Origin: a virus
Taxonomy: Duplodnaviria; Heunggongvirae; Uroviricota; Caudoviricetes
Reading direction: 5' to 3' (one strand)
IMG/VR virus record: IMGVR_UViG_2636415959_000002
Length of the DNA: 50,938 nucleotides
Shown: positions 1-50,938 of the stretch, one piece after another
How the letters are laid out: each line of letters opens with the position of its first letter
Position numbering within the stretch: the stretch's first letter is position 1
Made by a program: the position numbers and the translations under genes
The notes under the pieces: model-generated
Told to the model about the DNA's origin: nothing
Databases searched by the model: none
Seen by the model: the letters and a program-made list of their open reading frames with translations, nothing else

Positions 1-19
1 CTATTTGATAAATATTAAA

Positions 20-1315
20 TTAATTTTTCATTGCTTCGTTATGGGGCATGGTTGGGGCAAACTCGCTTAACTGTGTATTTAACAAAGCTACCTGTGCATT
101 ATTGTTTTCAGACATCCATTTTCCGTATACCTTAAATACCATTTGCGCATCTGCATGGCCCATCTGGTTTGCTATAAATGCCGGGTTAGCACCAGCTGTC
201 AGCGACCAGCAGGCATAAGTATGTCTCGACTGATATGATTTTCGATGGCGGAGTCCGGCACGTTTTATCGCTGCGTCCCACATCTGCCTTATTGAGTCAA
301 CGGTAAAATGGTCACCATAATTTTTTACTCTCGCTGACACTTCAGGTTGAAAAACAAAGGTGCATTTTTGTTTTTCTGTTCTGCCATACTCTCTGAGGTG
401 AACATCAATGATATGCTCTTTGCTCAGTCTCGTTAATGTCATCTGACTCCGGAGAGCGTCGATTGCTGGCTTAATAAGATGAATGACCCGATTGGTTCCC
501 GCCTGTGTTTTTGGTACCGTGAAACGGTCTTTTGCTAAATTTCTCCTGATCATCATTGTTCCATTTTTCAGATCTATGTCCTCCCATCCAAGTGCACACA
601 GCTCACCAGGGCGAACGCCAGTATAAACAGAAACACACCATAAATTTTTTGCTTGCTGATTTCTGCACGCATCGATAAGACGGATAAATTCCTCCCGCGA
701 AAGAGGATCCGGAATGGTTCTTGATTCCTTTAATGGCGAGATCCCCTTAAACGGGTTATCTGCCAGGTAACCGTTATCAACACCAAACTGGAACACGGCG
801 TTAAGATTTGTCATGTAATTATTTACAGTTACAGCCGATCTCCCTGGTTGTGTAACAATATAGTTACTTTTGGGGATCTGGTATCCAGTCAGTAGCTCTT
901 TACGAACCTCCAGTAATTTTTCTTTATTAATCGATGAGGCAAGATTTTTTTCACCGATTATGCTCAGGATATTTTTGATGACGGCACGGTATGTGTTGAG
1001 TGATGTTTTTGCGACTTCAGTTTCTTTCAGTGCCAGAAATTTTTCAGCCAGTTCTTTTATGGTTAAATCTTGTCGGGCCTCACCAAATTTTTCCAGATTG
1101 CGTGAGGAGGGAAACTGTTTTGCATAGTCGAAAACACCAGTTTTTATTGCGTAACAAACAGAGGCGCGTAACTCACCTGCAACGCGCCTGTTTTTTGCTG
1201 TGTCAGGAACCCCCAGGTTTTCCCTGACTCTTACGCCTTTATAAACAAACCAGATACGTAATTTCCCTCCATGGTTTTCCACGCCTGTCGGATATTTCAT
1301 TTCAACTTCTCTCAT
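20..1315 (-). CDS. int: Tyrosine-type phage integrase
   Basis: 431-aa ORF; C-terminal region has the R...H..R...Y-type catalytic residues (HRKSYQSRHTYACW ... MGHADAQMVFKVYGKWM); sits beside an excisionase at the prophage edge. Likely true start at internal Met (MKYPTG, about 1300). Confidence 0.85.
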   Translation of the reverse strand: MREVEMKYPTGVENHGGKLRIWFVYKGVRVRENLGVPDTAKNRRVAGELRASVCYAIKTGVFDYAKQFPSSRNLEKFGEARQDLTIKELAEKFLALKETEVAKTSLNTYRAVIKNILSIIGEKNLASSINKEKLLEVRKELLTGYQIPKSNYIVTQPGRSAVTVNNYMTNLNAVFQFGVDNGYLADNPFKGISPLKESRTIPDPLSREEFIRLIDACRNQQAKNLWCVSVYTGVRPGELCALGWEDIDLKNGTMMIRRNLAKDRFTVPKTQAGTNRVIHLIKPAIDALRSQMTLTRLSKEHIIDVHLREYGRTEKQKCTFVFQPEVSARVKNYGDHFTVDSIRQMWDAAIKRAGLRHRKSYQSRHTYACWSLTAGANPAFIANQMGHADAQMVFKVYGKWMSENNNAQVALLNTQLSEFAPTMPHNEAMKN

Positions 1316-1334
1316 TAGTTAGTGTGGCTTTTAG

Positions 1335-1586
1335 TCAAGTAAGATGACGTCTTGGTCTTGCTGATGCCTGGCGCTCAATCCAGCGATCAATTTCTTCCAG
1401 GTTGTAAAAGCATGGACTGTTATCCCATGGCATACCGTCATGAGCGACATGCTTATATTCCCTTCCTTCCATAAACGATTTTTCCCGGGCCTTTTTTAAC
1501 GTACCTTTTTTTATTCCTTTCAGCGCAATTAACTGCTCTTCGGATACCCATTTGCCGGGAGAGACAATCATGATTACTTCGCTCAT
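1335..1586 (-). CDS. xis: Excisionase-like small DNA-binding protein
   Basis: 83-aa basic ORF immediately upstream of the integrase on the same strand; position and size typical of Xis. Family assignment from context only. Confidence 0.55.
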   Translation of the reverse strand: MSEVIMIVSPGKWVSEEQLIALKGIKKGTLKKAREKSFMEGREYKHVAHDGMPWDNSPCFYNLEEIDRWIERQASARPRRHLT

Positions 1587-1658
1587 CGATTTCTTTATCT
1601 CTTACATCAGACGAGCGCCGGTTGCAGAATACCAGTCACAACCGGCGACAGTTGAACA

Positions 1659-4130
1659 TTAAGAATCAGCCTGACTCGGGATCAGTTTTTGCCAGATAGC
1701 TGAAACGTATTTTGCCTGGTAACGGGCGTCATCAAGTGCATTATGGCGCTCACCTTCGAATGGAATAGCCGTTCTGGCATCGAAGTCTATGGCTTTCCCC
1801 AGCTCAACGATTGTGCGTACATCGCGATCGTTGTAGTAACGCCACGGGCAGGGGATTCCCTGCCGTTCGTATGAACGGCGCAAAATCGTGTTGTCGAAGT
1901 TGGCTCCATTTCCCCAGACATGAACAAAAAATTCACCGGAGTTTTCGTCGATAAATTCCCGCAATTGTAACAGTGCATCATCTAACGGGATTTCATCGGT
2001 CATAATGGCAGATTGCGCTTCGCGTGATTGCTTAAGCCACCATTTAATGGTGTCCCGATCAATGACTCCGCCAGCAGTTTCCAGATCGATAGTCTTACTA
2101 AATTCCGGTCCCATATCTCCGGTTTGCGGATCGAAAAATATTGCACCTATTGAGATGATCGGGGCATCAGGATTTTTTCCCATGGTTTCAAGGTCGATCA
2201 TTAGATGGTCACACGTCCTGCTGGTGGATGTGATTTCGTGATGACCGTTCACCTTAATTGAGTGATCTGCCGTCTCGCCAGTTTCATTATCGCTATTGTG
2301 ATGCTGATTGCCGCCAGTGTTCTCCTTGTGCTGATGCGCAGTGCCTTCCATTTCCTCCGGATCATTTTCCTGAACTTCAGGCTGATTCTCTCCATCGAAT
2401 ATTTCCTGGTATGTTGCGTCACCCATCACCGCACCACAATCAGGGCAGTTGCCGCCACCGCTATGACCGCAGGCGGTGCAGATCTTTTCCGGTTCCTGTT
2501 GCACTACTGGTTCAGGTTGTTTTGTTTCTGGCTCGTTTTGTTGCGTATTTGGGCTGTTTTGTTCCGCTTTCTGGTCGTTCTGTTCCGTTTCTTGCTGGTT
2601 CTGGTTCACAGAATCGCGGGTCTGGATCCCCTTAACCCATTTCGGATCATTCGGGTCGCTAATCCCTTCAACAAATTCACCACGTGATACTGCAAGCAGT
2701 TCATCGGCGTCAGGCTGGCTGATATTGGCTGCCTGCATAATTTTGTTTACTTCGTCAGCGGTAACTTTTACTGACCCTGGTTGTGCGGTCGTGTCAGATG
2801 CACCAGTATTTTGTTGTGAACCTGAGTATGTACCGTTTTTGCGGGCGAAATATTCTTCTTTCGTGATTTCAGTAGCCCCAGCAGACAGCGCCTTATCCAG
2901 ACCAGAAAGTTTGTTTGCGCGACCGTATTTTTCGCCATCCTTGTCGGTGAAGAGGAAGTAGAACGGCCCCTCACGTTCTACAGATGGTTCGACTTCCACT
3001 TTGCATTCGGTTTTTTCGTTGTCTGGAATTGCCGTTTCCACTGCATCAGTTTCTGGTACTGGCGACGAGAGAGTATCAGTTGCGCTCTGATTTGTTCCTT
3101 CATCTTCAAACACGCCCTTTGTAGTCAGGTATTCAGTAATGTATTTGTTCAGTGCCACAGGGTCTTTGTGAATGTCGATCGGACGTTCACGGACAAGGCC
3201 AAAAATAGTCTGGCGGTCGTAGCGAAGGGCATCAGGCTGTTTGCGCATTGATGCCGAGATACGCTTCCAGTCTTCGCGGTCGTTGTCGATAACTTCATTT
3301 TTTGCCCAGCGATGGATGCTGCCGTCAATGTTTCCGGCATCTACATCACCAGGCCAGAGAGCGTAGGCCAGTTCGTCATCCAGTGTTTTCCATGTCTGCT
3401 TGTATTCGCGATGAATGGCAGCAATGACCGGGCTGATTTTTCCTGTTGAATTTTCAGTGTACTGTTGATTGGCTCTGGCGCGGGCGAGATCAACAACAGA
3501 CGTGTATTTTCCGGTTTCCTTGCGTTCACCTTCGCGACGTTTTTTCCAGATGCGCATCTCTGCCTGAATTTCGGGCCATTTAGCACCAGGAATACATTTA
3601 TGCTTAACCCACCCAATGGCGTGCAACTTAAGCTCCGGATACATGGCGTTAACTTCTGGCATTTTCATCAACGCTTCAACGATATGTCCGTCGAATGTTG
3701 CCATGTCTTCCTGCAACAATTCCTGTGCGCTAATAACCATATCAACGGTGATGTTTTCACATGTGTCGAACTTAACCATGACAGCGTTCTGTACTTCAGG
3801 GGCCAGCTTGTCAAAAGTGACGTTCATCGGATCGGATTCAGTCTCAACCGGGACAAAAGAAGCAGACTCCTCATCCCAGCGGTTTTCCTGCATATATTCA
3901 GCATCCCATGAATCGAGGGCAGGGCGGGGTATGCCAGGTTTATCCTCGCAGACAATAAATTTATAAGCGCAGTCCTGAGCAGCCGGATAATGTTCCAGGA
4001 ACTGCCAGTGAAATTTTGCTCGAGCACGGCGTTCGTCGCCAGCTTCAATGGCTGTGGCTACAGCCACAGCGCCTTCTTCCCTTGTTGCCAGTTCGTCAGG
4101 AATAGCGGCGCAAATAAAGACTTTACTCAT
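1659..4130 (-). CDS. Prophage exonuclease with C-terminal DnaQ-like (DEDDh) 3'-5' exonuclease domain
   Basis: 823-aa ORF; C-terminal ~190 aa has Exo I (MIDLETMG), Exo II (HVWGNGANFD) and Exo III (HNALDDARYQ) motifs; long N-terminal region with a Cys4 ribbon (CTACGHSGGGNCPDCG) and a Gln/Glu-rich linker. Similar proteins are often labelled exodeoxyribonuclease VIII-like in prophages. Confidence 0.8.
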   Translation of the reverse strand: MSKVFICAAIPDELATREEGAVAVATAIEAGDERRARAKFHWQFLEHYPAAQDCAYKFIVCEDKPGIPRPALDSWDAEYMQENRWDEESASFVPVETESDPMNVTFDKLAPEVQNAVMVKFDTCENITVDMVISAQELLQEDMATFDGHIVEALMKMPEVNAMYPELKLHAIGWVKHKCIPGAKWPEIQAEMRIWKKRREGERKETGKYTSVVDLARARANQQYTENSTGKISPVIAAIHREYKQTWKTLDDELAYALWPGDVDAGNIDGSIHRWAKNEVIDNDREDWKRISASMRKQPDALRYDRQTIFGLVRERPIDIHKDPVALNKYITEYLTTKGVFEDEGTNQSATDTLSSPVPETDAVETAIPDNEKTECKVEVEPSVEREGPFYFLFTDKDGEKYGRANKLSGLDKALSAGATEITKEEYFARKNGTYSGSQQNTGASDTTAQPGSVKVTADEVNKIMQAANISQPDADELLAVSRGEFVEGISDPNDPKWVKGIQTRDSVNQNQQETEQNDQKAEQNSPNTQQNEPETKQPEPVVQQEPEKICTACGHSGGGNCPDCGAVMGDATYQEIFDGENQPEVQENDPEEMEGTAHQHKENTGGNQHHNSDNETGETADHSIKVNGHHEITSTSRTCDHLMIDLETMGKNPDAPIISIGAIFFDPQTGDMGPEFSKTIDLETAGGVIDRDTIKWWLKQSREAQSAIMTDEIPLDDALLQLREFIDENSGEFFVHVWGNGANFDNTILRRSYERQGIPCPWRYYNDRDVRTIVELGKAIDFDARTAIPFEGERHNALDDARYQAKYVSAIWQKLIPSQADS

Positions 4131-4223
4131 TTTGTTTTAACCTCATGACAGATTTAAGGATGAACAAATCCCTGCCATTGCTGGCATATAAGAATGAAAC
4201 CGGATATTTATTACGGAACTGTT

Positions 4224-4424
4224 TTAAAGACCTGCCGGGATTTCGATATTATCCTGGTGAATAACTTTATCGACCGGGTAACAGTTACCGGGAATTTTCT
4301 GTTCGGTTGCTGCAGTCACACACTCCTGCATTGTCCTGTGAACACTGACTGCAATATCAACTGGCTCTCCGGAAACAAGAAAAACTGTCAGAACAAGTGC
4401 AAATGCTGTATTCATTGCCAGCAT
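4224..4424 (-). CDS. Small protein with predicted N-terminal signal peptide or membrane anchor
   Basis: ORF 4224..4469; internal start MLAMNTAFALVLTVFLVSGEP gives a 66-aa protein with a hydrophobic leader and only a 13-nt overlap with the upstream ORF. Confidence 0.35.
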   Translation of the reverse strand: MLAMNTAFALVLTVFLVSGEPVDIAVSVHRTMQECVTAATEQKIPGNCYPVDKVIHQDNIEIPAGL

Positions 4425-4705
4425 CCTTTTTGTATCGGACGTAAACGGGCCAACATTGAAAGAATGCATATTTTATTTAATAGCTCCCGTTCGTGTTTTC
4501 TCTTGTTAATGGCATCTTCAGTAAATACAGGGTTACTGATAGTGACACCAATTTCAAAACAACCTTCAGACGTATTAACGTTTGGTAATAACGTTTTCAT
4601 TATCGCGTCCTCAACAATGAATTTTGTGATGCAGTGCCTGGTGCCTCCAGGTGACGTTAACCAGTTAACAATTAACGCCGGATACAGAGAATCCACCCAT
4701 AACAC
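4412..4705 (-). CDS. Hypothetical early-left operon protein
   Basis: 97-aa ORF on the same strand as the exonuclease and repressor-proximal genes; no recognisable motif; start uncertain. Confidence 0.3.
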   Translation of the reverse strand: MLWVDSLYPALIVNWLTSPGGTRHCITKFIVEDAIMKTLLPNVNTSEGCFEIGVTISNPVFTEDAINKRKHERELLNKICILSMLARLRPIQKGCWQ

Positions 4706-5086
4706 TGTTTTTGGTTTTAACTGTTCCGCGTGCGCTTAGCCGCATTCACCGCATCACAAAATTCACTTTAAAAACGGCGGCAGAGCAGTCACGGAGTAAA
4801 ACTGATACCGCCAAACGTCACCAGAAAATTGATAACAGAGGGCGTTGCAGCGGGGTTGTCACTTAAGCGTATGGTCAACCTGACAACTCGGTGTCCTCAA
4901 CGGGGAAGGAATAACCCCGCCATACTTACCGCCGCGCCATTTCGCGGGTTGCCACAACCGGAAGCGCACGGTCGAATTAAATTTAACGACACCGTACAGT
5001 GAGACGAACTTCGCCGTGCGCTTTCGTGTTGTGTGCCTGCTTTTAACCACGTCAGGCGAGGTGGTATCCTTAAAATCACCACAGTT

Positions 5087-5704
5087 TTAAGGATTCATTA
5101 AGCAATGTCGCAACCACCAATAAATCCGCTTAAGAACATGAAAATTGATTACTGGTATAAAGCGCTTACAGTTGTTGGCGCTGCGTTGTTTGTCTTTAAT
5201 GGAACGTCTTTTTTTGACAGATATCCCGTTGTTCCATTGGGTTTTTTGTCCTCCGGCATCTTTTTTATTGGTTTGGGGGAGTGGATTAATCACCCTCTCA
5301 AAGTGAGATTTATTGGTCCTGGAGTTTGGACTCGTGGATATAATCGTTCTTCGTGCGCACTCGGTATCATCTTCGACATACTTGGTTGTTTCCTGATTGT
5401 TACAGGAGTCGTCAAGTTCTTCTGATGTAAAACCGCAAATGGGGCACGTAACGGGAATTTTGAAAAGCGTTTCTCCGGGTTCCAGAACAAAATTTTCTGC
5501 GGTCTGATTTTGCTTCTCATATTTGTGCTCCGCGTCATTGTGAGAGCACATTCTTATTCTGAGTGCCTGTTTAAACTCACTGAAGCTGAGAGCTTCTTCG
5601 CCTTCGGCAAGACCTTCGAAGTATTCTTCGTAAGCCTTTTCCATGATTGTGTCGAAATCCATATCACTCACCTGAGTTTCTTTCCAGCCAGCGACGGGCA
5701 CCAT
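5087..5704 (-). CDS. Hypothetical acidic protein with CxxC motif (3' half may be non-coding)
   Basis: 205-aa ORF; N-terminal ~100 aa acidic with CPICGF; C-terminal half is low-complexity and exactly antisense to the plus-strand membrane ORF 5105..5425. Confidence 0.3.
   Translation of the reverse strand: MVPVAGWKETQVSDMDFDTIMEKAYEEYFEGLAEGEEALSFSEFKQALRIRMCSHNDAEHKYEKQNQTAENFVLEPGETLFKIPVTCPICGFTSEELDDSCNNQETTKYVEDDTECARRTIISTSPNSRTNKSHFERVINPLPQTNKKDAGGQKTQWNNGISVKKRRSIKDKQRSANNCKRFIPVINFHVLKRIYWWLRHCLMNP
5105..5425 (+). CDS. Small integral membrane protein (about 3 predicted TM segments)
   Basis: 106-aa ORF with three hydrophobic stretches (VVGAALFVFNGTSFF, LGFLSSGIFFIGLG, ALGIIFDILGCFLIVTGVV); AGGA upstream of the ATG; antisense to the 3' half of ORF 5087..5704, so only one of the two is likely real. 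Confidence 0.35.
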   Translation: MSQPPINPLKNMKIDYWYKALTVVGAALFVFNGTSFFDRYPVVPLGFLSSGIFFIGLGEWINHPLKVRFIGPGVWTRGYNRSSCALGIIFDILGCFLIVTGVVKFF

Positions 5705-5900
5705 TTTCGGTTTTAAACGTTTTGCTTTTGGTATACGTCATCGCGGTGAACGTACCGTCCTGGTTGGGGAACACGCCACATACCGGAGATTCGCTGTTGC
5801 CAAGATCGATAGTATCCATGCTGACCTCATTTCCCCTTAACGCCGGGGTAGCGGAACAAAAACCTGCTGCATAGTTATTAAAGTTGAACCCTGCCGTCAT
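5664..5900 (-). CDS. Hypothetical 78-aa protein, first gene of the leftward early operon
   Basis: ORF with GAGG about 9 nt upstream of the ATG; lies just downstream (leftward) of the operator-like repeats at about 6000-6045. Confidence 0.4.
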   Translation of the reverse strand: MTAGFNFNNYAAGFCSATPALRGNEVSMDTIDLGNSESPVCGVFPNQDGTFTAMTYTKSKTFKTENGARRWLERNSGE

Positions 5901-5994
5901 GTTCTTACGCCTCGGGCTGGCTACTTAACCCCTGACCACTGCCTGGTAACTCGAAGTATTGCCCTGCATTCTGTGGGGCGGGGTGGGTGGCAGG

Positions 5995-6045
5995 CATATA
6001 ATGTACTTTGCGTTCATTGTTGTAAAGTACTATTAGTACATTTTG
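5995..6045. promoter_or_regulatory. Operator-like repeats (OL-like) left of the repressor gene
   Basis: A/T-flanked GTAC motifs: aatgtacttt (~6001), aaagtactat and tagtacattt (~6024-6042) forming an imperfect palindrome; the same motif recurs in the repressor/cro intergenic region. Confidence 0.35.
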
Positions 6046-6116
6046 TGTGTAAAAAAATGAGATGGGATAAAGTGAAGCACAAACCCGGAGGAAGGCGCTA
6101 CCGGATTTATGCTGGT

Positions 6117-6536
6117 TTAAGAGGCTTTTTGTTTTTTCTTTCGTGCTAACTCTTCGTAAATTGCATTGTACTTCTGTTTTTTCTCTTCAAGAGTTTTTAA
6201 AAGTTCATCTGTCTCACTGTCAGGGAGCTCGTCCAGAAGGTCAATGATGATTTTTTGTCTTGGATTTAACTCCTGATAGAAACGTACCTGTCCACTTTCT
6301 TCTGTATCCTCTCCCAAAAGATAGGTTGGTGTTGTTCCTATTAGTGTTGCTAATTCCCTTAATTTCTCCCGGCGAGGAATTGTTTCGCCATTAAACCATT
6401 TGCTAACCGCTTTTGGTGTTAATTTCATTCGACGGGCAATTTCTGCCTGCCTTCCATGTTGTTCATAACCAGCGTTTTCACAGGCTAGCGCAAGCCTACT
6501 GGCGAACTCTTTACGCGCTTTATCTTCATGAACCAT
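6117..6536 (-). CDS. Prophage repressor, XRE-family HTH, non-LexA-like
   Basis: 139-aa ORF with N-terminal helix-turn-helix (QAEIARRMKLTPKAVSKWFNGETIP) and no S24 peptidase domain; divergent from a Cro-like gene. Confidence 0.75.
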   Translation of the reverse strand: MVHEDKARKEFASRLALACENAGYEQHGRQAEIARRMKLTPKAVSKWFNGETIPRREKLRELATLIGTTPTYLLGEDTEESGQVRFYQELNPRQKIIIDLLDELPDSETDELLKTLEEKKQKYNAIYEELARKKKQKAS

Positions 6537-6615
6537 AAGTTCAATGATATTCGCTCTTGAATGTACTGTCAGTTCTGTTATAGCATGTACTCAAAGTTCA
6601 CATTGTGAGGGTGAT
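6537..6615. promoter_or_regulatory. Divergent promoter/operator region (OR-like) between repressor and Cro-like gene
   Basis: 79-bp intergenic region with two copies of atgtact (~6561-6567 and ~6585-6591) matching the repeats at ~6000-6042. Confidence 0.5.
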
Positions 6616-6870
6616 ATGAACCAGAAAACACTTGAAGATGTAATCAAAACTGTTCGCGTTGCTGTTGTGGCCGACGTTTGTGGTGTCAGCCAAAGAGCAA
6701 TCTATAAATGGATGGATAACGGAAAATTGCCTCGCACAGAATATACCGGCGAAACAAATTACGCTGAAAAAATCGCTCTTGCATCAAACGGATTATTTTC
6801 TGCCGATGCAATTTTAACTATTGGCAGGAATAAAACTACTACGAAAAAGCTGATGGGAGTTGATTCATGA
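6616..6870 (+). CDS. Cro-like HTH DNA-binding protein (YdaS-like)
   Basis: 84 aa from internal start MNQKTLEDV with GAGGG RBS; HTH segment VADVCGVSQRAIYKWMDNGKLP; divergent from the repressor. Confidence 0.7.
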   Translation: MNQKTLEDVIKTVRVAVVADVCGVSQRAIYKWMDNGKLPRTEYTGETNYAEKIALASNGLFSADAILTIGRNKTTTKKLMGVDS

Positions 6871-7292
6871 AAATCAAGCATGAACACATCCGCATGGCGA
6901 TGAATGCCTGGGCGCATCCGGACGGCGAAAAAGTACCGGCTGCGAAAATTACCAAAGCGTATTTCGAGCTGGGAATGACGTTCCCGGAACTGTATGACGA
7001 CAGCCATCCGGAAGCCCTGGCTCGCAATACTCAGAAAATTTTCCGCTGGGTGGAGAAAGACACCCCTGATGCGGTTAAAAAAATTCAGGCGTTGTTACCA
7101 GCTATCGAAAAAGCAATGCCACCTCTGCTGGTGGCCCGAATGCGCAGTCATAGCTCAGCCTATTTTCGGGAACTAGTGGAGACGCGGGAACGACTGGTGA
7201 GAGACGCTGATGATTTTGTCGCAGTGGCGATCGCTGGTTTCAACCAGATGAATCGTGGTGGCCCTGCAGGAAATATTGTGGCTGTGCATTGA
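6867..7292 (+). CDS. ydaT: YdaT-like (CII-like) regulator of Rac-type prophages
   Basis: 141-aa ORF MKIKHEHIRMAMNAWAHPDGEKVPAAKITKAYFELGMTFPELYDD..., recalled as closely matching E. coli Rac YdaT; overlaps the stop of the Cro-like gene (operon coupling). Confidence 0.65.
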   Translation: MKIKHEHIRMAMNAWAHPDGEKVPAAKITKAYFELGMTFPELYDDSHPEALARNTQKIFRWVEKDTPDAVKKIQALLPAIEKAMPPLLVARMRSHSSAYFRELVETRERLVRDADDFVAVAIAGFNQMNRGGPAGNIVAVH

Positions 7293-7363
7293 CTCGCAAT
7301 ATTCATACCGGATCACTTCCGGCAATTTATGAGTAAAAAGATTCGGTATCAAAAGAGGTGAGT

Positions 7364-8434
7364 ATGGCTAACGCCTGGCTCAGATTATGGCATGACATGC
7401 CAAATGACCCTAAGTGGCGAACAATTGCCAGGGTGTCAGGGCAGCCAATTGCAACAGTGATGGCAGTGTATATCCACCTCTTGGTGAGCGCGTCACGAAA
7501 TGTCACGCGAGGTCACATTGATGTCACGACAGAAGATTTGGCAAGTGCGCTCGACGTGACAGAAGAGGTAATTGATTCAATTTTGCAGACGATGCAGGGG
7601 CGGGTACTTGATGGTGATTTAATCACTGGATGGGAAAAACGCCAGGTGCTTAAAGAGGACAATGGCAATATTTCGCAAACCGCAAAATCTCCTGCAGAGC
7701 GCAAGAGGGCGCAGCGAGAGAGGGAAAGAAAGCGGGAACAAAATGGCGATTGTCACGGCGCGTCACGAAATGTCACGCACATGTCACGACGAGTCACGAC
7801 AGATAAAGATACAGATAAAGATACAGATCAAGAAGATCAAAACACTATGGTCCATGGCGTAAAAAACGCCACGAACCAGGCAGGGGATGTTCAGACCGTC
7901 AATCTTGGTCAGCCAGCAGGCACGACACCGGAAGCCGATTCAGCGTATGCGCTGAAAGCCGATTCGGGCGCTGTGCAGCAGGTGATGACCGCAAGGCCGG
8001 AGCAATCACACCAACTGCAGCAGCCCGAAGCCGATTCCGCCATTCAGCGGGAAGCCGATCGGGTAGTCCCGGAAAACACCGGGCAGTCTGTGGGACGAGT
8101 GGATTATCCGGATGTGTTCGAACAGGTCTGGCGGGAGTACCCGTTGCGTGCCGGAGCAAACCCGAAGAAATCCGCTTTCAGTGCCTGGAAGGCCAGATTA
8201 CGCGAGGGGGTGCCACCAGAGGCCATGCTGGATGGCGTGAGGCGTTACGCAAGATACTTGGCGGCTACCGGGAAAACGGGAACGGAATTTGTTCAGCGAG
8301 CGACGACGTTTTTTGGACCGGACCGGAATTTTGAGAACCCCTGGTTGCTCCCGGTAAGCGGCACGAACAACCAGCGTTGTGTGAATCATATTTCTGAACC
8401 GGATAACGAAATTCCGCCGGGCTTCAGGGGGTAA
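7364..8434 (+). CDS. ydaU: Replication initiation protein, YdaU/DUF1376-like
   Basis: 356 aa from ATG with AAGAGG RBS; N-terminus MANAWLRLWHDMPNDPKWRTIARVSGQPI typical of the YdaU family; iteron arrays lie inside the coding sequence. Confidence 0.65.
   Translation: MANAWLRLWHDMPNDPKWRTIARVSGQPIATVMAVYIHLLVSASRNVTRGHIDVTTEDLASALDVTEEVIDSILQTMQGRVLDGDLITGWEKRQVLKEDNGNISQTAKSPAERKRAQRERERKREQNGDCHGASRNVTHMSRRVTTDKDTDKDTDQEDQNTMVHGVKNATNQAGDVQTVNLGQPAGTTPEADSAYALKADSGAVQQVMTARPEQSHQLQQPEADSAIQREADRVVPENTGQSVGRVDYPDVFEQVWREYPLRAGANPKKSAFSAWKARLREGVPPEAMLDGVRRYARYLAATGKTGTEFVQRATTFFGPDRNFENPWLLPVSGTNNQRCVNHISEPDNEIPPGFRG
7490..7560 (+). repeat. Iteron cluster 1: GTCACG/GTCACA hexamers at about 10-bp phasing
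   Basis: gtcacg at ~7492, 7502, 7523, gtcaca at ~7512, and an inverted copy cgtgac at ~7555. Confidence 0.5.
7750..7832 (+). repeat. Iteron cluster 2 (five GTCACG at 10-11 bp spacing) followed by a duplicated 12-mer, putative replication origin
   Basis: gtcacg at ~7752, 7762, 7772, 7783, 7793; then agataaagatac x2 (~7801-7824) and an A-rich tail; the 19-mer cgtcacgaaatgtcacgc is shared with cluster 1. Confidence 0.5.
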
Positions 8435-8474
8435 GTGTTAATTTCTGGTCATGAGGTAATTTTCAGGAGGGCTT

Positions 8475-8897
8475 GTGGCAAAAGTTTTTACACAAGAAGA
8501 GCGGGAAAAAATTAAAGGGCAGGTTGTTGAACTCGTACGCCAGAGTGGGCGCGAGACGTTAAGACAACTGGAAACTAAAACTGGGGCAACAAAATATCTG
8601 ATGAACGTTCTGGCCAGAGAGCTGGTTGCCAGTGGCGATGTATACAACTCTGGTTACGGGTTATTCCCGTCTGAACAGGCGCGTAAGGACTGGCAAAATG
8701 CCCGTAAAAAGCTCTCAAGGGCAAAGCTGAAGAAACCATCTGCGGTTGATCCGGACCTTATCTGGTCATTACCTGATGGAGAAATACGTCGTTACGACAG
8801 GCGTCATAATATGATTTGTACTGAGTGTCGTAAAAGCGAAGTTATGCAGCGCATATTGTCGTTTTATCAGGGGGATGTTCGGTATTTATTGAAGTGA
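8475..8897 (+). CDS. Hypothetical protein (GTG start)
   Basis: 140-aa ORF with AGGAGG shortly upstream of GTG; basic; CxxC near the C-terminus; no family recognised. Confidence 0.45.
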   Translation: MAKVFTQEEREKIKGQVVELVRQSGRETLRQLETKTGATKYLMNVLARELVASGDVYNSGYGLFPSEQARKDWQNARKKLSRAKLKKPSAVDPDLIWSLPDGEIRRYDRRHNMICTECRKSEVMQRILSFYQGDVRYLLK

Positions 8898-9159
8898 CGA
8901 GATTAAAGTGCATTAGTTCAGATGCAAATTGACATTTTGTGGCACAGGGTAGAGCTAGCGTGGTTGTCCGCTTTGTGCCAACAGCGGACATTATGGAAGG
9001 TCAGAGTTAAAGATTAAAATGGGATGCTGTGTGTTTTCTCCAGGTTTTGCTCTATACCTTTCGGGATACTCCACCGACAGAATACGAAAATCAACATTAT
9101 CAACGGCTCGAAGTGTCTAGATTATCCATGGCAATTCATGGGAAATCCCATCCAACGGC

Positions 9160-10551
9160 TTATGCTTCATGTTGCTTTTTGAGATCGCTTCTAGCATAGC
9201 TCCACTCAATAATGTTGTCGGGTCGTTGCTGATCGAAAAGGATACGGGATTCAATACCATTACCTAAAAAGCTGGTATTCCCATCTACGTAAGAAGCTAT
9301 CCCTTGTGAACCAACACGAAGAATATTTTCTAATGGCTGCTTTGTTCTTGCTGCATCGCTAAGGAGATATAAACCCGGGTACGTTTTGTTAGCACGGTGA
9401 AAAAAAAGTTCATTGTCAAAACACATGACGATGATTATTTGTCCCGACATGAGATCGGAGAGCATTTCAGTTGGCAGATGCAAACTCATAAATGGTCGAG
9501 ACAAAGGGTCAAAGAATGAATCATTTATATTCACAACAGGGCTTTTTATACCGAGACTATCCATCCATCCATTGAAGGCAACAAAGCCCATTTCAGAATC
9601 ACGGTACATACCTAAGAACAAACATTCATCAATAGTATCAATTGCCCAATTTTTTCCTCCGCGAATAATCTCCCACATTTTAACTAAGCGGTGGGTATAA
9701 AATTCAGACGGATGATCTATCTCATTGATTTTAACTTTAGACTGATGAAAGTTGTCAAAGCCCTCGCCAGTATTAATCGCCTCCAGAACATTCATGCCAC
9801 GAATGATTTGCCTTTTTATGCGATTAAATTGCTTAACATCATTATCAGGCATATTGTTAATGAAGTTTTCTTCAAAGTGCGGACATTCTGAGATAACAGA
9901 AAATTCAGCAGCTTCATAAAGCTCATTATTCTTTTCACCTGTTTTAACTTCCACGAGCTGGAAGCCATCCAGTAGATTAAAGGTGACTAAATCTCCCACA
10001 TGAACAAATGTGCTCATGTCAGAGACAATCGCTACGGAGTGTTTGTCCTGGTTGATAAGATCGGCTGCGACCATAGAATCAATTATGTTATCTTCTGATA
10101 GATTGTCATTGCTTGCATTAATAGGTAAACGCCGCAAACTAGAGTGTTCTTCATCAAGAATGCTCCAAATTATTGAGTCAATACAACGGCGAAGAATAAG
10201 AATTTCAAATTTTTTTAAACTTATTTCATCAATACACTTTTCTTTATTTTCTTTATCCTTGTTTCGATGGTGCTCTTTTTTTTCAGTTTCCAATCTTTTT
10301 ATATCTCTCAGCCGAATAATAATCTCAAAAGATATGATTTTTTGTGAGTCTTTCCAATTTTTGAGACAGGTTTCATACTCTGCAAGAAAATCCTCATCAT
10401 TGGAAGGTAGTTCTTGAATTGGATTCCCTCCCCTTATCATTTTGGCAAGTGCATGCATTAAAGATACATAATGAGGCGATAAAATTGTCCAAAACTTCCT
10501 AAACGGTTTGTACTTTTCAAGAAAAGTTGACTCATCAGTATAATTCATCAT
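9160..10551 (-). CDS. Uncharacterised 463-aa protein, downstream partner of the AbiH-like gene; possible PD-(D/E)xK nuclease-like core
   Basis: ORF 9160..10557; likely ATG at 10551 (MMNYTDEST) with GAGG upstream; AT-rich codon usage; segment FVHVGDLVTFNLLDGFQLVEVKTGEKN fits D-x13-E-x-K; no Walker motif or other signature recognised. Confidence 0.6.
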   Translation of the reverse strand: MMNYTDESTFLEKYKPFRKFWTILSPHYVSLMHALAKMIRGGNPIQELPSNDEDFLAEYETCLKNWKDSQKIISFEIIIRLRDIKRLETEKKEHHRNKDKENKEKCIDEISLKKFEILILRRCIDSIIWSILDEEHSSLRRLPINASNDNLSEDNIIDSMVAADLINQDKHSVAIVSDMSTFVHVGDLVTFNLLDGFQLVEVKTGEKNNELYEAAEFSVISECPHFEENFINNMPDNDVKQFNRIKRQIIRGMNVLEAINTGEGFDNFHQSKVKINEIDHPSEFYTHRLVKMWEIIRGGKNWAIDTIDECLFLGMYRDSEMGFVAFNGWMDSLGIKSPVVNINDSFFDPLSRPFMSLHLPTEMLSDLMSGQIIIVMCFDNELFFHRANKTYPGLYLLSDAARTKQPLENILRVGSQGIASYVDGNTSFLGNGIESRILFDQQRPDNIIEWSYARSDLKKQHEA

Positions 10552-10640
10552 AACCAAACCTCATTCCTCTTATCTATTTTCCTCAAGGTATAAAATACCA
10601 GCCTTTTTTACATAATTATAGTTATAATATGAAGTCTCAT

Positions 10641-11510
10641 TCAGATATCTTCATACTGTACGTAAGAAATATTTGAGCCTCTGATACCATAATCTTCTAA
10701 ACTGCCTGATTTTTTCTCACCTCTATATAAAGCAACTATCCATCGAGCATTTTCTTGGATGCTTTTATTTATTTCAGTAAAGTATTCACCGTCAACTTCG
10801 GCGAGCGAGTGGCCTAAAACGATGACCTCGTCCACATTTTTAAGCGATGAGAAAAAAACGTTTTCTTCTTTAATTATGTCTTCGCTGGGCTTGAATGTAT
10901 TACCGAAGTATTCGTTTATTCTGTCGTATGCCTCTGCTATTCTTGTATCTTGATCCGGTCCTATATATGGATTTAGTGACTTTTCCACCCTAAAACTATG
11001 ACCAAGTATGAGATCGTCATCGTAACTACAATTGCCGTGAATATGTATGATTTGCTCGTCTGGAACGGCATAGATCTGCTGCAAGGTATTTGTATAATTA
11101 AATGAAAAATAGATGCTTTCTCTTGGTATGGGCGGGATGTATTGCTTAGGATTGTAAGCATCGGCTATGTTAATCCCTTTAACCCAATCAGCGAATTGCT
11201 CCTTCAAACGAGCTGACAGCATTTGTGTGATTTTATTTACTTCATATTGGTAATCGTGATGATAAGCATCGCTCCAATCATCGGTATTGTATGAAGCCAA
11301 AAATATCTCACTGTTTTGAAGGATAAGCTCATAATCAATTTCACCTAAAGCATTTTCTAACTCATTCCACTCGTCCCCAGCAGGAATGTATTCTTCTATC
11401 GCGTCATATAGATCTTGGTCATTTTTTTCTACATACGACTTAAAGTGCTTGTATCCTGTTGGTAAGCCATGACGCATGTCAAATCCATTTCCTATTATGT
11501 AAAGCCTCAT
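10641..11510 (-). CDS. AbiH-family (abortive infection) protein
   Basis: 289 aa from internal ATG (MRLYIIGNGFDMRHGLPTGYKHF) with AAGGGA RBS; the IIGNGFD-x-HGL-x-T-Y motif is the N-terminal signature I recall for the AbiH family; AT-rich. Confidence 0.7.
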   Translation of the reverse strand: MRLYIIGNGFDMRHGLPTGYKHFKSYVEKNDQDLYDAIEEYIPAGDEWNELENALGEIDYELILQNSEIFLASYNTDDWSDAYHHDYQYEVNKITQMLSARLKEQFADWVKGINIADAYNPKQYIPPIPRESIYFSFNYTNTLQQIYAVPDEQIIHIHGNCSYDDDLILGHSFRVEKSLNPYIGPDQDTRIAEAYDRINEYFGNTFKPSEDIIKEENVFFSSLKNVDEVIVLGHSLAEVDGEYFTEINKSIQENARWIVALYRGEKKSGSLEDYGIRGSNISYVQYEDI

Positions 11511-11968
11511 TGTTTTTCCCTTAGTCGAATTGTATAAAAATACTAACATGGCCTGCTCCACGTTGACTACTATCCCCTCCTTTGAGTAATGCCTTCATCA
11601 GATGTAACAACATTTGCGAGCTTCCACAGTTCGCTCAAAGCGGACTAGAAGGTTAGCTTGCGTCGGACTTGGCGTATTTAAAGAAGTGCTGGTGGAGACT
11701 GGTTGTTGTGTTCCATTTCTACAGAACAAAATCACAGAAACTATACCCAATAGTTATATTGAATCAATGATGAGACAGCCTCATATTTATCAGGACTGGT
11801 GTACGTCCAATACAGGAGGTTGTCGTGCTGGTTCTCAAATGTGCGCTAGCTATTGCGGCTGTAATGGCAATTTATTGTCTTGCTGTTGTTCTTACGGATC
11901 GCCTTTCTGATTGATTTTATATTGGCGAGGTGACGTGAGTTAAGTAGAATTGCTGCGGGTGCTTGAGG

Positions 11969-12004
11969 CTATCTGCCTCAGGCATGAACACCAAAGGCAG
12001 ATAG
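11969..12004 (+). promoter_or_regulatory. Perfect 10-bp inverted repeat in the hokD 5' leader (probable mRNA fold)
   Basis: ctatctgcct ... aggcagatag separated by a 16-nt loop, about 120 nt upstream of the hokD ATG. Confidence 0.3.
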
Positions 12005-12125
12005 AGAAAAGCCCCAGTTAACATTACGCGTCCTGCAAGACGCTTAACATTAATCTGAGGCCAATTTCATGCTAGACACATGTAGGTTAGCCTCTTACGT
12101 GCCGAAAGGCAAGGAGAAGCAGGCT

Positions 12126-12281
12126 ATGAAGCAGCAAAAGGCGATGTTAATCGCCCTGATCGTCATCTGTTTAACCGTCATAGTGACGGCACTGGTAACG
12201 AGGAAAGACCTCTGCGAGGTACGAATCCGAACCGGCCAGACGGAGGTCGCTGTCTTCACAGCTTACGAACCTGAGGAGTAA
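12126..12281 (+). CDS. hokD: Hok-family type I toxin (HokD/RelF-like), 51 aa
   Basis: MKQQKAMLIALIVICLTVIVTALVTRKDLCEVRIRTGQTEVAVFTAYEPEE: single TM helix plus conserved Hok C-terminal motif; AGGAG RBS; in-frame upstream extension (ORF from 12069) is reminiscent of mok. Confidence 0.85.
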   Translation: MKQQKAMLIALIVICLTVIVTALVTRKDLCEVRIRTGQTEVAVFTAYEPEE

Positions 12282-12288
12282 GAGACCA

Positions 12289-12374
12289 GGCGAGGGAGAA
12301 ATCCCTCGCCACCTCTGATGTGTCAGGCATCCTCAATGCACCCGCACTTAACCCGCTTCGGCGGGTTTATTTTA
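12289..12374 (+). terminator. Two 3' hairpins after hokD, the second followed by a T-run (rho-independent terminator)
   Basis: ggcgaggga-gaaa-tccctcgcc (~12289-12310) and acccgc-ttcg-gcgggt followed by ttatttta (~12351-12374). Confidence 0.45.
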
Positions 12375-12628
12375 TCTGTAAATATTTTTATAAAAATAAT
12401 GCCCACACACAGCATAAAACAAAAAGTATCACAGATAAAAAAGGAGCGTAATGTGCAGATTTGTTGTTTTCCATATTTACTCACTTTAACATAATCAATA
12501 TTGATATGGTTGTTGTTTTGGTGGTTTCAAACGAGATGTTATGGTGATCTGGTAAAATTGCATAACATTAAAATTTAATTTATCTAATCGCTTTTAATAA
12601 TAAGCGTTGTGTTTATCCCAACAATCTG

Positions 12629-13018
12629 TTGTTTGACTTTTATTCCATTAATGTAGGGGCTTTACACTGGAACCAGTTTATTTATACTTTATACGCCAGC
12701 CTGAACAACTGGCACCTGCTGCGCCAGCAGAGACAACCGATGGCGCACGATACCAAATTACACAATTCTGATGATTCTGCCGTCTTTGCCAGCAGGTGCG
12801 GACGGCGTTTTCATGCATTCAAATCGGACTGGTTCCAGCATCCACCATGCACTGAAGAGCAGGCTGAATGGATAATTCAGTGTTACCGCAGGCGCGGATA
12901 CGAGGTTAAAAAAGCCCTTAGCCTCGACTACCGTCACTGGATAATCTCAGTCAGATTGCCTTACTCCGAACGCCCACCGCGTCCGTCCCGTACATTCCAG
13001 CAACGCCTCTGGAGGTAA
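12629..13018 (+). CDS. Hypothetical protein (position corresponds to rem of Qin-type prophages)
   Basis: 129-aa ORF ending 2 nt before the ydfU-like start; true start may be an internal Met; no motif recognised. Confidence 0.4.
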   Translation: MFDFYSINVGALHWNQFIYTLYASLNNWHLLRQQRQPMAHDTKLHNSDDSAVFASRCGRRFHAFKSDWFQHPPCTEEQAEWIIQCYRRRGYEVKKALSLDYRHWIISVRLPYSERPPRPSRTFQQRLWR

Positions 13019-13019
13019 C

Positions 13020-14069
13020 GTGCGGGTATTACTTCGACCTGTTCTGGTACCGGAACTCGGGCTGGTGGTCGTTAAGCCGGGCCGTGAATCCATGCCGGTA
13101 TTCCACAATACCCGGGTACTGGTGGAGCCGGAACCGAAAAGCATGCGTAATCTGCCGTCCGGGGTCGTTCCTGCCGTTCGCCAGCCGCTGGTGGAAGACA
13201 AAACATTGCTGCCGTTTTTCAGTAACACACGGGTAATTCGTGCTGCTGGTGGTGCTGGTGCATTGTCTGACTGGCTGTTGCGCCATATTAAATCCTGCCA
13301 GTGGCCACACGGCGATTATCATCACAGCGAAACCGTTATTCACCGATATGGTACCGGCGCAATGGTGTTGTGCTGGCACTGCGACAACCAGCTGCGTGAC
13401 CAGACATCCGAATCACTCGAGCAACTTGCTCATCAAAACCTGTCAGCATGGATGATTGACGTCATCGGTCACGCAATAAGCGGTACGCAGGAGCGTGAAT
13501 TATCTCTGGCTGAATTATCCTGGTGGGCGGTCCGCAATCAGCTGGCGGACGCGCTACCGGAAGCGGTATTACGTCGCTCGCTGGGATTACCAGCGGAAAA
13601 AATCTGCTCGGTGTACCGCGAAAGCGACATCGTACCGGGAGAGCAGACCGCCACCAGCATATTGAAACAGCGCACAAAAAATCTTGCACCGTTGCCTCAC
13701 GCCCACCAGCAACAAAACCCATCACAGGAAAAGACGGTGGTAAGCATCACCGTTGATCCAGAGTCTCCGGAATCTTTCATGAAGCTGCCTAAACGTCACC
13801 GGTGGGTTAAGGAGAAATACACACGCTGGGTTAAGACACAGCCGTGTGCTTGCTGCGGTATGCCAGCCGACGATCCGCATCATCTGATTGGTCACGGGCA
13901 GGGCGGAATGGGAACAAAAGCACATGATCTCTTTGTGTTGCCTTTGTGCAGAAAGCATCACAACGAGCTGCATACGGATACAGTGGCATTTGAAGAGAAG
14001 TATGGCTCCCAACTGGAGCTGATATTTCGTTTTATCGATCGCGCGCTGGCAATTGGCGTACTGGCGTAA
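13020..14069 (+). CDS. ydfU: DUF968/YdfU-like protein with Cys/His-rich C-terminal motif
   Basis: 349-aa ORF (GTG start after GGAGG); C-terminal CACCGMPADDPHHLIGHGQGG...CRKHHNELH; size and position match YdfU of Qin-type prophages (recalled). Confidence 0.65.
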   Translation: MRVLLRPVLVPELGLVVVKPGRESMPVFHNTRVLVEPEPKSMRNLPSGVVPAVRQPLVEDKTLLPFFSNTRVIRAAGGAGALSDWLLRHIKSCQWPHGDYHHSETVIHRYGTGAMVLCWHCDNQLRDQTSESLEQLAHQNLSAWMIDVIGHAISGTQERELSLAELSWWAVRNQLADALPEAVLRRSLGLPAEKICSVYRESDIVPGEQTATSILKQRTKNLAPLPHAHQQQNPSQEKTVVSITVDPESPESFMKLPKRHRWVKEKYTRWVKTQPCACCGMPADDPHHLIGHGQGGMGTKAHDLFVLPLCRKHHNELHTDTVAFEEKYGSQLELIFRFIDRALAIGVLA

Positions 14070-14082
14070 GTGGAGAACGAGC

Positions 14083-14835
14083 ATGAACCTTGAAGCCTTA
14101 CCAAAATATTACTCCCCAAAATCTCCAAAATTGAGCGATGACGCTCCAGCGACAGGCACCGGTTGTTTAACAATTACGGATGTAATGGCAGCGCAGGGGA
14201 TGGTGCAGTCGAAAGCACCACTTGGGTTGGCCTTATTTCTGGCAAAAGTTGGTGTTCAGGACCCTCAGTTTGCGATTGAAGGCCTGCTAAATTACGCGAT
14301 GGCACTGGATAACCCGACATTGAACAAATTGAGTGAAGAAATCCGGTTACAGATTATTCCTTACCTCGTGAGTTTTGCCTTTGCTGATTACTCCAGGTCT
14401 GCGGCAAGTAAGGCTCGCTGTGAGCATTGTTCAGGTACGGGATTTTATAATGTATTGCGCGAAGTGGTGAAACACTACAGACGCGGGGAATCTGTAATCA
14501 AGGAAGAATGGGTGAAGGAACTATGTCAGCATTGCCATGGTAAGGGCGAAGCCAGCACAGCGTGCAGAGGGTGTAAGGGTAAAGGGATTGTTCTGGATGA
14601 AAAAAGAACCCGGTTTCATGGCGTACCGGTATATAAGATTTGTGGGCGTTGTAATGGAAACCGGTTTAGTCGTTTACCGACCACGCTGGCACGACGTCAT
14701 GTCCAGAAGCTGGTACCAGACCTGACCGATTATCAGTGGTATAAGGGGTATGCGGACGTCATTGGTAAACTGGTAACAAAGTGCTGGCAGGAAGAAGCAT
14801 ACGCGGAAGCGCAATTGAGGAAGGTGACGAGATAA
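14083..14835 (+). CDS. quuQ: Late-gene antitermination protein Q (phage 21/82-type zinc-finger Q)
   Basis: 250 aa from ATG with GGAG RBS; multiple CxxC pairs (CEHCSGTGFYN, CQHCHGKGE, CRGCKGKG, CGRCNG); located upstream of the lysis cassette. Confidence 0.75.
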   Translation: MNLEALPKYYSPKSPKLSDDAPATGTGCLTITDVMAAQGMVQSKAPLGLALFLAKVGVQDPQFAIEGLLNYAMALDNPTLNKLSEEIRLQIIPYLVSFAFADYSRSAASKARCEHCSGTGFYNVLREVVKHYRRGESVIKEEWVKELCQHCHGKGEASTACRGCKGKGIVLDEKRTRFHGVPVYKICGRCNGNRFSRLPTTLARRHVQKLVPDLTDYQWYKGYADVIGKLVTKCWQEEAYAEAQLRKVTR

Positions 14836-14943
14836 ATGATTTTTGCTGAAGATGGCGACATGATGTTTGCATTTTTCAAAAAATATGGATAAAATTTTTT
14901 CAACGATGGGCTTTGTATACCCGACGTTAAGAAAAAGTAGAAA

Positions 14944-14966
14944 ACCCGCTGATGAGCGGGTTTTGT
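14944..14966 (+). terminator. Rho-independent terminator about 110 bp downstream of Q (tR'-like)
   Basis: cccgc-tgatga-gcggg stem-loop followed by ttttgtgcttt. Confidence 0.45.
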
Positions 14967-15256
14967 GCTTTAAATGGGGCAATGGTAATGTTGAATCTCA
15001 TCCCGGGACTCATGTCTGTTAACTTATTATTTAGCTGGTGACTTGGTTATTTGCCTGATGTTTAAAATGTTTTCTTCCAGTACAATGTCCCTAAACACAA
15101 TGAGTCTGCTTATTATATTATTAGCAGAGCTATTACGGCCAAAGTACAGCATAAGCTTTTAAAGCCAATCAACCAGTCATCAAGACAGACGGGGTTATTC
15201 ATAAAAACTCTCCATGTGTGATCCGATGGGGCCTGAAATTAAAGCTTTAATATAGC

Positions 15257-15469
15257 TCATGAAAGGTAAACATTGGCAGCTGAAGGGCCACGCAGACCAT
15301 TTATCCGGCAAAATTCCACGCGTAATCCGGTGGTAATTTCTTCTGCATCGCGGAGATTGAGCGCTGAAACATGGAGCTGGACATCGATACGACCATCGGA
15401 TGGGGTGATAAGACCCTTGCCGCTTTTGCCGTCAAAGGTTTTGACAATTCCTGTCATTTTACGGGACAA
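15257..15469 (-). CDS. cspF: Cold-shock-domain protein paralogue (CspF/CspH-like)
   Basis: 70 aa, [27 protein letters not shown]...; CSD fold with a degenerate RNP motif as in CspF/CspH. Confidence 0.8.
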
Positions 15470-15769
15470 AAAAATTCCTTAATACTGATAACTTGGCGCA
15501 CTATACACACGTTCCTGAAGAAAGCTATAGTTTTTTGATGGGGTTGAAGATGGCTGGATGTCTAAAATAAACATTGCTTCATATGTTCAACTATGCGTTA
15601 ATGATTGCGTCGGTTTGAAGAACAGACGATATACGAAGTAGTTTACTAAAGCAGTTCTCATTTCAGGTGTTATTCACTTATTCCTTCTTTGAGTCTCTCC
15701 AATTAAGTACGAAGTCGTTTCTGTTATGCAAACCATTTATGCCGAAAGGCTCAAGTTAAGGAATGTAGA

Positions 15770-15985
15770 ATGTCAAATAAAATGACTGGTTTAGTAAAAT
15801 GGTTTAACGCTGATAAAGGTTTCGGCTTTATTTCTCCTGTTGATGGTAGTAAAGATGTGTTTGTGCATTTTTCTGCGATTCAGAATGATAATTATCGAAC
15901 CTTATTTGAAGGTCAAAAGGTTACCTTCTCTATAGAGAGTGGTGCTAAAGGTCCTGCAGCAGCAAATGTCATCATTACTGATTAA
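15770..15985 (+). CDS. cspB: Cold-shock protein CspB-like
   Basis: 71 aa, [38 protein letters not shown]... with canonical RNP1/RNP2 motifs. Confidence 0.85.
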
Positions 15986-16266
15986 AATTCATCGCTCGTC
16001 TGTATACGATAACGAAGAAGGCTGATGCCTGAGTAGAGATACGGACAGAGTAGTGAATATTGGATTTCTTTAATAAAAATTAAGGAGGTCCAATACATGA
16101 AACAATGGCCAGCATATTTGGCAAAATCTTAATCAGGAAAAGTATGCTAACCATTGTGGTGAAGTGCAGGTTTGCTGCATGAATAGTTTTACAGCAGAAG
16201 CTAACTGCTGGCATGGCAAAACAAAGTGCGTAAGTGGATGACTCCCACAAAAAGCACCACAATCTC

Positions 16267-16290
16267 AAACCCGCTCAGGCGGGTTTTTTA
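16267..16290. terminator. GC hairpin with flanking T-run, possible bidirectional terminator
   Basis: aaacccgc-tcag-gcgggttt followed by tttta. Confidence 0.4.
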
Positions 16291-16348
16291 TTATCTGCTT
16301 TAAATATATTATTAAAATATAAAAAATACTTGTTACTAATAAAATCAA

Positions 16349-16519
16349 TCAGGCTACAGCTTTAAGATTTGTCTGGAATACTTTGTTGCAATGAGGGCAG
16401 ATCAAAAGGGCACCTTTTTGTACTCTTGAAAAACTGTGTTCTGACTCTTGGGTGCAGTTTGGGCAGGAACATTTAACGAGATAATTACGGCGTGATTTTG
16501 AGTCTTTACGTTCTGACAT
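16349..16519 (-). CDS. Small zinc-ribbon protein (two CxxC pairs)
   Basis: ORF 16349..16570; likely start MSERKDSKSRRNYLVKCSCPNCTQ...CPHCNK; function unknown. Confidence 0.35.
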   Translation of the reverse strand: MSERKDSKSRRNYLVKCSCPNCTQESEHSFSRVQKGALLICPHCNKVFQTNLKAVA

Positions 16520-16738
16520 AGGCTTTTCCTGTATAAATGGCCGTATACAGTACACTAAATATGAAAACATTTCTCGTATTATTATTTTATATATGACTTT
16601 CTTTCAAAATAATTACTCACATTTTTAATGTGTATGTTTCTTTAGCGCCGTTGAGAACAGCGTGTGCTGTCAAAACTACCCCGTAGACTCCGATCTTTTC
16701 AAACATATTGCACCATCCGTGTACATCGGGGTGAGGAT

Positions 16739-16954
16739 ATGAAATCAATGGATAAGTTAACAACAGGTGTTGCCTATGGCACATCGGCGGGTAATGCTGG
16801 TTTCTGGGCATTGCAGTTACTCGATAAAGTAACTCCGTCACAGTGGGCTGCAATCGGTGTGCTGGGTAGCCTGGTTTTTGGCCTGCTGACGTATCTGACA
16901 AATCTTTATTTCAAGATTAAAGAAGACAGGCGTAAGGCTGCGAGAGGAGAATAA
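16739..16954 (+). CDS. essQ: Class II holin, S21-type pinholin with dual-start motif
   Basis: 71 aa [26 protein letters not shown]...[36 protein letters not shown]; Met1 and Met4 as in phage 21 S (antiholin/holin dual start). Confidence 0.85.
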
Positions 16955-17265
16955 TCCAATGACTCAAGGCTATGAACTGGTTGTGAAAGGAGTCCGTAAT
17001 TTTGAGAATAAAGTTACGGTAACTGTAGCCTTACAGGACAAAGAACGCTTTGACGGTGAAATTTTTGGCCTGGATGTCGCCATGGACCGTGTTGAAGGAG
17101 CTACGCTGGAGTTTTATGAGGCAGCAGCCAGAATGAGCGTCCGGCAAGTCTTCCTGGAAGTAGCAGAAAAATTGTCAGAAAAGTTGAGTCTTATCTGCAG
17201 CATCAGTACTCCTTTAAGATTGAAAATCCTGCCAATAAGCACGAGCGTCCTCATCATAAATATCT

Positions 17266-18293
<1,028 letters not shown>

Positions 18294-18655
18294 GGTAATA
18301 TTAAATCGGAACATTTACATCGCGGAATGTAAAATTTAAATAAAAAGGACTCTTCCATGAGCCAAAATTCCTGAAATCTTAAGGGTAAGATAAAAGGTCT
18401 TAATCAGAATGACACGTTTTATTAATAAATAAAGCTATTCTTTCATTGCTGTGTTTTTCTTTACAAAAGTAATCCTTGCTATGGGTGGTTAATCATGCGT
18501 TAATGGTGTTCTGGTTTGTTACAAATTTATCTGAAGCAGTCATTGTTATAATTTTATTATTTGTACCTCTTGAGATTTCCTTGTTGGTTTTTCTCTCTGA
18601 TATTTTTTTTCGGACCATTCTGCCCAAGGGCTAATTTCTTCAAAAGGTAATAATT

Positions 18656-18868
18656 ATGTCTAACAAAATGACTGGTTTAGTAAAATGGTTTAACCCTGAA
18701 AAAGGTTTTGGTTTCATCACGCCGAAAGATGGCAGCAAAGATGTGTTTGTCCATTTCTCAGCAATTCAGAGCAACGATTTCAAAACATTAACTGAGAATC
18801 AGGAAGTTGAATTTGGTATTGAGAACGGACCTAAAGGTCCTGCCGCTGTTCATGTAGTGGCGCTTTGA
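18656..18868 (+). CDS. cspI: Cold-shock protein CspI-like
   Basis: 70 aa [42 protein letters not shown]...; long AT-rich 5' leader typical of csp genes. Confidence 0.85.
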
Positions 18869-19213
18869 GGTAGACAATATTACAAACCATATTCACTTTA
18901 GATGCCCGTGTTGTCATGGTTCCCAGTATAGAACATCATCTTTTGATGTTTCTGACATGAATCCTTTCGGGGCAAAATGTATCTTTTGTAAATCAATGAT
19001 GATTACATTTGATAATATTTCACAATACTTAAATGCCAGCCGTCTGTCGTTGGATTTAAAAAAGTGAAAATGAAGGCTCCTTCGGGAGCTTTTTGGCTTG
19101 GTGTCTATTCGATGGATACTCACATACTACGGTAACATCATGAAAAAAATCATAGTTTTTTTAACTCTGAACCAGCAGTGGTAGTGCCAGCGATGACTGG
19201 AGTTAACACCATC

Positions 19214-19369
19214 ATGCGTGAATATCCAAATGGCGAAAAAACACACCTTACTGTAATGGCCGCAGGGTTTCCATCTCTGACCGGAGATCATAAAGTCATT
19301 TATGTAGCCGCGGATCGACATGTTACTTCAGAAGAAATTCTGGAAGCAGCAATAAGGCTCTTGAGTTGA
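19214..19369 (+). CDS. Small 51-aa protein (YnfN-like)
   Basis: Internal start MREYPNGEKTHLTVMAAGFPSLTGDHK... within ORF 19178..19369; size and location between cspI and gnsB match ynfN of Qin-type prophages (recalled). Confidence 0.4.
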   Translation: MREYPNGEKTHLTVMAAGFPSLTGDHKVIYVAADRHVTSEEILEAAIRLLS

Positions 19370-19540
19370 TTTGATGCTATTGCATTGATAATTCAGGAAA
19401 ATTCTCTTTGTCTGTTTGTGTAAAATTTAGACTATCGTATGTTGATTATTGCGATGTTTCATCTTATCTTTTACACGTTTGCACCATATAATCGACTTAC
19501 TGTGTAACTGGAAAGTCATAACAGACTAAAAGAGGAAATG

Positions 19541-19714
19541 ATGAATATTGAAAACTTAAAAACAAAAGCAGAAGCAGATATTTCTGAATATATAACAAAA
19601 AAAATTATTGAACTTAAGAAAAAGACCGGGAAAGAAGTTACCAGTATTCAGTTTACCGCACGGGAAAAAATGACGGGTCTTGAAAGCTATGATGTCAAGA
19701 TTAATTTAATCTGA
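19541..19714 (+). CDS. gnsB: GnsA/GnsB-family small protein (57 aa)
   Basis: Not in the ORF track (<60 aa): MNIENLKTKAEADISEYITKKIIELKKKTGKEVTSIQFTAREKMTGLESYDVKINLI with AGAGGA RBS. Confidence 0.7.
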   Translation: MNIENLKTKAEADISEYITKKIIELKKKTGKEVTSIQFTAREKMTGLESYDVKINLI

Positions 19715-19865
19715 TGTATTCAATAATAAAATTTATCCATAAACCTCGTTTTTACGGGGTTTTGTTATATTTGAATGGTTCCGAATATCTAAATCACAAT
19801 TGTTGATGGTTTTTATTAAACCAATGCAGTCCGGCTCAGGAGTGAGAGAAGCCGGACGTTATGGT

Positions 19866-20291
19866 TTAGCGTGGTAAGATCTGTGTAGTTTTCTGGATGC
19901 TTTCAGTAAATAGTAATGAATTATCAAAGGTATAGTAATATCTTTTTTGTTCGTGGATATTTGTAACCCACCGAAAAACTCCTGCTTTAGCAAGGTTTCT
20001 TCTGTATTCCTGAAATGTGATCTCTCTGGATTTCAGCTTATTAGAGGTCGTTTCTATAAGATGCCTATCCTTTGAAAATTTGACAGACACAATGTTTTTT
20101 AGGCCCTTTAATAACACTGTATTATCATTTTTTAATACAATATGAACATTCTCTGTGGCTAAATAGTAAATGTAATGTGAGACATTGTGACGTTTTAGCT
20201 CAGAATAAAACCATTGATAGTTTAAATCGTTTCGAACTTTATCAAATATTTGTTTAAAAATGACTACCTGATCCATAGATAAACCTTCCAT
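19866..20291 (-). CDS. ydfO: YdfO-like protein (DUF1398 family)
   Basis: 141-aa ORF; recalled as matching YdfO of Qin-type prophages. Confidence 0.55.
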
Positions 20292-20333
20292 GTGATATGA
20301 GGGGGCGTAGTCTGCACGATTATCTAAATTGCT

Positions 20334-20567
20334 TCAATCTGGTCTGACCTGTTTTCTGAGCAATTCAGTAATGTCACTCTTTTCTTTGTTTGCTTCAGAA
20401 GAAACTCTTTTTTCTGAGCACAGTCTCCGGCGGCAGGCTTCAATGACCCAGGCTGAGAAATTCCCGGACCCTTTTTGCTCAAGAGCGATGTTAATTTGTT
20501 CAATCATTTGGTTAGGAAAGCGGATGTTGCGGGTTGTTGTTCTGCGGGTTCTGTTCTTCGTTGACAT
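20334..20567 (-). CDS. Small ribbon-helix-helix-like protein (YnfO-like)
   Basis: 77 aa; basic N-terminus then RNIRFPNQMIEQINIALEQKGSGNFSAWVIEACRR, typical RHH/Arc-like topology. Confidence 0.5.
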   Translation of the reverse strand: MSTKNRTRRTTTRNIRFPNQMIEQINIALEQKGSGNFSAWVIEACRRRLCSEKRVSSEANKEKSDITELLRKQVRPD

Positions 20568-20699
20568 GAGGTTGTCCCGTATTCAGTGTCGCTGATTTGT
20601 ATTGTCTGAAGTTGTTTTTACGTTAAGTTGATGCAGATCAATTAATACGATATCTGCGTCATAATTGATTATTTGACGTGGTTTGATGGCGTAGATGCA

Positions 20700-20955
20700 C
20701 GTTGTGACATGCAGATGATAATTATTATCATTTTGCGGGTCCTTTCCGGCGATCCGACAGGTTACGGGGCGGCGACCTCGCGGGTTTTCGCTATTTATGA
20801 AAATTTTCCGGTTTAAGGCGTTTCCGTTCTTCTTCGTTGTAACTTAATGTTTTTATTTAAAATACCCCCTGAAAAGAAAGGAAACGACAGGTGCTGAAAA
20901 CGAGCTTTTGGGCCTCTGTCGTTTCCTTTCTCTGTTTTTGGCCGTGGAATGAACA
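20700..20955 (+). other. cos: Lambda-type cos site (cosQ-cosN-cosB) upstream of Nu1
   Basis: Lambda right-end sequence ...cgacaggttacg followed by the 12-nt cohesive-end sequence gggcggcgacct (~20767-20778) and a cosB-like region with IHF/terminase-binding repeats up to the Nu1 start. Confidence 0.75.
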
Positions 20956-21475
20956 ATGGAAGTCAACAAAAAGCAGCTGGCTGACATTTTCGGTGCGAGT
21001 ATCCGTACCATTCAGAACTGGCAGGAACAGGGAATGCCCGTTCTGCGAGGCGGTGGCAAGGGTAATGAGGTGCTTTATGACTCTGCCGCCGTTATAAGAT
21101 GGTATGCCGAAAGGGATGCTGAAATTGAGAACGAAAAGCTGCGCCGGGAAGTTGAAGAACTGCGGCAGGCCAGCGAGGCAGATCTCCAGCCAGGGACTAT
21201 TGAGTACGAACGCCATCGACTTACGCGTGCGTAGGCCGACGCACAGGAACTGAAGAATGCCAGAGACTCCGCTGAAGTGGTGGAAACCGCATTCTGTACT
21301 TTCGTGCTGTCGCGGATCGCAGGTGAAATTGCCAGTATTCTCGACGGGATCCCCCTGTCGGTGCAGCGGCGTTTTCCGGAACTGGAAAACCGACATGTTG
21401 ATTTCCTGAAACGGGATATCATCAAAGCCATGAACAAAGCAGCCGCGCTGGATGAACTGATACCGGGGTTGCTGA

Positions 21476-21501
<26 letters not shown>
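20956..21501 (+). pseudogene. nu1: Terminase small subunit Nu1 interrupted by an in-frame amber (TAG) codon
   Basis: ORFs 20956..21234 and 21277..21501 are in the same frame and together reconstitute a 181-codon lambda Nu1-like protein (MEVNKKQLADIFGASIRTIQNWQEQGMP ... LSEYIEQSG); single TAG at 21232-21234. Confidence 0.85.
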
Positions 21502-25182
<3,681 letters not shown>

Positions 25183-25202
<20 letters not shown>

Positions 25203-26502
25203 TCTCCCGCATATTGCCAGCATGGCTTTTAATGAGCCGCTGATGCTTGAACCCGCCTATGCGCGGGTTTTCTTTTGTGCGCTTGCAGGCCAGCTTGGGA
25301 TCAGTCGCCTGACGGATGCAGTATCCGGCGACAGCCTGACTGCCGGAGAGGCACCCGCGGCGCTGGCGTTATCCGGTGATGATGACGGACCACGACAGGC
25401 CCGCAGTTATCAGGTCATGAACGGCATCGCCGTGCTGCCGGTGTCCGGTACGCTGGTCAGCCGGACGCGGGCGCTGCAGCCGTATTCGGGAATGACCGGT
25501 TACAACGGCATTATCGCTCGTCTGCAACAGGCTGCCAGCGATCCGATGGTGGACGGCATTCTGCTCGATATGGACACACCGGGCGGGATGGTGGCGGGAG
25601 CATTTGACTGTGCTGACATCATCGCCCGTGTGCGTGACATAAAGCCGGTATGGGCGCTGGCCAACGACATGAACTGCAGTGCAGGTCAGCTGCTTGCCAG
25701 CGCCGCCTCCCGGCGTCTGGTCACGCAGACCGCCCGGACAGGCTCCATCGGCGTCATGATGGCTCACAGTAATTACGGCGCTGCGCTGGAGAAACAGGGC
25801 GTGGAAATCACGCTGATTTACAGCGGCAGCCATAAGGTGGATGGCAACCCCTACAGCCATCTACCGGGTGATGTCCGGGAGACACTGCAGTCCCGGATGG
25901 ATGCAACCCGCCGGATGTTTGCGCAGAAGGTGTCGGCATATACCGGCCTGTCCGTGCAGGCTGTGCTGGATACCGAGGCTGCAGTGTACAGCGGTCAGGA
26001 GGCCATTGATGCCGGACTGGCTGATGAACTTGTCAACAGCACCGATGCGATCACCGTTATGCGTGATGCACTGGATGCACGTAAATCCCGTCTCTCAGGA
26101 GGGCGAATGACCAAAGAGACTCAATCAACAACTGTTTCAGCCACTGCTTCGCAGGCTGACGTTACTGACGTGGTGCAAGCGACGGAGGGCGAAAACGCCA
26201 GCGCGGCGCAGCCGGACGTGAACGCGCAGATCACCGCTGCGGTTGCGGCAGAAAACAGCCGCATTATGGGGATCCTCAACTGTGAGGAAGCTCACGGACG
26301 CGAAGAACAGGCACGTGTGCTGGCCGAAACCCCCGGTATGACCGTGGAAACGGCCCGCCGCATTCTGGCCGCAGCACCACAGAGTGCACAGGCGCGCAGT
26401 GACACTGCGCTGGATCGTCTGATGCAGGGGGCACCGGCACCGCTGGCTGCAGGTAACCCGGCATCTGATGCCGTTAACGATTTGCTGAACACACCAGTGT
26501 AA
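25183..26502 (+). CDS. C: Head maturation protease/scaffold (lambda gpC with nested Nu3)
   Basis: GTG start after AGGAGGAG (VTAELRNLPHIASMAF...); S49-type protease region; ORF track extends upstream to 25048 in the same frame. Confidence 0.9.
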
Positions 26503-26511
26503 GGGATGTTT

Positions 26512-26844
26512 ATGACGAGCAAAGAAACCTTTACCCATTACCAGCCGCTGGGCAACAGTGACCCGGCTCATACCGCAACCGCGCCCGGAGGATTGAGTGC
26601 GAAAGCGCCTGCAATGACCCCGCTGATGCTGGACACCTCCACCCGTAAGCTGGTTGCGTGGGATGGCACCACCGACGGTGCTGCCGTTGGCATTCTGGCG
26701 GTTGCTGCTGACCAGACCAGCACCACACTGATGTTCTACAAGTCCGGCACGTTCCGTTATGAGGATGTGCTCTGGCCGGAGGCTGCCAGCGACGAGACGA
26801 AAAAACGGACCGCGTTTGCCGGAACGGCAATCAGCATCGTTTAA
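26512..26844 (+). CDS. D: Head decoration protein D
   Basis: [27 protein letters not shown]..., lambda gpD-like, 110 aa. Confidence 0.9.
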
Positions 26845-26899
26845 CCTTACCCTTCATCACTAAAGGCCGCCTGTGCGGCTTTTTTTATGGGATTTTTTT

Positions 26900-27925
26900 A
26901 TGTCGATGTACACAACCGCCCAGCTGCTGGCGGCAAATGAGAAGAAGTTTAAGTTTGATCCGCTGTTTCTGCGTCTCTTTTTCCGTGAGAGCTATCCCTT
27001 CACCACGGAGAAAGTCTATCTCTCACAAATTCCGGGACTGGTAAACATGGCGCTGTACGTTTCGCCGATTGTTTCCGGTGAGGTTATCCGCTCCCGTGGC
27101 GGCTCCACCTCTGAATTTACACCGGGATATGTCAAGCCGAAGCATGAGGTGAATCCGCAGATGACCCTGCGTCGCCTGCCGGATGAAGATCCGCAGAATC
27201 TGGCGGACCCGGCTTACCGCCGCCGTCGCATCATCATGCAGAACATGCGAGACGAAGAGCTGGCCATTGCTCAGGTCGAAGAGATGCAGGCAGTTTCTGC
27301 TGTGCTTAAGGGCAAATACACCATGACCGGTGAAGCCTTCGATCCGGTTGAGGTGGATATGGGCCGCAGTGCGGCGAACAACATCACACAGTCCGGTGGT
27401 ACGGAGTGGAGCAAGCGTGACAAGTCCACGTATGACCCGACCGACGATATCGAAGCCTATGCGCTGAACGCCAGCGGAGTGGTGAATATCATCGTGTTTG
27501 ATCCGAAAGGCTGGGTGCTGTTCCGTTCCTTCAAAGCCGTCAGGGAGAAGCTGGATACCCGTCGCGGCTCTAATTCCGAGCTGGAGACAGCGGTAAAAGA
27601 CCTGGGCGAAGCGGTGTCCTATAAGGGGATGTATGGCGATACGGCGATCGTCGTGTATTCCGGACAGTACGTGGAAAACGACGTCAAAAAGAACTTCCTG
27701 CCGGACAACACGATGGTGCTGGGGAACACTCAGGCACGCGGTCTGCGCACCTATGGCTGCATTCAGGATGCGGACGCACAGCGCGAAGGTATTAACGCCT
27801 CTGCCCGCTACCCGAAAAACTGGGTGACCACCGGCGATCCGGCGCGTGAGTTCACCATGATTCAGTCAGCACCGCTGATGCTGCTGGCTGATCCTGATGC
27901 GTTCGTGTCCGTACAACTGGCGTAA
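26900..27925 (+). CDS. E: Major capsid protein E
   Basis: MSMYTTAQLLAANEKKFKFDPLFLRLFF..., lambda gpE-like, 341 aa (start taken from the ORF-track frame). Confidence 0.95.
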   Translation: MSMYTTAQLLAANEKKFKFDPLFLRLFFRESYPFTTEKVYLSQIPGLVNMALYVSPIVSGEVIRSRGGSTSEFTPGYVKPKHEVNPQMTLRRLPDEDPQNLADPAYRRRRIIMQNMRDEELAIAQVEEMQAVSAVLKGKYTMTGEAFDPVEVDMGRSAANNITQSGGTEWSKRDKSTYDPTDDIEAYALNASGVVNIIVFDPKGWVLFRSFKAVREKLDTRRGSNSELETAVKDLGEAVSYKGMYGDTAIVVYSGQYVENDVKKNFLPDNTMVLGNTQARGLRTYGCIQDADAQREGINASARYPKNWVTTGDPAREFTMIQSAPLMLLADPDAFVSVQLA

Positions 27926-27966
27926 TCATGGCCCTTCGGGGCCATTTTCTCTCTGTGGAGGAGTCC

Positions 27967-28362
27967 ATGACGAAAGATGAACTGATTGCCCGTCTTCAGG
28001 TGCTGGGTGAGCAACTGAACCGTGATGTCAGCCTGACGGGGACGAAAGAAGAACTGGTGCTCCGTGTGGCAGAGCTGGAAGAGGAGCTTGATGACACGGA
28101 TGACGCTGCCGGTCAGGACACATCTGTCAGCCCGGAAAATGCGCTGACCGGACATGAAAATGAGGTGGTATCAGCGCAGCCGGATACCGTGATTGATACG
28201 GCTGCTCTGGTCACGGTCGTGGCACTGGTGACGCTGCATACTGATGCACTTCACGCCACGCGGGATGAGCCTGTGGCATTTGTGCTGCCGGGAACGGCGT
28301 TTCGTGTCTCTGCCGGTGTGGCAGCCGAAATGACAGAACATGGCCTGGCCAGAATGCAATAA
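27967..28362 (+). CDS. FI: DNA-packaging protein FI
   Basis: MTKDELIARLQVLGEQLNRDVSLTGTKEEL..., lambda gpFI-like; GGAGG RBS. Confidence 0.85.
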   Translation: MTKDELIARLQVLGEQLNRDVSLTGTKEELVLRVAELEEELDDTDDAAGQDTSVSPENALTGHENEVVSAQPDTVIDTAALVTVVALVTLHTDALHATRDEPVAFVLPGTAFRVSAGVAAEMTEHGLARMQ

Positions 28363-28373
28363 CGGGAGGCGCT

Positions 28374-28727
28374 GTGGCTGATTCCGATAACCTGTTCGAT
28401 GCTGCCATTGCCCGCGCCGATGAAACGATACGCGGGTACATGGGAACGTCAGCCACCATGACATCCGGTGAGCTGTCCGGTGCTGTGATACGTGGTGTTT
28501 TTGATGACCCTGAAAATATCAGCTATGCCGGACAGGGGGTGCGCGTTGAAGGCTCCAGCCCGTCCCTGTTTGTCCGGACTGATGATGTGCGGCAGCTGCG
28601 GCGTGGAGACACACTGACCATCGGCGAGGAAAACTTCTGGGTGGACCGGATTTCGCCGGATGATGGCGGAAGCTGTCATCTCTGGCTTGGGCGTGGCGTG
28701 CCGCCTGCCGTTAACCGTCGCCGCTGA
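28374..28727 (+). CDS. FII: Head completion protein FII
   Basis: 117 aa MADSDNLFDAAIARADETIRGYMG..., lambda gpFII-like. Confidence 0.9.
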   Translation: MADSDNLFDAAIARADETIRGYMGTSATMTSGELSGAVIRGVFDDPENISYAGQGVRVEGSSPSLFVRTDDVRQLRRGDTLTIGEENFWVDRISPDDGGSCHLWLGRGVPPAVNRRR

Positions 28728-28738
28728 AAGGGGGATGT

Positions 28739-29317
28739 ATGGCCATAAAAGGTCTTGAGCAGGCCGTTGAAAACCTCAGCCGTATCAGCAAAACGGCGGT
28801 GCCTGGTGCCGCCGCAATGGCCATTAACCGCGTTGCGTCATCCGCGATATCGCAGTCTGCGTCACAGGTTGCCCGTGAGACAAAGGTACGCCGGAAACTG
28901 GTAAAGGAAAGGGCCAGGCTGAAAAGGGCCACGGTCAAAAATCCGCAGGCCAGAATCAGGGTTAACCGGGGGGATTTGCCCGTAATCAAGCTGGGTAACG
29001 CGCGGGTTGTCCTTTCCCGCCGCAGACGTCGTAAAAAGGGGCAGCGTTCATCCCTGAAAGGTGGCGGCAGCGTGCTTGTGGTGGGAAACCGTCGTATTCC
29101 CGGCGCGTTTATTCAGCAACTGAAAAATGGCCGGTGGCATGTCATGCAGCGTGTGGCCGGGAAAAACCGTTACCCCATTGATGTGGTGAAAATCCCGATG
29201 GCGGTGCCGCTTACCACGGCGTTTAAACAGAATATTGAACGGATACGGCGTGAACGTCTTCCGAAAGAGCTGGGCTATGCGCTGCAGCATCAACTGAGAA
29301 TGGTAATAAAGCGATGA
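28739..29317 (+). CDS. Z: Tail completion protein Z
   Basis: 192 aa, lambda gpZ-like. Confidence 0.9.
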   Translation: MAIKGLEQAVENLSRISKTAVPGAAAMAINRVASSAISQSASQVARETKVRRKLVKERARLKRATVKNPQARIRVNRGDLPVIKLGNARVVLSRRRRRKKGQRSSLKGGGSVLVVGNRRIPGAFIQQLKNGRWHVMQRVAGKNRYPIDVVKIPMAVPLTTAFKQNIERIRRERLPKELGYALQHQLRMVIKR

Positions 29318-29709
29318 AACATACTGAACTCCGTGCAGCCGTACTGGATGCACTGGAGAAGCATGACACCGGGGCGACGCTTTTTGATGGTCGCCCCGCT
29401 GTTTTTGATGAGGCGGATTTTCCGGCAATTGCCGTTTATCTCACCGGCGCTGAATACACGGGCGAAGAGCTGGACAGTGATACCTGGCAGGCGGAGCTGC
29501 ATATTGAAGTTTTCCTGCCTGCTCAGGTGCCGGATTCAGAGCTGGATGCGTGGATGGAGTCCCGGATTTATCCGGTGATGAGTGATATCCCGGCACTGTC
29601 AGATTTGATCACCAGTATGGTGACCAGCGGCTATGACTACCGGCGCGACGATGATGCGGGCCTGTGGAGTTCAGCCGATCTGACTTATGTCATTACCTAT
29701 GAAATGTGA
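29314..29709 (+). CDS. U: Tail terminator protein U
   Basis: 131 aa, lambda gpU-like. Confidence 0.9.
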
Positions 29710-29716
29710 GGACGCT

Positions 29717-30457
29717 ATGCCTGTACCAAATCCTGTAATGCCGGTGAAAGGGGCCGGGACCACCCTGTGGGTTTATAAGGGGAGTGGTGACCCTTATGCG
29801 AATCCGCTTTCAGACGTTGACTGGTCGCGTCTGGCAAAAGTTAAAGACCTGACGCCCGGCGAACTGACCGCTGAGTCTTATGACGACAGCTATCTCGATG
29901 ATGAAGATGCAGACTGGACTGCGACCGGGCAGGGGCAGAAATCTGCCGGAGATACCAGCTTCACGCTGGCGTGGATGCCCGGAGAGCAGGGGCAGCAGGC
30001 GCTGCTGGCGTGGTTTAATGAAGGCGATACCCGTGCCTATAAAATCCGCTTCCCGAACGGCACGGTCGATGTGTTCCGTGGCTGGGTCAGCAGTATCGGT
30101 AAGGCGGTGACGGCGAAGGAAGTGATTACCCGCACGGTGAAGGTCACCAATGTGGGACGTCCGTCGATGGCAGAAGATCGCAGCACGGTGACGGCGACAA
30201 CCGGCATGACGGTGACACCCGCCAGTGCTTCCGTAGTGAAAGGGCAGAGCACCACGCTGACCGTGGCATTCCAGCCGGATGGCGCAACCGACAAGAGCTT
30301 CCGTGCGGTGTCTGCGGATAAAACAAAAGCCACCGTGTCGGTCAGTGGTATGACCATCACCGTGAAAGGTGTTGCTGCAGGCAAGGTCAACATTCCGGTC
30401 GTATCCGGTAATGGTGAGTTTGCTGCGGTTGCAGAAATCAACGTCACCGCCAGTTAA
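29717..30457 (+). CDS. V: Major tail tube protein V
   Basis: 246 aa from [22 protein letters not shown]..., lambda gpV-like with C-terminal Ig-like domain. Confidence 0.95.
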
Positions 30458-30472
30458 TCCGGAGAGTCAGCG

Positions 30473-30895
30473 ATGTTCCTGAAAACCGAATCATTTGAAC
30501 ATAACGGTGTGACCGTCACGCTTTCTGAACTGTCAGCCCTGCAGCGTATTGAGCATCTCGCCCTGATGAAACGGCAGGCAGAACAGGCGGAGTCAGACAG
30601 CAACCGGAAGTTTACTGTGGAAGACGCCATCAGAACCGGCGCGTTTCTGGTGGCGATGTCCCTGTGGCATAACCATCCGAAGAAGACAAAGCTGCCTTCC
30701 ATGAATTAAGCCGTTAAACAGATTGAGCAGGAAGTGCTTACCACCTGGCCCACAGAGGCAATTTCTCATGCTGAAAACGTGGTGTACCGGCTGTCCGGTA
30801 TGTATGAGTTTGTGGTGAATGATGCTCCTGAACAGGCAGAGGACGCCGGGCCTGCAGAGCCTGTTTCTGCGGGAAAGTGTTCGACGGTGAGCTGA
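30473..30895 (+). pseudogene. G: Tail assembly chaperone G interrupted by an in-frame ochre (TAA) codon
   Basis: ORF stops at TAA 30707-30709 after ...KKTKLPSMN; the same frame continues AVKQIEQEVLTTWPTEAISHAENVVYRLSGMYEFVV...SAGKCSTVS to TGA at 30893-30895, restoring a 140-codon gpG; the G-T slippery heptamer G GGA AAG (~30871-30877) is intact. Confidence 0.8.
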
Positions 30896-31311
30896 GTTTT
30901 GCCCTGAAACTGGCGCGTGAGATGGGGCGACCCGACTGGCGCGCCATGCTTGCCGGGATGTCATCCACGGAGTATGCCGACTGGCACCGCTTTTACAGTA
31001 CCCATTATTTTCATGATGTTCTGCTGGATATGCACTTTTCCGGGCTGACGTACACCGTGCTCAGCCTGTTTTTCAGCGATCCGGAGATGCATCCGCTGGA
31101 TTTCAGTCTGCTGAACCGGCGCGAGGCTGACGAAGAGCCTGAAGATGATGTGCTGATGCAGAAAGCGGCAGGGCTTGCCGGAGGCGTCCGCTTTGGTCCG
31201 GACGGGAATGAAGTTATCCCCGCTTCCCCGGATGTGGCGGACATGACGGAGGATGACGTAATGCTGATGACAGTATCAGAAGGGATCGCAGGAGGAGTCC
31301 GGTATGGCTGA
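30877..31311 (+). CDS. T: Tail assembly protein T reading frame (expressed as a G-T fusion by -1 frameshift)
   Basis: -1 frame relative to G starting at the slippery site; lambda gpT-like (…FDGELSFALKLAREMGRPDWRAMLAGM...). Confidence 0.75.
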   Translation: MFDGELSFALKLAREMGRPDWRAMLAGMSSTEYADWHRFYSTHYFHDVLLDMHFSGLTYTVLSLFFSDPEMHPLDFSLLNRREADEEPEDDVLMQKAAGLAGGVRFGPDGNEVIPASPDVADMTEDDVMLMTVSEGIAGGVRYG

Positions 31312-33883
31312 ACCGGTAGGCGATCTGGTCGTTGATTTGAGTCTGGATGCGGCCAGATTTGACGAGCAGATGGCCAGAGTCAGGCGTCATTTTTCCGGTA
31401 CGGAAAGTGATGCGAAAAAAACAGCGGCAGTCGTTGAACAGTCGATGAACCGGCAGGCGCTGGCTGCACAGAAAGCGGGAATTTCCGTCGGGCAGTATAA
31501 AGCCGCCATGCGTATGCTGCCTGCGCAGTTCACTGACGTGGCCACGCAGCTTGCCGGCGGGCAAAGTCCGTGGCTGATCCTGCTGCAACAGGGGGGTCAG
31601 GTGAAGGACTCCTTCGGCGGGATGATCCCCATGTTCCGGGGGCTTGCCGGTGCGATCACCCTGCCGATGGTGGGGGCTACCTCGCTGGCGGTGGCGACCG
31701 GAGCGCTGGCGTATGCCTGGTATCAGGGCAACTCAACCCTGTCCGATTTCAACAAAACGCTGGTCCTTTCCGGCAATCAGGCGGGACTGACGGCAGATCG
31801 TATGCTGGTCCTGTCCAGAGCCGGGCAGGCGGCAGGGCTGACGTTTAACCAGACCAGCGAGTCACTCAGCGCACTGGTTAAGGCGGGGGTAAGCGGTGAG
31901 GCTCAGATTGCGTCCATCAGCCAGAGTGTGGCGCGTTTCTCCTCTGCATCCGGCGTGGAGGTGGACAAGGTCGCTGAAGCCTTCGGGAAGCTGACCACAG
32001 ACCCGACGTCGGGGCTGACGGCGATGGCACGCCAGTTCCATAACGTGACGGCGGAGCAGATTGCGTATGTTGCTCAGTTGCAGCGTTCCGGCGATGAAGC
32101 CGGGGCATTGCAGGCGGCGAACGAGGCCGCAACGAAAGGGTTTGATGACCAGACCCGCCGCCTGAAAGAGAACATGGGCACGCTGGAGACCTGGGCAGAC
32201 AGGACAGCACGGGCATTCAAATCCATGTGGGATTCGGTGCTGGATATTGGTCGCCCGGACACTGCCCAGGGAATGCTGGAGAAAGCAGAAAAGGCTTTTG
32301 ATGAGGCGGACAAAAAATGGCAGTGGTATCAGAGCCGGAGCCACCGGCGCGGTAAAACCTCAGCATTTCTTGCCAATCTCCGGGGAGCATGGGAGGACAG
32401 AGCGAATGCGCAACTTGGGCTTTCAGCCGCCACGTTGCAGGCCGATCTTGAAAAGGCCAGAGAGATGGCAGCAAAGGACTGGGCCGAGTCTGAGGCATCA
32501 CGGCTGAAATATACCGAAGAGGCGCAGAAGGCTTACGAACGCCTGCAGACGCCGCTGGAGAAATATACCGCCCGTCAGGAAGAACTGAACAAGGCACTGA
32601 AGGACGGGAAAATTCTGCAGGCAGATTACAACACGCTGATGGCGGCGGCGAAAAAGGACTATGAAGCGACGCTGAAAAAGCCGAAACAGTCCGGCGTGAA
32701 GGTGTCTGCGGGCGATCGTCAGGAAGACAGTGCTCATGCTGCCCTGCTGACGCTTCAGGCAGAACTCCGGACGCTGGAGAAGCATGCCGGAGCAAATGAG
32801 AAAATCAGCCAGCAGCGCCGGGATTTGTGGAAGGCGGAGAGTCAGTTCGCGGTACTGGAGGAGGCGGCGCAACGTCGCCAGCTGTCTGCACAGGAGAAAT
32901 CCCTGCTGGCGCATAAAGATGAGACGCTGGAGTACAAACGCCAGCTGGCTGCACTTGGCGACAAGGTTACGTATCAGGAGCGCCTGAACGCGCTGGCGCA
33001 GCAGGCGGATAAATTCGCACAGCAGCAACGGGCAAAACGGGCCGCTATTGATGCGAAAAGCCGGGGGCTGACTGACCGGCAGGCAGAACGGGAAGCCACG
33101 GAACAGCGCCTGAAGGAACAGTATGGCGATAATCCTCTGGCGCTGAATAACGTCATGTCAGAGCAGAAAAAGACCTGGGCGGCTGAAGACCTGCTTCGCG
33201 GGAACTGGATGGCAGGCCTCAGGTCCGGCTGGAGCGAGTGGAAAGAGAGTGCCACGGACAGTATGTCGCAGGTTAAAAGTGCAGCCACGCAGACCTTTGA
33301 TGGTATTGCGCAGAATATGGCGGCGATGCTGACCGGCAGTGAACAGAACTGGCGCAGCTTCACCCGCTCCGTGCTGTCCATGATGACAGAAATTCTGCTT
33401 AAGCAGGCAATGGTGGGGATTGTCGGGAGTATCGGCAGCGCCATTGGCGGGGCTGTTGGTGGCGGCGCATCCGCGTCAGGCGGTACAGCCATTCAGGCCG
33501 CTGCGGCGAAATTCCATTTTGCGACCGGGGGATTTACGGGAACCGGCGGCAAATATGAGCCAGCGGGGATTGTTCACCGTGGTGAATTTGTCTTCACGAA
33601 GGAGGCAACCAGCCGGATTGGTGTCGGCAACCTGTACCGCCTGATGCGGGGCTATGCGGAAGGTGGTTATGTGGGCGGTGCCGGAAGTCCGGCGCAGATG
33701 CGGCGGGCTGAAGGCATTAATTTTAATCAGAACAATCACGTGGTGATTCAGAACGACGGTACGAATGGTCTGCCAGGTCCACAGATGATGAAGGCGGTGT
33801 ATGACATGGCCCGCAAGGGTGCCCGTGATGAAATCCAGGCACAGATGCGCGATGGTGGTCTGTTCTCCGGAGGTGGACGATGA
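31304..33883 (+). CDS. H: Tail tape-measure protein H
   Basis: 859 aa, lambda gpH-like; coiled-coil-rich centre and Gly-rich C-terminus. Confidence 0.95.
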   Translation: MAEPVGDLVVDLSLDAARFDEQMARVRRHFSGTESDAKKTAAVVEQSMNRQALAAQKAGISVGQYKAAMRMLPAQFTDVATQLAGGQSPWLILLQQGGQVKDSFGGMIPMFRGLAGAITLPMVGATSLAVATGALAYAWYQGNSTLSDFNKTLVLSGNQAGLTADRMLVLSRAGQAAGLTFNQTSESLSALVKAGVSGEAQIASISQSVARFSSASGVEVDKVAEAFGKLTTDPTSGLTAMARQFHNVTAEQIAYVAQLQRSGDEAGALQAANEAATKGFDDQTRRLKENMGTLETWADRTARAFKSMWDSVLDIGRPDTAQGMLEKAEKAFDEADKKWQWYQSRSHRRGKTSAFLANLRGAWEDRANAQLGLSAATLQADLEKAREMAAKDWAESEASRLKYTEEAQKAYERLQTPLEKYTARQEELNKALKDGKILQADYNTLMAAAKKDYEATLKKPKQSGVKVSAGDRQEDSAHAALLTLQAELRTLEKHAGANEKISQQRRDLWKAESQFAVLEEAAQRRQLSAQEKSLLAHKDETLEYKRQLAALGDKVTYQERLNALAQQADKFAQQQRAKRAAIDAKSRGLTDRQAEREATEQRLKEQYGDNPLALNNVMSEQKKTWAAEDLLRGNWMAGLRSGWSEWKESATDSMSQVKSAATQTFDGIAQNMAAMLTGSEQNWRSFTRSVLSMMTEILLKQAMVGIVGSIGSAIGGAVGGGASASGGTAIQAAAAKFHFATGGFTGTGGKYEPAGIVHRGEFVFTKEATSRIGVGNLYRLMRGYAEGGYVGGAGSPAQMRRAEGINFNQNNHVVIQNDGTNGLPGPQMMKAVYDMARKGARDEIQAQMRDGGLFSGGGR

Positions 33884-34209
33884 AAACCTTCCGCTGGAAA
33901 GTGAAACCCGGTATGGATGTGGCTTCGGCCCCTTCTGTAAGAAAGGTGCGCTTTGGTGATGGCTATTCCCAGCGAGCGCCTGCCGGGCTGAATGCCAACC
34001 TGAAAACGTACAGCGTGACGCTTTCTGTCCCCCGTGAGGAGGCCACGGTACTGGAGTCGTTTCTGGAAGAGCACGGGGGCTGGAAAGCCTTTCTGTGGAC
34101 GCCGCCTTATGAGTGGCGGCAGATAAAGGTGACCTGCGCAAAATGGTCGTCGCGGGTCAGTATGCTGCGTGTTGAGTTCAGCGCAGAGTTTGAACAGGTG
34201 GTGAACTGA
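33880..34209 (+). CDS. M: Tail tip protein M
   Basis: 109 aa, lambda gpM-like. Confidence 0.9.
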   Translation: MKTFRWKVKPGMDVASAPSVRKVRFGDGYSQRAPAGLNANLKTYSVTLSVPREEATVLESFLEEHGGWKAFLWTPPYEWRQIKVTCAKWSSRVSMLRVEFSAEFEQVVN

Positions 34210-34907
34210 TGCAGGATATCCGGCAGGAAACACTGAATGAATGCACCCGTGCGGAGCAGTCGGGCAGCGTGGTGCTCTGGGAAATCGACCTGACAGAGGT
34301 CGGTGGAGAACGTTATTTTTTCTGTAATGAGCAGAACGAAAAAGGTGAGCCGGTCACCTGGCAGGGGCGACAGTATCAGCCGTATCCCATTCAGGGGAGT
34401 GGTTTGGAACTGAATGGCAAAGGCACCAGTACGCGCCCCACGCTGACGGTTTCTAACCTGTACGGTATGGTCACCGAGATGGCGGAAGATCTGCAGAGTC
34501 TGGTCGGCGGAACGGTGGTCCGGCGTAAGGTTTACGCCCGTTTTCTGGATGCGGTGAACTTCGTCAACGGAAACAGCGACGCCGATCCGGAGCAGGAGGT
34601 GATCAGCCGCTGGCGCATCGAGCAGTGCAGCGAACTGAGCGCGGTCAGTGCTTCCTTTGTGCTCTCCACACCGACGGAAACGGATGGTGCCGTTTTTCCG
34701 GGCCGCATCATGCTGGCTAATACCTGCACCTGGACCTATCGCGGTGATGAGTGCGGTTATCACGGTCCGGCTGTCGCGGATGAATATGACCAGCCGACGT
34801 CCGATATCACGAAGGATAAATGCAGCAAATGCCTGAGCGGTTGTAAGTTTCGCAATAACGTCGGCAACTTTGGCGGCTTCCTTTCCATTAACAAACTTTC
34901 GCAGTAA
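34209..34907 (+). CDS. L: Tail tip protein L
   Basis: 232 aa, lambda gpL-like with C-terminal Cys cluster. Confidence 0.9.
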   Translation: MQDIRQETLNECTRAEQSGSVVLWEIDLTEVGGERYFFCNEQNEKGEPVTWQGRQYQPYPIQGSGLELNGKGTSTRPTLTVSNLYGMVTEMAEDLQSLVGGTVVRRKVYARFLDAVNFVNGNSDADPEQEVISRWRIEQCSELSAVSASFVLSTPTETDGAVFPGRIMLANTCTWTYRGDECGYHGPAVADEYDQPTSDITKDKCSKCLSGCKFRNNVGNFGGFLSINKLSQ

Positions 34908-34912
34908 ATCCC

Positions 34913-35656
34913 ATGACAGAGACAGAATCAGCGATTCTGGCGCACGCCCGGCGATGTGCGCCAGCGGAGTCGTGCGGCTTCGTGGTAAGCACGCCGGAAG
35001 GGGAAAGATATTTTCCCTGCGTGAATATCTCCGGTGAGCCGGAGGCGTATTTCCGGATGGCTCCGGAGGACTGGCTGCGGGCAGAAATGCAGGGTGAGAT
35101 TGTGGCGCTGGTCCACAGTCACCCCGGTGCTCTGCCCTGGCTGAGTGAGGCCGACCGGCGGCTGCAGGTGCAGAGTGATTTGCCGTGGTGGCTGGTCTGC
35201 CGGGGGGCGATTCACAAGTTCCGCTGTGTGCCACATCTTACCGGGCGGCGCTTTGAGCACGGGGTGACGGACTGTTACACGCTGTTCCGGGATGCTTACC
35301 ATCTGGCGGGAATTGAGATGCCTGATTTTCATCGTGAGGATGACTGGTGGCGTCACGGTCAGAATCTCTATCTGGATAATCTGGAGGCCACAGGGCTGTA
35401 TCAGGTGCCGTTGTCAGCGGCGCAGCCGGGCGATGTGCTGCTGTGCTGTTTTGGTTCATCGGTGCCGAATCATGCCGCCATTTACTGCGGCGACGGCGAG
35501 CTGTTGCACCATATTCCTGAACAACTGAGCAAACGAGAGAGGTACACCGACAAATGGCAGCGACGCACACACTCCCTCTGGCGTCACCGGGCATGGCACG
35601 CATCTGCCTTTACGGGGATTTACAACGATTTGGCCGCCGCATCGACCTTCGTGTGA
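34913..35656 (+). CDS. K: Tail tip assembly protein K (NlpC/P60-JAB-like)
   Basis: 247-aa ORF, lambda gpK-like; overlaps the start of I. Confidence 0.85.
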   Translation: MTETESAILAHARRCAPAESCGFVVSTPEGERYFPCVNISGEPEAYFRMAPEDWLRAEMQGEIVALVHSHPGALPWLSEADRRLQVQSDLPWWLVCRGAIHKFRCVPHLTGRRFEHGVTDCYTLFRDAYHLAGIEMPDFHREDDWWRHGQNLYLDNLEATGLYQVPLSAAQPGDVLLCCFGSSVPNHAAIYCGDGELLHHIPEQLSKRERYTDKWQRRTHSLWRHRAWHASAFTGIYNDLAAASTFV

Positions 35657-36195
35657 AAACGGGGGCCGAAGCCATCCGGGCGCTGGCCACGCAGCTTCCG
35701 TCGTTTCGCCAGAAACTGAATGAGGGCTGGTATCAGGTGCGCATTGCCGGGCGTGATGCAGGCGAAAATGAATTATCAGCCCGTCTTAATGAACCGCTGG
35801 CAAATGGTGCTGTGATCCATATCGTGCCGCGTCTGGCAGGAGCCAAAAGTGGCGGTGTGTTTCAGGCTGTGCTGGGGGCGGCTGTTATGGCGGTTGCTAT
35901 ATGGATGCCGGGGGTAGGAATTATGGCGAGTAATCTGCTGTTTTCTCTCGGTGCCAGTATGGTGCTCGGTGGTGTGGCGCAGATGCTGGCACCGAAAGCC
36001 AGAACTCCCCGCACACAGACAACGGATAACGGCAAACAGAACACCTATTTTTCTTCACTGGATAATATGGTTGCCCAGGGCAATGTCCTGCCCGTTCTGT
36101 ACGGTGAAATGCGTGTGGGGTCGCGGGTGGTATCTCAGGAGATCAGCACAGCAGATGAAGGGGATGGTGGTCAGGTTGTGGTGATTGGTCGCTGA
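35554..36195 (+). CDS. I: Tail tip assembly protein I
   Basis: 213-aa ORF, lambda gpI-like with C-terminal hydrophobic segment. Confidence 0.85.
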   Translation: MAATHTLPLASPGMARICLYGDLQRFGRRIDLRVKTGAEAIRALATQLPSFRQKLNEGWYQVRIAGRDAGENELSARLNEPLANGAVIHIVPRLAGAKSGGVFQAVLGAAVMAVAIWMPGVGIMASNLLFSLGASMVLGGVAQMLAPKARTPRTQTTDNGKQNTYFSSLDNMVAQGNVLPVLYGEMRVGSRVVSQEISTADEGDGGQVVVIGR

Positions 36196-36255
36196 TGCAA
36201 AATGTTTTATGTGAAACCGCCTGCGGGCGGTTTTGTCGTTTATGGAGCGTGAGGA

Positions 36256-39200
36256 ATGGGTAAAGGAAGCAGTAAGGGGCATACTCCGCGCGAAGCGAAG
36301 GACAACCTGAAGACCACGCAGTTGCTGAGTGTGATCGATGCCATCAGCGAAGGGCCGATTGAAGGTCCGGTGGAGGGATTAAAAAGCGTGCTGCTGAACA
36401 GTACGCCGGTGCTGGACAGTGAGGGGAATACCAATATCTCCGGCGTCACGGTGGTGTTCCGGGCCGGTGAGCAGGAGCAGACTCCGCCGGAGGGATTTGA
36501 ATCCTCCGGCTCCGAGACGGTGTTGGGTACGGAAGTGAAATACGACACGCCGATCACCCGCGCCATCACGTCGGCAAACATCGACCGACTGCGCTTTACC
36601 TTCGGTGTGCAGGCACTGGTGGAAACCACCTCAAAGGGGGACCGGAATCCGTCGGAAGTTCGCCTGCTGGTTCAGATACAGCGTAATGGTGGCTGGGTGA
36701 CGGAAAAAGACATCACCATTAAGGGCAAAACCACCTCGCAGTATCTGGCCTCGGTGGTGGTGGATAACCTGCCGCCGCGCCCGTTTAATATCCGGATGCG
36801 CAGAATGACGCCGGACAGTACCACAGACCAGCTGCAGAACAAAACGCTCTGGTCGTCATACACCGAAATCATCGATGTGAAACAGTGCTACCCGAACACG
36901 GCACTGGTCGGCGTACAGGTGGATTCGGAGCAGTTCGGCAGCCAGCAGGTGAGCCGTAATTATCATCTGCGCGGGCGTATTCTGCAGGTGCCGTCGAATT
37001 ATAACCCGCAGACGCGGCAATACAGCGGTATCTGGGACGGAACGTTTAAACCGGCATACAGCAACAACATGGCCTGGTGTCTGTGGGATATGCTGACCCA
37101 CCCGCGCTACGGCATGGGGAAACGTCTTGGTGCGGCAGATGTGGATAAATGGGCGCTGTATGTCATCGGCCAGTACTGCGACCAGTCGGTGCCGGACGGC
37201 TTTGGCAGCACGGAGCCGCGCATCACCTGTAATGCCTGGCTGACCACACAGCGCAAGGCGTGGGATGTGCTCAGTGATTTCTGCTCGGCGATGCGCTGTA
37301 TGCCGGTATGGAACGGGCAGACGCTGACGTTCGTGCAGGACCGACCGTCGGATAAGGTGTGGACCTATAACCGCAGTAATGTGGTGATGCCGGATGATGG
37401 CGCGCCGTTCCGCTACAGCTTCAGCGCCCTGAAGGACCGCCATAATGCCGTTGAGGTGAACTGGATTGACCCGGATAACGGCTGGGAGACGGCGACAGAG
37501 CTTGTGGAGGACACGCAGGCCATTGCCCGTTACGGTCGTAATGTCACGAAGATGGATGCCTTTGGCTGTACCAGCCGGGGGCAGGCACACCGAGCCGGGC
37601 TGTGGCTGATTAAAACGGAGCTGCTGGAAACGCAGACCGTGGATTTCAGCGTCGGCGCAGAAGGGCTTCGCCATGTACCGGGCGATGTTATTGAAATCTG
37701 TGATGATGACTATGCCGGTATCAGCACCGGTGGTCGTGTGCTGGCGGTGAACAGCCTGACCCGGACGCTGACGCTTGACCGTGAAATCACGCTGCCATCC
37801 TCCGGTACCACGCTGATAAGCCTGGTTGACGGAAGTGGCAATCCGGTCAGCGTGGAGGTTCAGTCCGTCACCGACGGCGTGAAGGTGAAAGTGAGCCGTG
37901 TTCCTGACGGTGTTGCTGAATACAGCGTATGGGGGCTGAAGCTGCCGAGGCTGCGCCAGCGACTGTTCCGCTGCGTGAGTATCCGTGAGAACGACGACGG
38001 CACGTATGCCATCACCGCCGTGCAGCATGTGCCGGAAAAAGAGGTCATCGTGGATAACGGGGCGCACTTTGACGGCGAACAGAGTGGCACGGTGAACGGT
38101 GTCACGCCGCCAGCGGTGCAGCACCTGACCGCAGAAGTCACTGCAGACAGCGGGGAATACCAGGTGCTGGCCCGCTGGGACACGCCGAAGGTGGTGAAGG
38201 GCGTGAGCTTCCTGCTTCGCCTGACCGTGGCAGCGGATGACGGCAGTGAGCGGCTGGTCAGCACGGCCCGGACGACGGAAACCACTTACCGCTTCACACA
38301 ACTGGCTCTGGGGAACTACAGGCTGACAGTCCGGGCGGTAAATGCGTGGGGGCAGCAGGGCGATCCGGCGTCGGTATCGTTCCGGATTGCCGCACCGGCA
38401 GCGCCGTCGCGGATTGAGCTGACGCCGGGCTATTTTCAGATAACCGCCACGCCGCATCTTGCGGTTTATGATCCGACGGTACAGTTTGAGTTCTGGTTCT
38501 CGGAAAAGCGGATTGCGGATATCAGGCAGGTTGAAACCACAGCACGCTATCTTGGCAAGGCGCTGTACTGGATAGCCGCCAGTATCAATATCAGGCCGGG
38601 CCATAATTATTATTTTTACGTTCGCAGTGTGAACACCGTTGGCAAATCGGCATTCGTGGAGGCTGTTGGTCAGCCGAGTGATGACGCATCCGGCTATCTG
38701 GATTTTTTCAAAGGCGAGATAGGGAAAACCCATCTGGCTCAGGAGCTGTGGACGCAGATTGATAACGGTCAGCTTGCGCCTGACCTGGCTGAAATCAGGA
38801 CATCCATTACGGATGTCAGCAATGAAATCACACAGACCGTCAATAAGAAACTGGAAGACCAGAGTGCAGCGATCCAGCAGATACAGAAGGTTCAGGTTGA
38901 TACAAATAATAATCTGAACAGCATGTGGGCTGTGAAGCTGCAGCAGATGCAGGACGGACGCCTTTATATTGCGGGTATCGGTGCCGGTATTGAGAACACC
39001 CCCGACGGCATGCAGAGTCAGGTGCTGCTGGCGGCAGACAGGATTGCGATGATTAATCCTGCAAATGGCAACACAAAACCGATGTTTGTTGGTCAGGGTG
39101 ATCAGATATTCATGAATGAAGTGTTCCTGAAATATCTGACGGCTCCCACCATTACCAGCGGCGGTAATCCTCCTGCATTTTCCCTGACACCGGACGGAAA

Positions 39201-39735
39201 GCTGACCGCTAAAAATGCAGATATCAGTGGCAGTGTGAATGCGAACGCCGGGACGCTCAACAACGTTACGATAAATGAAAACTGTCAGATTAAAGGGAAA
39301 CTGTCAGCCAACCAGATTGAAGGCGATATTGTCAAAACAGTGGGTAAGGCTTTCCCGCGGGACTCCCGGGCACCGGAGCGGTGGCCATCAGGGACCATTA
39401 CCGTCAGGATTTATGACGATCAGCCGTTTGACCGGCAGATTGTTATTCCGGCGGTGGCATTCAGCGGTGCTAAACATGAGAGAGAGCATACTGATATTTA
39501 CTCCTCATGCCGCCTGATAGTGAAGAAAAATGGTGCTGAAATTTATAACCGTACCGCGCTGGATAATACGCTGATTTACAGTGGTGTTATTGATATGCCA
39601 GCTGGTCACGGCCACATGACGCTGGAGTTTTCGGTGTCAGCATGGCTGGTAAATGACTGGTATCCCACAGCAAGTATCAGCGATTTGCTGGTTGTGGTGA
39701 TGAAGAAAGCCACCGCAGGCATCAGTATCAGCTGA
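36256..39735 (+). CDS. J: Central tail fibre/host-specificity protein J
   Basis: 1159 aa, lambda gpJ-like (fibronectin-III-like repeats, C-terminal receptor-binding region). Confidence 0.95.
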
Positions 39736-39753
39736 ATTTTATAACCCATATAC

Positions 39754-39780
39754 GGGCGCCAGAAATGGCGCCTTTTTTAT
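39754..39780 (+). terminator. Rho-independent terminator after J
   Basis: gggcgcc-agaaat-ggcgcc followed by tttttt. Confidence 0.6.
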
Positions 39781-39802
39781 TGCAGAAAAGCGAGAGGTAA
39801 TT

Positions 39803-40402
39803 ATGCGTAAAGTTTGTGCAGCCATTTTGTCCACAGCCATCTGTCTGGCCGTATCCGGTGCGCCTGCATGGGCGTCTGAGCAGCAGGCCACACTGAGCGC
39901 AGGGTATCTTAATGCCCGTACGAACGCTCCCGGCAGCGATAATCTGAACGGGATTAACGTGAAATACCGTTATGAGTTTACGGACACGCTGGGGCTGATT
40001 ACGTCATTCAGTTATGCCAACGCTGAAGATGAGCAAAAAACGCATTACAGCGATACCCGCTGGCATGAAGATTCCGTGCGTAACCGCTGGTTCAGCGTAA
40101 TGGCGGGGCCGTCTGTGCGCGTGAATGAATGGTTCAGCGTGTATGCGATGGCGGGTGTGGCTTACAGCCGTGTGTCGACTTTCTTCGGGGATTATCTCCG
40201 CGTAACTGACAACAAGGGGAAAACGCACGATGTGCTGACCGGAAGTGATGACGGTCGCCACAGCAACACGTCTCTGGCGTGGGGGGCTGGCGTGCAGTTT
40301 AACCCGACCGAATCCGTGGCCATTGATATTGCTTATGAAGGCTCCGGCAGTGGTGACTGGCGCACTGACGGTTTCATCGTGGGTGTCGGTTATAAATTCT
40401 GA
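39803..40402 (+). CDS. lom: Lom-family outer-membrane beta-barrel protein
   Basis: 199 aa with signal peptide ([24 protein letters not shown]) and C-terminal ...[10 protein letters not shown], as in lambda Lom. Confidence 0.85.
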
Positions 40403-40429
40403 TTAGCCAGGTAACACAGTGTTATGACA

Positions 40430-40456
40430 GCCCGCCGGTTCAGGCGGGCTTTTTTG
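40430..40456 (+). terminator. Rho-independent terminator after lom
   Basis: gcccgcc-ggttcag-gcgggc followed by tttttt. Confidence 0.6.
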
Positions 40457-40460
40457 TGGG

Positions 40461-43400
40461 GTGAATATGGCAGTAAAGATTTCAGGTGTACTGAAAGACG
40501 GCACAGGAAAACCGGTACAGAACTGCACAATCCAGCTGAAAGCAAAACGTAACAGCACCACGGTGGTGGTGAACACGGTGGCCTCAGAAAATCCGGATGA
40601 AGCCGGGCGTTACAGCATGGACGTTGAGTACGGTCAGTACAGCGTTATTCTGTTGGTGGAAGGATTCCCGCCGTCACATGCCGGGACCATCACCGTGTAT
40701 GAAGACTCCCGACCCGGTACGCTGAATGATTTTCTCGGTGCCATGACGGAGGATGATGCCCGGCCAGAGGCACTGCGCCGTTTTGAGCTGATGGTGGAAG
40801 AGGTGGCGCGTAACGCGTCCGCGGTGGCACAGAACACGGCAGCCGCGAAGAAGTCAGCCGGCGATGCCGGCACATCAGCCCGTGAGGCGGCAACCCATGC
40901 GACTGATGCTGCAGGCTCAGCACGCGCAGCCAGCACGTCAGCCGGACAGGCCGCGTCGTCGGCTCAGTCAGCGTCTTCCAGCGCAGGAACGGCATCAACA
41001 AAGGCCAGTGAAGCATCGAAAAGTGCTGCTGCTGCAGAGTCCTCAAAAAGCGCGGCAGCTACCAGTGCCAGTGCCGCGAAAACGTCAGAAACGAATGCCG
41101 CAGCGTCACAACAATCAGCAGCCACTTCTGCATCCACCGCGACCACGAAAGCGTCAGAAGCTGCCACCTCAGCCCGGGATGCGGCGGCCTCAAAAGAGGC
41201 AGCGAAATCATCAGAAACGAACGCATCCTCGAGCGCCAGTAGCGCAACTTCCTCGGCAACGGCGGCAGGAAATTCCGCGAAGGCGGCAAAAACGTCCGAG
41301 ACGAACGCTAAGTCTTCTGAGACGGCAGCGGGACAGAGCGCCTCAGCTGCGGCAGGCTCAAAAACAGCGGCTGCATCATCTGCCAGCGCCGCGTCAACAA
41401 GTGCCGGGCAGGCCTCAGCCAGTGCCACCGCCGCCGGAAAATCGGCAGAAAGCGCCGCATCATCCGCTTCAACAGCCACAACGAAGGCTGGCGAAGCCAC
41501 TGAACAGGCCAGCGCAGCAGCGAGTTCTGCTTCCGCAGCGAAGACATCCGAAACGAACGCGAAAGCGTCGGAAACCAGCGCAGAATCCTCAAAAACGGCT
41601 GCCGCATCGTCAGCCAGTTCGGCGGCGTCATCGGCATCATCGGCGTCTGCTTCAAAAGATGAGGCGACCAGACAGGCGTCAGCAGCGAAGGGCAGCGCCA
41701 CGACAGCATCCACGAAGGCGACAGAGGCAGCTGGCAGTGCGACGGCGGCAGCACAGAGCAAAAGTACGGCGGAATCCGCGGCAACGCGCGCCGAGACAGC
41801 GGCAAAACGGGCAGAGGATATTGCATCCGCCGTGGCGCTTGAGGATGCGAGCACGACGAAAAAGGGGATAGTACAGCTCAGCAGTGCGACCAACAGTACG
41901 TCTGAAACGCTGGCGGCAACGCCAAAGGCAGTAAAATCAGCCTATGACAATGCAGAGAAACGTCTGCAGAAAGACCAGAACGGCGCTGATATACCCGATA
42001 AGGGACGCTTCCTGAACAACATTAACGCGGTCAGTAAAACAGACTTTGCTGATAAGCGTGGTATGCGTTATGTGCGGGTTAACGCTCCTGCAGGTGCAAC
42101 ATCTGGAAAATATTACCCTGTTGTTGTTATGCGTTCTGCTGGCTCAGTAAGCGAACTGGCATCAAGGGTCATTATCACCACGGCAACGCGAACCGCAGGC
42201 GATCCGATGAATAACTGCGAGTTTAACGGATTTGTTATGCCTGGTGGCTGGACTGACAGGGGGCGTTATGCTTATGGAATGTTCTGGCAATATCAAAACA
42301 ATGAACGAGCCATCCACTCAATAATGATGAGTAATAAGGGCGATGATTTGCGCTCTGTGTTCTATGTTGATGGCGCTGCTTTCCCTGTTTTTGCGTTTAT
42401 CGAAGATGGCCTGTCAATATCCGCACCTGGTGCTGATCTCGTTGTTAATGATACGACCTATAAGTTTGGGGCAACAAATCCAGCGACTGAATGTATCGCG
42501 GCGGACGTTATCCTTGATTTTAAGAGTGGGCGTGGTTTTTATGAGTCTCATTCGTTAATCGTTAACGATAATTTGTCGTGCAAAAAACTTTTTGCCACAG
42601 ACGAAATTGTAGCGCGTGGTGGTAATCAGATTCGAATGATAGGTGGGGAGTATGGTGCATTATGGCGTAATGATGGCGCTAAAACTTACCTGCTGCTTAC
42701 CAATCAAGGTGATGTTTATGGTGGCTGGAATACATTAAGACCGTTTGCTATTGATAACGCAACCGGCGAACTGGTTATTGGAACCAAACTGTCCGCAAGT
42801 CTGAACGGTAATGCATTAACAGCAACAAAGCTGCAAACGCCAAGACTGGTTTCTGGTGTTGAGTTTGATGGTTCCAGAGATATTACTTTAACCGCCGCGC
42901 ATGTGGCTGCTTTTGCCAGAAGGGCAACGGATACATATGCCGATGCGGATGGTGGCGTTCCCTGGAATGCCGAATCAGGTGCTTACAATGTCACCCGCTC
43001 TGGCGACAGCTATATTCTGGTTAACTTCTATACCGGAGTCGGAAGTTGCCGGACCTTGCAGATGAAGGCGCATTACAGAAATGTTGGTCTGTTCTACCGT
43101 TCTTCAAGAGACGGTTATGGTTTTGAGGAAGACTGGGCAGAAGTTTATACCTCGAAAAATCTTCCACCAGAAAGCTACCCAGTCGGCGCACCAATCCCGT
43201 GGCCATCAGATACCGTTCCGTCTGGTTATGCCCTGATGCAGGGGCAGACTTTTGACAAATCTGCTTACCCGAAACTTGCAGCCGCTTATCCGTCAGGCGT
43301 GATCCCTGATATGCGTGGCTGGACGATTAAGGGCAAACCTGCCAGTGGTCGGGCCGTATTGTCTCAGGAACAGGACGGCATTAAATCGCATACCCACAGC

Positions 43401-43817
43401 GCCAGCGCATCCAGTACGGATTTGGGGACGAAAACCACATCGTCGTTTGATTACGGCACTAAATCCACGAATAACACCGGGGCGCATACCCATAGTGTTA
43501 GCGGTACGGCTGCTTCAGCCGGTGCACATACCCATTCGATGACATTTGTTTCAGGTGGTTCCAGTGGTGCTCCGGGAAGTGGAGCATCTGATTATTCTAA
43601 ATACAGTGTTAACACTTCTTCTGCAGGCGCTCATACGCACTCTGTATCGGGTACTGCTGCAAGCGCAGGTGCACACGCACATACTGTGGGTATTGGTGCT
43701 CATACGCACTCCGTTGCGATTGGTTCACATGGACACACCATCACCGTTAACGCTGCTGGTAACGCGGAAAACACCGTCAAAAACATCGCATTTAACTATA
43801 TTGTGAGGCTTGCATAA
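40461..43817 (+). CDS. stf: Side tail fibre protein (Stf) with Ala/Ser-rich repeats and His-containing C-terminal repeats
   Basis: 1118 aa; conserved lambdoid Stf N-terminus ([26 protein letters not shown]...); long [11 protein letters not shown] repeat region; C-terminal GAHTHS-type repeats. Confidence 0.9.
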
Positions 43818-44334
43818 TGGCATTCAGAATGAGTGAACAACCACGGACCATAAAAATTTATAATCTGCTGGCCGGAACTAATGAATTTATTGGTGAAGGT
43901 GATGCATATATTCCGCCTCATACAGGTCTGCCAGCAAACAGTACCGATATTGCACCGCCAGATATTCCGGCTGGCTTCGTGGCTGTTTTCAACAGTGATG
44001 AGTCATCGTGGCATCTCGTTGAAGATCATCGGGGTAAAATGGTTTATGACGTGGCTTCCGGCGACGCGTTATTTATTTCTGAACTCGGTCCGTTACCGGA
44101 AAATGTTACCTGGTTATCGCCGGAAGGGGAGTTTCAGAAGTGGAACGGTACAGTCTGGGTGAAGGATACGGAAGCAGAAAAACTGTTCCGGATCCGGGAG
44201 GCGGAAGAAACAAAAAACAGCCTGATGCAGGTAGCCAGTGAGCATATAGCGGTAAGCGTCGTCTGAGTACCGTCTGGTCCCGAATCCAGGATCCTGTAAC
44301 TTAAGCACCCACTTATTTTGCAGGTGGACACCTC

Positions 44335-44718
44335 ATGCGCGCTAAAGAAAGACTTCCCCGGAAACACTATTCCCCTGAATTCAAAATGGAACTGGTCAGG
44401 CTGGCTCTTGAAGAAGAAGGCAGTATTGCCGCACTGGCCCGGAAACATGACGTCAATGATAACCTGCTCTTTAAATGGATAAGGCTCTGGCAGCGTGAAG
44501 GGCGGGTCTGTCGGCCCCGAAAAAACTCATCGTCGCTTCCTGCCCTGATACCCGTGCAGCTTCAGGCGGGCTCTTCTCTCCCAACCTTCGAACTACCATC
44601 CTGCTCTCCTCCCGCTACCTGCCACATAAAATGTCGGGGAGGAGAAATAACACTGACTCATCCCTCTGCTGAACTCATGAGCACTGTCCTGCGCGAACTG
44701 ATGCGGGGGCCGGTATGA
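44335..44718 (+). CDS. IS66 accessory protein (orf1/TnpA-like, HTH)
   Basis: 127 aa, MRAKERLPRKHYSPEFKMELVRLALEEEGSIAALARKHDVNDNLLFKWI... Confidence 0.8.
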   Translation: MRAKERLPRKHYSPEFKMELVRLALEEEGSIAALARKHDVNDNLLFKWIRLWQREGRVCRPRKNSSSLPALIPVQLQAGSSLPTFELPSCSPPATCHIKCRGGEITLTHPSAELMSTVLRELMRGPV

Positions 44719-45062
44719 TAAATCTTCCCGCAGGCACAAAAATCTGGCTGGTTGCCGGTATCACCGATATGCGCAACGGCTTCAATGGCCTCGCCGCAAA
44801 GGTGCAGACCGCGCTGAAAGATGACCCGATGTCCGGCCACGTCTTCATCTTCCGGGGACGCAGCGGCAGTCAGGTAAAACTGCTCTGGTCCACCGGCGAT
44901 GGTCTGTGCCTGCTGACAAAGCGACTGGAACGTGGTCGCTTCGCCTGGCCCTCAGCCCGCGATGGCAAAGTGTTCCTGACGCCGGCGCAACTGGCGATGC
45001 TGATGGAAGGTATCGACTGGCGACAGCCAAAGCGGTTACTGACATCCCTGACCATGTTGTAG
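44715..45062 (+). CDS. IS66 Orf2 (TnpB-like) protein
   Basis: 115 aa, MINLPAGTKIWLVAGITDMRNGFNGLAAKVQTALKDDPMSGHVFIFRGRSG..., hallmark IS66 Orf2 sequence. Confidence 0.85.
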   Translation: MINLPAGTKIWLVAGITDMRNGFNGLAAKVQTALKDDPMSGHVFIFRGRSGSQVKLLWSTGDGLCLLTKRLERGRFAWPSARDGKVFLTPAQLAMLMEGIDWRQPKRLLTSLTML

Positions 45063-45111
45063 CGCTCTTTATCCTGGTTGTCGCAGAATAAGCCTGGTAA
45101 AATACAGGCTT

Positions 45112-46647
45112 ATGAACGATACCTCTTCTGACGACATCCTTCTGCTGAAACAGCGCCTGGCCGAACAGGAAGCGTTGATCCACGCCCTGCAGGAAAAGCT
45201 GAGCAACCGGGAACGCGAAATAGACCATCTGCAGGCGCAACTGGATAAGCTGCGCCGGATGAACTTCGGCAGTCGTTCCGAAAAGGTATCCCGCCGTATC
45301 GCGCAAATGGAAGCTGACCTGAACCTGCTGCAGCAGGAAAGCGATACGCTGACCGGCCGGGTGGATGACCCGGCAGTGCAGCGCCCGCTGCGTCAGACCC
45401 GCACCCGCAAACCGTTCCCTGAGTCACTCCCACGGGATGAGAAGCGGCTGCTGCCGACTGAGCCGTGTTGCCCGGAGTGCGGTGGTTCGCTGAGTTACCT
45501 GGGTGAGGATGCCGCCGAACAGCTGGAGCTGATGCGCAGCGCCTTCCGGGTTATCCGGACAGTCCGTGAAAAGCATGCCTGCCGTCGGTGCGATCGCATC
45601 GTTCAGGCCCCGGCTCCTTCGCGCCCCATCGAACGGGGGATCGCCGGACCGGGGCTGCTGGCCCGAGTGCTGACCTCAAAGTATGCAGAGCACACACCGC
45701 TGTATCGCCAGTCGGAGATCTATGCCCGCCAGGGTGTAGTGTTGAGTCGTTCTGTACTGTCGGGCTGGGTGGATGCGTGTTGTCGTCTGCTGGCACCGCT
45801 GGATGAAGCCCTTCAGCACTATGTCCTGACCGACGGCAAACTCCATGCTGACGATACGCCTGTCCCGGTGCTGTTGCCGGGCAATAAGAAGACGAAGACC
45901 GGGCGCTTATGGACGTACGTTCGAGACGACCGCAACGCCGGATCAGCGCTGGCCCCCGCAGTGTGGTTCGCTTACAGCCCGGACAGAAAAGGTATCCACC
46001 CTCAGACCCATCTTGCAGGCTTCAGTGGCGTACTGCAGGCTGATGCCTACGCCGGGTTCAACGAGCTCTACCGCGACGGCCATATAAAGGAAGCCGCGTG
46101 CTGGGCCCATGCCCGCCGAAAAATCCACGATGTTCACGTCCGTACCCCGTCAGTCCTGACGGAGGAGGCGCTGAAACGGATCGGCGAGCTGTATGCCATC
46201 GAGTCGGAGATCAGAGGTAAAAGAGCAGAGGAACGGCAGGCAGTCCGGCACCAAAAAGTGCTGCCGCTGCTGGCGTCACTGGAGGGGTGGCTGCGGGAGA
46301 AACAGAAAACCCTCTCAAGGCACTCAGAACTGGCGAAGGCGTTCGGGTATGCGCTGAACCAGTGGCCGGCGCTGATCCGCTATGCAGAAGATGGCTGGGT
46401 GGAGGTGGATAATAACATTGCCGAAAACGCCCTACGACGGGTCAGTCTGGGGAGAAAAAACTGGCTGTTCTTCGGCTCGGATCATGGTGGTGAGCGCGGT
46501 GCGTCACTGTACAGTCTTATCGGGACGTGCAAATTAAACGGCGTGGATCCGGAACGCTATCTGCATTATGTACTTGATGTCATCGCCGACTGGCCTGTGA
46601 ACCGGGTGGGTGCTCTGCTCCCGTGGCGGGTTACTCTGCCTGCCTGA
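45112..46647 (+). CDS. IS66-family transposase (DDE)
   Basis: 511 aa with N-terminal leucine zipper, CxxC...CxxC zinc ribbon (CPECGG...CRRCD) and DDE core. Confidence 0.9.
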
Positions 46648-46934
46648 CCAGCTTCACTTCGTCAATACGGTTCTCACTGCACGCTTACATATAGCGCCAC
46701 TTCAGGATGCTGTAGATCTGGAAATCGCAACGGAGGAAGAAACCTCATTGCTGGAAGCCTGGAAAAAGTATCGGGTGTTGCTGAACCGTGTTGATACATC
46801 AACTGCACAGGATATTGAATGGCCAGCACTGCCGTAGGGTAAAACATATAAATTCTATAATTAGATGTATCTTTCCATTTACGGCAAGGAAGGGGGCTTG
46901 GAAGACGTAAAGCATCTCACACCGAGATTATTTT

Positions 46935-47525
46935 TTATATGTCAGGTGTCTGAAGTTTTGCTTTGGCTCTTAAAATGGTTTGCCGCGAGGTTTTGAATTC
47001 CCGGGCAATGGCACTTATACTTACACCTGACTTAATTCGTTCGAATACCACCTGTTTCTGTTCTTCATTTAACACAGGTGGTCGACCAAAACGTTTCCCT
47101 GCGCCGCGGGCTCTTACTATCCCGGAATGAGTGCGTTCAAGTAAAAGGTCTCGTTCAAATTCAGCGACTGCTGAAATTACGTGCATCATCATTTTTCCTG
47201 TTGGACTGGTCAGGTCAATGCCCCCCAATGCTAAGCAATGCACTCTGATACCTGTTTCGGTCAGTTGTTCCACTGTTTTCCTGATATCCATTGCATTACA
47301 ACCAAGGCGATCCAGTTTTGTCACAATCAATTGATCACCACATTTCAGGCGAGCAAGCAACCGGTTAAAACCAGGACGCTCACTGGTTGCTGCTGAGCTG
47401 CTAATGTGTTCTTCGATTATTTGCTGAGGTTTGATTTTAAAACCTGCACTTTCGATTTCCCGGCGTTGATTTTCGGTGGTCTGATCCAGCGTTGATATCC
47501 GACAGTAAGCAAAAATTCGAGACAT
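46935..47525 (-). CDS. pinQ: Serine DNA invertase (Pin/Gin/Hin family)
   Basis: 196 aa, [29 protein letters not shown]... with catalytic Ser in RIST and C-terminal HTH; matches PinR/PinQ as recalled. Confidence 0.9.
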
Positions 47526-47841
47526 AGTGAGACTCTATACGAAATTGGTGTTCATATCATAATGCATCTCAGAAAATAATTTTGATTATTTTTGTGCATA
47601 TTTGTATGTACACGTTCGAAAATAAACGAATGCGTATGCAACCCCGTAATTTTGGTGAGACCCAAAATCGATTTTGTGAAAAATGGCTTTAACTCGGTTT
47701 GTTTTTCGAGTTCCGGGCAGACTCAAGGAAGAAGAATAGTGTTGCGTGTTATTTTAACCAGATTTCAATTTGTTTGGTCGTGGAAAAGTGGAGCAAAATG
47801 TTGTTAAAGTGGAAAAATGATAAAAAAGTAAGTTTGTTATA

Positions 47842-48075
47842 TTACATTTTACCATTTAAATTTTGGTTGTCTTTAAGAACTGATATCGCTGTTTGTAATA
47901 ATTCTTTGTTATCCAGCCATGATTTTTTCTTTATGTTTCCTTCAATGTAATCAAGCAATGTTCTGGTATTGATAGGTCTTCCCTGTTTTGCTACTTCCAC
48001 TACAGCATCCCCTAGGATAATTCTTACTTCAGGAAGCTGCGCAGGGAACCACTTTAGGGTGTCTTTTGATTTCAT
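47842..48075 (-). CDS. ydfK: YdfK/YnaE-like small protein
   Basis: ORF 47842..48108; likely start MKSKDTLKWFPAQLPEVRIILGDAVVEVAKQ... (77 aa), recalled as YdfK/YnaE of Qin/Rac-type prophages. Confidence 0.6.
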   Translation of the reverse strand: MKSKDTLKWFPAQLPEVRIILGDAVVEVAKQGRPINTRTLLDYIEGNIKKKSWLDNKELLQTAISVLKDNQNLNGKM

Positions 48076-48859
48076 GAAGATATTCCTTAAAATATTATTG
48101 ATTTTCATTGCGATATTGTATGTCTGATTCAGGATATGTTGACTTATACATCGGTTTTGTCTGGGTTATTGGATATGCCAATCCCTAATTTTATTAGGGC
48201 ATGACTAAAAATGCTGAATATGATAAGGAGAGAAGTGATTATCAGTATGCTGTTCATATAGCCTCGAATTAGTAATGTGTTATATATGATATAGTTGACA
48301 ATTTTTATCTTGGGTGTTCTTAAAGTTCGTAGATAAACATTGTCGTTTCAGGTATACAGGAATGCTAACAGGTGGCGGCAAAAATCAGGCGGTTTATGGC
48401 GCAATCTGAAGTGGCAACTGCAAACTATCTTATGCAGAGACTCTACACGGATTGGGTTTAAAAGTATACATAGATAACAATTTTTATCTGAAGAAGAAAA
48501 ATATCAAGGTGATATAGCCTATATGCCTTTGATGCGGAGGAATGAATGTGATGGGAGTGATGTATCTGAATAGTTGAAAAACCGCAGACACGCCTTATGC
48601 AAGAACGTGCTGCGGTTGGCTGGTAAATTTTTCGATAGTGCGAGTATTGAATGATTTCCAGCCGTTATTGATTTTACGCGTAAATCCATGAAAAAACTAC
48701 TTATCTGTTGGGGAGTTTTTTGGGGCATATATGGGACAGAAATAGGCCCCAGATAGACACTGAGATCGAACTTAGGATGCTTTTAAAAAAATGCAACTAT
48801 CTGAAAAAACCTAGAAAACGCCAAGGAAACCACAGGATGGGAAAAAACACCTGTGAATT

Positions 48860-50143
48860 ATGGATTTCCAGTTATATTCGCTCGGCGCAGCGTTAGTGTT
48901 TCATGAAATATTTTTTCCTGAATCATCAACGGCAATGGCGTTAATTCTGGCAATGGGAACCTACGGTGCAGGTTATGTGGCGCGTATTGTCGGAGCATTT
49001 ATTTTCGGCAAAATGGGCGACAGAATAGGGCGTAAAAAAGTGCTCTTTATTACCATCACCATGATGGGGATCTGTACCACCTTAATTGGTGTGTTACCGA
49101 CCTATGCACAGATTGGTGTTTTTGCACCCATCTTGCTGGTGACGTTGCGTATTATTCAGGGGTTGGGTGCAGGTGCGGAAATTTCCGGTGCCGGTACGAT
49201 GCTGGCGGAATATGCGCCAAAAGGTAAGCGCGGAATTATCTCCTCATTTGTGGCTATGGGAACTAACTGCGGAACCTTGAGCGCAACGGCAATCTGGGCC
49301 TTTATGTTCTTCATTCTCAGTAAAGAGGAACTGCTGGCGTGGGGATGGCGTATACCGTTCCTGGCGAGCGTTGTCGTGATGGTCTTTGCTATCTGGTTGC
49401 GTATGAATCTGAAAGAAAGCCCGGTCTTTGAGAAGGTTAACGACAGTAACCAACCGACAGCAAAACCTGCACCTGCTGGTAGCATGTTCCAGAGCAAATC
49501 CTTCTGGCTGGCAACAGGGCTGCGTTTTGGTCAGGCGGGTAACTCCGGGTTAATTCAGACTTTCCTTGCAGGCTATTTAGTGCAGACGTTATTGTTTAAC
49601 AAAGCAATTCCAACAGATGCATTGATGATCAGTTCGATTCTCGGCTTTATGACCATTCCGTTCCTTGGTTGGTTATCCGATAAAATTGGTCGCCGGATCC
49701 CGTATATTATTATGAATACCTCCGCGATTGTGCTGGCATGGCCAATGCTTTCTATCATTGTAGATAAAAGCTATGCCCCGAGCACCATTATGGTTGCACT
49801 GATTGTGATTCATAACTGTGCGGTGCTGGGATTATTTGCTCTGGAAAACATTACCATGGCAGAAATGTTCGGCTGTAAAAACCGCTTTACCCGGATGGCT
49901 ATTTCTAAAGAAATTGGTGGTCTTATCGCTTCCGGTTTTGGTCCTATCCTGGCGGGTATTTTCTGCACCATGACGGAATCCTGGTATCCGATCGCCATTA
50001 TGATCATGGCATATTCAGTGATTGGTTTAATCTCTGCGCTGAAAATGCCAGAGGTGAAAGACCGTGATTTAAGTGCGCTGGAAGACGCTGCGGAAGATCA
50101 ACCGCGTGTTGTAAGAGCTGCGCAACCTTCCAGAAGTCTGTAA
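48860..50143 (+). CDS. ydfJ: MFS-family metabolite:H+ symporter, probably N-terminally truncated by the prophage junction (YdfJ-like)
   Basis: 427 aa, multiple TM helices; MFS motif GKMGDRIGRKK unusually close to the N-terminus, suggesting about one TM helix is missing; AT-rich prophage DNA immediately upstream. Confidence 0.75.
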   Translation: MDFQLYSLGAALVFHEIFFPESSTAMALILAMGTYGAGYVARIVGAFIFGKMGDRIGRKKVLFITITMMGICTTLIGVLPTYAQIGVFAPILLVTLRIIQGLGAGAEISGAGTMLAEYAPKGKRGIISSFVAMGTNCGTLSATAIWAFMFFILSKEELLAWGWRIPFLASVVVMVFAIWLRMNLKESPVFEKVNDSNQPTAKPAPAGSMFQSKSFWLATGLRFGQAGNSGLIQTFLAGYLVQTLLFNKAIPTDALMISSILGFMTIPFLGWLSDKIGRRIPYIIMNTSAIVLAWPMLSIIVDKSYAPSTIMVALIVIHNCAVLGLFALENITMAEMFGCKNRFTRMAISKEIGGLIASGFGPILAGIFCTMTESWYPIAIMIMAYSVIGLISALKMPEVKDRDLSALEDAAEDQPRVVRAAQPSRSL

Positions 50144-50146
50144 ACC

Positions 50147-50180
50147 CTTAATCCCTTCTCTTACCGGAGAGGGGATTTTT
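50147..50180 (+). terminator. Rho-independent terminator after the transporter gene
   Basis: atcccttctc-ttacc-ggagaggggat stem-loop followed by ttttatt. Confidence 0.5.
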
Positions 50181-50240
50181 ATTCAGGTGATGCTGCCAAC
50201 TTACTGATTTAGTGTATGATGGTGTTTTTGAGGTGCTCCA

Positions 50241-50516
50241 GTGGCTTCTGTTTCTATCAGCTGTCCCTCCTGTTCAGCTACTGACGGGGTGGTGCGTAAC
50301 GGCAAAAGCACCGCCGGACATCAGCGCTATCTCTGCTCTCACTGCCGTAAAACATGGCAACTGCAGTTCACTTACACCGCTTCTCAACCCGGTACGCACC
50401 AGAAAATCATTGATATGGCCATGAATGGCGTTGGATGCCGGGCAACTGCCCGCATTATGGGCGTTGGCCTCAACACGATTTTACGTCACTTAAAAAACTC
50501 AGGCCGCAGTCGGTAA
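50241..50516 (+). CDS. insA: IS1 InsA
   Basis: 91 aa [43 protein letters not shown]... Confidence 0.9.
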
Positions 50517-50938
50517 CCTCGCGCATACAGCCGGGCAGTGACGTCATCGTCTGCGCGGAAATGGACGAACAGTGGGGCTATGTCGGGGCTAAATCGCGCC
50601 AGCGCTGGCTGTTTTACGCGTATGACAGGCTCCGGAAGACGGTTGTTGCGCACGTATTCGGTGAACGCACGATGGCGACGCTGGGGCGTCTTATGAGCCT
50701 GCTGTCACCCTTTGACGTGGTGATATGGATGACGGATGGCTGGCCGCTGTATGAATCCCGCCTGAAGGGAAAGCTGCACGTAATCAGCAAGCGATATACG
50801 CAGCGAATTGAGCGGCATAACCTGAATCTGAGGCAGCACCTGGCACGGCTGGGACGGAAGTCGCTGTCGTTCTCAAAATCGGTGGAGCTGCATGACAAAG
50901 TCATCGGGCATTATCTGAACATAAAACACTATCAATAA
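50435..50938 (+). CDS. insB: IS1 InsB reading frame (expressed as InsAB' by -1 frameshift), complete to its stop
   Basis: ORF in the -1 frame relative to insA, containing the IS1 transposase catalytic region; ends ...IKHYQ* at 50938. Confidence 0.85.

Follow-up and report, generated by a model that had tools for sequence, protein, structure and literature searches.

A RecE-Like Protein with a Predicted DexA/EcD-Type Exonuclease Domain in the dicBF Operon of a Chi-Rich Lambdoid Prophage

The Operon and Its Last Gene

The window considered here, which is the whole 50,938-nucleotide stretch of the virus record IMGVR_UViG_2636415959_000002, carries on its minus strand (1659..4130) an ORF for a protein of 823 amino acids, which begins with ATG, has a GAGG sequence 10 nt upstream, and has the Pfam architecture YdfE_N + YdfE_C + Rv2179c-like. 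This gene is the last of a dicBF early-left operon and lies just upstream of xis-int. All the elements of this region are on the minus strand: the gene for a DicA-like HTH repressor (6117..6536), which borders the head of the operon; a promoter-like site at the operon head, downstream of the DicA-like gene (5998-6026); the DicF sRNA (4775..4826), which marks the operon as being of the dicBF type; dicB, encoding the cell-division inhibitor (4412..4600); and, in the same operon and immediately upstream of the gene for the 823-aa protein, ydfD (DUF1482; 4224..4415). Directly downstream are the excisionase gene (DUF1233; 1335..1586) and that of the tyrosine integrase (20..1315), where the early-left region ends. 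No terminator-like excess was found between dicF-dicB-ydfD, the exonuclease gene, and xis-int. The only products that the Pfam lists give for the operon are DUF1391, DicB, DUF1482, and the exonuclease; an ORF of 191–205 aa at 5087-5704 carries no annotation. AbiH and hok/sok are also present in the window.

The ORF is a real gene, not a chance ORF, and it is under purifying selection. It is found at a coverage of at least 80% in 3532 of the 5426 complete E. coli genomes (~65%), with a median of 2 and a maximum of 10 matching places per genome; in comparisons with phages Tritos and HannyBb, the dN/dS values are 0.07–0.18 for the folded domains and 0.45–0.67 for the linkers, with 0.0–0.11 given for the N-terminal domains. 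The truncated counterpart in K-12 is ydfE, a pseudogene of the Qin prophage, of which the gene in the window is the intact form: residues 1–256 of YdfE are 99% identical to residues 1–256 of the 823-aa protein, but YdfE is then cut by IS2E ahead of the linker and exonuclease domain, both of which the 823-aa protein keeps. The Pfam families YdfE_N (PF27430) and YdfE_C (PF27432), named after this K-12 fragment and spanning residues 1 to ~340, have precomputed matches on record for exactly the 823-aa protein. The gene itself is already known: most E. coli genomes carry it, its K-12 fragment has given its name to Pfam families, and a class of phages to which it belongs has been published (see below).

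The N-Terminal Region and Its Kinship to RecE

The first module, N1 (Pfam YdfE_N; aa 1–225; 3456..4130, minus strand, as for all the segments of the protein), consists of an alpha/beta domain (aa 1–100) followed by a helical domain (aa 105–225), with an AF2 pLDDT that is mostly >90. In hhalign, aa 14–206 align with aa 11–223 of RecE with a probability of 96% (E 1.9e-9), which identifies N1 as a remote homologue of the N-terminal region of RecE (PF06630 Exonuc_VIII). The next module, the N2 helical core (Pfam YdfE_C; aa 246–340; 3111..3395), is the sole one common to all the relatives, RecE included. It is followed by a small beta-hairpin/helix domain (GPFY...GRANK; aa 386–436; 2823..2975), which is optional in the family and missing from the RecE of the Rac prophage, and then, within a disordered linker, by a short conserved motif, RGEFVEGISDPNDPKW (aa 464–500; 2631..2741), which gives a weak match to Pfam DUF4072 and occurs in RecE and in relatives of all three C-terminal types.

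Further on, a sequence-only reading of this DNA had described a Cys4 ribbon and an acidic linker, and both are there. The ribbon, CTACGHSGGGNCPDCG (aa 551–566; 2433..2480), has its cysteines at C551, C554, C562, and C565 and a counterpart at aa 517–531 of K-12 RecE, and is not general across the family; the linker (aa 500–640; 2211..2633) is rich in Glu, Gln, Asn, and His, is likely disordered, and shows a relaxed constraint (dN/dS ~0.45–0.49). Ribbon and linker are also features of RecE, with 59% identity to the RecE of Rac-SA53.

Over a longer stretch, aa 262–622 match aa 278–588 of K-12 RecE with 38% identity (E 5e-63), and the NCBIfam RecE model PRK09709 covers aa 246–625, albeit with a score of 270.3 bits against an equivalog cut-off of 1269 and over model positions 271–602 only. 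The idea that this similarity to RecE is confined to the low-complexity linker was rejected: the N2 helical core and N1 match too. The same sequence-only reading had called the N-terminal ~600 residues uncharacterised, and had itself named a known RecE-like domain as the finding that would tell against it; the matches over aa 262–622 and aa 14–206 reveal just such a domain. Its caution about function nevertheless stands, the N-terminal region of RecE being itself described as of unknown function (PMC11611040). As for structure, AlphaFold/AF2 gives confidently folded N-terminal domains (pLDDT 87.5), for which the search with the AF2 model returned no informative structural match; the single-sequence AlphaFold model of the whole protein was unusable (pLDDT 36).

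The homology to RecE stops at RecE residue 588, which is where the minimal nuclease fragment starts (fragments 564-866 and E588 have been described; PMC11611040, PMC11257833). The PD-(D/E)XK nuclease of RecE (588–866; Pfam DUF3799) has no Pfam match in the protein and none in the window by phmmer and tblastn. In the Rac prophage, RecE (exonuclease VIII) occupies the same place, at the int-proximal end of a lambdoid early-left operon, and its ~600 N-terminal residues are collinear and homologous with those of the 823-aa protein, with the DUF4072 motif, the Cys4 ribbon, and the acidic linker in common. The catalytic domains, in contrast, are unrelated, that of RecE being a PD-(D/E)XK 5'-3' nuclease and that of the 823-aa protein a DEDDh enzyme with an expected 3'-5' polarity; moreover, recT is directly downstream of recE, whereas it is xis that follows the gene in the window. 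Given the absence of the RecE nuclease, a PRK09709 score below the cut-off, and the lack of recT, the database label "exodeoxyribonuclease VIII" is misleading.

The C-Terminal Exonuclease Domain

The last part of the protein (aa 642–813; 1692..2207) matches Pfam PF16473, Rv2179c-like, with a score of 225.6 bits (cut-off 27; E 4.6e-67). On alignment, D646, E648, D746, H796, and D801 pair with D7, E9, D119, H186, and D191 of T4 DexA, so that the catalytic set is complete (5/5). The C-terminal DnaQ-like exonuclease noticed in the sequence-only reading is thus confirmed by the Pfam match and all five DEDDh residues, and the domain is, as judged from these residues, a predicted DEDDh 3'-5' exonuclease of the DexA/EcD/Rv2179c-like type.

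T4 DexA (exonuclease A; PDB 8kel/8ken) belongs to the same DEDDh fold family, and its five catalytic residues align, but its identity to the C-terminal domain is only ~23–28%, and it is a stand-alone protein of 227 aa with extra loops and without the RecE-like region. It acts at the 3' ends of DNA, in the breakdown of host DNA and in intron homing (PMC12153337). The closest relative studied experimentally is EcD ("HREX") of E. coli, the sequence of which was retrieved via its forward primer and compared with aa 640–823; the two are 38% identical across 174 aligned positions and have their catalytic residues in common. Unlike the 823-aa fusion, EcD is a stand-alone protein of 189 aa. Rv2179c of Mycobacterium tuberculosis, the founder of PF16473, shares this family with the C-terminal domain but is a stand-alone bacterial protein, named a 3'-5' exoribonuclease by Pfam and without a phage context; its substrate cannot be assumed for the 823-aa protein.

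EcD cuts 5hmC DNA, spares unmodified DNA, and protects against T4 (PMC12153337). By extension, the 823-aa protein might be an anti-phage nuclease of the HREX type, which would degrade the 5hmC DNA of superinfecting T-even phages and protect the lysogen or the induced cell. The homology to EcD with an intact active site speaks for this explanation, as does the statement that K-12 has no DexA homologues (PMC12153337), which fits the truncated ydfE there; DicB, encoded in the same operon, is reported as phage-protective (PMC6832061), and AbiH and hok/sok lie elsewhere in the window. Against it are the residues to which 5hmC recognition has been ascribed (PMC12153337). In a four-sequence MAFFT alignment, the pair formed by W152 and D169 in DexA and by W132 and E145 in EcD is replaced by Y766 and K779, the second position being less certain because the alignment is gapped around 779, and the Asp that forms the tetramer (D90 in DexA), which EcD has lost (A78), is retained as D718. 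The DexA recognition residues are thus not kept, and, with W132, E145, and A78 of EcD set against Y766, K779, and D718, the 5hmC specificity of EcD is not transferable to the 823-aa protein. Moreover, the gene sits in a repressor-controlled lytic operon and not in the position of a moron expressed in the lysogen, PADLOC gives no match (in a 2023 version older than HREX), and a role in defence leaves the RecE-like region of 620 aa unexplained. We consider this explanation unlikely, albeit the best of the alternatives to the one developed below.

Another possibility, slightly less probable still, is a scavenging enzyme, or one degrading RNA or oligonucleotides, that acts during lytic growth, with the RecE-like region as a mere inherited appendage. 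The name of the Pfam family refers to a 3'-5' exoribonuclease, Rv2179c having RNase activity; DexA has a documented role in scavenging host DNA (PMC12153337; T4 annotation); and stand-alone genes for the domain are widespread, with matches in 1627 phage records. It is the N-terminal domains that count against this possibility: they are strongly constrained (dN/dS 0.0–0.11) and have been retained in several independent fusions, which shows that they are no dead weight. To our knowledge, the degradation of host DNA for nucleotides does not occur in temperate lambdoid phages.

Relatives with Other C-Terminal Domains

Other relatives carry the same N-terminal module but continue with either the RecE nuclease or an annealase domain that is Rad52-like. 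Neighbourhoods were sampled from the contigs encoding these relatives and, in those sampled, the relatives of the RecE-nuclease type always have RecT directly downstream. The provisional pattern for the family, which comprises ~185 clusters, is RecT after the RecE nuclease, no annealase after the DEDDh domain, and Gp157 after the annealase fusion. When the Rad52-like domain was compared with PDB sequences by profile search, no match emerged, so its assignment rests on the Pfam matches of stand-alone relatives. The Rad52-type fusions are probably the "RecE-2" proteins, which have been reported without a known role (PMC12315714). Since both kinds of fusion occur, and always in the same operon position, the module appears to be tied to recombination.

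The Missing Annealase and the Chi Sites

The sequence-only reading had also remarked on the lack of an annealase partner, which the searches bear out. Pfam reveals no annealase among the ORFs of the early region, and tblastn gives no match in the window to RecT (two types), lambda Bet, the Rad52-like domain, or lambda Gam (Erf, Sak4, and Gp2.5 were covered by the Pfam lists, dedicated seeds being used for the others). The precomputed Pfam lists of six genomic copies show no annealase, and neither an annealase nor Gam was found beside five independent lineages of the DEDDh type, the absence of the annealase extending over 6 kb. In the early-left operon there is a nuclease, and the Pfam lists and tblastn reveal no annealase, no SSB, and no anti-RecBCD gene. 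A two-component recombinase has its annealase in the same module, and this module has none.

Chi sites (GCTGGTGG), on the other hand, are abundant, with nine in the window versus 1.8 expected, a number of at least nine being reached in 0 of 100 shuffles. Seven are on the plus strand (2220..17691, with starts at 2220, 7127, 11688, 13061, 13187, 13245, and 17684), the strand that also carries the late genes, where the criterion is at least four top-strand sites; the other two are on the minus strand (13651 and 13703). A class of Chi-rich lambdoid phages with this nuclease-only layout has already been described, and RecBCD-dependent growth has been proposed for Chi-rich phages (PMC12315714): Table 1 of that study gives the "Tritos" class as having a nuclease, no annealase, no anti-RecBCD function, and 7–21 top-strand Chi sites, and the class was catalogued without a dissection of the protein or its role. 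In gene content, this class shows no substantive difference from the prophage in the window, the Chi sites of which (7/2, top/bottom) match the lower limit of the 21/6 to 7/2 that have been published. Phage Tritos itself carries the same gene (94% nucleotide identity) in the same dicB-ydfD-exo-xis-int layout, and HannyBb, like Tritos, is a viable phage with this layout. Taken together, the lack of an annealase, the lack of a RecBCD inhibitor, and Chi sites in the active orientation indicate that the phage most likely relies on the RecBCD-Chi-RecA system of the host.

Could the protein nonetheless be a true two-component exonuclease, the annealase of which is supplied in trans, either as the RecT or Bet of another prophage or as a Rad52-like fusion of the same family? 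E. coli genomes do contain many lambdoid prophages in addition to their median of two, and up to ten, matching places; the same N-terminal module occurs on annealase-bearing proteins; and annealing could in principle use 5' tails. However, Tritos and HannyBb are free-living phages without an annealase, and hence one cannot be counted on in every host. An annealase lies within 6 kb in 0 of the 5 DEDDh lineages, versus RecT directly downstream of every form with the RecE nuclease. Furthermore, phage annealases, as far as known, are loaded onto 3' tails produced by 5'-3' exonucleases (established for Red and RecET; PMC11611040), and an enzyme with the 3'-5' polarity would destroy this substrate. 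We therefore find help in trans improbable, and more so than scavenging. As to a decaying, functionless remnant of a prophage, the K-12 copy is indeed a pseudogene cut by IS2 and many database entries are fragments, but thousands of genomes and phages that form plaques carry an intact ORF, purifying selection operates, and the catalytic residues are conserved, which makes this last explanation, already disfavoured, very improbable.

A RecE-Like Protein with a Different Nuclease

What best accounts for these observations is a member of the RecE family in which the nuclease has been replaced. Sequence comparison shows that the non-catalytic aa 1–622, which correspond to RecE 1–588, have been kept throughout and that a DEDDh domain of the DexA/EcD type has been swapped in for the 5'-3' PD-(D/E)XK nuclease. 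In the full version of this explanation, to which we give a probability of roughly one half, the protein is a RecE-like one with a swapped 3'-5' DNA-end exonuclease that is accessory to the recombination carried out by the host via RecBCD, Chi, and RecA. The gene would be co-transcribed with dicF, dicB, and ydfD once the DicA-type repressor is lifted, on induction or during lytic growth. The C-terminal domain would then take nucleotides off the 3' ends of DNA, with the exonuclease being positioned by the RecE-like N-terminal module, probably via contacts with proteins or with DNA ends. The protein would not be one half of an exonuclease-plus-annealase recombinase; rather, it may have an accessory role in trimming ends or flaps, by analogy with DexA in the processing of double-strand breaks in T4.

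A bolder and more tentative proposal, which we regard as possible but doubtful, is that the N-terminal region of RecE/YdfE is a portable recombination module that has been swapped among a 5'-3' exonuclease (RecE), a 3'-5' exonuclease (the 823-aa protein), and a Rad52-type annealase. Its shared function might be, for example, the tethering of ends or docking to a host factor via the conserved GEFVEGISD motif, and the DEDDh form might be an end processor of reverse polarity suited to a lifestyle dependent on RecBCD and Chi.

As a sighting, the gene is ordinary; as biology, it is moderately interesting. Firstly, it exposes a widespread mislabelling, because its product, commonly called "exodeoxyribonuclease VIII", is missing the RecE nuclease and probably has the opposite polarity. 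Secondly, it constitutes a natural domain-swap experiment on the N-terminal region of RecE, which improves linear-linear recombineering. Thirdly, the Rad52-like annealase fusions suggest that the module serves recombination generally, and they could yield new parts for recombineering. If the module does prove to be portable, this would provide a testable function for the N-terminal two-thirds of RecE.

The Gene and Its Prophage Context

The 823-aa open reading frame at 1659..4130 (-), which begins with ATG and has a GAGG 10 nt upstream, is a real gene. Of 5426 complete E. coli genomes, 3532 contain it at ≥80% coverage, and it is also carried by plaque-forming phages such as mEp460, Tritos, and HannyBb; in the assembly collection, the exact protein appears in 899 blocks. 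Compared with Tritos and HannyBb, dN/dS is 0.0–0.18 in the folded domains and 0.45–0.67 in the two linkers. Synonymous divergence in the same comparison has a ~100-fold spread along the gene (dS of 0.007–0.05 for aa 1–245, 0.02 for aa 631–823, and 0.6 for aa 346–440), and the gene itself is therefore a recombination mosaic.

The window is a lambdoid prophage of the Qin/mEp460 type, arranged in prophage order. Its early-left operon, on the minus strand, comprises a DicA-like repressor (6117–6536), ydfA, an unannotated 205-aa ORF, the DicF sRNA (4775–4826; Rfam, 72.5 bits), dicB, ydfD, the exonuclease gene, xis (1335–1586), and int (20–1315). In K-12, the pseudogene ydfE, truncated by IS2E, corresponds to the first 256 residues of the protein at 99% identity. 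The gene would be co-transcribed with the dicBF operon and expressed on derepression. Consistent with co-transcription, terminator-like sites are not in excess from dicB to the exonuclease gene in the scan, and the repressor gene has a promoter-like site immediately downstream of it. The stretch separating the exonuclease stop codon from xis contains an 8-bp inverted repeat, GCCGGTTG(N14)CAACCGGC, at 1617–1646 (-), which could be a site of RNA processing or retroregulation; no run of T follows the repeat, nor was it among the terminator calls.

Elsewhere in the prophage, an AbiH abortive-infection gene (10641–11561, -; Pfam E 8e-69, PADLOC E 1.8e-27) adjoins a 465-aa ORF (9160–10557, -) without a Pfam or PADLOC match, the two forming a moron-like insert (9160–11561, -) that separates the replication region from the nin region; strain STLEFF_47 has an AIPR-family gene at this place instead. 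A sok antitoxin RNA (hok/sok module) and two cspA-type 5′-UTR thermoregulators lie at 11957–12131, 15609–16001, and 18510–18895, the latter two elements implying two cold-shock-protein genes in the late-regulatory and lysis region. A Pin-like serine invertase (Resolvase and HTH_7; 46935–47525, -) adjoins the tail-fibre region, an arrangement shared with Tritos and HannyBb that suggests an invertible tail-fibre segment.

RecE-Like N-Terminal Region

The ~600 residues preceding the nuclease had been taken as uncharacterised in the sequence-only reading, a description now superseded by their homology to RecE. The NCBIfam RecE model PRK09709 matches aa 246–625 at model positions 271–602, with a score of 270 bits that is far under its equivalog cut-off of 1269 bits. 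BLASTP aligns aa 262–622 with aa 278–588 of K-12 RecE (38% identity, E 5e-63) and aa 439–621, ribbon and linker included, with Rac-SA53 RecE (59% identity). A comparison by hhalign of a 30-sequence alignment of aa 1–245 with a 10-sequence alignment of RecE 1–277 pairs aa 14–206 with RecE 11–223 (96% probability, E 1.9e-9). The similarity ends at RecE residue 588, where the E588 fragment that serves as RecE in ET recombination begins, a position inside the 564–866 nuclease domain (PMC11257833; PMC11611040). These matches show, at the level of sequence, a protein collinear with RecE as far as the nuclease boundary, with the nuclease exchanged.

The two N-terminal pieces are now named YdfE_N (PF27430) and YdfE_C (PF27432) in Pfam. 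According to a 2023 review, the RecE N-terminal domain has no known function, and full-length RecE improves linear-linear recombination (PMC11611040). An AlphaFold2 model of aa 1–440, based on a 59-sequence alignment (A3), has a mean pLDDT of 87.5, with 343 residues at ≥90. It predicts an alpha/beta domain (aa 1–100), two helical domains (aa 105–225 and 246–340), and a small beta-hairpin/helix domain (aa 388–432), with disordered stretches at aa 224–245 and 346–379. Further along, at 2631–2741 (aa 464–500), a short motif, G-E-[FY]-[VI]-[ED]-G-I-S-[DN], lies inside an otherwise disordered linker; it is conserved in RecE as well as in family members with each of the three kinds of C-terminus and looks like a candidate docking peptide.

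C-Terminal Exonuclease and the Question of Defence

The DnaQ-like exonuclease perceived at the C-terminus is confirmed by a Pfam match of aa 642–813 to the Rv2179c-like 3′-5′ exonuclease domain (E 4.6e-67), accompanied by a weak RNase_T match. The sole related solved structure found by sequence is T4 DexA (8kel/8ken, E 6e-6), and in a four-way alignment D646, E648, D746, H796, and D801 are in register with its catalytic D7, E9, D119, H186, and D191. The Cys4 ribbon (C551, C554, C562, C565) and the linker (aa 500–640, rich in Glu, Gln, Asn, and His) also proved to be as first described. The C-terminal domain is predicted to have 3′-5′ DNA exonuclease activity.

A stand-alone 190-aa DEDDh domain, 55–60% identical to aa 640–823, is encoded by phage PhiR47_1 (L009:5998–6570) and Yersinia phage YeP1 (L018:4998–5570), in the same int-proximal operon position as the fusion gene of the window. 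In PhiR47_1, its annotation reads “exodeoxyribonuclease VIII”, apparently a name carried over from the fusion proteins.

Another possibility is that the exonuclease is a defence enzyme against phages with modified (5hmC) DNA such as T4, of the type of EcD (“HREX”), an E. coli DexA homologue that degrades only 5hmC DNA and protects against T4 (PMC12153337, NAR 2025). EcD was recovered in IMG/VR contigs via its published forward primer as a 189-aa protein with the N-terminus MIDTETLGNG and the published A78 (L048:4173–4742; also L033, L038, L051, and L054); the published reverse primer and the recovered loci differ by a single additional A close to the stop codon. EcD and aa 640–823 share 38% identity, but the 5hmC-recognition residues W132 and E145 of EcD are Y766 and K779 in the window protein, which also keeps, as D718, the Asp whose loss in EcD is said to prevent tetramer formation (PMC12153337). 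No model in PADLOC, which predates HREX, matches the window exonuclease. The defining features of an EcD-type enzyme are missing, and a defence role of this kind seems unlikely.

Chi Sites and the Tritos Class

Nine Chi sites occur in the window (1.8 expected from shuffles), seven of them on the plus strand, which is the late-gene strand (2220, 7127, 11688, 13061, 13187, 13245, and 17684), and two on the minus strand (13651 and 13703). Five lie within 13.0–13.7 kb, inside a DUF968/ydfU-like gene, and one (2220–2227) inside the exonuclease gene. By the accepted rule, Chi on the late-gene strand is oriented so as to be active toward RecBCD that enters at the right cos end.

An analysis of 325 lambdoid phages (PMC12315714, Genome Research 2025) states that enzymes of this kind usually inhibit recombination. 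Its Table 1 contains a class with Tritos as prototype, comprising four phages that have a nuclease, lack an annealase, SSB, and anti-RecBCD, and carry 7–21 top-strand Chi sites; Chi-rich phages without their own recombination system are proposed to use host RecBCD (PMC12315714). Tritos has the exonuclease gene at 94% nucleotide identity, with its neighbours arranged as in the window, and the window prophage matches this published class. The exonuclease would have an accessory, end-trimming role alongside host RecBCD, Chi, and RecA. The protein is a known, catalogued one, of which the sequence-only reading was a correct sighting.

A Modular Family with Rad52-Like Fusions

Among 1.84 billion representatives, just 185 clusters (50% identity) match aa 1–440. 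Members of at least 450 aa were classed by the segments present. They have an N-terminus of either the YdfE_N or the RecE (PF06630) type and share the YdfE_C core; the C-terminus is a DEDDh exonuclease in 11 representatives, a RecE-type nuclease in 12, and, in 18, a third, conserved domain of ~270 aa without a nuclease signature, a further 18 being partial or unassigned. Every pairing of N-terminal type with nuclease type occurs, and the family is modular.

Alignments of the third domain (A1 and A4) match stand-alone ~243-aa proteins of Pseudomonas and phages (E ~1e-65), some of which belong by NCBI name to the Rad52/Rad22 family. On PF04098 (Rad52_Rad22), four of these relatives score 23.0–28.3 bits against a cut-off of 20.3, whereas the fusion domain itself, matching on the signature helix, scores 17.7 bits (E 0.0036), below the cut-off; profile searches of the domain against PDB sequences did not reach RAD52. 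There is thus moderate support, from sequence comparison, for a Rad52-like annealase domain.

The neighbouring genes follow the C-terminal form, with zero exceptions in a small sample. DEDDh fusions (the window, P0140, P0231, P0237, and P0254) are followed by Exc/xis and then int, and no annealase lies within ~6 kb; its absence next to the window gene had been remarked in the sequence-only reading. RecE-nuclease fusions (Rac of K-12, Rac-SA53, P0129, and P0182) have RecT directly downstream. Rad52-like fusions, namely P0128 (L025:5001–7337), P0168 (L029:6001–8148), and the frameshifted P0288 (L010:7682–9467), all with a YdfE_N/YdfE_C N-terminus, are followed by Sipho_Gp157 and then Exc-Int, and no exonuclease was found at these loci; the P0128 locus has KilR and a weak match to Gam upstream.

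These fusions are probably the “RecE-2” proteins, which have no nuclease domain and no known role (PMC12315714). That the RecE/YdfE N-terminal module is also fused to a putative Rad52-like annealase is the most useful new angle.

Follow-up and report, generated by a model that had tools for sequence, protein, structure and literature searches.

A probable immunity switch of a Qin-site lambdoid prophage with predicted operators of the HK022 specificity group and a DicA-like short repressor

Repeats built around the tetranucleotide GTAC lie on both sides of a repressor gene in an E. coli lambdoid prophage. This arrangement raises the question of whether the repeats are the operators of an immunity switch and, if so, what sequence the repressor would recognize. 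The prophage is contained in the 50,938-nucleotide stretch of DNA analysed here in full (the window). It adjoins rspB, the site that holds the Qin prophage in strain K-12, and its left arm, read from the minus strand, carries ydfA, ydfB, the DicF RNA (4775-4826), dicB, ydfD and an exonuclease gene in synteny with Qin. The label “Rac-like” applied by the first-pass annotation is thus better replaced by Qin-like, given the location next to rspB and the shared ydfA, dicF, dicB and ydfD. A 1-kb query spanning the operator/repressor region is 100% identical to strain FDAARGOS_1058, and at least 80% of it is found in 1046 of 5426 complete E. coli genomes (about 19%), making this a common cassette. 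The repressor itself recurs at 99-100% identity in four genomes deposited as phages, namely Tritos and three vB_EcoS isolates.

The repeats are as originally described. WWGTACW is present at 6001, 6025 and 6034, the last two copies forming a palindrome, and ATGTACT occurs twice, at 6561 and 6585, within the 79-bp gap (6537-6615) separating the repressor gene from a cro-like gene that starts at 6616. The repressor gene (6536..6117, minus strand) lies between the two sets. Across the window, GTAC is rarer than base composition predicts (118 copies against about 198); despite this scarcity, five copies are packed into two 39-bp stretches at the locus. WWGTACW is matched 14 times in the whole 50.9 kb and ATGTACT 4 times; 6 and 3 of these matches, respectively, lie in the interval 6001-6591, and all three occurrences of ATGTACT-N4-GTTC in the window fall at this locus. 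The clustering is well above chance.

Closer inspection of the sequences around each GTAC pointed to a longer element. Every copy is paired with a GTWC or GWAC exactly 5 bp away, the dyad axis lying between the two, and the other half of the GTAC-bearing elements often reads GTTC or GAAC. Extended palindromes centred on each GTAC were also considered; the flanks proved asymmetric, and a 15-bp dyad was preferred. By these criteria the repeats are the half-site cores of five predicted operators, 15-bp imperfect palindromes of the form TGWAC-N5-GTWCA. With up to one mismatch allowed, this pattern has 17 matches in the window, compared to 4.3 +/- 2.1 in dinucleotide-preserving shuffles. The GTAC copies noticed at the outset therefore stand; the 7-mer centred on GTAC does not, GTAC being the core of one half-site of the dyad. 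The right-hand set must also be enlarged, from two sites to three, to take in one without GTAC that had been overlooked (6529-6543). The five predicted operators, with their scores and ranks in the scan described below, are:

6002-6016, OL1, TGTACTTTGCGTTCA, overlapping the PL -10 hexamer; weakest of the five, 11.1 bits, rank 6
6026-6040, OL2, AGTACTATTAGTACA, abutting and overlapping the PL -35 hexamer; 19.2 bits, rank 2
6529-6543, OR3, TGAACCATAAGTTCA, without GTAC; 21.8 bits, rank 1
6562-6576, OR2, TGTACTGTCAGTTCT, filling the PR spacer and overlapping the PRM -35 hexamer; 15.4 bits, rank 4
6586-6600, OR1, TGTACTCAAAGTTCA, just downstream from the PR -10 hexamer, over the expected PR start; 17.0 bits, rank 3

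Measured between centres, OL1 and OL2 are 24 bp apart, OR3 and OR2 33 bp, and OR2 and OR1 24 bp. The dyad centre of OR3 coincides with the A of the repressor ATG (6536), which places this site just outside the 79-bp gap.

The operators of phage HK022 provided an independent measure. The HK022 reference (GenBank X16093) carries two oL and three oR sequences annotated as “potential repressor binding sites”. A weight matrix was derived from these five sites alone, without any window sequence, and used to score the approximately 51,000 positions of the window; 100 Markov-1 sequences of the same length served as null, their best score averaging 11.5 bits. The matrix places the five window sites at ranks 1, 2, 3, 4 and 6. 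Four of them score between 15.4 and 21.8 bits, well clear of the null; OL1, at 11.1 bits against a null mean best of 11.5, is a moderate match only. In a scan of the interval 5600-7400 with the same matrix, no hit of 3 bits or more was found beyond the five sites, and neither of two additional elements reported for HK022 (PMC8053113), OL3 (53 bp from OL2) and OFR (downstream from cro), has a counterpart there.

The correspondence with HK022 goes site by site. The oL sequences at 2201-2215 (TGTACTTAAAGTTCA) and 2225-2239 (AGTACCAATAGTACA) are the homologues of OL1 and OL2, respectively. On the right, the oR at 3000-3014 (TGAACCATAAGTTCA) is identical to OR3, while those at 3033-3047 (TGTACTATCAGTTCC) and 3057-3071 (TGAACCATAAGTTCA) are homologous to OR2 and OR1. 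Start-to-start spacings in HK022 (24 bp on the left, 33 and 24 bp on the right) are exactly those of the window, and there too OR3 sits on the ATG. In the aligned DNA, mean column identity is 74% for the OL and 83% for the OR region. The pL and pR hexamers annotated in HK022 coincide with TTTACA/CATTAT and TTGAAT/TATAGC in the window. The promoter assignments, with a hairpin found at the end of the repressor gene, are as follows:

5998..6026, minus strand, PL, equivalent to dicBp: -35 TTTACA (6026-6021), 17-nt spacer, -10 CATTAT (6003-5998)
6544..6572, minus strand, PRM-like promoter: -35 CTGACA (6572-6567), 17-nt spacer, -10 TATCAT (6549-6544)
6557..6584, plus strand, PR: -35 TTGAAT (6557-6562), 16-nt spacer, -10 TATAGC (6579-6584)
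6076..6113, minus strand, RNA hairpin starting 4 nt past the repressor stop codon: folding energy -19.5 kcal/mol, z = -4.1

PL (9 of 12 consensus matches in the promoter scan) aligns with both the -35 and the -10 of HK022 pL and is predicted to drive ydfA, dicF, dicB, ydfD and the exonuclease gene. The scan also called the PRM-like promoter, with 10 matches out of 12. PR was placed by homology, each column aligning with the -35 (TTGACT) and -10 (CATAAT) of HK022 pR; its spacer contains a TG at 6576-6577. The final T of a -10 hexamer is usually essential, and PR falls below the scan threshold because its -10 ends without one. This hexamer varies among close relatives. The PRM -10 ends only 7 nt before the repressor ATG and no Shine-Dalgarno sequence is present, so that the repressor mRNA, from its presumed start site, is probably leaderless. 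The lambda repressor mRNA is likewise leaderless. By 5′ RACE, the same was found for the analogous PaaR2 repressor of CP-933P (PMC8630535). As for the hairpin, none of 200 shuffled sequences folds equally well; it lacks a clean U-tract and was not called by the terminator scan. On the strength of its folding energy, it may act as a terminator or insulator shielding the PL operon from PRM read-through.

The proteins encoded at the locus tell a similar story on the DNA-binding side. Three genes are relevant:

6117..6536, minus strand, repressor gene: 139 aa, Pfam HTH_3
6616..6870, plus strand, cro-like gene: 84 aa, annotated as YdaS-like or HTH regulator
6867..7292, plus strand, ydaT-family gene: Pfam YdaT_toxin

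Between residues 4 and 102 the repressor is 47% identical to HK022 CI, and the recognition helices of the two proteins (TPKAVSKWFNGE and TPKAISKWFNGE, respectively) differ by a single V/I change. The window version of the helix is shared with relatives in E. coli, Salmonella, Klebsiella and Citrobacter. In tblastn searches of phage records, the first 100 residues or so show 60-71% identity to repressors from several Klebsiella, Citrobacter and Salmonella phages and 51% to the CI protein of 933W/phi24B. From about residue 88 onward, the likeness to HK022 CI is lost and the protein resembles instead the C-terminal part of K-12 DicA (29% identity along 112 aa that take in the C-terminal helices, E = 5e-15). 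The translated HK022 CI has 235 residues and ends in a self-cleaving S24 domain, whereas the window protein has a DicA-like helical C-terminus. In the latter, Pfam detects HTH families only, and the S24 block of the HK022, Klebsiella and Citrobacter proteins is missing from the alignment. In an AlphaFold model (mean pLDDT 82.5), five helices make up the HTH domain (residues 1 to about 76), and a disordered linker (77-87) leads to C-terminal helices at 92-103 and 106-138. Sequence and fold searches of the PDB returned generic XRE/HTH hits, P22 C2 being closest by sequence; SinR-like and SPbeta-repressor-like architectures gave weak matches (E about 1e-2), and nothing specific emerged for the C-terminal region. 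Judging from these comparisons, the repressor is an HTH domain of the HK022 CI type joined to a two-helix, DicA-like C-terminal region.

The cro-like gene product and HK022 Cro share 60% identity along 73 aa (E = 1e-33); its Pfam match, HTH_17, falls below the curated cut-off. The next gene in the window is of the ydaT type, a difference from HK022, as is the Qin-like left arm with dicF and dicB where HK022 carries nun. The YdaT-family protein matches PHROG 163, “CII-like transcriptional activator” (E = 3.5e-45), which fits with experiments showing that YdaT of CP-933P acts like CII (PMC8630535); by analogy, it is likely a CII analogue.

The locus thus displays the features of a lambdoid layout, with divergent repressor and cro genes, a short operator-bearing gap between them and a second operator set at the leftward promoter. 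The likeness to the OL-cI-OR arrangement of lambda had been noted before; the relationship to HK022, a characterised lambdoid phage, is one of homology, not merely analogy. The further claim that the switch is intact holds at the level of sequence, as open reading frames, operators and promoters all appear to be in place.

Absence of the repeats from homologous immunity regions had been named beforehand as grounds for refutation; the outcome favours the interpretation, the sites being kept across genera. The comparison took in Tritos, whose repressor is 100% identical, two more loci from E. coli (88-89%), loci in Salmonella (62-65%), and those of Klebsiella phage 2b, Citrobacter phage Omnitron and the P22-like Salmonella phage S9-5. 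In every one of them the matrix picks out three sites whose centres lie exactly 0, -33 and -57 bp from the start codon of the repressor. An OL pair with the 24-bp spacing follows on the far side of the repressor gene, except in the Klebsiella phage, where none was found within the 3.3 kb covered. In the relatives, the proximal OL site is fused to a TTTACA -35 hexamer and the distal one overlaps a CATnAT-like -10; counting loci, the fusion of TTTACA to OL2 and the overlap of the -10 with OL1 are kept in eight. The spacing between a TAnnnT -10 and the ATG is unchanged in the closer relatives and shorter by about 1 nt in the Salmonella phage SI8 and in phi24B (933W type), two loci where the OR positions are kept with weaker matches. 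In 26 distinct sites, G2, A4 and C5 never vary, nor do their mirror positions; position 3 is split about evenly between A and T, and the central N5 carries almost no information.

Constraint at shorter range was assessed with 80 IMG/VR viral loci whose DNA-binding domains are identical, a sample suited to this purpose and not to deep divergence. Half-site columns are variable in 4 of 40 cases, compared to 45 of 118 among the remaining non-coding positions (Fisher p = 7e-4, a value that is indicative only, as the haplotypes are related). The most variable columns are those of the OL spacers.

Comparison with a prophage of different immunity allowed the borders of the exchangeable segment to be drawn. 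Homology to this prophage (E. coli Dog168) ends at window position 5988 and resumes at 6856, delimiting the following unit:

5989..6855, immunity cassette, holding both operator sets, the repressor gene and the cro-like gene

Many genomes match the flanks of this cassette only. Within it, the Dog168 version shares with the window just the part coding for the repressor C-terminus (window 6118-6233, 75% nucleotide identity). Dog168 has a repeat of its own, TACCCATRGGTA, present twice 25 bp apart at OL and twice 24 bp apart at OR, and once more, as a weaker match, close to where the repressor gene starts. At the same site in K-12, Qin has repeats of the TGTTAG...CTAACA type in both the OL and the OR positions. 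As other cassettes carry another motif at both positions, both operator sets travel with the DNA-binding domain. This co-variation is the strongest evidence obtainable from sequence alone that the operators are the targets of that domain.

Taken together, the data argue for an immunity switch belonging to a Qin-site lambdoid prophage, with operators predicted to be bound as members of the HK022 specificity group. We give this reading a probability of roughly 85%. It was weighed against three others. A fortuitous resemblance, fostered by the base composition of an AT-rich promoter region, might be suspected from the 12 one-mismatch matches to TGWAC-N5-GTWCA that lie outside the immunity region, themselves in excess of the shuffles. 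This excess suggests that TGAAC counts are inflated by codon usage (CTG-AAC). Yet four sites of at least 15.4 bits within 600 bp, when the best in 51 kb of null sequence averages 11.5, together with identical positions and spacings across genera and a motif that co-varies with the DNA-binding domain, leave accident with practically no credit; conservation refutes it. Scarcely better placed is the view that the operators are 7-bp WWGTACW elements centred on GTAC, three on the left and two on the right. The five GTAC copies are real and clustered, and the tetranucleotide is itself palindromic; yet the flanks are asymmetric about it, a GTWC or GWAC partner is found exactly 5 bp off each time, and half-site position 3 accepts A or T to about the same extent. 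The model fails altogether on 6529-6543, the top-scoring and universally conserved site, which has no GTAC, and it departs from HK022 and 933W, whose operators are defined as 15-bp dyads. We consider it very unlikely.

The remaining alternative, that an HK022-like layout was inherited by a switch now dead through loss of the original C-terminal domain, is the least improbable of the three and still unlikely. In its favour, the repressor lacks the S24 domain present in the closest relatives of its DNA-binding domain, no antirepressor or LexA box was found in the window, and many Qin-site prophages are cryptic. A dead switch is however difficult to reconcile with half-sites under purifying constraint among the 80 near-identical loci, or with the recurrence of the short repressor form in E. 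coli and Salmonella along with intact operators. The same holds for the occurrence of this repressor in the four phage-deposited genomes and of the cassette in nearly a fifth of complete E. coli genomes. Moreover, short repressors of the DicA type are known to be functional.

Three characterized systems help to place the switch of the HK022 specificity group proposed here. In 933W, studied by the Koudelka laboratory, the repressor recognizes five operators with G at half-site position 2, A or T at position 3 and invariant A and C at positions 4 and 5 (PMC3317979). Affinity is more than 3-fold higher with T than with A at position 3, and lysines 42 and 46, both conserved in the window repressor, make base contacts (PMC3317979). 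Like the window, 933W/phi24B has three OR and two OL sites, OR3 on the ATG, and no OL3. Its DNA-binding domain is about 51% identical to that of the window repressor, with S41 in place of P41 in the recognition helix (SSKGVSKWFNAE); the HK022-derived matrix gives poorer matches for its operators, and the S24 domain that the window protein lacks is present in its repressor.

The second system, DicA/DicC/dicBp of K-12 Qin, shares with the window the chromosomal site and left-arm synteny (ydfA, ydfB, dicF, dicB, ydfD). DicA, too, is a short repressor that lacks an S24 domain and has a C-terminal region homologous to that of the window protein, and its operators, reported in the dicA-dicC gap and at dicBp, parallel OR and OL. 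They read TGTTAG...CTAACA, a specificity unlike that of the window, and DicA is antagonised by the Rem antirepressor, of which the window has no homologue. Finally, the PaaR2/YdaS/YdaT module of CP-933P resembles the window in its CI-, Cro- and CII-like logic, its YdaS/YdaT-type right-arm genes, its leaderless repressor mRNA and its repeats common to the intergenic region and the PL promoter; it differs in having an unrelated repressor, GTTTAGTAA repeats and a toxin-antitoxin pair after the repressor gene (PMC8630535). On these comparisons, the most fitting description is of a Qin-site immunity cassette that combines HK022 specificity with a short repressor of the DicA type. The operator type is ordinary, having been described already for HK022; the modest twist is a repressor without the self-cleaving tail.

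From this arrangement we infer how the switch would work: what binds and in which order the sites fill, where the promoters start, and whether autoregulation is positive or negative. The 139-aa repressor, as a dimer, would bind the five 15-bp operators through its HTH domain. With OL1 and OL2 occupied, PL would be blocked and the ydfA-dicF-dicB-ydfD-exonuclease operon silent; occupancy of OR1 and OR2 would cover the start and spacer of PR and keep cro and the CII-like ydaT off. OR3, lying just downstream from the PRM -10, would shut off repressor synthesis at high levels of repressor or Cro, negative autoregulation being likely for a site centred on the repressor start. The Cro homologue would use the same sites with the opposite order of preference. 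By analogy to 933W, GTAC half-sites should be bound more tightly than GAAC ones, making OL2 (GTAC in both halves) a strong site and OR3 (GAAC in both halves) a weak one.

Two aspects may set this switch apart from its better-known counterparts. The centre of OR2 lies at -33 from the presumed PRM start, and the lambda counterpart is centred at -42. Because of this offset, positive autoregulation of the lambda type cannot be assumed, and occupancy of OR2 may instead repress PRM. The second aspect concerns interactions between dimers. HK022 CI binds cooperatively to adjacent operators and loops OL to OR (PMC8053113); the binding work on this repressor is that of Carlson and Little (1993), cited in the same paper. 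As the window repressor has an unrelated C-terminal region, pairwise cooperativity and looping between OL and OR may not carry over from HK022 CI. Operator binding by the homologous 933W repressor is not cooperative (PMC3317979).

Lack of the S24 domain, which in CI repressors of the HK022/lambda type serves dimerisation and cooperativity as well as RecA-stimulated cleavage, makes such self-cleavage unlikely. DicA, the nearest relative in architecture, is inactivated by Rem, and the Gifsy repressors by LexA-controlled antirepressors (bioRxiv 10.1101/2023.04.14.536235). No Rem homologue was found in the window by tblastn. The exact LexA box, CTGT-N8-ACAG, has a sole match in the window, at 33374, which is chance level; a looser scan gave three hits, and those checked lie inside coding sequence. 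A 92-aa open reading frame at the position equivalent to rem (12740-13018) was considered as a candidate antirepressor; it belongs to a PHROG without an assigned function that is present in phages of many immunity types and not tied to this one, and so offers no evidence for such a role.

We tentatively propose, at somewhat less than even odds, that the short, non-cleavable repressor keeps HK022 specificity, that carriers are immune to HK022-type phages and that the switch is uncoupled from RecA cleavage. If this were so, the carriers, about 19% of complete E. coli genomes, would resist HK022-type phages, among them the Salmonella, Klebsiella and Citrobacter relatives that share the recognition helix. 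One DNA-binding domain and its operator set would then have been recombined onto two unrelated C-terminal modules, S24 and DicA-like, with unchanged geometry, and the 24-bp pairing of sites would either be superfluous or have been restored by an oligomerisation domain of unrelated origin.

These findings open no new category. Their main use is in annotation, as they give precise positions for the operators and promoters of an immunity type carried by around one in five complete E. coli genomes, in a switch that governs the cell-division inhibitors DicF and DicB. The swap of the C-terminal module and the predicted cross-immunity with phages of the HK022 type are of modest interest. The self-cleaving and the DicA-like C-termini, on the same DNA-binding domain and operators, make up a natural domain-swap pair, which could show how far the behaviour of lambdoid switches rests on cooperativity and on the mode of induction.

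One match to the operator consensus lies distant from the immunity region. The sequence TGAACTGTTCGTTCA, at 24047-24061, fits the consensus perfectly and scores 15.1 bits with the matrix built on the five HK022 operators, ranking fifth in the window. This operator-like site stands alone, with no partner at 24 bp (the spacing of the OL pair), and is most likely, for this reason, a chance occurrence. When one mismatch to TGWAC-N5-GTWCA is allowed, 12 matches are found outside the immunity region; dinucleotide-preserving shuffles of the whole window predict 4.3 +/- 2.1 for its entire length. Codon usage (CTG-AAC) is a possible source of the excess.

The isolated site falls within a 533-aa ORF (23601-25202), probably the portal gene given its placement after an ORF of terminase size (641 aa, 21476-23401). 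The latter is unbroken in the window, whereas the terminase is annotated as frameshifted in the otherwise matching prophage of FDAARGOS_1058 (NZ_CP065970.1), the strain 100% identical over the 1-kb query. Co-linearity between the window and FDAARGOS_1058 is therefore incomplete.

Further features of the window are:

4775-4826, minus strand: DicF sRNA (Rfam), downstream of the PL-like promoter
about 9160-11550 (11261-13650 in locus L001), minus strand: abortive-infection gene of the AbiH family, with a hypothetical gene of 463 aa
11957-12131, plus strand: sok antisense RNA (Rfam), adjoining hokD
12740-13018: 92-aa ORF between hokD and ydfU, PHROG 1212 (unknown function)

The AbiH-family gene and its 463-aa companion, placed between the replication genes and hokD, look like a defence-gene moron. 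The 92-aa ORF holds the place that in K-12 Qin is occupied by rem, the gene for the antirepressor of DicA. Some phage records name this ORF "toxin to Rem"; the ORF does not resemble Rem itself.

Closer to the switch, a strong RNA hairpin (6076-6113, minus strand; -19.5 kcal/mol, z = -4.1) directly follows the repressor stop codon and lacks a clean U-tract. The segment holding it is an insertion in the window relative to HK022. An insertion in the Salmonella relatives (L004 2917-3851, L005 2956-3896), made up of a gene for a HigB toxin and a neighbouring HTH gene that likely encodes its antitoxin, separates the short repressor gene from the OL pair, which thereby lies roughly 900 bp away from the stop codon of the repressor. 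The position of this insertion is the same as that of rexAB in lambda and of paaA2-parE2 in CP-933P.

Finally, E. coli Dog168 carries a different immunity cassette (locus L018, 400-445 and 900-980) between flanks identical to those of the window. The operator motif of this cassette is a distinct one, TACCCATRGGTA, present at the OL position and again at the OR position. The two repressors have only the C-terminal coding part in common (75% nucleotide identity to window 6118-6233). Such a pattern points to recombination at the border between the DNA-binding and C-terminal domains of the repressor.

Follow-up and report, generated by a model that had tools for sequence, protein, structure and literature searches.

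The window, i.e. the whole stretch of DNA analysed here (50,938 nucleotides, 50.9 kb), corresponds to a lambdoid prophage of E. coli located at the Qin site. The terminase gene of the prophage is annotated as frameshifted and thus this particular copy is possibly not viable as a phage. Its replication initiator gene is located in the early right operon after the cro and cII-like genes, its upstream neighbour being a YdaT/CII-like gene (6867-7292). No helicase-loader gene (P or DnaC-like) was found in this prophage; relatives carry DnaC-like or lambda-P-like genes downstream of the initiator gene. The following features were identified at the locus:

7364..8434, plus strand: replication initiator gene (ORF and PGAP CDS; 356 aa), which holds the entire repeat element
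7364..7750, plus strand: region coding for residues 1-129, the winged-helix domain at the N-terminus that presumably binds the origin
7488..7530, plus strand: array 1, four copies (GTCACG, GTCACG, GTCACA, GTCACG) spaced at 10/10/11 bp
7552..7561, minus strand: inverted single copy, CGTGAC at 7555 (minus-strand reading TGTCACG), 32 bp past array 1
7748..7800, plus strand: array 2, five copies of GTCACG spaced at 10/10/11/10 bp
7799..7845, plus strand: A-rich purine-strand tract, the candidate DNA-unwinding element; tandem 12-mer ACAGATAAAGAT x2 at 7799-7822, then GATC at 7826 and 7835
7848..7878, no strand assigned: imperfect palindrome of 13 pairs with a 5-nt loop, bordering the A-rich tract
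8360..8431, plus strand: region coding for the C-terminal 24 residues (...EPDNEIPPGFRG), which resemble the C-terminus of the primosomal protein DnaT (NCBIfam NF002770, E 2.5e-4, model positions 156-179 of 179)

The initiator matches PHROG 3729 'replication initiation protein' (E 5e-258). It is named 'phage replisome organizer' by NCBI and 'hypothetical protein' by PGAP, and some depositors have labelled its gene 'DNA replication protein O'. Neither the whole protein nor its N-domain matched a Pfam family above threshold, and the Pfam, PHROG and NCBIfam scans provided no assignment to lambda O or to YdaU/DUF1376. An earlier sequence-only reading of this DNA had referred to the ORF as YdaU-like; in the absence of a DUF1376 match, what it has in common with the YdaU protein of E. 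coli K-12 is limited to the acidic linker and the IPPGFRG tail. The alignments of the N-domain with PF09681 (Phage_rep_org_N; 16.6 bits vs a cut-off of 23.3, E 0.008) and TIGR01714 (19.2 bits vs a cut-off of 49.8, E 0.001) span the whole of both models at scores below threshold. At best, the initiator may be regarded as a distant relative of the phage replisome organizer family represented by these two models. The Pfam family RepA_N did not match the initiator even at E values of up to 10.

The N-domain was modelled as a winged helix of the DnaD type with the DnaD-NTD and the RepA protein of pSK41 as closest folds, a match that derives from a medium-confidence model (pLDDT 73) for which Foldseek against the PDB gave nothing significant. 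Outside the N-domain the full-length AF2 model of the initiator was poor (pLDDT 50). A profile search of PDB sequences with the initiator resulted in a sole and marginal match to the DnaT tail. The DnaT-like tail, which is also present in Rac YdaU, possibly indicates a contact with the host primosome.

The two GTCACG clusters with a spacing of 10-11 bp and the inverted copy at about 7555, as described in the sequence-only reading, were all located in the sequence. In array 1 GTCACG starts at 7492, 7502 and 7523, the phase gap being filled by GTCACA at 7512, and in array 2 it starts at 7752, 7762, 7772, 7783 and 7793. The initiator gene hence contains nine direct copies of GTCAC(G/A), distributed over two arrays approximately 230 bp apart. 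An exact 21-mer GCGCGTCACGAAATGTCACGC is common to both arrays (7488-7508 and 7758-7778) and replaces the shared 19-mer reported previously, the string quoted for the latter being in fact 18 nt long. Eight of the 19 forward copies of GTCACG in the 50.9-kb window lie inside the initiator gene, while 11 forward and 7 reverse copies are located outside of it, compared to an expectation of about 12.4 per strand. GTCACG is the only 6-mer of the window with at least four copies inside 60 bp, and no further cluster of it was detected elsewhere in the window.

The number of copies is in excess of the coding requirement. When codons were resampled synonymously with the protein sequence held fixed, GTCAC occurred on average 1.8 times (maximum 7) vs 9 observed and GTCACG 0.74 times (maximum 5) vs 8 observed; none of the 20,000 resamplings reached the observed values, nor did any of 20,000 codon permutations within the initiator gene. 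Furthermore, the copies are found in all three codon phases (2,0,1,0 in array 1 and 1,2,0,2,0 in array 2) and thus do not represent an amino-acid repeat. In contrast, the AAGCCGAT x4 repeat of the same gene is restricted to a single codon phase, as expected of a peptide repeat. Array 1 codes for a loop of the N-domain with low pLDDT (residues 43-55) and array 2 for part of the disordered linker (residues 129-146; linker pLDDT <50). Array 2 and the A-rich tract together encode residues 129-160, which form the disordered linker between the modelled N- and C-domains.

The duplicated 12-mer and the A-rich stretch behind the second cluster were likewise found as described before. The tract has a GC content of 30% (7800-7839) and an AT skew of +0.57, and position 7803 is the start of the 40-mer with the lowest stability in the gene (nearest-neighbour dG -43.4 vs a gene mean of -57.3, sd 3.8). 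The adjacent palindrome is kept in the relatives L003-L007 with changes on both arms. It also occurs in Shigella phage 75/02 Stx despite the unrelated N-domain of this phage and thus belongs to the C-terminal module. Scans of 7200-8600 for the DnaA-box, IHF and Fis consensus sequences gave nothing within the candidate origin segment, and promoter and terminator scans of the region remained at background level.

For the comparison with relatives 58 loci from Gamma-, Beta- and Alphaproteobacteria were found, 52 of which were analysed. The 90%-identity cluster of the initiator comprises 5,786 member sequences, and a scan of viral contigs resulted in 80 identical E. coli copies and no added diversity. 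The same module is carried by phage Tritos, which was deposited as a complete phage genome. Two arrays with a spacing of 10-11 bp were detected at the same gene positions in 39 of the 52 analysed loci, the opposite of the absence from homologous initiator genes which the sequence-only reading had named as evidence against its proposal. In about a quarter of the relatives clear arrays were absent according to the simple k-mer method applied. The core differs by lineage (GTCACG, GTAACG or (C)GAACGC), both arrays within one gene sharing the same core, and the cores are invariant while the spacers have diverged across taxa whose N-domains are approximately 50-75% identical to the query. Most GTCAC-type relatives have the inverted copy at the corresponding position, and its Val codon GTG is kept in 17/17 sequences. 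The copy number of array 2 ranges from three to six, resulting in indels of 21 bp (7 aa). In 38 of the 39 two-array loci the least stable 40-mer, a repeat of the GATAAA/GATACA type, starts 3-31 bp past the last copy of array 2.

In a set of 20 GTCAC-type relatives the conservation of four-fold degenerate third positions is 0.98 in the cores (n=7) vs 0.48 outside (n=28; Mann-Whitney p 2.7e-5). Based on this synonymous-site conservation and on the excess over the coding requirement, the hexamer cores are under purifying selection at the DNA level that is independent of the protein sequence.

As judged from the gene comparisons, the arrays travel with the N-domain and are independent of the C-domain, of the helicase-loader gene and of the YdaT-like neighbour. 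The arrays are kept in L010, which has the same N-domain and a DnaT-like C-domain, and no GTCACG was found in Shigella phage 75/02 Stx, which shares the C-domain and has an unrelated N-domain. The DUF977 and loader genes vary among the neighbourhoods of the relatives. Outside the iteron-encoded loop no residue clearly tracked the core type in a mutual-information search; this search was uninformative, both phylogeny and the overlap of sites with codons being confounders.

From these sequence comparisons we infer that the segment 7488-7878 is bound by the initiator and serves, with a probability of roughly 80%, as the vegetative replication origin of the prophage, embedded in its own initiator gene. 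The proposal of a putative prophage origin in the sequence-only reading is supported by the synonymous-site conservation, the conservation of the two arrays together with the A-rich tract in relatives from three proteobacterial classes, the concerted change of the cores and the linkage to the N-domain.

In the proposed mechanism each GTCACG core would be occupied by one N-domain monomer, the monomers lining up along one face of the DNA at one per helical turn, with four predicted sites and an inverted one in array 1 and five in array 2. Oligomers of the initiator may bridge both arrays to form a single nucleoprotein complex, which on supercoiled DNA would melt the neighbouring GATAAA repeats (7799-7845). 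Recruitment of the DnaB helicase by the C-terminal domain would follow, in relatives presumably via the phage DnaC-like or lambda-P-like loader and in this loader-less prophage via host factors, which are perhaps contacted by the DnaT-like tail. The sequence coding for the surface loop and the disordered linker would tolerate both the repeat constraint and the copy-number indels.

It is doubtful that the locus represents a distinct design other than lambda-like wrapping in which all of the following apply jointly: a DnaD-type filament with one protomer per turn on the 6-bp cores, the bridging of the arrays into a loop by initiator oligomers, the sequence-specific engagement of one strand of (GATAAA/GATACA)n, a loader-free recruitment of the helicase via the DnaT-mimicking tail and the coupling of the site to its reader. 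Since array 1 doubles as coding sequence for a loop of the DNA-binding domain, site and reader would be physically coupled. A change of the iterons would then alter the protein as well, and this could drive the observed switching of specificity between GTCACG, GTAACG and GAACGC and hence the formation of replicon incompatibility groups. The strand engagement in this design would be similar to that of DnaA and DnaD at chromosomal origins.

Alternatively, the arrays may be initiator sites which act mainly in control, i.e. in autorepression or as a roadblock of rightward rep transcription, in titration or in handcuffing, with the origin being located elsewhere or consisting of array 2 and the A-rich tract alone and array 1 being regulatory. 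Plasmid iterons commonly serve both initiation and control. Just one of the two separate arrays adjoins the A-rich tract, array 1 being located 270 bp upstream within the region coding for the DNA-binding domain, and in SPP1 the G38P protein binds a second site, oriR, apart from the initiating origin (PMC5737612). However, there is no other GTCACG cluster in the 50.9-kb window, and the position of the least stable DNA after array 2 in 38/39 relatives is the signature of an initiating origin. Taking furthermore into account that a control role is compatible with origin function, we consider a mainly regulatory role of the arrays unlikely.

It seems very improbable that the arrays are the sites of the upstream CII-like/YdaT activator or of another phage regulator driving an internal or antisense promoter. 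Lambda CII binds TTGC-N6-TTGC direct repeats within coding regions, and direct repeats with a spacing of one helical turn are similar to CII sites. The initiator gene has the YdaT/CII-like gene as its immediate upstream neighbour, and a weak minus-strand promoter-like match overlaps array 2 (7776-7749, 9/12 positions). However, the promoter-like matches of the region are at shuffle level (4 vs 3.8 expected), just 12 of the 57 loci that retain the arrays show a detectable YdaT-like gene inside 3 kb, and YdaT-like neighbours occur with both GTCAC- and GTAAC-type arrays. Moreover, four to six copies per array far exceed the needs of an activator site, and the arrays track the N-domain of the initiator. 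The YdaT/CII-like protein, DUF977 and the repressor/Cro pair were each rejected as the array binder, given their inconsistent co-occurrence with the arrays and an operator region that contains no GTCACG.

It is hardly to be expected either that the repeats lack a function at the DNA level, having arisen as recent duplications or as coding repeats prone to slippage, or that they form a signal for packaging or recombination with no relation to replication: alleles do vary in copy number by 21-bp units and P1 pac also consists of two hexamer clusters, but the cores are invariant next to diverged spacers across taxa, the copies are found in all three codon phases unlike the single-phase AAGCCGAT x4 repeat, and the arrays accompany the replication-protein domain in phages whose late regions are unrelated, by which a packaging signal was rejected.

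The probable origin is of interest since the initiator is very common, with relatives in prophages of Gamma-, Beta- and Alphaproteobacteria, and yet annotated as a hypothetical protein by PGAP. A defined candidate origin provides a concrete fragment for the construction of replicons and for the reading of prophage induction and copy-number data, and may be useful for predicting incompatibility or cross-activation of co-resident prophages. The natural series of the cores GTCACG, GTAACG and GAACGC on a conserved scaffold represents a system to map the reading of DNA by a DnaD-type winged helix. Furthermore, with no loader gene in the prophage it has to be asked how a phage initiator recruits DnaB, a question that this prophage renders testable.

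In the literature searched we found no published description of the origin of this initiator family, including its binding, unwinding or replication. The design is classical, as known from experimental work on lambda ori, SPP1 oriL and the pSK41 origin, but apparently undescribed for this widespread family, and the current understanding is not overturned because the design principle is classical.

The comparison with the Rac prophage, as suggested in the sequence-only reading, revealed the same operon position after racR/ydaS/ydaT-type genes, an acidic linker whose DNA shows almost the same motif, AATAAAGATACAGATAAAGATC, and an IPPGFRG tail at the C-terminus of both proteins. Short repeats are also present in ydaU, namely (C)AGATGTTCAA x4 a short distance upstream of the motif AATAAAGATACAGATAAAGATC. 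However, ydaU lacks the GTCACG arrays. The N-domain of Rac YdaU belongs to DUF1376 and is unrelated, BLASTP with K-12 YdaU aligning only the low-complexity linker and the 19 residues at the C-terminal end, and Rac possesses the DnaC-like ydaV.

In pSK41 the Rep boxes are located in the linker-coding centre of rep (PMC5703833). The initiator resembles pSK41 Rep and DnaD in its N-terminal winged helix of the DnaD-NTD fold, which in the case of the initiator is derived from the model. It differs by lacking a RepA_N match in Pfam and by its hosts, which are proteobacterial phages vs Firmicute plasmids. Whereas the CTD of pSK41 Rep recruits DnaG, the C-domain of the initiator is different and ends in the DnaT-like tail.

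In phage lambda the origin lies inside the initiator gene O, where the DNA-binding N-domain is joined to the loader-contacting C-domain, and consists of iterons followed by an AT-rich tract that unwinds (PMC7466680). The lambda iterons are imperfect inverted repeats of about 19 bp, of which variants of Stx phages have six, the extra iterons adding amino acids (PMC7466680). Similar to lambda, array 2 and the A-rich tract of the candidate origin are located between the coding parts of the DNA-binding N-domain and the C-domain, the AT-rich tract directly flanks the iterons, and the initiator gene has the position of O within the early right operon; in some relatives a lambda-P-like gene comes next. 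The lambdoid ori arrangement claimed in the earlier reading holds for the phased repeats and the subsequent AT-rich segment inside the initiator gene but not for 19-bp dyad-symmetric iterons, which are replaced by 6-bp cores in direct orientation with units of 10-11 bp. Further differences are the lack of a detectable sequence relation to lambda O (no match of the N-domain to an O family in Pfam or PHROG), the presence of two arrays, one of them within the sequence coding for the DNA-binding domain, and the absence of a P gene from the prophage.

In SPP1 oriL is embedded in gene 38, where G38P binds repeated boxes next to an AT-rich DUE; G38P, which is devoid of an AAA+ domain, passes the helicase on via a loader (PMC5737612). 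The repeat sequences and their architecture differ, and SPP1 oriR is located far off in the genome while both arrays of the prophage lie in the gene. Nevertheless, repeated boxes and a candidate DUE are embedded in the organizer gene in both cases, the two initiators carry the same NCBI family name, and the alignment of the N-domain encoded in the window with the phage_rep_org_N models covers their entire length, though below threshold.

The window is a complete-looking lambdoid prophage at ydfJ, the Qin site in K-12, and is matched by E. coli chromosomes at 100% identity (e.g. NZ_CP065970.1). Its gene content comprises integrase/xis, exonuclease VIII, dicB, an immunity region, a Q-type antiterminator, lysis genes, lambda-like head and tail genes and pinQ. 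The gene for the terminase large subunit (21902-24002) carries a frameshift annotation in the identical chromosome record, and therefore this prophage copy may not yield particles despite an apparently intact replication module. Directly downstream of that module, in AT-rich DNA (9160-11549, minus strand), lie an AbiH-family gene for abortive infection and, next to it, a 465-aa ORF without assigned function; the two look like a defence moron.

Genes of the early right operon region
6117-6536, minus strand: HTH repressor
6616-6870: Cro-like HTH
6867-7292: YdaT/CII-like gene
7364-8434: 356-aa initiator gene
8475-8897: DUF977/Ren-like gene

The 356-aa product is named "hypothetical protein" by PGAP, "phage replisome organizer" in NCBI protein records and "replication initiation protein" in PHROG 3729. 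Its 90%-identity cluster at NCBI has 5,786 members, and the same gene is found at 97-99% DNA identity in seven deposited phage records, including Tritos, Evi and vB_EcoS-689R5. The gene contains, from 5' to 3', array 1, an inverted copy, about 190 bp coding for the N-domain, array 2, an A-rich tract and a palindrome.

Elements of the proposed origin within the initiator gene
7488-7530, forward: array 1, GTCACG starting at 7492, 7502 and 7523
7512, forward: GTCACA copy in the phase gap of array 1
7552-7561: single inverted copy, CGTGAC at 7555
7748-7800, forward: array 2, GTCACG starting at 7752, 7762, 7772, 7783 and 7793
7799-7845: A-rich tract, 30% GC, AT skew +0.57, dG -43.4 against a gene mean of -57.3 (sd 3.8)
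7848-7878: imperfect palindrome of 13 pairs, GGTCCATGGCG-A5-CGCCACGAACC

Since the GTCACA copy fills the phase gap, the spacing is 10/10/11 in array 1 and 10/10/11/10 in array 2. The phased clusters and the inverted copy described in the sequence-only reading were confirmed, while the exact block common to both arrays is the 21-mer GCGCGTCACGAAATGTCACGC and not a 19-mer. Elsewhere in the window the frequency of GTCACG is that expected by chance (11 forward and 7 reverse copies vs about 12.4 per strand), and no other 6-mer with at least four copies within 60 bp was detected in the 50.9 kb of the window.

The GTCACG arrays are no by-product of the protein sequence. The nine direct copies are read in codon phases 2,0,1,0 (array 1) and 1,2,0,2,0 (array 2) and are translated as A-S-R, V-T, G-H or C-H. 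When the amino-acid sequence was kept fixed and synonymous codons were drawn from the prophage's own usage, the observed counts of GTCAC (9; mean 1.8, maximum 7) and GTCACG (8; mean 0.74, maximum 5) were reached in none of 20,000 redraws, nor in any of 20,000 permutations of the gene's own codons. In contrast, the four copies of AAGCCGAT further downstream (7931, 7955, 8027, 8051) share a single codon phase, as expected for a repeat of the peptide EADS. The segment between copies of this repeat (7928-8059) is missing from the common alleles of 324 aa (P0006 type), which suggests a deletion via recombination between them.

Array 2 is directly abutted by two copies of ACAGATAAAGAT (7799-7822), followed by further A-rich sequence with GATC sites at 7826 and 7835. 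No DnaA box and no IHF or Fis consensus was found within 7400-7900. The palindrome is present with both arms altered in the homologous loci L003-L007, and also in the gene of the Shigella phage 75/02 Stx (L150 2412-2440), the N-domain of which is unrelated; it is therefore part of the C-terminal module. Locus L010 carries a different palindrome, CGCGCATGCGCG, in the equivalent place. The minus strand of the 7848-7878 palindrome resembles a weak terminator. The 302-aa E. coli allele P0019 has lost the palindrome, the A-rich tract and most of array 2 (approximately 7770-7930) through an in-frame deletion, and may represent a natural origin deletion in a decaying prophage.

In the alignment of homologous proteins the indels coincide exactly with the two arrays; a 7-aa insert "TCHGVSR", for instance, corresponds to 21 bp or two repeat units. 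According to the DNA of eight homologues, arrays 1 and 2 contain 6+6 or 5+5 copies in E. coli alleles, 4+5 in Salmonella, 4+3 in Serratia, 6+3 in Yersinia and 4(+1)+3 in the metagenomic contig L005, in all of which GTCAC(G) recurs every 10-11 bp in three codon phases between divergent spacers. In L003 and L004 (about 47% protein identity) GTAACG replaces GTCACG in both arrays.

A long-range scan using the N-domain alignment against one genome per species provided 58 loci from Gamma-, Beta- and Alphaproteobacteria and a few MAGs with other labels. The absence of the repeats from homologous initiator genes had been named beforehand as evidence against an origin; they are present in the close homologues and, as two arrays of two or more phased copies at matching gene positions (counted from the W5 codon, about +117 to +150 and +340 to +440), in 39 of the 52 loci analysed. 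By core type, about 24-30 loci have GTCACG, about 14-17 (C)GAACGC and about 5 GTAACG, and both arrays of one gene always share one type. In 38 of the 39 two-array loci, the 40-mer of lowest duplex stability in the gene starts 3-31 bp past the last copy of array 2 and, regardless of core type, consists of a GATAAA/GATACA-type purine repeat. Among 20 loci of GTCAC type with an indel-free array 1, third positions of four-fold degenerate codons are conserved at 0.98 within the cores (n=7) vs 0.48 elsewhere in the N-domain (n=28; Mann-Whitney p = 2.7e-5), and in 17/17 sequences the inverted copy has GTG as its Val codon. This is direct evidence that selection acts on the DNA sequence of the cores.

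Five loci of Ventosimonas/Entomomonas and betaproteobacterial MAGs (L037, L039, L051, L055, L057) retain the N-domain and the GATAAA-type tract; phased arrays were not obvious there using a simple k-mer method, and the sites in them may belong to a different type or be more degenerate. In a Serratia MAG (L054, about 3300-4188) and a Pantoea genome (L065, about 3300-4302), both of which lack a clear array 2, the initiator has an additional 100-150 aa. This extra sequence, located directly after the N-domain, shows a motif resembling GIY-YIG (YVYYV...VGISxNPWAR); what occupies the origin position there may be an inserted homing element or a nuclease domain.

As judged from locus comparison, the arrays go with the N-terminal module: L010 combines the same N-domain and a DnaT-like C-domain with retained arrays, while 75/02 Stx (P0032 type), sharing the C-domain only, lacks GTCACG and instead possesses other repeats and a CAGGAA-type purine tract. 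The downstream loader-type gene varies, being DnaC/IstB-like in L003-L005 and 75/02 Stx, lambda-P-like in L006, L007 and L010, and absent in L008/L009. Neither loader type was found after the initiator gene (8434-9160) or in the annotated prophage (1-45000); the DUF977/Ren-like gene follows directly, and the layout in Tritos is identical, without a loader gene. Among relatives, the same C-domain goes with the DnaC-like gene and a longer acidic tail with the lambda-P-like gene. An HMM built from nine YdaT-like neighbours detected a homologue in only 12/57 loci, accompanying GTCAC-type and GTAAC-type arrays alike, and the operator region separating the repressor gene from cro contains no GTCACG. 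This leaves the initiator N-domain as the sole candidate reader with consistent linkage, and we infer that it binds the cores.

A control role of the sites, especially of array 1, is conceivable and compatible with origin function. An internal promoter activated by CII/YdaT is disfavoured by the co-occurrence data for YdaT and by promoter matches that stay at background level. The cores are invariant between divergent spacers, occur in all three codon phases and are conserved at synonymous sites, which contradicts both a packaging signal and coding repeats devoid of function.

The N-domain is a winged helix according to its AF2 model (residues 1-129, mean pLDDT 73, 85-93 in helices), which consists of helices 16-25 and 29-45, a low-confidence loop (46-55), helices 56-63 and 67-77 and a subsequent beta hairpin. 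The phage_rep_org_N models of Pfam and TIGRFAM align end to end with scores below threshold. Array 1 encodes the loop (residues 43-55) and array 2 part of a long disordered linker (pLDDT <50 over residues 129-246), both of which, as modelled, can tolerate a DNA-imposed sequence and 7-aa indels. The last 24 residues (8360-8431, ...EPDNEIPPGFRG) match the C-terminus of the primosomal protein DnaT (NCBIfam NF002770, E 2.5e-4) and that of Rac YdaU, and may provide a shared motif for contact with host primosome proteins.

The arrays and the A-rich segment thus appear to be the replication origin of the prophage, to which we assign a probability of roughly 0.8 on the basis of sequence; DNA-level constraint, phasing, concerted core variation, N-domain linkage and the adjacent minimum of duplex stability are established computationally. 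One N-domain would bind per core, all on one helix face, and the bound initiators would oligomerise, possibly bridging arrays 1 and 2. The GATAAA tract would melt under negative supercoiling, and the initiator C-domain would then recruit the helicase. An iteron-plus-DUE origin within the initiator gene is a textbook principle and the initiator family is already named; the concrete origin of this replisome-organizer family, one-turn 6-bp direct iterons in two in-gene arrays and lineage-specific core switching seem undescribed in the searchable literature.

The designation of the ORF as YdaU-like was not upheld, as K-12 YdaU (DUF1376) shares only the "...PD..IPPGFRG" C-terminal tail and an acidic linker with the window protein. 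In the proposed comparison with Rac oriJ, the layout and the A-rich motif appear to be shared, but the ydaU repeats differ from GTCACG and the reader would be a different one. The K-12 ydaU gene (L149 3472-3635) contains four repeats of its own, of (C)AGATGTTCAA type, directly upstream of AATAAAGATACAGATAAAGATCTAAAAACAGATC, which is nearly identical to the A-rich tract of the window. The layout in Rac therefore appears to be the same, with another reader and other sites, and these repeats together with AATAAAGATACAGATAAAGATCTAAAAACAGATC are a candidate core of oriJ, for which no fine map was found in the searchable literature.

The proposed mechanism parallels three experimentally established systems. 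In lambda, the iterons bound by O lie in the middle of gene O and adjoin an AT-rich tract, and additional iterons lengthen the protein (PMC7466680). In SPP1, the AB boxes of oriL are bound by G38P, oriL is located within gene 38 beside a DUE, and initiation requires supercoiling (PMC5737612). In pSK41, four Rep boxes in the centre of rep are bound by the DnaD-like NTD of Rep, and the centre of the protein encoded by the ori is a dispensable linker (PMC5703833).

Follow-up and report, generated by a model that had tools for sequence, protein, structure and literature searches.

The AT-rich cassette of ~2.6 kb in a Qin-like, lambdoid prophage of E. coli very probably represents a mini defence island of two systems, i.e., two autonomous single-gene anti-phage systems arranged in tandem on the minus strand: (i) abiH (10641..11510), encoding a 289-aa AbiH-family protein (single-gene abortive infection/defence), and (ii) the gene (9160..10551) for the 463-aa protein WP_000982358.1, which is identical to the recently validated defence protein DS-37. 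The cassette is already known in its parts, AbiH and DS-37 standing side by side, and is not a new two-gene system. All coordinates refer to the window, i.e., the whole 50,938-nt stretch of DNA analysed. A previous interpretation from the letters alone (hereafter, sequence-only reading) had proposed an undescribed two-gene architecture of an AbiH family protein with an uncharacterised partner. The main result is a correction: the apparent new architecture consists of two one-gene systems that already have names and stand one behind the other in a cargo slot of the prophage.

Organization of the cassette

Both genes are oriented antisense to the flanking plus-strand genes and are separated by a spacer of 89 nt (10552..10640, minus strand). 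The GC content is 0.31–0.40 over positions ~9400–11600 vs 0.48–0.57 on either side, in the replication and ydfU/Q regions. The sequence-only reading had described just such a layout (two AT-rich minus-strand genes about 90 bp apart, transcribed opposite to their surroundings), which is borne out in each of these respects. Cassette boundaries and module junction were mapped by DNA alignment. The spacer is composite, its first ~27 nt belonging to the abiH module and the other ~60 nt, including the ribosome-binding site of the DS-37 gene (AAGAGGAATGAGG), to the DS-37 module.

The upstream edge of the cassette is formed by a putative leader/promoter region of ~135 nt (11511..11645, minus strand) that accompanies abiH. 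When the E. coli and Klebsiella loci were aligned with two from Morganellaceae, high conservation began ~135 nt before the ATG, and farther upstream the sequences diverged. No convincing RNA structure was found in this leader (–15.3 kcal/mol, one compensatory pair). On the opposite side, the region 3' of the DS-37 gene (8987..9159, minus strand) is common to the Klebsiella prophage copy, with no break in the E. coli–Klebsiella alignment as far as the compared segment extends; judged from this alignment, the region may be either a cassette tail or common prophage backbone.

Scanning of positions 8800–12400 detected no terminator-like site on the minus strand between abiH and the DS-37 gene, and both genes may therefore be co-transcribed. 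Since promoter-like sites occurred in the same scan at chance level (10 found vs 9.7 expected), the promoter/terminator predictions provide no basis for deciding on co-transcription.

The AbiH protein

The open reading frame at 10641..11561 (minus strand) includes the start MRLYIIGNGFDMRHGLPTGYKHF at 11510, yielding a protein of 289 aa, whereas the RefSeq start at 11549 yields a 302-aa version of AbiH. The alignment of homologues and an AAGGGA ribosome-binding site favour the start at 11510. Assignment to the AbiH family, as proposed by the sequence-only reading on the basis of the N-terminal signature, is confirmed by a full-length match to Pfam AbiH (PF14253; 233.3 bits vs a cut-off of 30.9, E 6.6e-69; residues 3–259 aligned to profile positions 1–258 of 260), by a PADLOC AbiH match restricted to three partial stretches (E 1.3e-27), by a match to PHROG 19951 (E 5.5e-181), and by the RefSeq product name AbiH.

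The protein contains SIR2-like motifs, i.e., G7-N8-G9-F10-D11, N138-Y139-T140 and H158-G159, of which G7-N8-G9, N138 and H158-G159 are invariant across 30 AbiH homologues down to 42 % identity. A sequence-profile search against the PDB yielded no sirtuin match, and direct comparison with E. coli CobB (hhalign) aligned only the HIHG/HMHG motif (1.6 % probability). A fold of AbiH resembling that of sirtuins was described elsewhere (PMC13064643), and a study in Vibrio likewise classified AbiH as SIR2-like, with a one-gene SIR2-like AbiH conferring 5.7 logs of protection (bioRxiv 10.1101/2024.06.14.598830). Reports on the present E. coli AbiH allele were not found in the literature.

The closest known counterpart is AbiH of Lactococcus lactis, which DefenseFinder and PADLOC handle as a single-gene system. 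Common to both are the full-length Pfam match and the PADLOC match, the single-gene distribution of close orthologues, the G-x-G, N and H-G motifs, and carriage by mobile elements. They differ in location (enterobacterial lambdoid prophage vs lactococcal chromosome or ICE) and in the second defence gene that follows abiH in the present cassette. By analogy with SIR2 defence proteins, AbiH would most likely abort infection through destruction of NAD+. Such a mode of action is suggested by the NAD+-depleting systems DSR1/DSR2, ThsA, SIR2-HerA and short pAgo-SIR2; unlike these proteins, AbiH is compact (~290 aa) and has no recognisable appended sensor domain.

Identity and published activity of DS-37

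The prophage locus is 100 % identical over 2701 nt to that of E. coli G3/10, where the coding sequence of the 463-aa protein corresponds to WP_000982358.1. According to accession and sequence, this protein is SC24, the working name of DS-37 (PMC13092281 Tables S6, S7, S8), which was reported by DeWeirdt et al. in the DefensePredictor study (Science 2026; PMC13092281). There is zero difference at the protein level over all 463 aa. In the same study, DS-37 is entered as a single CDS (coordinates 26984–28375; defensive = TRUE), and it was protective when cloned alone in E. coli MG1655, with –log(EOP) values of 6.48 for Bas1, 4.78 for Bas9, 4.32 for Bas69, 4.0 for Bas3 and 1.94 for SECphi27 (PMC13092281). 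Thus, the supposition of the sequence-only reading that the 463-aa gene serves in anti-phage defence was correct, but its description of the protein as uncharacterised was not.

In the accessible portions of that publication, the extent of upstream DNA in the DS-37 construct is not stated, the main text does not discuss DS-37, the supplements include no catalytic mutants of it, and the neighbouring AbiH is not described (PMC13092281). The present locus provides DS-37 with a natural context, namely next to AbiH in a mobile cassette of ~2.6 kb that is common to lambdoid prophages and IncFIB plasmids.

Conserved residues and predicted structure of DS-37

The 463-aa protein has no meaningful match in Pfam, PADLOC v2.0.0, NCBIfam or PHROGs, and sequence-profile searches against the PDB with shallow and deep alignments of the DS-37 family returned nothing. 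The family comprises 681 representative clusters at 50 % identity. Across 100 distant members no Pfam domain recurred, the best match being SduA_C in 4 members (E 0.013 or weaker). Some family members carry N-terminal extensions (~670–690 aa in total); in these extended relatives, Pfam and PADLOC revealed no fused domain that would point to a partner.

Seven residues (D178, D187, E201, K203, G205, R244 and Q248) are invariant in 100–111 representatives down to ~20 % identity and represent obvious targets for mutagenesis. D178, D187, E201 and K203 are likewise invariant in 25 close homologues. The AF2 model (pLDDT 81.5, pTM 0.83) predicts an N-terminal long helical hairpin (residues ~52–131), a putative PD-(D/E)xK-like core (~153–221) harbouring the latter four residues, and a C-terminal α/β region. 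Within the predicted core, the succession of a helix (153–167), three strands (172–176, 188–192, 196–200) and a second helix (206–221) fits an αβββα core, the comparison being one of element order only.

Conserved residues and model together suggest DS-37 to be a PD-(D/E)xK nuclease with a D178/D187/E201-x-K203 centre. The authors of the DefensePredictor study also noted a weak HHpred match to PDDEXK/NERD at residues 154–204 (PMC13092281). No significant profile or fold match of DS-37 to a known PD-(D/E)xK member was found, including Shedu SduA/DUF4263, NERD-domain proteins and solved nucleases. The likeness to Shedu and NERD proteins is one of presumed working principle only: a single polypeptide with a D...D...ExK centre, non-catalytic N- and C-terminal regions, and occurrence in defence islands. 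DS-37 would most likely act as a phage-triggered nuclease of the PD-(D/E)xK type, with its N-terminal helical hairpin and C-terminal α/β domain possibly serving in oligomerisation or sensing.

Joint and separate occurrence of abiH and DS-37

The pair of abiH and DS-37 was encountered only in the form of this one cassette, whose DS-37 copies show an identity of ≥85 %; its carriers are lambdoid prophages of E. coli and Klebsiella as well as IncFIB plasmids. In Klebsiella, the copy is part of a lambdoid prophage and has a dGTPase defence gene as neighbour; in Enterobacter, the cassette is found on an IncFIB plasmid that also contains phage genes. Within E. coli, both genes co-occur in 64–65 of 5426 genomes, a count without independent weight because these copies represent one clone at >99 % identity. 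The phage collection searched contained no copy of the cassette DNA and no relative of DS-37, and a scan of genome contigs retrieved only 3 distant loci. The pair has stayed intact through ~10 % protein divergence and on three element backbones, a persistence that would be equally expected if the genes cooperated.

Beyond this lineage the two genes occur apart. Orthologues of abiH lacking a DS-37-like neighbour are present in Morganellaceae (91 % identity, three different contexts), Pantoea (87 %) and Serratia (75 %). Among DS-37 relatives of ≤61 % identity, AbiH is absent in all those examined, which represent 12 or more contexts, among them a lone moron in a Raoultella P2-like prophage, a neighbour of Gabija-like genes in Aeromonas, a locus near PD-T7-1 in Yersinia, the tra region of an ICE in Serratia, a small Mob plasmid, plasmids of Rahnella and Ewingella, as well as loci in Pseudomonas and Nevskia. 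DS-37 stands alone in 9 or more of the examined lineages. The two-gene architecture of the sequence-only reading is not supported: the supposed partner is the single-gene system DS-37, orthologues of abiH at 75–91 % identity do without it, joint conservation is confined to one cassette lineage and not found in the more distant relatives examined, and each gene matches an already named system (AbiH, DS-37). A toxin–antitoxin relationship, with either protein as the antidote to the other, was also considered and was rejected on account of the occurrence of each gene alone in close relatives.

The junction between the modules is visible in the DNA alignment. Morganellaceae loci containing only abiH lose DNA homology ~27 nt past the abiH stop codon, while the Klebsiella locus continues. 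From this alignment, recombination ~27 nt after the stop codon is the event that joined the abiH and DS-37 modules. Thus joined, both genes would now be passed on as a unit among the prophages and phage-like plasmids found in Enterobacteriaceae, the probable reason being that a lysogen with stacked defences is more broadly protected; neither of the two genes would need the other.

Alternative interpretations

AbiH and the 463-aa protein could instead form one obligate two-gene system, e.g., sensor plus effector or effector plus regulator, as may be read from the tandem arrangement on the same strand across 89 nt devoid of a terminator-like site, the shared AT-rich composition, and the conservation of the unit in E. 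coli and Klebsiella prophages and on IncFIB plasmids. This interpretation is very improbable and already largely refuted by the protection afforded by DS-37 alone (PMC13092281), the activity of a one-gene AbiH in Vibrio (bioRxiv 10.1101/2024.06.14.598830), the abiH orthologues of 75–91 % identity without DS-37, the DS-37 relatives of ≤61 % identity never accompanied by AbiH in 12 or more contexts, and the recombination junction between the modules. Even less credible is a role of the 463-aa protein in mobility or homing, as the nuclease of a small mobile cassette with variable cargo in tow (AbiH, Abi_2, DUF3644), rather than in defence. The conserved nuclease-like motif, the combination of a variable upstream with a constant downstream gene, and the occurrence on diverse types of mobile element would agree with such a role; it conflicts, however, with the measured anti-phage phenotype of the gene alone (PMC13092281), its frequent solitary occurrence without cargo, and module junctions that differ from context to context.

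Functional coupling without obligation, with DS-37-family genes recurrently taking the distal position in operons whose first gene is an unrelated, autonomous defence gene to form a layered or synergistic unit, appears unlikely. DS-37 would then constitute a second layer, e.g., a backup or amplifier nuclease that fires in response to inhibition or triggering of the first system. Some DS-37 relatives are indeed located directly behind a PD-T4-5-like or PDC-S19-like gene, so that together with the present cassette three single-gene systems, known or candidate and unrelated to each other (SIR2-like AbiH, HEPN/Abi_2 PD-T4-5-like, DUF3644-REase PDC-S19-like), directly precede a DS-37-family gene in the same orientation. 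The intergenic distance is 89 nt in E. coli and only 17–18 nt in Pantoea and Dickeya, too short to accommodate a separate promoter; further upstream genes co-oriented with the DS-37 relative are found in Morganella and Albitalea. These counts come from a small sample with no null expectation set beside them, and defence genes cluster in islands anyway. Moreover, the solitary occurrence of DS-37 in at least 9 lineages and the protection of up to 6 logs by DS-37 alone (PMC13092281) speak against coupling. For two autonomous systems in tandem, the preferred interpretation, the question of additive vs synergistic action of stacked systems is a live one in phage-defence biology, and the cassette offers a cheap test of it.

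The cargo slot of Qin-like prophages

Next to the cassette, and outside of it, lies a module of sok antisense RNA and hokD type I toxin (11957..12281, plus strand). The sok RNA is recognised by Rfam RF01794 at 11957..12131 (119.9 bits vs a gathering score of 59), and hokD, already named as neighbour by the sequence-only reading, is annotated at 12126..12281 (plus strand). Homology to the Qin prophage of E. coli K-12 restarts at position 12112 of the window. In K-12 Qin, the gene order is hokD-relE-relB-ydfV-flxA, with relBE, ydfV and flxA filling the same position beside sok/hokD, between replication-side genes and hokD-ydfU-Q, that is occupied by abiH and DS-37 in the present prophage. The two cargoes differ in orientation: relB-relE are co-oriented with hokD, whereas abiH and DS-37 are located on the opposite strand. 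The swapped cargo slot and the moron-like placement suspected by the sequence-only reading thus hold, the genes being inserted in a variable prophage slot and antisense to their flanks. The relBE position of Qin accordingly emerges as an exchangeable slot for defence and toxin–antitoxin genes.

Locus and prophage setting

A pair of open reading frames is present on the minus strand as the sequence-only reading had described it, AT-rich, closely spaced, antisense to the flanking genes and beside hokD: (i) abiH (10641..11510; 289 aa from the start MRLYIIGNGFDMRHGLPTGYKHF at 11510, within a frame spanning 10641..11561) and (ii) a gene for a 463-aa protein (9160..10551), which begins 89 nt past the abiH stop. 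GC content is 0.31-0.40 across roughly 9400-11600 as compared to 0.48-0.57 in the flanks (composition scan). Its orientation is opposite to that of both hokD-ydfU-Q and the genes on the replication side (a YdaT-family gene, a 358-aa ORF and DUF977). The window represents a Qin-like prophage of E. coli, inserted beside rspAB/ynfA, and is 100 % identical to E. coli strain G3/10 across the 2.7 kb queried. An Rfam match to sok (11957..12131) adjoins hokD (12126..12281). The "swapped cargo slot" suggested by the sequence-only reading is correct, since the same slot in K-12 Qin is filled by relB-relE (with hokD), ydfV and flxA, and K-12 homology resumes at window 12112. As expected in a Qin-type prophage, Rfam also matched the DicF sRNA (4775-4826, minus strand) and two cspA-type thermoregulator leaders (15609-16001 and 18510-18895, plus strand) upstream of cspB/cspI-like genes.

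Identity of the two genes

The abiH product matches Pfam PF14253 end to end (233 bits, cut-off 30.9; E 6.6e-69) as well as the PADLOC AbiH model (E 1.3e-27), upholding the proposed AbiH assignment; its RefSeq product name is already "AbiH family protein". Residues invariant among 30 homologues (down to 42 % identity) include G7-N8-G9-F10-D11, H14, N138-Y139-T140 and H158-G159, resembling the G-x-G, Asn and His-Gly motifs of sirtuins. A Vibrio AbiH was reported as a one-gene SIR2-like system conferring 5.7 logs of protection (bioRxiv 10.1101/2024.06.14.598830). The sirtuin link was not reproduced by sequence: a PDB profile search gave no match, and hhalign against CobB aligned HIHG with HMHG alone (1.6 % probability). 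The abiH leader (~135 nt, 11511-11645, minus strand) is highly conserved at the DNA level in E. coli, Klebsiella and Morganellaceae and moves with abiH; inspection for RNA structure and covariation revealed nothing convincing.

The 463-aa protein had no match in Pfam, PADLOC v2.0.0, NCBIfam or PHROGs. In strain G3/10 it corresponds to RefSeq WP_000982358.1, an accession listed in the DefensePredictor supplementary tables (Science 2026, PMC13092281), where Table S6 gives it as SC24 (working identifier), named DS-37, defensive = TRUE, category "Predicted novel defense gene". The tested unit was a single CDS (26984-28375 of NZ_QOXM01000003.1; Table S6), with -log(EOP) values of 6.48 for Bas1, 4.78 for Bas9, 4.32 for Bas69, 4.0 for Bas3 and 1.94 for SECphi27 (Table S7). 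Given the 89-nt gap to abiH, DS-37 was handled as its own unit without abiH. The main text of that paper does not discuss DS-37, and its supplements contain no catalytic mutants. The neighbour of abiH is hence a defence gene, as had been suspected, and is DS-37, an already named single-gene system.

Separability of abiH and DS-37

The sequence-only reading had further proposed a distinct two-gene AbiH-plus-partner system. Pairing proved limited to loci with DS-37 at least 85 % identical, and the more distant relatives of either gene, where examined, occur without the other. The pair is found (i) in 64-65 of 5426 complete E. coli genomes, as one clone (>99 % identity), (ii) in Klebsiella pneumoniae, within another kind of lambdoid prophage and adjacent to a dGTPase defence gene, and (iii) on IncFIB plasmids of ~110 kb in Enterobacter, Klebsiella and Raoultella, the one Enterobacter plasmid inspected also carrying phage-type genes. 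In the K. pneumoniae prophage (locus 1503-2864), the cassette lies ~1.1 kb from the dGTPase-type gene (PADLOC E 2.6e-142), forming a three-system cluster.

A word-index search for DS-37 relatives retrieved 48 clusters only; a profile search retrieved 681 representative clusters at E ≤ 1e-3, 178 of them at E ≤ 1e-30. At the loci examined, AbiH was never beside relatives of 61 % identity or less. Those that stand alone comprise a moron of a P2-like prophage, flanked by gpU and tail-fibre genes (Raoultella), neighbours of Gabija-like genes (Aeromonas) and of PD-T7-1 (Yersinia), a gene within an ICE tra region (Serratia), one on a small Mob plasmid, others on Rahnella and Ewingella plasmids, and members in Pseudomonas and Nevskia. 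A Morganella relative has two unannotated genes upstream. On a Pantoea plasmid (locus 5982-6001) the homologue follows a gene for a PD-T4-5-like Abi_2 protein after 18 nt, and on the Dickeya zeae chromosome (locus 5983-6001) a PDC-S19-like DUF3644 + EC042_2821 gene after 17 nt; because they start 17-18 nt past the upstream stop codon, each almost certainly shares a transcript with an unrelated defence system that is supposed to consist of one gene. DS-family genes of this kind often directly follow another autonomous defence gene.

The Albitalea terrae homologue (locus 3159-7144) stands among genes for SHOCT-like, PDC-S31-like and Schlafen/AlbA_2 proteins, its frame overlapping the SHOCT-like gene upstream and the Schlafen/AlbA_2 gene downstream. 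Distant homologues near DUF2971/PDC-S31-like genes occur in two unrelated hosts, A. terrae and a Rahnella plasmid (locus 6761-7516). On a 610-kb Bacillus cereus plasmid (locus 4001-4890), a DS-family remnant (26 % identical), broken over three small ORFs, lies directly 3' of genes for an RNA-directed DNA polymerase and an AAA ATPase, which suggests that the family extends to Bacillota defence islands.

Conversely, 91 %-identical AbiH orthologues of Morganellaceae occupy three different contexts (adjoining a Septu-like PtuA/PDC-M01 pair and an integrase, adjoining an nSTAND3 protein gene, and in another island), none with a DS-37-like gene; orthologues of Pantoea (87 %) and Serratia (75 %) are likewise alone. 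Module boundaries were drawn from a four-way DNA alignment of E. coli, Klebsiella and Morganellaceae loci. Common to all four is the abiH module, from ~135 nt 5' of the ATG (~11645) to ~27 nt 3' of the stop (~10614), where the Morganellaceae loci wholly diverge. E. coli-Klebsiella homology extends across the spacer and DS-37 to ~8987, no less than 170 nt past the gene. The cassette therefore consists of two modules joined in the spacer; judged from these alignments, the junction is a recombination seam, and the cassette now travels as a single piece.

On this comparative evidence abiH and DS-37 are separable. By published data, the single DS-37 CDS and an AbiH homologue each work without the other, and functional coupling of the two is improbable. 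The proposed two-gene system is not supported: both genes are named single-gene systems that occur separately and meet at a recombination seam. Protection by the stacked pair may be additive or synergistic.

Part of the E. coli population shows decay of the cassette (9160-11510), with IS1 inside abiH in several genomes and inside DS-37 in one; in ~50 genomes abiH is cut to its 5' 61 % or 22 % and DS-37 is gone.

Predicted mechanism of DS-37

The AF2 model of DS-37 is confident (pLDDT 81.5, pTM 0.83). It opens at the N terminus with a long hairpin of two helices (52-96 and 100-131), followed by helix 153-167, three strands (172-176, 188-192 and 196-200) and helix 206-221; a further long helix (236-261) precedes the alpha/beta region at the C terminus. 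Seven residues (D178, D187, E201, K203, G205, R244 and Q248) do not vary in alignments of 25 close and 100-111 distant homologues (to ~20 % identity). D187 is positioned just ahead of the second strand and E201-x-K203 closes the third, the same pattern as in the PD-(D/E)xK nuclease core. This placement favours a putative phage-triggered PD-(D/E)xK nuclease as the likeliest mechanism, at moderate confidence. Residues 154-204 are annotated PDDEXK/NERD at HHpred probability 0.47 (PMC13092281 Table S8). The "EXK position / D position" entry for SC24 in that table (hhpred_domains), 210-212 / 199, misfits DS-37, in which 210-212 read ELY and 199 is L; fitting positions (201-203 / 187) stand on the RED7 row, and these columns appear displaced between rows in the text copy.

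Some members of the deep family (P0162, P0165, P0166, P0182) are ~670-690 aa long owing to an extra N-terminal region of ~250 aa. This region has no Pfam or PADLOC match and may represent an appended sensor domain not yet described.

Follow-up and report, generated by a model that had tools for sequence, protein, structure and literature searches.

In the Shedu nuclease of Bacillus cereus, four motifs have been described: E204 (motif I), D249 (motif II), E264 and K266 (motif III), and Q295, which lies on a long helix (motif IV); the closest structural relative of Shedu is EndoMS (bioRxiv 10.1101/2023.08.10.552793). Among abortive-infection proteins, AbiH has been reported to resemble sirtuins (SIR2-like), and the lactococcal gene was obtained by cloning as a lone abortive-infection determinant (Prevots et al. 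1996), listed without mention of a second gene (PMC13064643). Abi_2 and DUF3644 have been described as HEPN domains (PMC3710099). The locus presented here lies in a stretch of 50,938 nucleotides from a Caudoviricetes virus (IMG/VR record IMGVR_UViG_2636415959_000002), hereafter called the window, in which an AbiH-family gene is followed on the same strand by a gene for a 463-aa protein. A possible PD-(D/E)xK nuclease core had been predicted in this second protein, at 9943–9993, from a short segment. The three residues on which that prediction turned are invariant across a large and divergent protein family, and the comparison that follows concerns how far this family can be related to known nucleases and to AbiH.

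The 463-aa protein and its invariant residues

The minus-strand open reading frame occupies positions 9160–10551 (stop codon included) and encodes 463 aa from an ATG that is preceded, at 7 nt, by a GAGG; an alternative TTG start at 10557, two codons upstream of the ATG, would give 465 aa. The RefSeq entry for the protein (WP_000982358.1) is named 'hypothetical protein', and the literature searched contained no report on this accession or on a two-gene AbiH system in E. coli. On the minus strand, 9943–9993 translates to DLVTFNLLDGFQLVEVK, and the 22 residues FVHVGDLVTFNLLDGFQLVEVK correspond to residues 182–203 of the frame. The peptide put forward in the original prediction, an Asp followed 14 residues on by E-V-K, is therefore present by translation, with an Asp-to-Glu distance of 14. 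Its numbering as D189, E203 and K205 fits the TTG start; counted from the ATG, as in RefSeq and below, these residues are D187 (codon 9991–9993, minus strand), E201 (9949–9951) and K203 (9943–9945). As a sequence pattern by itself, D...E-x-K is only mildly unusual, and its weight comes from conservation in relatives. The loose form D-x(8-30)-[DE]-x-K is found 8 times in the real protein against about 6.7 times per shuffled copy and, being as frequent in shuffled copies, carries no information. Of the stricter form with hydrophobic context, [GPSA]-D-h-h ... h-h-[DE]-h-K, the protein has a single instance, that of the 9943–9993 site; the form turned up in 2.1% of 5000 shuffles.

A word-indexed search returned 48 relatives, all from Gammaproteobacteria and 43–96% identical, in which D187, E201 and K203 are invariant along with 60 other columns. 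A second word-indexed search with a broad alignment brought almost no additional members. The broad family alignment was also too divergent for a locus search, and a species-level genome scan gave 3 loci only. A profile search over 1.84 billion cluster representatives found 681 family clusters (at 50% identity, from several bacterial phyla) at E <= 0.001, with 501 at <= 1e-10. More informative is a diverse alignment of the window protein with 134 mostly full-length members, which are 19–54% identical to it and for which the mean column identity is 20%. Only seven columns are invariant in these 135 sequences, namely D178, D187, E201, K203, G205, R244, and Q248, and the same seven are invariant in 131/131 core-only segments. 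The three residues singled out in the original prediction are thus among the very few that never vary (135/135), and the calculated chance that seven random invariant positions among ~460 would include D187, E201 and K203 is about 2e-6.

The spacing of the invariant residues is also informative. Across the family alignment, D178 and D187 are always 9 residues apart and R244 and Q248 always 4, whereas D187 and E201 are separated by anything from 13 to 24 residues; the hairpin turn accounts for this whole range, as expected for such a turn. In the 135-sequence alignment, the E-x-K belongs to a family signature, E-h-K-x-G-x-x-N, in which the invariant G205 and N208 (132/135) directly follow the E-x-K (9928–9939, minus strand). 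Judged from the alignment, two Asp, a Glu, a Lys, an Arg and a Gln, together with a Gly, would be the signature of a catalytic site and not of a scaffold. Outside the seven, Q70, D125, W129, R141, G264, D266, C310, G314, Y316, P353, G432, and P444 are near-invariant; as these positions are distributed along it, the whole 463-aa polypeptide is under constraint.

Several members are of interest for their own sake. A relative at 26% identity lies on a 609-kb Bacillus cereus plasmid (NZ_CP129006.1, 520956–521845), where it is annotated as three separate hypothetical proteins; with it the family reaches into Bacillota, although the copy may be a disrupted one. Four long members (P0163, P0165, P0166, and P0184; 669–690 aa) have a conserved N-terminal extension, from residue 1 to about 210, that begins GILAYGSL(I/V)DDPG and has no match among PDB sequences. 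Its YGSL start may resemble that of gamma-glutamyl-cyclotransferase-like domains. A fused AbiH, Abi_2 or DUF3644 domain in this extension would have argued for functional coupling, but it showed no similarity to any of the three.

The AbiH cassette and other gene neighbourhoods

The AbiH-family gene lies at 10641–11510 on the minus strand (289 aa from the Met at the start of the Pfam match; the RefSeq start is at 11549). It was identified by Pfam PF14253 (E 6.6e-69; 233 bits against a cutoff of 30.9; model positions 1–258 of 260), by PADLOC AbiH (E 1.3e-27) and by RefSeq. The two genes form a discrete 2.4-kb cassette (9138–11547, minus strand), which was delimited by GC content and nucleotide comparison: it has about 33–38% GC, against 45–57% in its flanks, and its two genes run antiparallel to those of the prophage on either side. 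The flanking genes comprise replication genes on one side (replisome organizer, DUF977) and hokD, DUF968, rusA and an antiterminator on the other. A copy that is 93% identical in nucleotide sequence is found on the Enterobacter hormaechei plasmid pMS-37c, between unrelated flanking DNA and with a DNA ligase gene, phoH and a Gp49-family gene as neighbours. As DNA homology is confined to 9138–11547, the AbiH gene and the 463-aa gene move together as one 2.4-kb cassette.

The surrounding region of the window (~1–21000) is a Rac/Qin-like lambdoid prophage of E. coli, with annotated genes for an integrase, an excisionase, a RecE-type exonuclease, dicB, ydfD, hokD, rusA, an antiterminator, tRNA-Met, lysis genes and cspI; the AbiH cassette is located between the replication genes and hokD. 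In about 50 complete E. coli genomes (hits H35–H39), only 5' fragments of AbiH remain (61%, 22% or 7%) and the 463-aa gene is absent, which suggests repeated or inherited deletions that took the nuclease gene together with the 3' part of AbiH. In E. coli PSS-10 (NZ_AP027685.1, 2319377–2321545; hit H25), an IS1B insertion interrupts the 463-aa gene.

This arrangement raises the question of whether the two proteins constitute an obligate two-component system, in which neither functions without the other: one would sense infection or regulate, and its companion would be the effector, through SIR2-type NAD+ depletion and/or cleavage of DNA. We regard this as doubtful, although of all the alternatives it deserves the most serious consideration. 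The genes are on the same strand and only 89 bp apart, and the spacer (10552–10640) contains no terminator-like site and one weak promoter-like site (9/12 matches). The pair moves between a lambdoid prophage and the Enterobacter plasmid as a cassette with sharp boundaries, and the two proteins have diverged equally (90% protein identity for AbiH, 91% for the 463-aa protein). The intact genes also co-occur in E. coli, in 63/5426 complete genomes for the 463-aa gene and 64/5426 for AbiH; however, the E. coli copies are nearly identical, so that this co-occurrence counts as a single event. In sister clades, other single-gene Abi-type effectors occupy the same upstream position: the Pantoea and Erwinia relatives (~55% identity) lie 17–18 bp downstream of an Abi_2 gene, and a Dickeya relative lies 17 bp downstream of a DUF3644 gene.

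Against an obligate pair, close relatives at 43–50% identity are found without a companion, whether in P2-like prophages, in conjugative elements or in chromosomes. Among the sites of stand-alone relatives are the tail modules of P2-like prophages (cargo sites), the position immediately downstream of integrase and CI genes of P2 type, a conjugative element's transfer region, and positions beside a gene for a giant polyvalent protein or next to AAA_15, UvrD-helicase and pP_pnuc genes. Distant members have no conserved neighbour either: in 41 metagenomic loci none was found, the genes nearby encoding TPR and TatD proteins, an IS110 transposase, an AMP-binding enzyme, an AAA_15/21 ATPase and unknowns. 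The N-terminal regions are alike in paired and unpaired clades, and the lactococcal AbiH is listed in PMC13064643 as a single gene. Across the family, conserved co-occurrence and co-orientation with AbiH were not found; linkage is limited to the closest clade, that is, E. coli prophages and the Enterobacter plasmid, which share the same 2.4-kb cassette. The description of the 463-aa protein as a 'partner' of AbiH thus holds as adjacency in the window, in E. coli and on the Enterobacter plasmid, but not for other clades, which have Abi_2, DUF3644, unrelated genes or nothing upstream. From these varied and stand-alone contexts, the 463-aa gene appears to be a self-contained unit, which some lineages carry downstream of one single-gene Abi effector or another.

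Other observations from these neighbourhoods can be added. Defence-island neighbours of the family include a KAP NTPase and Mrr_cat on a Pantoea plasmid contig (L006, 1–1654), Fic and PDDEXK_4 in Dickeya (L003, 6594–9531), and AAA_15, UvrD-helicase and pP_pnuc in Aeromonas (L010, 1200–7798). In Morganella morganii (L089, 1856–3903), a homologue lies 97 bp behind a pair of co-oriented genes whose products (367 and 315 aa) have no Pfam match and no known function; this gene pair may be a fourth type of upstream companion. A clade of 485–495 aa (P0028–P0047), which includes the solitary copies of P2-like prophages and conjugative elements, ends in a Lys/Arg-rich tail of ~25 residues (alignment columns ~470–500). 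Neither the AbiH-linked nor the Abi_2-linked clade has this tail, but the DUF3644-linked Dickeya copy does.

The same exchange of upstream genes could also be read in another way, as a conserved hub: the 463-aa protein would pair with swappable upstream Abi effectors (SIR2-like AbiH, or the HEPN proteins Abi_2 and DUF3644) and use its own nuclease site when alone. Such an arrangement is unlikely and is not favoured here. The genes for AbiH, AbiD and AbiF are regarded as single-gene systems, and a modular sensor with a swappable effector, if this reading were true, would be an arrangement not yet described for any of them.

Predicted structure and profile comparisons

Two AlphaFold models were obtained, one of the full-length protein from a 27-sequence alignment (mean pLDDT 78.9) and one of residues 135–463 from a more diverse 33-sequence alignment (pLDDT 87.0). 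Both contain a helix (153–167), three strands (172–178, 183/188–192, and 196–201) and a helix (206–221), after which come two more helices, the second being a long one (236–261) that carries Q241, R244, and Q248. Models and core alignment together delimit a core region, residues 140–280 (9712–10134, minus strand), made up of helix 153–167, three strands, three helices and a small hairpin. D178 (codon 10018–10020, minus strand) ends the predicted strand beta-1 and is, by its invariance, a candidate third acidic ligand. The segment from D187 (motif II-like) to E201-V-K203 (motif III-like), at 9943–9993, forms a predicted beta-hairpin in which D187 and E201/K203 sit on adjacent strands. If the register inferred from the secondary-structure string is right, a three-residue turn (193–195, with 192 paired to 196) would put D187 opposite E201, with K203 on the same side, which would correspond to the motif II/III arrangement of restriction-endonuclease-like enzymes. 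Downstream, Q241-x-x-R244-x-x-x-Q248 on the long predicted helix (9808–9831, minus strand) is, by analogy with the Gln on the long helix of Shedu, a candidate counterpart of nuclease motif IV. The core is preceded by a long N-terminal helical hairpin (residues 52–132; 10156–10398, minus strand), in which Q70, D125 (Asp in 123/135, Asn in 11/135) and W129 are near-invariant. It is followed by a C-terminal alpha/beta region (residues 281–463; 9163–9711, minus strand), defined from model and alignment, that gave no structural match and in which D/E308, C310, G314, Y316, P353, G432, R/K436, and P444 are conserved.

Fold searches did not bear out the relation to PD-(D/E)xK structures on which the original prediction had been made to depend. 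Foldseek found nothing for the model in the PDB (best E 0.3), and the automated fold searches gave no restriction-endonuclease-like match despite a confident model (329-residue query). A false negative is plausible, as a minimal nuclease core within a query of this length would score around or below the display cut-off; besides, the truncated model (135–463) does not include helix 100–132, which carries the near-invariant D125 and may be the motif I helix. Significant matches to the 463-aa protein were likewise lacking in Pfam, NCBIfam, PADLOC, PHROGs, and PDB sequences, and no homologue was found in the INPHARED phage collection. Single-sequence and family-profile searches of PDB sequences returned spurious matches only (chaperonin 11, a ferritin-like protein) and no nuclease.

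When the 131 core segments were scanned one by one against Pfam at a permissive threshold, the commonest match was SduA_C, the Shedu nuclease domain, with 9/131 members (best E 0.0027, sub-threshold). NERD and PDDEXK_10 followed with 2 sub-threshold matches each, and the best unrelated family had 3. The two SduA_C matches that were mapped are collinear over D178...D187...E-x-K (segment 30–111 against model positions 14–99 of 159, and 41–79 against 34–65); for this model (PF14082), the best member scored 18.3 bits against a cutoff of 27 and the window protein was unmatched. PADLOC SduA matched one family member (E 0.0025), no family being recurrent in the PADLOC scan of the core segments. In NCBIfam, the commonest match was YraN, with 5 members (best E 0.0024, sub-threshold). 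A single local hhalign alignment to YraN set D187 against YraN D51 and E201-x-K203 against E64-x-R66, over 16 columns and without significance (P 0.076). The YraN template consisted of enterobacterial sequences only, 75–97% identical, which accounts for a shallow profile and for the non-significant hhalign result. A Shedu sequence for profile-profile comparison was sought on plasmid pO111_1 of E. coli O111, where nothing recognisable was found. As all of them lie under curated cutoffs and depend on the same motif, the weak SduA_C, NERD, PDDEXK_10, and YraN matches are corroboration and not proof.

These results leave room for a different view of the invariant residues, according to which D/D/E/K/R/Q form a real active site of another fold or chemistry, such as that of a metal-dependent phosphoesterase or a nucleotide-processing enzyme, the likeness to D...E-x-K being convergent. 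The silence of the fold searches and the sub-threshold score of every profile match would fit this view, as would the weak GGDEF match of one family member (E 0.0011). However, the predicted order of elements, with the hairpin bearing Asp and E-x-K before the Gln/Arg helix, fits the nuclease superfamily, and a PD-(D/E)xK family is the commonest weak match in two independent HMM libraries, so that convergence on another fold appears quite improbable. The original prediction is thereby supported in part: the PD-(D/E)xK reading is carried by the invariance, the secondary-structure order and the sub-threshold profile matches, but not by a fold match or a significant profile match.

Proposed function and relation to known systems

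Even a true nuclease could serve the mobile element itself, through homing-type spread, competitor exclusion or recombination, in place of anti-phage defence. The family is indeed found as single-gene insertions, often antiparallel, between conserved modules of many unrelated elements. Yet its members recur next to known defence genes and in known cargo sites, no interrupted target gene was seen, and at ~460 aa, with additional N- and C-terminal regions, the protein far exceeds the known PD-(D/E)xK-type homing endonucleases in size. A function of this kind is therefore very improbable. A non-enzymatic protein, with a motif that arose by chance or has only a structural role, is barely credible. 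The bare pattern is indeed common by chance, and a structural match is lacking, but the charged residues never vary among 135 very diverse sequences that have hardly any other constant position.

The explanation favoured here, with moderate confidence, is that the 463-aa family represents new, unannotated PD-(D/E)xK-type nucleases that are carried as cargo by mobile elements and act as single-protein defence. The sequence, its invariance, the predicted secondary structure, the gene contexts and the limits of the cassette are direct results; from them we infer the fold assignment, catalysis, DNA substrate, defence role and mode of regulation as follows. Residues ~150–270 would constitute a divergent, metal-dependent nuclease domain of the PD-(D/E)xK type. 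The catalytic metal would be bound by D187 as motif II and by E201 as motif III, with D178 as a possible further ligand, and K203 would be engaged with the scissile phosphate. From the long helix that comes next, R244 and Q248 would reach the phosphate backbone, a contact made in Shedu by motif IV. By analogy with single-protein defence nucleases such as Shedu, the N-terminal helical hairpin and C-terminal alpha/beta region could serve in oligomerisation and/or in holding the enzyme in check before infection. The gene would be a self-sufficient cargo of P2-like and lambdoid prophages, conjugative elements and plasmids, which in the prophage of the window would be stacked with a SIR2-like AbiH in one mobile 2.4-kb cassette. 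A defence role is probable, given the low-GC antiparallel cassette, the cargo sites, the defence-gene neighbours and the patchy presence among E. coli genomes.

If the prediction holds, it adds a widespread nuclease family of mobile elements, for which neither Pfam nor NCBIfam, PADLOC or PHROGs gave a significant match, and one more candidate single-gene anti-phage system, with seven defined residues. It also raises the question of whether the position downstream of AbiH, Abi_2 or DUF3644 reflects cooperation or the stacking of defence genes. To the specialist, the finding will be useful rather than surprising, because regulated PD-(D/E)xK defence nucleases are already familiar.

Compared with known systems, the 463-aa protein has no similarity to AbiH, beside which it is encoded. 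With YraN/UPF0102 (Pfam PF02021), a family of small predicted endonucleases, it shares the Asp...E-x-(K/R) arrangement, which in YraN consists of G-E-I-D-L-I then F-V-E-V-(K/R), with an Asp-to-Glu spacing of 13; YraN differs in being a 131-aa, housekeeping-type single domain, and the similarity is insignificant over its few aligned columns. As none of their profiles was matched above threshold, the protein belongs neither to Shedu nor to YraN nor to any other defined family, and a likeness in the way they work can only be inferred. With Shedu, the resemblance extends over several levels. Both have a motif II Asp with an E-x-K ~14–15 residues later (D249 and E264/K266 in Shedu, D187 and E201/K203 here) and a conserved Gln downstream on a long helix. 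The motif IV candidates here are Q241 (Gln in 110/135, His in 25/135) and the invariant Q248; for motif I, a Glu in Shedu, the candidates are the invariant D178 and the 91%-conserved D125. Both proteins also have extra, non-catalytic and potentially regulatory regions, and both are mostly encoded by single genes in mobile elements or defence islands, with an occasional small partner gene upstream (KELShedu, PMC12577705). Neither the libraries nor the literature searched gave a significant match to the family, to its architecture or to its seven-residue signature; as a kind, the regulated mobile-element nuclease is already known.

Follow-up and report, generated by a model that had tools for sequence, protein, structure and literature searches.

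The window, by which we mean the whole 50,938-nucleotide stretch of DNA analysed here, is a nearly complete lambdoid prophage (with Q, lysozyme, terminase, portal, capsid, tape measure and J), and in its early-right region, between the replication genes and Q, lies a small gene of the Hok toxin family. In the Qin prophage of Escherichia coli K-12 the corresponding gene, hokD, follows relB and relE, an order that the sequence-only reading of the window had stated and that we confirmed; here the two genes are missing. The locus raises the question of whether a toxin gene has been left behind by the loss of relBE, has been drawn into a defence island, or belongs to a toxin-antitoxin system of its own. 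We conclude that positions 11922-12374 very likely form a complete hok/sok-type type I toxin-antitoxin cassette of the hokD/hokW allele group, a discrete module in the lambdoid prophage (Table 1), and that this is an ordinary, already known kind of hok/sok locus.

The 51-residue open reading frame that had been assigned to the Hok family by eye belongs there: it is identical to HokD, covers the whole of the Pfam HOK_GEF model (PF01848, E=1.2e-23) and matches PHROG 251, 'MokW-like host killing' (E=2.8e-33). Its match to the NCBIfam Hok subfamily (E=5.7e-13) scores 48.5 bits, below the curated cut-off of 73. Small Hok/Gef membrane toxins, the group in which it falls, have about 50 residues, an N-terminal transmembrane helix and a conserved cysteine. 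The UACG motif at Tyr47 is invariant across all aligned loci, R1 included, and in K-12 hokD mRNA editing from Tyr to Cys has been reported at a level of 6% (PMC12214031).

Table 1. Elements of the hok/sok cassette, in window coordinates.
Feature	Position	Strand	Basis or remarks
hok promoter, TTGGCG-17 nt-TAGAAT	11922-11950	+	consensus scan
hok mRNA, about 418 nt	11957-12374	+	start from alignment to the R1 hok mRNA 5' end and from the Rfam model; end at the intrinsic terminator
tac-like 5' element	11957-11968	+	three mutually exclusive partners: 11975-11985 (nascent hairpin), 12331-12343 (fbi), 11995-12015 (tac stem)
5' hairpin of nascent transcript, metastable-hairpin equivalent	11959-11985	+	folding
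Perfect 10-bp inverted repeat	11969-11978 / 11995-12004	+	core of the 5' stem
Predicted Sok RNA, about 72-74 nt	12004-12077	-	start from -10 spacing and R1 alignment
Long leader hairpin	12017-12054	+	folding; its complement makes up Sok's body and terminator hairpin
mok Shine-Dalgarno, GAGG	12057-12060	+	8 nt before the mok ATG; columns invariant in 71 loci
Hypervariable patch round the invariant mok ATG	12062-12083	.	target of the Sok 5' tail, and stretch between Sok -10 and Sok start
mok-like ORF, 70 aa, in frame with hok	12069-12281	+	ORF list
Sok promoter: -35 TTGCCT (12112-12107), 17-nt spacer, -10 TAACCT (12089-12084)	12084-12112	-	alignment to R1 and Sp5
hok Shine-Dalgarno, AGGAG	12112-12116	+	about 9 nt before the hok ATG; K-12 similarity begins here
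hok CDS (hokD-type), 51 aa	12126-12281	+	protein is K-12 HokD, WP_000813254.1
Tyr47 codon TAC within UACG, TadA A-to-I editing motif	12264-12267	+	sequence
3' UTR hairpin, 9 bp, perfect	12289-12297 / 12302-12310	+	repeat search
3' fold-back region	12318-12343	+	12318-12330 with the mok start region; fbi-like 12331-12343 with the 5' end
Intrinsic terminator of hok mRNA	12350-12374	+	hairpin 12350-12367, then T run

The toxin gene is preceded by a long structured leader homologous to that of the hok family. Rfam RF01794 matches 11957-12131 with 119.9 bits (gathering score 59), over model positions 1-157 and on the hok strand. The match ends at the hok AUG and the model thus describes the sense leader, not Sok itself, so that the strand of a match to this family, although it is named 'sok', should not be taken as the strand of the antitoxin. 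Other, sub-threshold Rfam matches between 9000 and 15000 (ceN48, sR55, rsmX) were dismissed as chance, rsmX being only the terminator hairpin. The -10 hexamer of the hok promoter is conserved in 71 unique loci, and the -35 hexamer sits just left of the module boundary (about 11937), where Sp5 and PPompW have related TTG.C. hexamers.

Alignment to hok/sok and relBEF loci and folding of the leader and 3' region had been proposed as checks on the sequence-only reading. The former recovered the full hok/sok architecture, with a K-12 match from 12112 on, and the latter a strongly structured RNA: the full-length 418-nt transcript has a minimum free energy of -178 kcal/mol (z=-8.5 against shuffles), its 5' end being paired with its 3' end. 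A repeat search recovered the perfect 10-bp repeat noticed by eye, inside a longer, imperfect one of 21 nt (11958-78 / 11995-12015) whose core it makes up, and both 3' hairpins described in that reading are present, the second being terminator-like. The fold-back helix between tac and fbi (12 bp, 11957-68 with 12331-43) is part of the minimum-energy structure, in which 12069-12081 is also paired with 12318-12330. The nascent segment 11957-11990 folds separately at -19.6 kcal/mol (z=-5.2), and in the 3'-trimmed mRNA (z=-6.4) the 5' stem forms with 11995-12015 and the mok start lies in a hairpin loop, 12072-12078 being a 7-nt apical loop. By prediction, then, the 5' end has alternative pairings, in the nascent hairpin and in the tac stem after 3' trimming, that would leave the mok start and Sok's target accessible.

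The regulatory elements are nearly invariant among the 71 unique loci (pi 0.007-0.05) and the flanks are unrelated. Across these loci, 96.3% of cells were paired, as against 34-41% when the partners were slid. Compensatory change was found at 13 pairs versus 4.4 expected from shuffles, a control that is inflated by the close kinship of the loci. Two such pairs lie in the 5' stem (helix 2, A-U to G-C and C-G to U-A), three in the long leader hairpin of a shorter, PPompW-type variant (helix 5), three in the terminator (helix 18) and one in the 3' UTR hairpin (helix 17), whose other pairs vary on one side only. The tac-fbi helix is paired in 100% of the 71 loci yet never varies, and so gives no covariation evidence.

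The in-frame upstream extension that had been likened to mok is borne out as a frame with its own Shine-Dalgarno sequence, starting in the leader and overlapping the hok start, and its translation would be coupled to that of hok. Its ATG is invariant, and in 71 of 71 unique loci the frame reaches or passes the hok start. It does so through three different frame arrangements, and for this reason only the translation of mok, not its product, appears to be conserved.

Whether a sok-like antisense RNA accompanies the toxin had been set aside as undecidable by eye, and a generic promoter scan likewise reports no Sok promoter, the -10 matching consensus at 3 of 6 positions. Alignment does give an answer: opposite the mok start is a promoter that is base for base the sokW promoter of phage Sp5 and that aligns position for position with the corresponding stretch of R1, which we take to be the R1 Sok promoter, TTGCGC/TATCCT. 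The RNA predicted from it would start with about 9-10 nt of single-stranded 5' tail, continue into a long hairpin and finish U-rich at the 3' end; its computed folds have energies between -29 and -30 kcal/mol (z=-5.3 and -5.6). At the level of sequence, the locus thus has a cis-encoded antisense gene, and a sok-like RNA is very probably present.

The closest characterised relative is hokW-sokW of the Stx2 prophage Sp5 (VT2-Sakai) in E. coli O157:H7 Sakai, also a lambdoid prophage, with 94% DNA identity over 11937-12353. Both loci have the leader and an in-frame mok of 70 aa; their Sok promoters and spacers are identical, and so are the elements that pair at the 5' and 3' ends. They differ at 4 of 51 toxin residues, all near the C-terminus, and in their terminators, similarity stopping at 12353; the Sp5 cassette, moreover, follows ant/ea22-like genes, whereas that of the window lies between the replication genes and Q. 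For hokW-sokW, Hok is toxic and Sok acts as antitoxin, both RNAs are detected by northern blotting, and mutation of the sokW -10, the element altered according to the published mutagenesis primers, abolishes protection; on prophage induction Sok is lost and Hok is made, and phage release is twofold higher with hokW-sokW (Takada et al., 2021, PMC8621323).

The architecture and element order are also those of the founding member, hok/sok (parB) of plasmid R1. The predicted 5' end of the hok mRNA reads GGGUGCUUGAGGC in the window, and that of R1 GGCGCUUGAGGC, the Sok promoters are positionally homologous, and the region from the Shine-Dalgarno sequence to hok is conserved, as is UUACGAA near the 3' end of the coding sequence; the window leader matches the Rfam family model end to end. 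In R1, mok overlaps hok out of frame, unlike the in-frame mok of the window. The toxin is only about 40-45% identical to R1 Hok (44% for HokW; PMC8621323), the Sok hairpin is longer in the window by 16 nt relative to the Rfam consensus, and the cassette is on a prophage rather than a plasmid. Activation by a 3' exonuclease, unstable Sok, cleavage by RNase III and killing once Sok is lost are known for R1 and in part for hokW-sokW.

The sequence elements, the predicted alternative pairings, the homology and the population distribution come from the present analysis. Together with features borrowed from R1 hok/sok and the 94%-identical hokW-sokW, namely the transcript ends, processing at the 3' end, the instability of Sok, the part played by RNase III and toxicity in this setting, they suggest the following mechanism. 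The promoter TTGGCG-17-TAGAAT would yield a stable hok mRNA some 418 nt long, its 5' end kept in a local hairpin as it emerges. In the finished mRNA, pairing of 11957-68 with 12331-43 and of 12069-81 with 12318-30 would exclude both ribosomes and Sok. Slow 3' trimming would strip off the fold-back element, the 5' end would switch to 11995-12015, and the mok start would become exposed in the loop at 12072-78. As long as transcription continued, an unstable Sok, about 72 nt long and read on the minus strand from 12077 to around 12004, would bind the mok loop through its 5' tail, blocking translation of mok and hence the coupled translation of hok, and the duplex would be marked for RNase III. 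Were the supply of Sok to end, possibly through loss of the DNA, shut-off of host transcription or prophage induction, the mRNA pool would be translated and the 51-aa Hok would depolarise the inner membrane.

One part of the cassette departs from its general invariance. In the patch around the mok ATG, nucleotide diversity is 0.369 (pi), as against 0.016 at hok third codon positions; 18 variants were counted among 81 loci and 22 among 119, and the window allele, CCAATTTCATGCTAGACACATGT, differs from that of Sp5 hokW-sokW, CTCAATCCATGCTGAACACATGT. It is possible, if somewhat doubtful, that the patch, as Sok 5' tail and target loop, is a specificity determinant under diversifying selection that lets cassettes reside together without cross-silencing. 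Because the same DNA encodes both partners, each substitution in the patch alters toxin mRNA and antitoxin RNA together, and new 'immunity types' could therefore arise freely. If so, up to ten near-identical hokD/hokW cassettes could occupy one E. coli genome with no Sok silencing the hok of another prophage. If all had one Sok type in common, each copy would lose its value for addiction or for sensing induction. Co-resident copies differ in the patch in 3 of 4 same-genome pairs, a figure from an IMG/VR sample of only these 4 pairs and one to be set beside the roughly 89% of random pairs that differ too. Were a specificity switch confirmed, the patch would offer a small natural case in which antitoxin and toxin diversify together.

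With the cassette so described, the missing relBE genes take on a different meaning. The earlier observation that no RelB- or RelE-like frame lies upstream holds for the whole 50.9-kb window, in which tblastn of the K-12 proteins found neither (best E-values 0.37 and 2.9), and in place of relB and relE directly upstream of a leaderless hokD the window has the full leader. The absence is no anomaly but the common state, and seems odd only with K-12 as the reference: of 5426 complete E. coli genomes, 4292 have the form with the leader, which is found at 9498 places, and 1198 have the K-12-type relE-hokD junction, the leader-bearing form being about eight times commoner by places. K-12 Qin hokD (relF, third gene of relBEF) encodes an identical Hok protein, is 98% identical through the 3' UTR, fbi region and terminator (12112-12368), and shares the chromosomal site, the Qin (ydfJ) site of E. 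coli, and the downstream genes ydfU and Q. That K-12 has relB-relE-hokD at this same site would be expected if relBE had been deleted from such an operon in the window's ancestry, and yet we find such a secondary loss hardly credible. The match to K-12 sets in at 12112, no more than 14 nt ahead of the hok ATG, and K-12 hokD lacks the hok promoter, leader, mok and Sok gene, its Shine-Dalgarno sequence directly following relE so that it is driven by the relBE promoter; the window has all four elements, which a deletion could not plausibly restore, and it has the far more frequent form. Since K-12 shares sequence only from 12112 onward, K-12 hokD is, judged on this alignment, the truncated derivative and the relBE-hokD arrangement the exception; hokD of K-12 has been called inactivated by rearrangement (PMC12214031). 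A prophage (L045) with the order orphan leader, IS, flxA, ydfV, relBE and hokD coding sequence likewise speaks against loss of relBE, and points to an origin of the K-12 type by disruption of a complete hok locus. A single clean insertion is not established as the route, the leader and hokD coding sequence of L045 overlapping by 15 nt, more than a typical target-site duplication.

The divergent upstream neighbour is an AbiH gene on the minus strand, as had been supposed (Pfam AbiH, E=8e-69; PADLOC AbiH, E=1.8e-27), and its adjacency invites the idea that hok/sok and the AbiH + 465-aa cassette form one anti-phage island, with Hok as an abortive-infection effector released when a phage shuts off host transcription. 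Defence genes are common in prophage slots, and R1 hok/sok on a high-copy plasmid lowers T4 plating (cited in PMC8621323). Still, we regard such an island as very unlikely. The hok module shows no consistent co-occurrence with the AbiH and 465-aa cassette, which is found in 118 genomes (64 complete) against 4292 for the hok leader; its boundaries near 11937 and 12368 are sharp, its neighbours differ across about 80 prophages, and elsewhere it adjoins unrelated cargo, including a DUF4209 protein in ATCC 25922 and a 444-aa protein in phage Tritos. A survey found hok not enriched near defence systems, at 12% of hok loci versus 9.4% expected at random (bioRxiv 10.1101/2025.08.07.668861). The adjacency is thus real but gives no sign of a functional link, and it looks incidental, a variable-cargo slot beside a discrete module; hok alone may nonetheless make an independent contribution against phages. 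An intact but inert relic, transcribed, silenced by Sok, never killing in nature and persisting by hitch-hiking with the prophage, also seems to us unlikely, if less so. Chromosomal hokA, hokB and hokC gave neither post-segregational killing nor activation by rifampicin (as summarised in bioRxiv 10.1101/2025.08.07.668861), for which reason a stabilising role is not guaranteed, and K-12 hokD itself is without regulatory elements. Such inertness does not fit with near-invariant regulatory elements between unrelated flanks, with structure maintained through compensatory changes, or with the activity of hokW-sokW and its effect on phage release, and copies disrupted by IS elements (L086 and L045) suggest that intact ones carry a cost or activity worth inactivating.

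We suggest that the complete cassette most likely serves, selfishly, to stabilise the prophage, and that it further aids lysis and phage release on induction, as has been reported for hokW-sokW. In about 80 related loci hok and the early genes that flank it are collinear, and since the cassette is co-oriented with the early-right operon, we infer that read-through on induction could oppose the antisense Sok promoter. As the Sp5 cassette lies elsewhere in its phage genome, the induction-linked role may not transfer.

The finding as stated matters little, this being a textbook cassette of about four of five E. coli genomes. Annotation, however, marks only the 51-aa coding sequence, as 'hokD', and leaves promoter, leader, mok and Sok unannotated, so that complete and truncated hokD loci look alike in databases. 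The cassette also marks one edge of a Qin-like slot of variable cargo, and could help to locate new prophage-borne defence genes. Upstream of it, a 98-aa frame (11614-11910) has no Pfam family, and an unannotated 29-aa frame (11825-11914) is a candidate membrane protein; searches of this 29-34-aa frame against Pfam, PHROGs and NCBIfam gave nothing meaningful, and the only phage copies that tblastn brought up, in Tritos, Evi and mEp460, are themselves unannotated. Strain 503025 matches the window at 100% over 11562-12420, its prophage being deleted beyond 14069, a point after which the window continues with 32 kb of late genes.

The Hok reading frame of the window is part of a complete hok/sok-type cassette, a kind of locus that is already known. 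Its 51-residue product matches the Pfam HOK_GEF model over the entire length of the model (E=1.2e-23) and is identical to HokD of K-12 (WP_000813254.1), and mok, the reading frame that overlaps the hok start, runs in frame with it from an upstream ATG, so that both the Hok-family toxin and the mok-like extension described in the sequence-only reading hold.

Features of the hok/sok cassette and its upstream region (positions in the window)
Feature	Position	Strand	Details
Small ORF	11825-11914	+	MLVLKCALAIAAVMAIYCLAVVLTDRLSD; 29 hydrophobic aa, GTG start, AGGAGG SD
hok promoter	11922-11950	+	sigma-70-type, TTGGCG-17-TAGAAT; promoter scan
hok transcript	11957-12374	+	418 nt, predicted
Perfect 10-bp inverted repeat	11969-11978 / 11995-12004		within longer imperfect repeat
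mok ORF	ATG at 12069	+	70 aa, in frame with hok; ORF listing
Predicted Sok promoter	12112-12107 and 12089-12084	-	TTGCCT, 17-nt spacer, TAACCT; position-for-position alignment with R1
hok ORF	12126..12281	+	51 aa; ORF listing
3' hairpin	12289-12310
Terminator-like hairpin	12350-12367		followed by T run

The start of the hok transcript was placed near 11957 by the position of the promoter, and GGGTGCTTGAGGC at that point aligns with the 5' end of the hok mRNA of plasmid R1, the source of the founding hok/sok (parB) locus; a BLAST check of the R1 sequence used found it, with 100% identity, on thousands of IncF plasmids. The Rfam model RF01794 ('sok') matches 11957-12131 at full length with 119.9 bits (gathering score 59). 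This match is on the hok strand and the final model positions fall on the SD and AUG of hok; RF01794 therefore models the leader of the hok mRNA, not the antisense RNA, and in reading hits to this 'sok antitoxin' family the strand of the match should not be taken for the strand of the antitoxin RNA.

The transcript folds with z=-8.5 against shuffled controls, and three mutually exclusive pairings are predicted for its 5' end. At full length, 11957-68 pair with 12331-43, and 12069-81, the mok start region, with 12318-30. When the last 46 nt are removed, the 5' end re-pairs with 11995-12015 in a stem that has the inverted repeat as its core, and the mok start is presented in a hairpin with a 7-nt loop (12072-12078). 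Folded by themselves, the 34 nt at the 5' end give a strong local hairpin (-19.6 kcal/mol). The perfect repeat and the two 3' hairpins picked out by eye were all located. We take the three pairings to be the counterparts, in the R1 model from Gerdes-laboratory work, of the metastable hairpin, the fbi-tac interaction (between the 3' fold-back element and a 5' element of the mRNA) and the tac stem. The same correspondence is reflected in the discussion of PMC8621323. Over 71 unique related loci, all close relatives, 96.3% of cells in the full-length structure were paired versus 34-41% with the partners slid, and 13 pairs showed compensatory change versus 4.4 expected from shuffles; the long-range tac-fbi helix is invariant across loci and is supported by conservation, not covariation.

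Whether a sok-like antisense RNA is present had been left undecided. Alignment of the window to R1 and to the Stx2 phage Sp5/VT2-Sakai picks out TTGCCT-17-TAACCT on the minus strand, identical to the promoter of sokW; the R1 stretch aligned to 12112-12084 is the Sok promoter of that plasmid. The predicted RNA would begin with about 9-10 unpaired nt, continue into a long hairpin and close with a U-rich stretch (z between about -5.3 and -5.6). The hokW-sokW locus of Sp5 is 94% identical to the window cassette over 11937-12353, and the 29-bp promoter segment is the same in both. HokW is toxic and its locus is self-protecting unless the sokW -10 is mutated, the mutagenesis primers altering precisely the TAACCT element; protection is restored by sokW in trans, and northern blots detect both RNAs (Takada et al., PMC8621323). 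On prophage induction sokW RNA is lost and HokW is produced in a RecA-dependent manner, and deletion of the locus halves phage release (PMC8621323). Given the 94% identity, the identical promoter and the published function of sokW, it is very likely that a Sok RNA is encoded in the window, with a predicted start near 12077.

Searches by tblastn with the K-12 RelB and RelE proteins over the whole 50.9-kb window found neither (best E 0.37 and 2.9), in agreement with the claim that no such ORF lies near hok. This relBE-less configuration is the common one: a leader-only query (11940-12111) was found in 4292 of 5426 E. coli genomes, spread over 9498 places with a median of 2 and a maximum of 10 per genome, and the K-12 relE-hokD junction, at least 80% covered, in 1198 of 5426. 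Among 80 IMG/VR prophage loci with an identical HokD protein the leader is present in 77 and the K-12 junction motif in two, L041 and L045, the same two in which tblastn found relBE. In K-12 Qin, hokD does follow relB-relE. There the end of relE sits directly upstream of the hok SD region, and similarity to the window begins only at 12112, 14 nt before the hok ATG, so that K-12 hokD is without promoter, leader, mok and Sok, which agrees with its reported inactivation by rearrangement (PMC12214031).

Two of the related prophage loci look like intermediates in the decay of the hok locus. In L045 (480-4250) an orphan leader with 97% identity as far as 12127 precedes an IS, flxA, ydfV, relB, relE and the hokD coding sequence, in that order; the two halves of its hok locus overlap by 15 nt, and homology to K-12 begins within the transposase gene, in its 3' end, at the K-12 ydfW remnant. 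In L086 (2700-4160), an IS is inserted between 12117 and 12112. These disruptions point to an origin of the K-12 type by disruption of a complete hok locus, whatever the exact event may have been. The transposases are of 446 aa (L045) and 362 aa (L086), and the L086 insertion has a 6-bp overlap.

The divergent upstream neighbour of hok, previously called AbiH-like, does belong to the AbiH family (Pfam 8e-69, PADLOC 1.8e-27); the 465-aa partner beyond it (9160-10557, minus strand) had no match in Pfam, PHROGs, NCBIfam or PADLOC. This pair was found in only 118 E. coli genomes (64 complete), at 99% identity or more. When 8000-14100 was compared by BLAST with about 80 related prophages, the edges of the hok module proved sharp and recurrent, near 11937 and 12368, and the module is collinear with the flanking early genes in every case. 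Conserved flanks enclose it, with a DUF977 gene to the left and the ydfU region, from about 12693, to the right, and inside these flanks the DNA on either side of hok is unrelated; left-hand cargo elsewhere includes a DUF4209 protein (ATCC 25922) and a 444-aa protein (phage Tritos). A survey found hok to be enriched in prophages and not near defence systems (12% versus 9.4% expected; bioRxiv 10.1101/2025.08.07.668861). Since the AbiH cassette is in few genomes, the neighbours vary and the survey agrees, the best reading of the adjacency is that cargo landed next to a constant hok module, and not that the two are paired in function. Qin-like lambdoid prophages seem to have a hotspot here for accessory or defence genes. 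The variable-cargo slots, between the DUF977 gene and the ydfU region, span 8993-11937 and 12368-12723; here the left one holds AbiH and the 465-aa protein, and other prophages hold a methyltransferase fragment, among others.

Within the left slot, 1407 E. coli genomes conserve a block of about 300 bp (11630-11937) together with the hok module, regardless of the reverse-strand cargo to its left. Transcription of the small ORF and of the cargo genes could start from its divergent promoter-like sites (plus strand 11731-11760, minus strand 11767-11740). The unannotated 29-aa ORF stops 42 nt short of the hok transcript start; all 35 of the related copies are intact, and no family match was found in Pfam, PHROGs or NCBIfam. 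A 34-aa relative (52% protein identity) occupies the same position in prophages with otherwise unrelated DNA there, and Sp5-type phages have a 27-aa transmembrane ORF at that place.

The mok frame equals the hok frame in most loci. In eight unique loci a 2-nt deletion shifts mok so that its TGA stop overlaps the hok ATG, and in a P1-like phage mok is in yet another frame. Since the content of mok is not conserved but its ATG is invariant, the pattern fits a role for mok translation alone, not for its product. The shifted loci (for instance L011, L021 and L030) have a different coupling geometry inside one allele group: the deletion falls directly after the mok ATG (aligned to 12072-12073), the resulting ORF has 19 codons and overlaps the hok start as ATGA, and the Sok -10 and -35 are TAATCT and TTGACC. 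In the toxin itself, the UACG motif for TadA editing that contains the Tyr47 codon is invariant in all aligned loci; 6% editing to Cys has been reported for K-12 hokD mRNA (PMC12214031).

Only one lead may be worth following further, a hypervariable patch at 12062-12083 in an otherwise almost invariant locus. Over the 19 positions flanking the mok ATG pi is 0.369, compared with 0.009 in the CDS, 0.016 at the third codon positions of hok and values of 0.007-0.05 for the regulatory elements. The patch has 18 alleles among 81 loci and 22 among 119 prophage loci, and 17 of the 119 share that of the window. The patch corresponds to the predicted Sok 5' tail and its target loop, and because both RNAs come from the same DNA, any change in it keeps hok mRNA and Sok complementary. 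This looks like diversification of recognition specificity, and the patch may be a specificity determinant that lets several hok copies coexist.

We adopt the classical hok/sok mechanism for the cassette: a fold-back-inhibited hok mRNA would be activated by 3' trimming, and Sok would block translation of mok and thereby of hok. The analysis shows the sequence elements, alternative folds and homology; processing of the mRNA, turnover of Sok, cleavage by RNase III and killing would be as in R1 and hokW-sokW. Prophage addiction plus help in lysis on induction is the most likely role; lysis and morphogenesis genes are present in this prophage. Since hok points the same way as the early-right operon, read-through after induction would oppose the Sok promoter, which could account for the loss of Sok on induction. 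An independent anti-phage effect is possible by analogy with R1 hok/sok, which acts against T4 (cited in PMC8621323).

The window covers a lambdoid prophage of the Qin (ydfJ) site that is nearly complete. From left to right it carries integrase and excisionase, dicB/ydfD, a repressor pair, a replication gene, the DUF977 gene, the AbiH cassette, hok, ydfU, Q and lysis genes, then a late region of terminase, portal, capsid, tape measure and J, with IS66 (45112-46647) and pin at the end; it terminates inside an IS1. Among complete genomes, that of strain 503025 (NZ_CP025892.1) is closest in the hok region; it has lost about 32 kb of late lysis and morphogenesis genes that the window retains (14069-46807), and in their place Q is followed by blc, a YbgA-family gene, an AraC-family fragment and IS1.

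Follow-up and report, generated by a model that had tools for sequence, protein, structure and literature searches.

A nonsense allele of the terminase small subunit gene Nu1 (nohA) in a lambda-like prophage at the Qin site of Escherichia coli G3/10

An amber codon lies within the terminase small subunit gene of a lambda-like prophage, and raises the question of whether DNA packaging has been lost recently, conditionally or for good, or whether the shortened gene has been kept for a function of its own. We addressed this question in a stretch of 50,938 nt (the window; IMG/VR record IMGVR_UViG_2636415959_000002), in which a sequence-only reading had described a 181-codon, lambda-like Nu1 frame split in two by a TAG codon. 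The list of ORFs agrees exactly with that description: 20956..21234 (92 aa, ATG start) and 21277..21501 (74 aa, GTG start) share one frame, and with read-through 20956..21501 comprises 181 codons and a stop. We consider it very probable that the locus is a natural loss-of-function nonsense allele of Nu1 (nohA) in the lambda-like Qin-site prophage of E. coli G3/10, and that it is the oldest lesion of an element that decayed independently thereafter. The features of the packaging region are listed below.

20767..20778, + strand: cosN cohesive-end sequence GGGCGGCGACCT, identical to lambda in the cos alignment
20815..20935 (approximate limits), + strand: cosB with the small-terminase binding sites R3, R2 and R1, from the cos alignment
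20956..21234, + strand: 5' part of Nu1/nohA, 92 codons and the amber codon; winged-helix DNA-binding/dimer domain (ORF list, Pfam, PDB)
21235..21501, + strand: 3' remainder of Nu1/nohA, the core and TerL-binding part; in frame, not translated from the Nu1 start
21476..23401, + strand: gene A (large terminase), intact, 641 aa; its start overlaps the end of Nu1

Alignment with the lambda record shows CAG (Gln93) at the codon where the window has TAG (21232-21234, + strand), in agreement with the sequence-only reading, and the mutated base is 21232, a C-to-T transition. Between the read-through gene and lambda Nu1 there are six nucleotide differences and three residue changes (K48R, Q93* and L132I), leaving 178 of the 181 residues identical. 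Across a 1001-base stretch that includes the gene, the window is 99.9% identical to its nearest complete-genome relatives, ECONIH5 and LR536430; the sole difference from these, as from many complete-genome relatives, is the C-to-T change at 21232. The intact allele of the nearest relative, which equals the read-through sequence of the window, matches the Pfam profile Phage_Nu1 (PF07471) over positions 1-164 of 164 (E 5.6e-101); the 5' piece in the window matches positions 1-92 of the 164 (E 2e-57) and the 3' piece positions 109-164. Residues 1-98 of the intact relative's Nu1 align to chain B of PDB entry 6HN7 and residues 1-68 to 1J9I, with K48R as the single change.

The surroundings of the gene are those of a lambda-type Nu1, with cosN, R3, R2 and R1 directly upstream and a 3' end that extends past the start codon of the large terminase gene. 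The three R sites are the same as in lambda, and the substitutions in cosB relative to lambda fall only between them. Gene A shows 0 amino-acid differences from the annotated terminase large subunit of the closest relative. The earlier description of cos and A as intact is therefore correct, as cosN and the R sites match lambda and A is identical in protein to that of the relative. A functional gene would have one frame joining the DNA-binding domain to the TerL-binding C-terminus, and here that frame is broken by the TAG at codon 93. Judged from the sequence, the window copy is Nu1 by descent and a pseudogene as it stands. A restart at the GTG at 21277, giving a separate C-terminal piece, is unlikely to matter, because the domains would be unlinked and inspection of the sequence upstream of this codon revealed no Shine–Dalgarno-like ribosome-binding motif.

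The source of the window could be identified. Assembly GCA_000768425.1 (JPKI01000002.1; locus L007) is 100% identical to window positions 10956-31234, a run of 20,279 bases, and JPKI00000000 is E. coli G3/10 (DSM 16443), a strain of the probiotic Symbioflor 2 (PMC4358396). The protein collection likewise assigns the truncated tfaQ product of the window to Escherichia coli G3/10 (KGM61333.1).

The window aligns at 99.4% to loci annotated rspA-rspB, int ... dicB ... cspB/F/I ... nohA ... tfaQ-pinQ-ydfK, ydfJ. The left flank, rspB, is known from the annotation of the relatives, and the window itself opens with int (20-1315). Downstream of int lie xis, an exonuclease gene, ydfD, dicB, ydfA, repressor-like and cro-like genes and a ydaT-like gene, followed by AbiH, hokD, ydfU, the antiterminator gene ydfT, cspF/B, the lysis genes, cspI, gnsB, ydfO and ynfO. 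The late region then runs from cos through nohA (= Nu1), A through J, lom, stf and tfaQ to pinQ, ydfK and ydfJ (48860-50143). By this gene order, the element is a lambdoid prophage of the Qin type, occupying the Qin site with rspB on one side and ydfJ on the other.

Some smaller features of the element were also observed. Shortly past ydfJ, an IS1-type element (about 50185-50938, with a DDE_Tnp_IS1 ORF at 50435-50938) runs off the end of the window, at a place where the relatives have ydfI. The ydfR gene (DUF1327; 16959-17348) has 129 codons and overlaps the lysozyme gene, the L002 form having 103 codons; tblastn places ydfR in two frames, indicating a frameshift, and the same 129-codon form occurs in other amber carriers. 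At the ynfR/ynfN junction (19155/19156), a T is deleted relative to carriers L004, L005, L006 and L008, a deletion common only to the window and L007. The position of a replication gene, after the cro-like and YdaT-like genes, is occupied by a gene for a 358-aa protein (7358-8434), for which Pfam gave no match and PADLOC only a chance-level match.

How widely the amber codon is shared bears on the claim, made in the sequence-only reading, that it is a very recent single-base lesion. A mutation private to this genome and of very recent date, in a prophage that is functional in other respects, or an error of sequencing or assembly, would agree with the single base in 1 kb that separates the window from the nearest complete genomes, and with the absence of the allele from complete genomes and phage records. 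In a set of 5,426 complete E. coli genomes, a 61-mer centred on the T of the TAG had homologues at 5,681 places spread over 3,879 genomes, and 0 of them matched exactly; 74 phage records likewise contained no exact match. A shorter probe, a 31-mer with the T at its centre so that each seed word contains it, also had no match in the complete E. coli genomes, which excludes a 60/61 match hiding the T plus another change. No exact match to a TAG-bearing 34-mer was found in viral contigs or in a second genome collection, which is uninformative on this point as it contains a single genome for each species.

Against a private mutation, the exact 92-aa product was located in 315 index blocks and, by cluster look-up, on 182 public contigs from NCBI isolates, ENA metagenomes and Logan, although a contig end falling at residue 92 may account for some of these; for the uninterrupted 181-aa form of this sequence the number of contigs is at least 1,000. 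The TAG 61-mer was confirmed in the DNA of six independent loci (L004-L009) from different laboratories and metagenomes, with flanks 100% identical, and L004-L008 are 100% identical to the window across the whole Nu1 gene. A further candidate carrier, L010, was rejected, as its contig ends 2 bases past codon 92 and hence gives no evidence for the TAG. The carriers are nearly identical to one another: 3 sites vary across the 10.5 kb of prophage that they share, and the 7.9 kb of flanking chromosome shows 1-3 differences among them, versus 11-13 to a non-carrier. The amber allele has been passed down within a tight cluster of strains. The occurrence of the TAG in independent assemblies rules out a sequencing error and argues against the proposal that resequencing might return CAG. 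A laboratory origin is unlikely, since E. coli isolates sequenced separately and metagenome assemblies are both among the carriers.

The condition of the remaining genes also speaks to this reading and to a second one. The late region was aligned without gaps to locus L003 and every annotated gene was translated in register, and two further lesions were found in the window copy.

30707..30709, + strand: ochre codon TAA in place of GAA (Glu79) in the tail assembly chaperone gene G (30473-30895)
44252..46688, + strand: IS66-family element of 2437 bp in the tail fibre assembly gene tfaQ (start 43817), defined by its junctions and target duplication

Because the ochre codon precedes the slippery site for the G-T frameshift (GGGAAAG at 30871), loss of both gpG and gpGT is expected. 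The truncated 78-aa form of G is confined to 5 contigs, those of the G3/10 type; carrier L008, separated from the window by five differences in 19 kb, retains an intact G. The IS66-family element has ORFs that match Pfam HTH_Tnp_1, TnpB_IS66 and DDE_Tnp_IS66, is flanked by an 8-bp target duplication (ATATAGCG) and is missing from L003-L006. It breaks tfaQ after codon 145, and the truncated product of 149 aa is on 5 contigs. Apart from the frameshifted ydfR, every other late gene and every early gene for which L002 served as reference has its full length.

The statement that the TAG is the only interruption thus stands for the Nu1 frame and fails for the element as a whole, and the implied picture of an otherwise healthy prophage is contradicted by an ochre codon in an essential gene and an insertion in tfaQ. 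These lesions, together with the six loci and the 182 contigs, leave a private mutation or error in a functional prophage with almost no credibility.

The same lesions bear on whether the allele is conditional, the prophage remaining productive through a host suppressor tRNA (e.g. supE) or natural leakiness of UAG. A change from CAG to TAG is exactly reversed by a glutamine-inserting suppressor, supE restoring the wild-type Gln, and cos, A and most late genes are intact. However, no tRNA gene was found within the window, amber suppressors do not read the TAA in G, and tfaQ carries an IS; moreover, A to stf is gone in most carriers, which would be unexpected were the late operon in use. The sequence-only reading had allowed for rescue of packaging by an amber suppressor; with the ochre in G and the IS in tfaQ, a suppressor alone would be insufficient for phage production. 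We therefore regard a conditional allele as highly improbable.

A decaying prophage with a nonsense pseudogene, our preferred reading, is also borne out by the structure of the element in the other carriers. In L004-L006, a 21-kb deletion joins window position 22642 to 43592, fusing codon 459 of A to the end of stf, and automatic grouping assigned this architecture to 19 of the 24 contigs examined. The A-to-stf junction was found in 0 of the 5,426 complete genomes; the deletion is therefore seen only together with the amber codon. The rarity of the G ochre and of the tfaQ insertion (5 contigs each) and the intact G of L008 indicate that the amber is older than these two lesions. From the contig counts for each lesion and a few loci, we infer that the amber came first and was followed by the 21-kb deletion in one branch and by the G ochre and IS66 insertion in the G3/10 branch. 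With the late operon no longer under selection, later lesions would have accumulated. The description of the amber as very recent cannot be sustained: the identical allele is on 182 contigs, its TAG was verified in six loci, and it predates the deletion, an exchange of the left arm, the IS66 insertion and the second nonsense codon.

The exchange of the left arm concerns the region at 9160-11561 (minus strand), where a homologue of the abortive-infection protein AbiH (306 aa; PADLOC AbiH, E 1.8e-27) adjoins a 465-aa early-region protein with no credible Pfam or PADLOC match. L006 and L008 have a RelB/ParE module in place of the AbiH of the window and L004/L005, and in L008 this module is preceded by an AAA/OLD-TOPRIM protein. 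The AbiH arm looks like a swappable slot for defence cargo.

The consequence of the amber codon for the terminase can be predicted from lambda. Translation from the Nu1 start would stop after residue 92, and the predicted product would keep the winged-helix cosB-binding/dimer domain and be without the oligomerisation core and the gpA-binding C-terminal part. In lambda, TerS residues 1-98 form a soluble DNA-binding dimer and residues 100-181 are needed for TerL binding (PMC6739421); TerS anchors TerL at cosB, leading to the correct nicking of cosN (PMC4669245). Since the TerL-binding part is missing, the 92-residue product may bind cosB, would be unable to recruit gpA, and packaging would be expected to fail. 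By analogy with lambda, no TerS2:TerL1 terminase would assemble at cos, cos would not be properly cut and no DNA would be packaged. The loss of terminase function proposed in the sequence-only reading is thus the expected consequence of the amber, the TerL-binding part being absent from the predicted product. Late transcription antiterminated by Q should resist Rho-dependent polarity. Both Nu1 and G are essential in lambda (PMC10695390).

The predicted properties of the fragment suggest one other reading, in which the truncated protein is kept for a function, either as a cosB-binding decoy against incoming phages of lambda specificity or as part of a cos-bearing element that depends on a helper. 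The soluble DNA-binding dimer formed by lambda TerS 1-98, a target for the Rpp proteins of PICIs, lends this idea some plausibility, as do the persistence of the allele through several rearrangements and the presence of the same 594 bases, including the TAG, in a bio-linked remnant (L009). Yet the carriers are so alike (3 differences in 10.5 kb) that persistence requires no selection, and the fragment would be expressed from the late operon only. Nu1 has been disrupted independently elsewhere, as in the frameshift allele P0011, which is what neutral decay predicts, and the bio-linked locus comes from a metagenome scaffold that may be chimeric. A kept function is in our judgement very unlikely. 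The particular proposal that the fragment acts as a cosB decoy upon late-operon expression, cutting the yield of phages of lambda specificity, or that the prophage is packaged by such helpers, is more doubtful still; if true, a decoy or helper role would explain the survival of the allele through several rearrangements.

Comparison with known systems places the nonsense allele among familiar cases. The gene is the same as lambda Nu1 in its position after cos, its overlap with A and its read-through protein (178/181 identical). Classical sus mutations are of this type, with an amber codon in a packaging gene that is essential (PMC10695390, citing Weisberg et al. 1979). The window resembles a suppressor-dependent mutant in having an amber in an essential gene, and departs from one in that the rest of the phage is not intact. 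In contrast to the laboratory sus mutants of lambda, the window amber is natural, resides in a prophage of wild E. coli, and is inherited along with further lesions and without upkeep in a suppressor host. The predicted 92-residue product corresponds to the N-terminal constructs of lambda TerS (1J9I, residues 1-68; 6HN7, residues 1-98, with the PICI protein RppC), with the difference that those are engineered soluble dimers whereas the fragment of the window is a predicted natural product.

The closest counterpart of the element as a whole is the Qin prophage of K-12, which occupies the same site (rspB ... ydfJ) and with which the annotation of the relatives shares the names dicB, ydfA, hokD, ydfU, ydfT, cspF/B/I, essD and rrrQ as well as gnsB, ydfO, ynfO, nohA, tfaQ, pinQ and ydfK. 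K-12 Qin has lost its head and tail operon, whereas the window copy, at about 48 kb, keeps the whole of it. The defects of the window copy are point lesions and one IS, not large deletions, and L004-L006 are nearer to the K-12 state.

At this locus a nonsense mutation has left a pseudogene in a prophage of the well-known Qin type that is itself decaying, and Nu1 is to our knowledge the best-studied terminase gene. Since its late operon carries three lesions, the prophage at the Qin site of probiotic strain G3/10 should not yield infectious particles alone, which is mildly reassuring for a commercial probiotic and otherwise of small consequence. The element also offers a small, clean example of the order of prophage decay, in which a terminase nonsense codon was followed by deletions, IS insertions and stops in sister strains.

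Two observations on related Nu1 sequences may be added. L009 (5560-6066), a remnant of a prophage, borders ybhB-bioABFCD-uvrB in the region of lambda attachment and carries the 594 bases identical to the window; the DNA upstream is only about 90% identical, and this metagenome scaffold reflects either recombination between prophages or an assembly chimera. P0011 (e.g. BDH32610.1) arises from an independent frameshift near codon 81 of a near-identical Nu1 in other E. coli, giving a 98-aa product. The head of P0011 precedes the same 74-aa tail ORF as in the window, and the count of contigs with this tail, 293, exceeds that for the amber head, 182.
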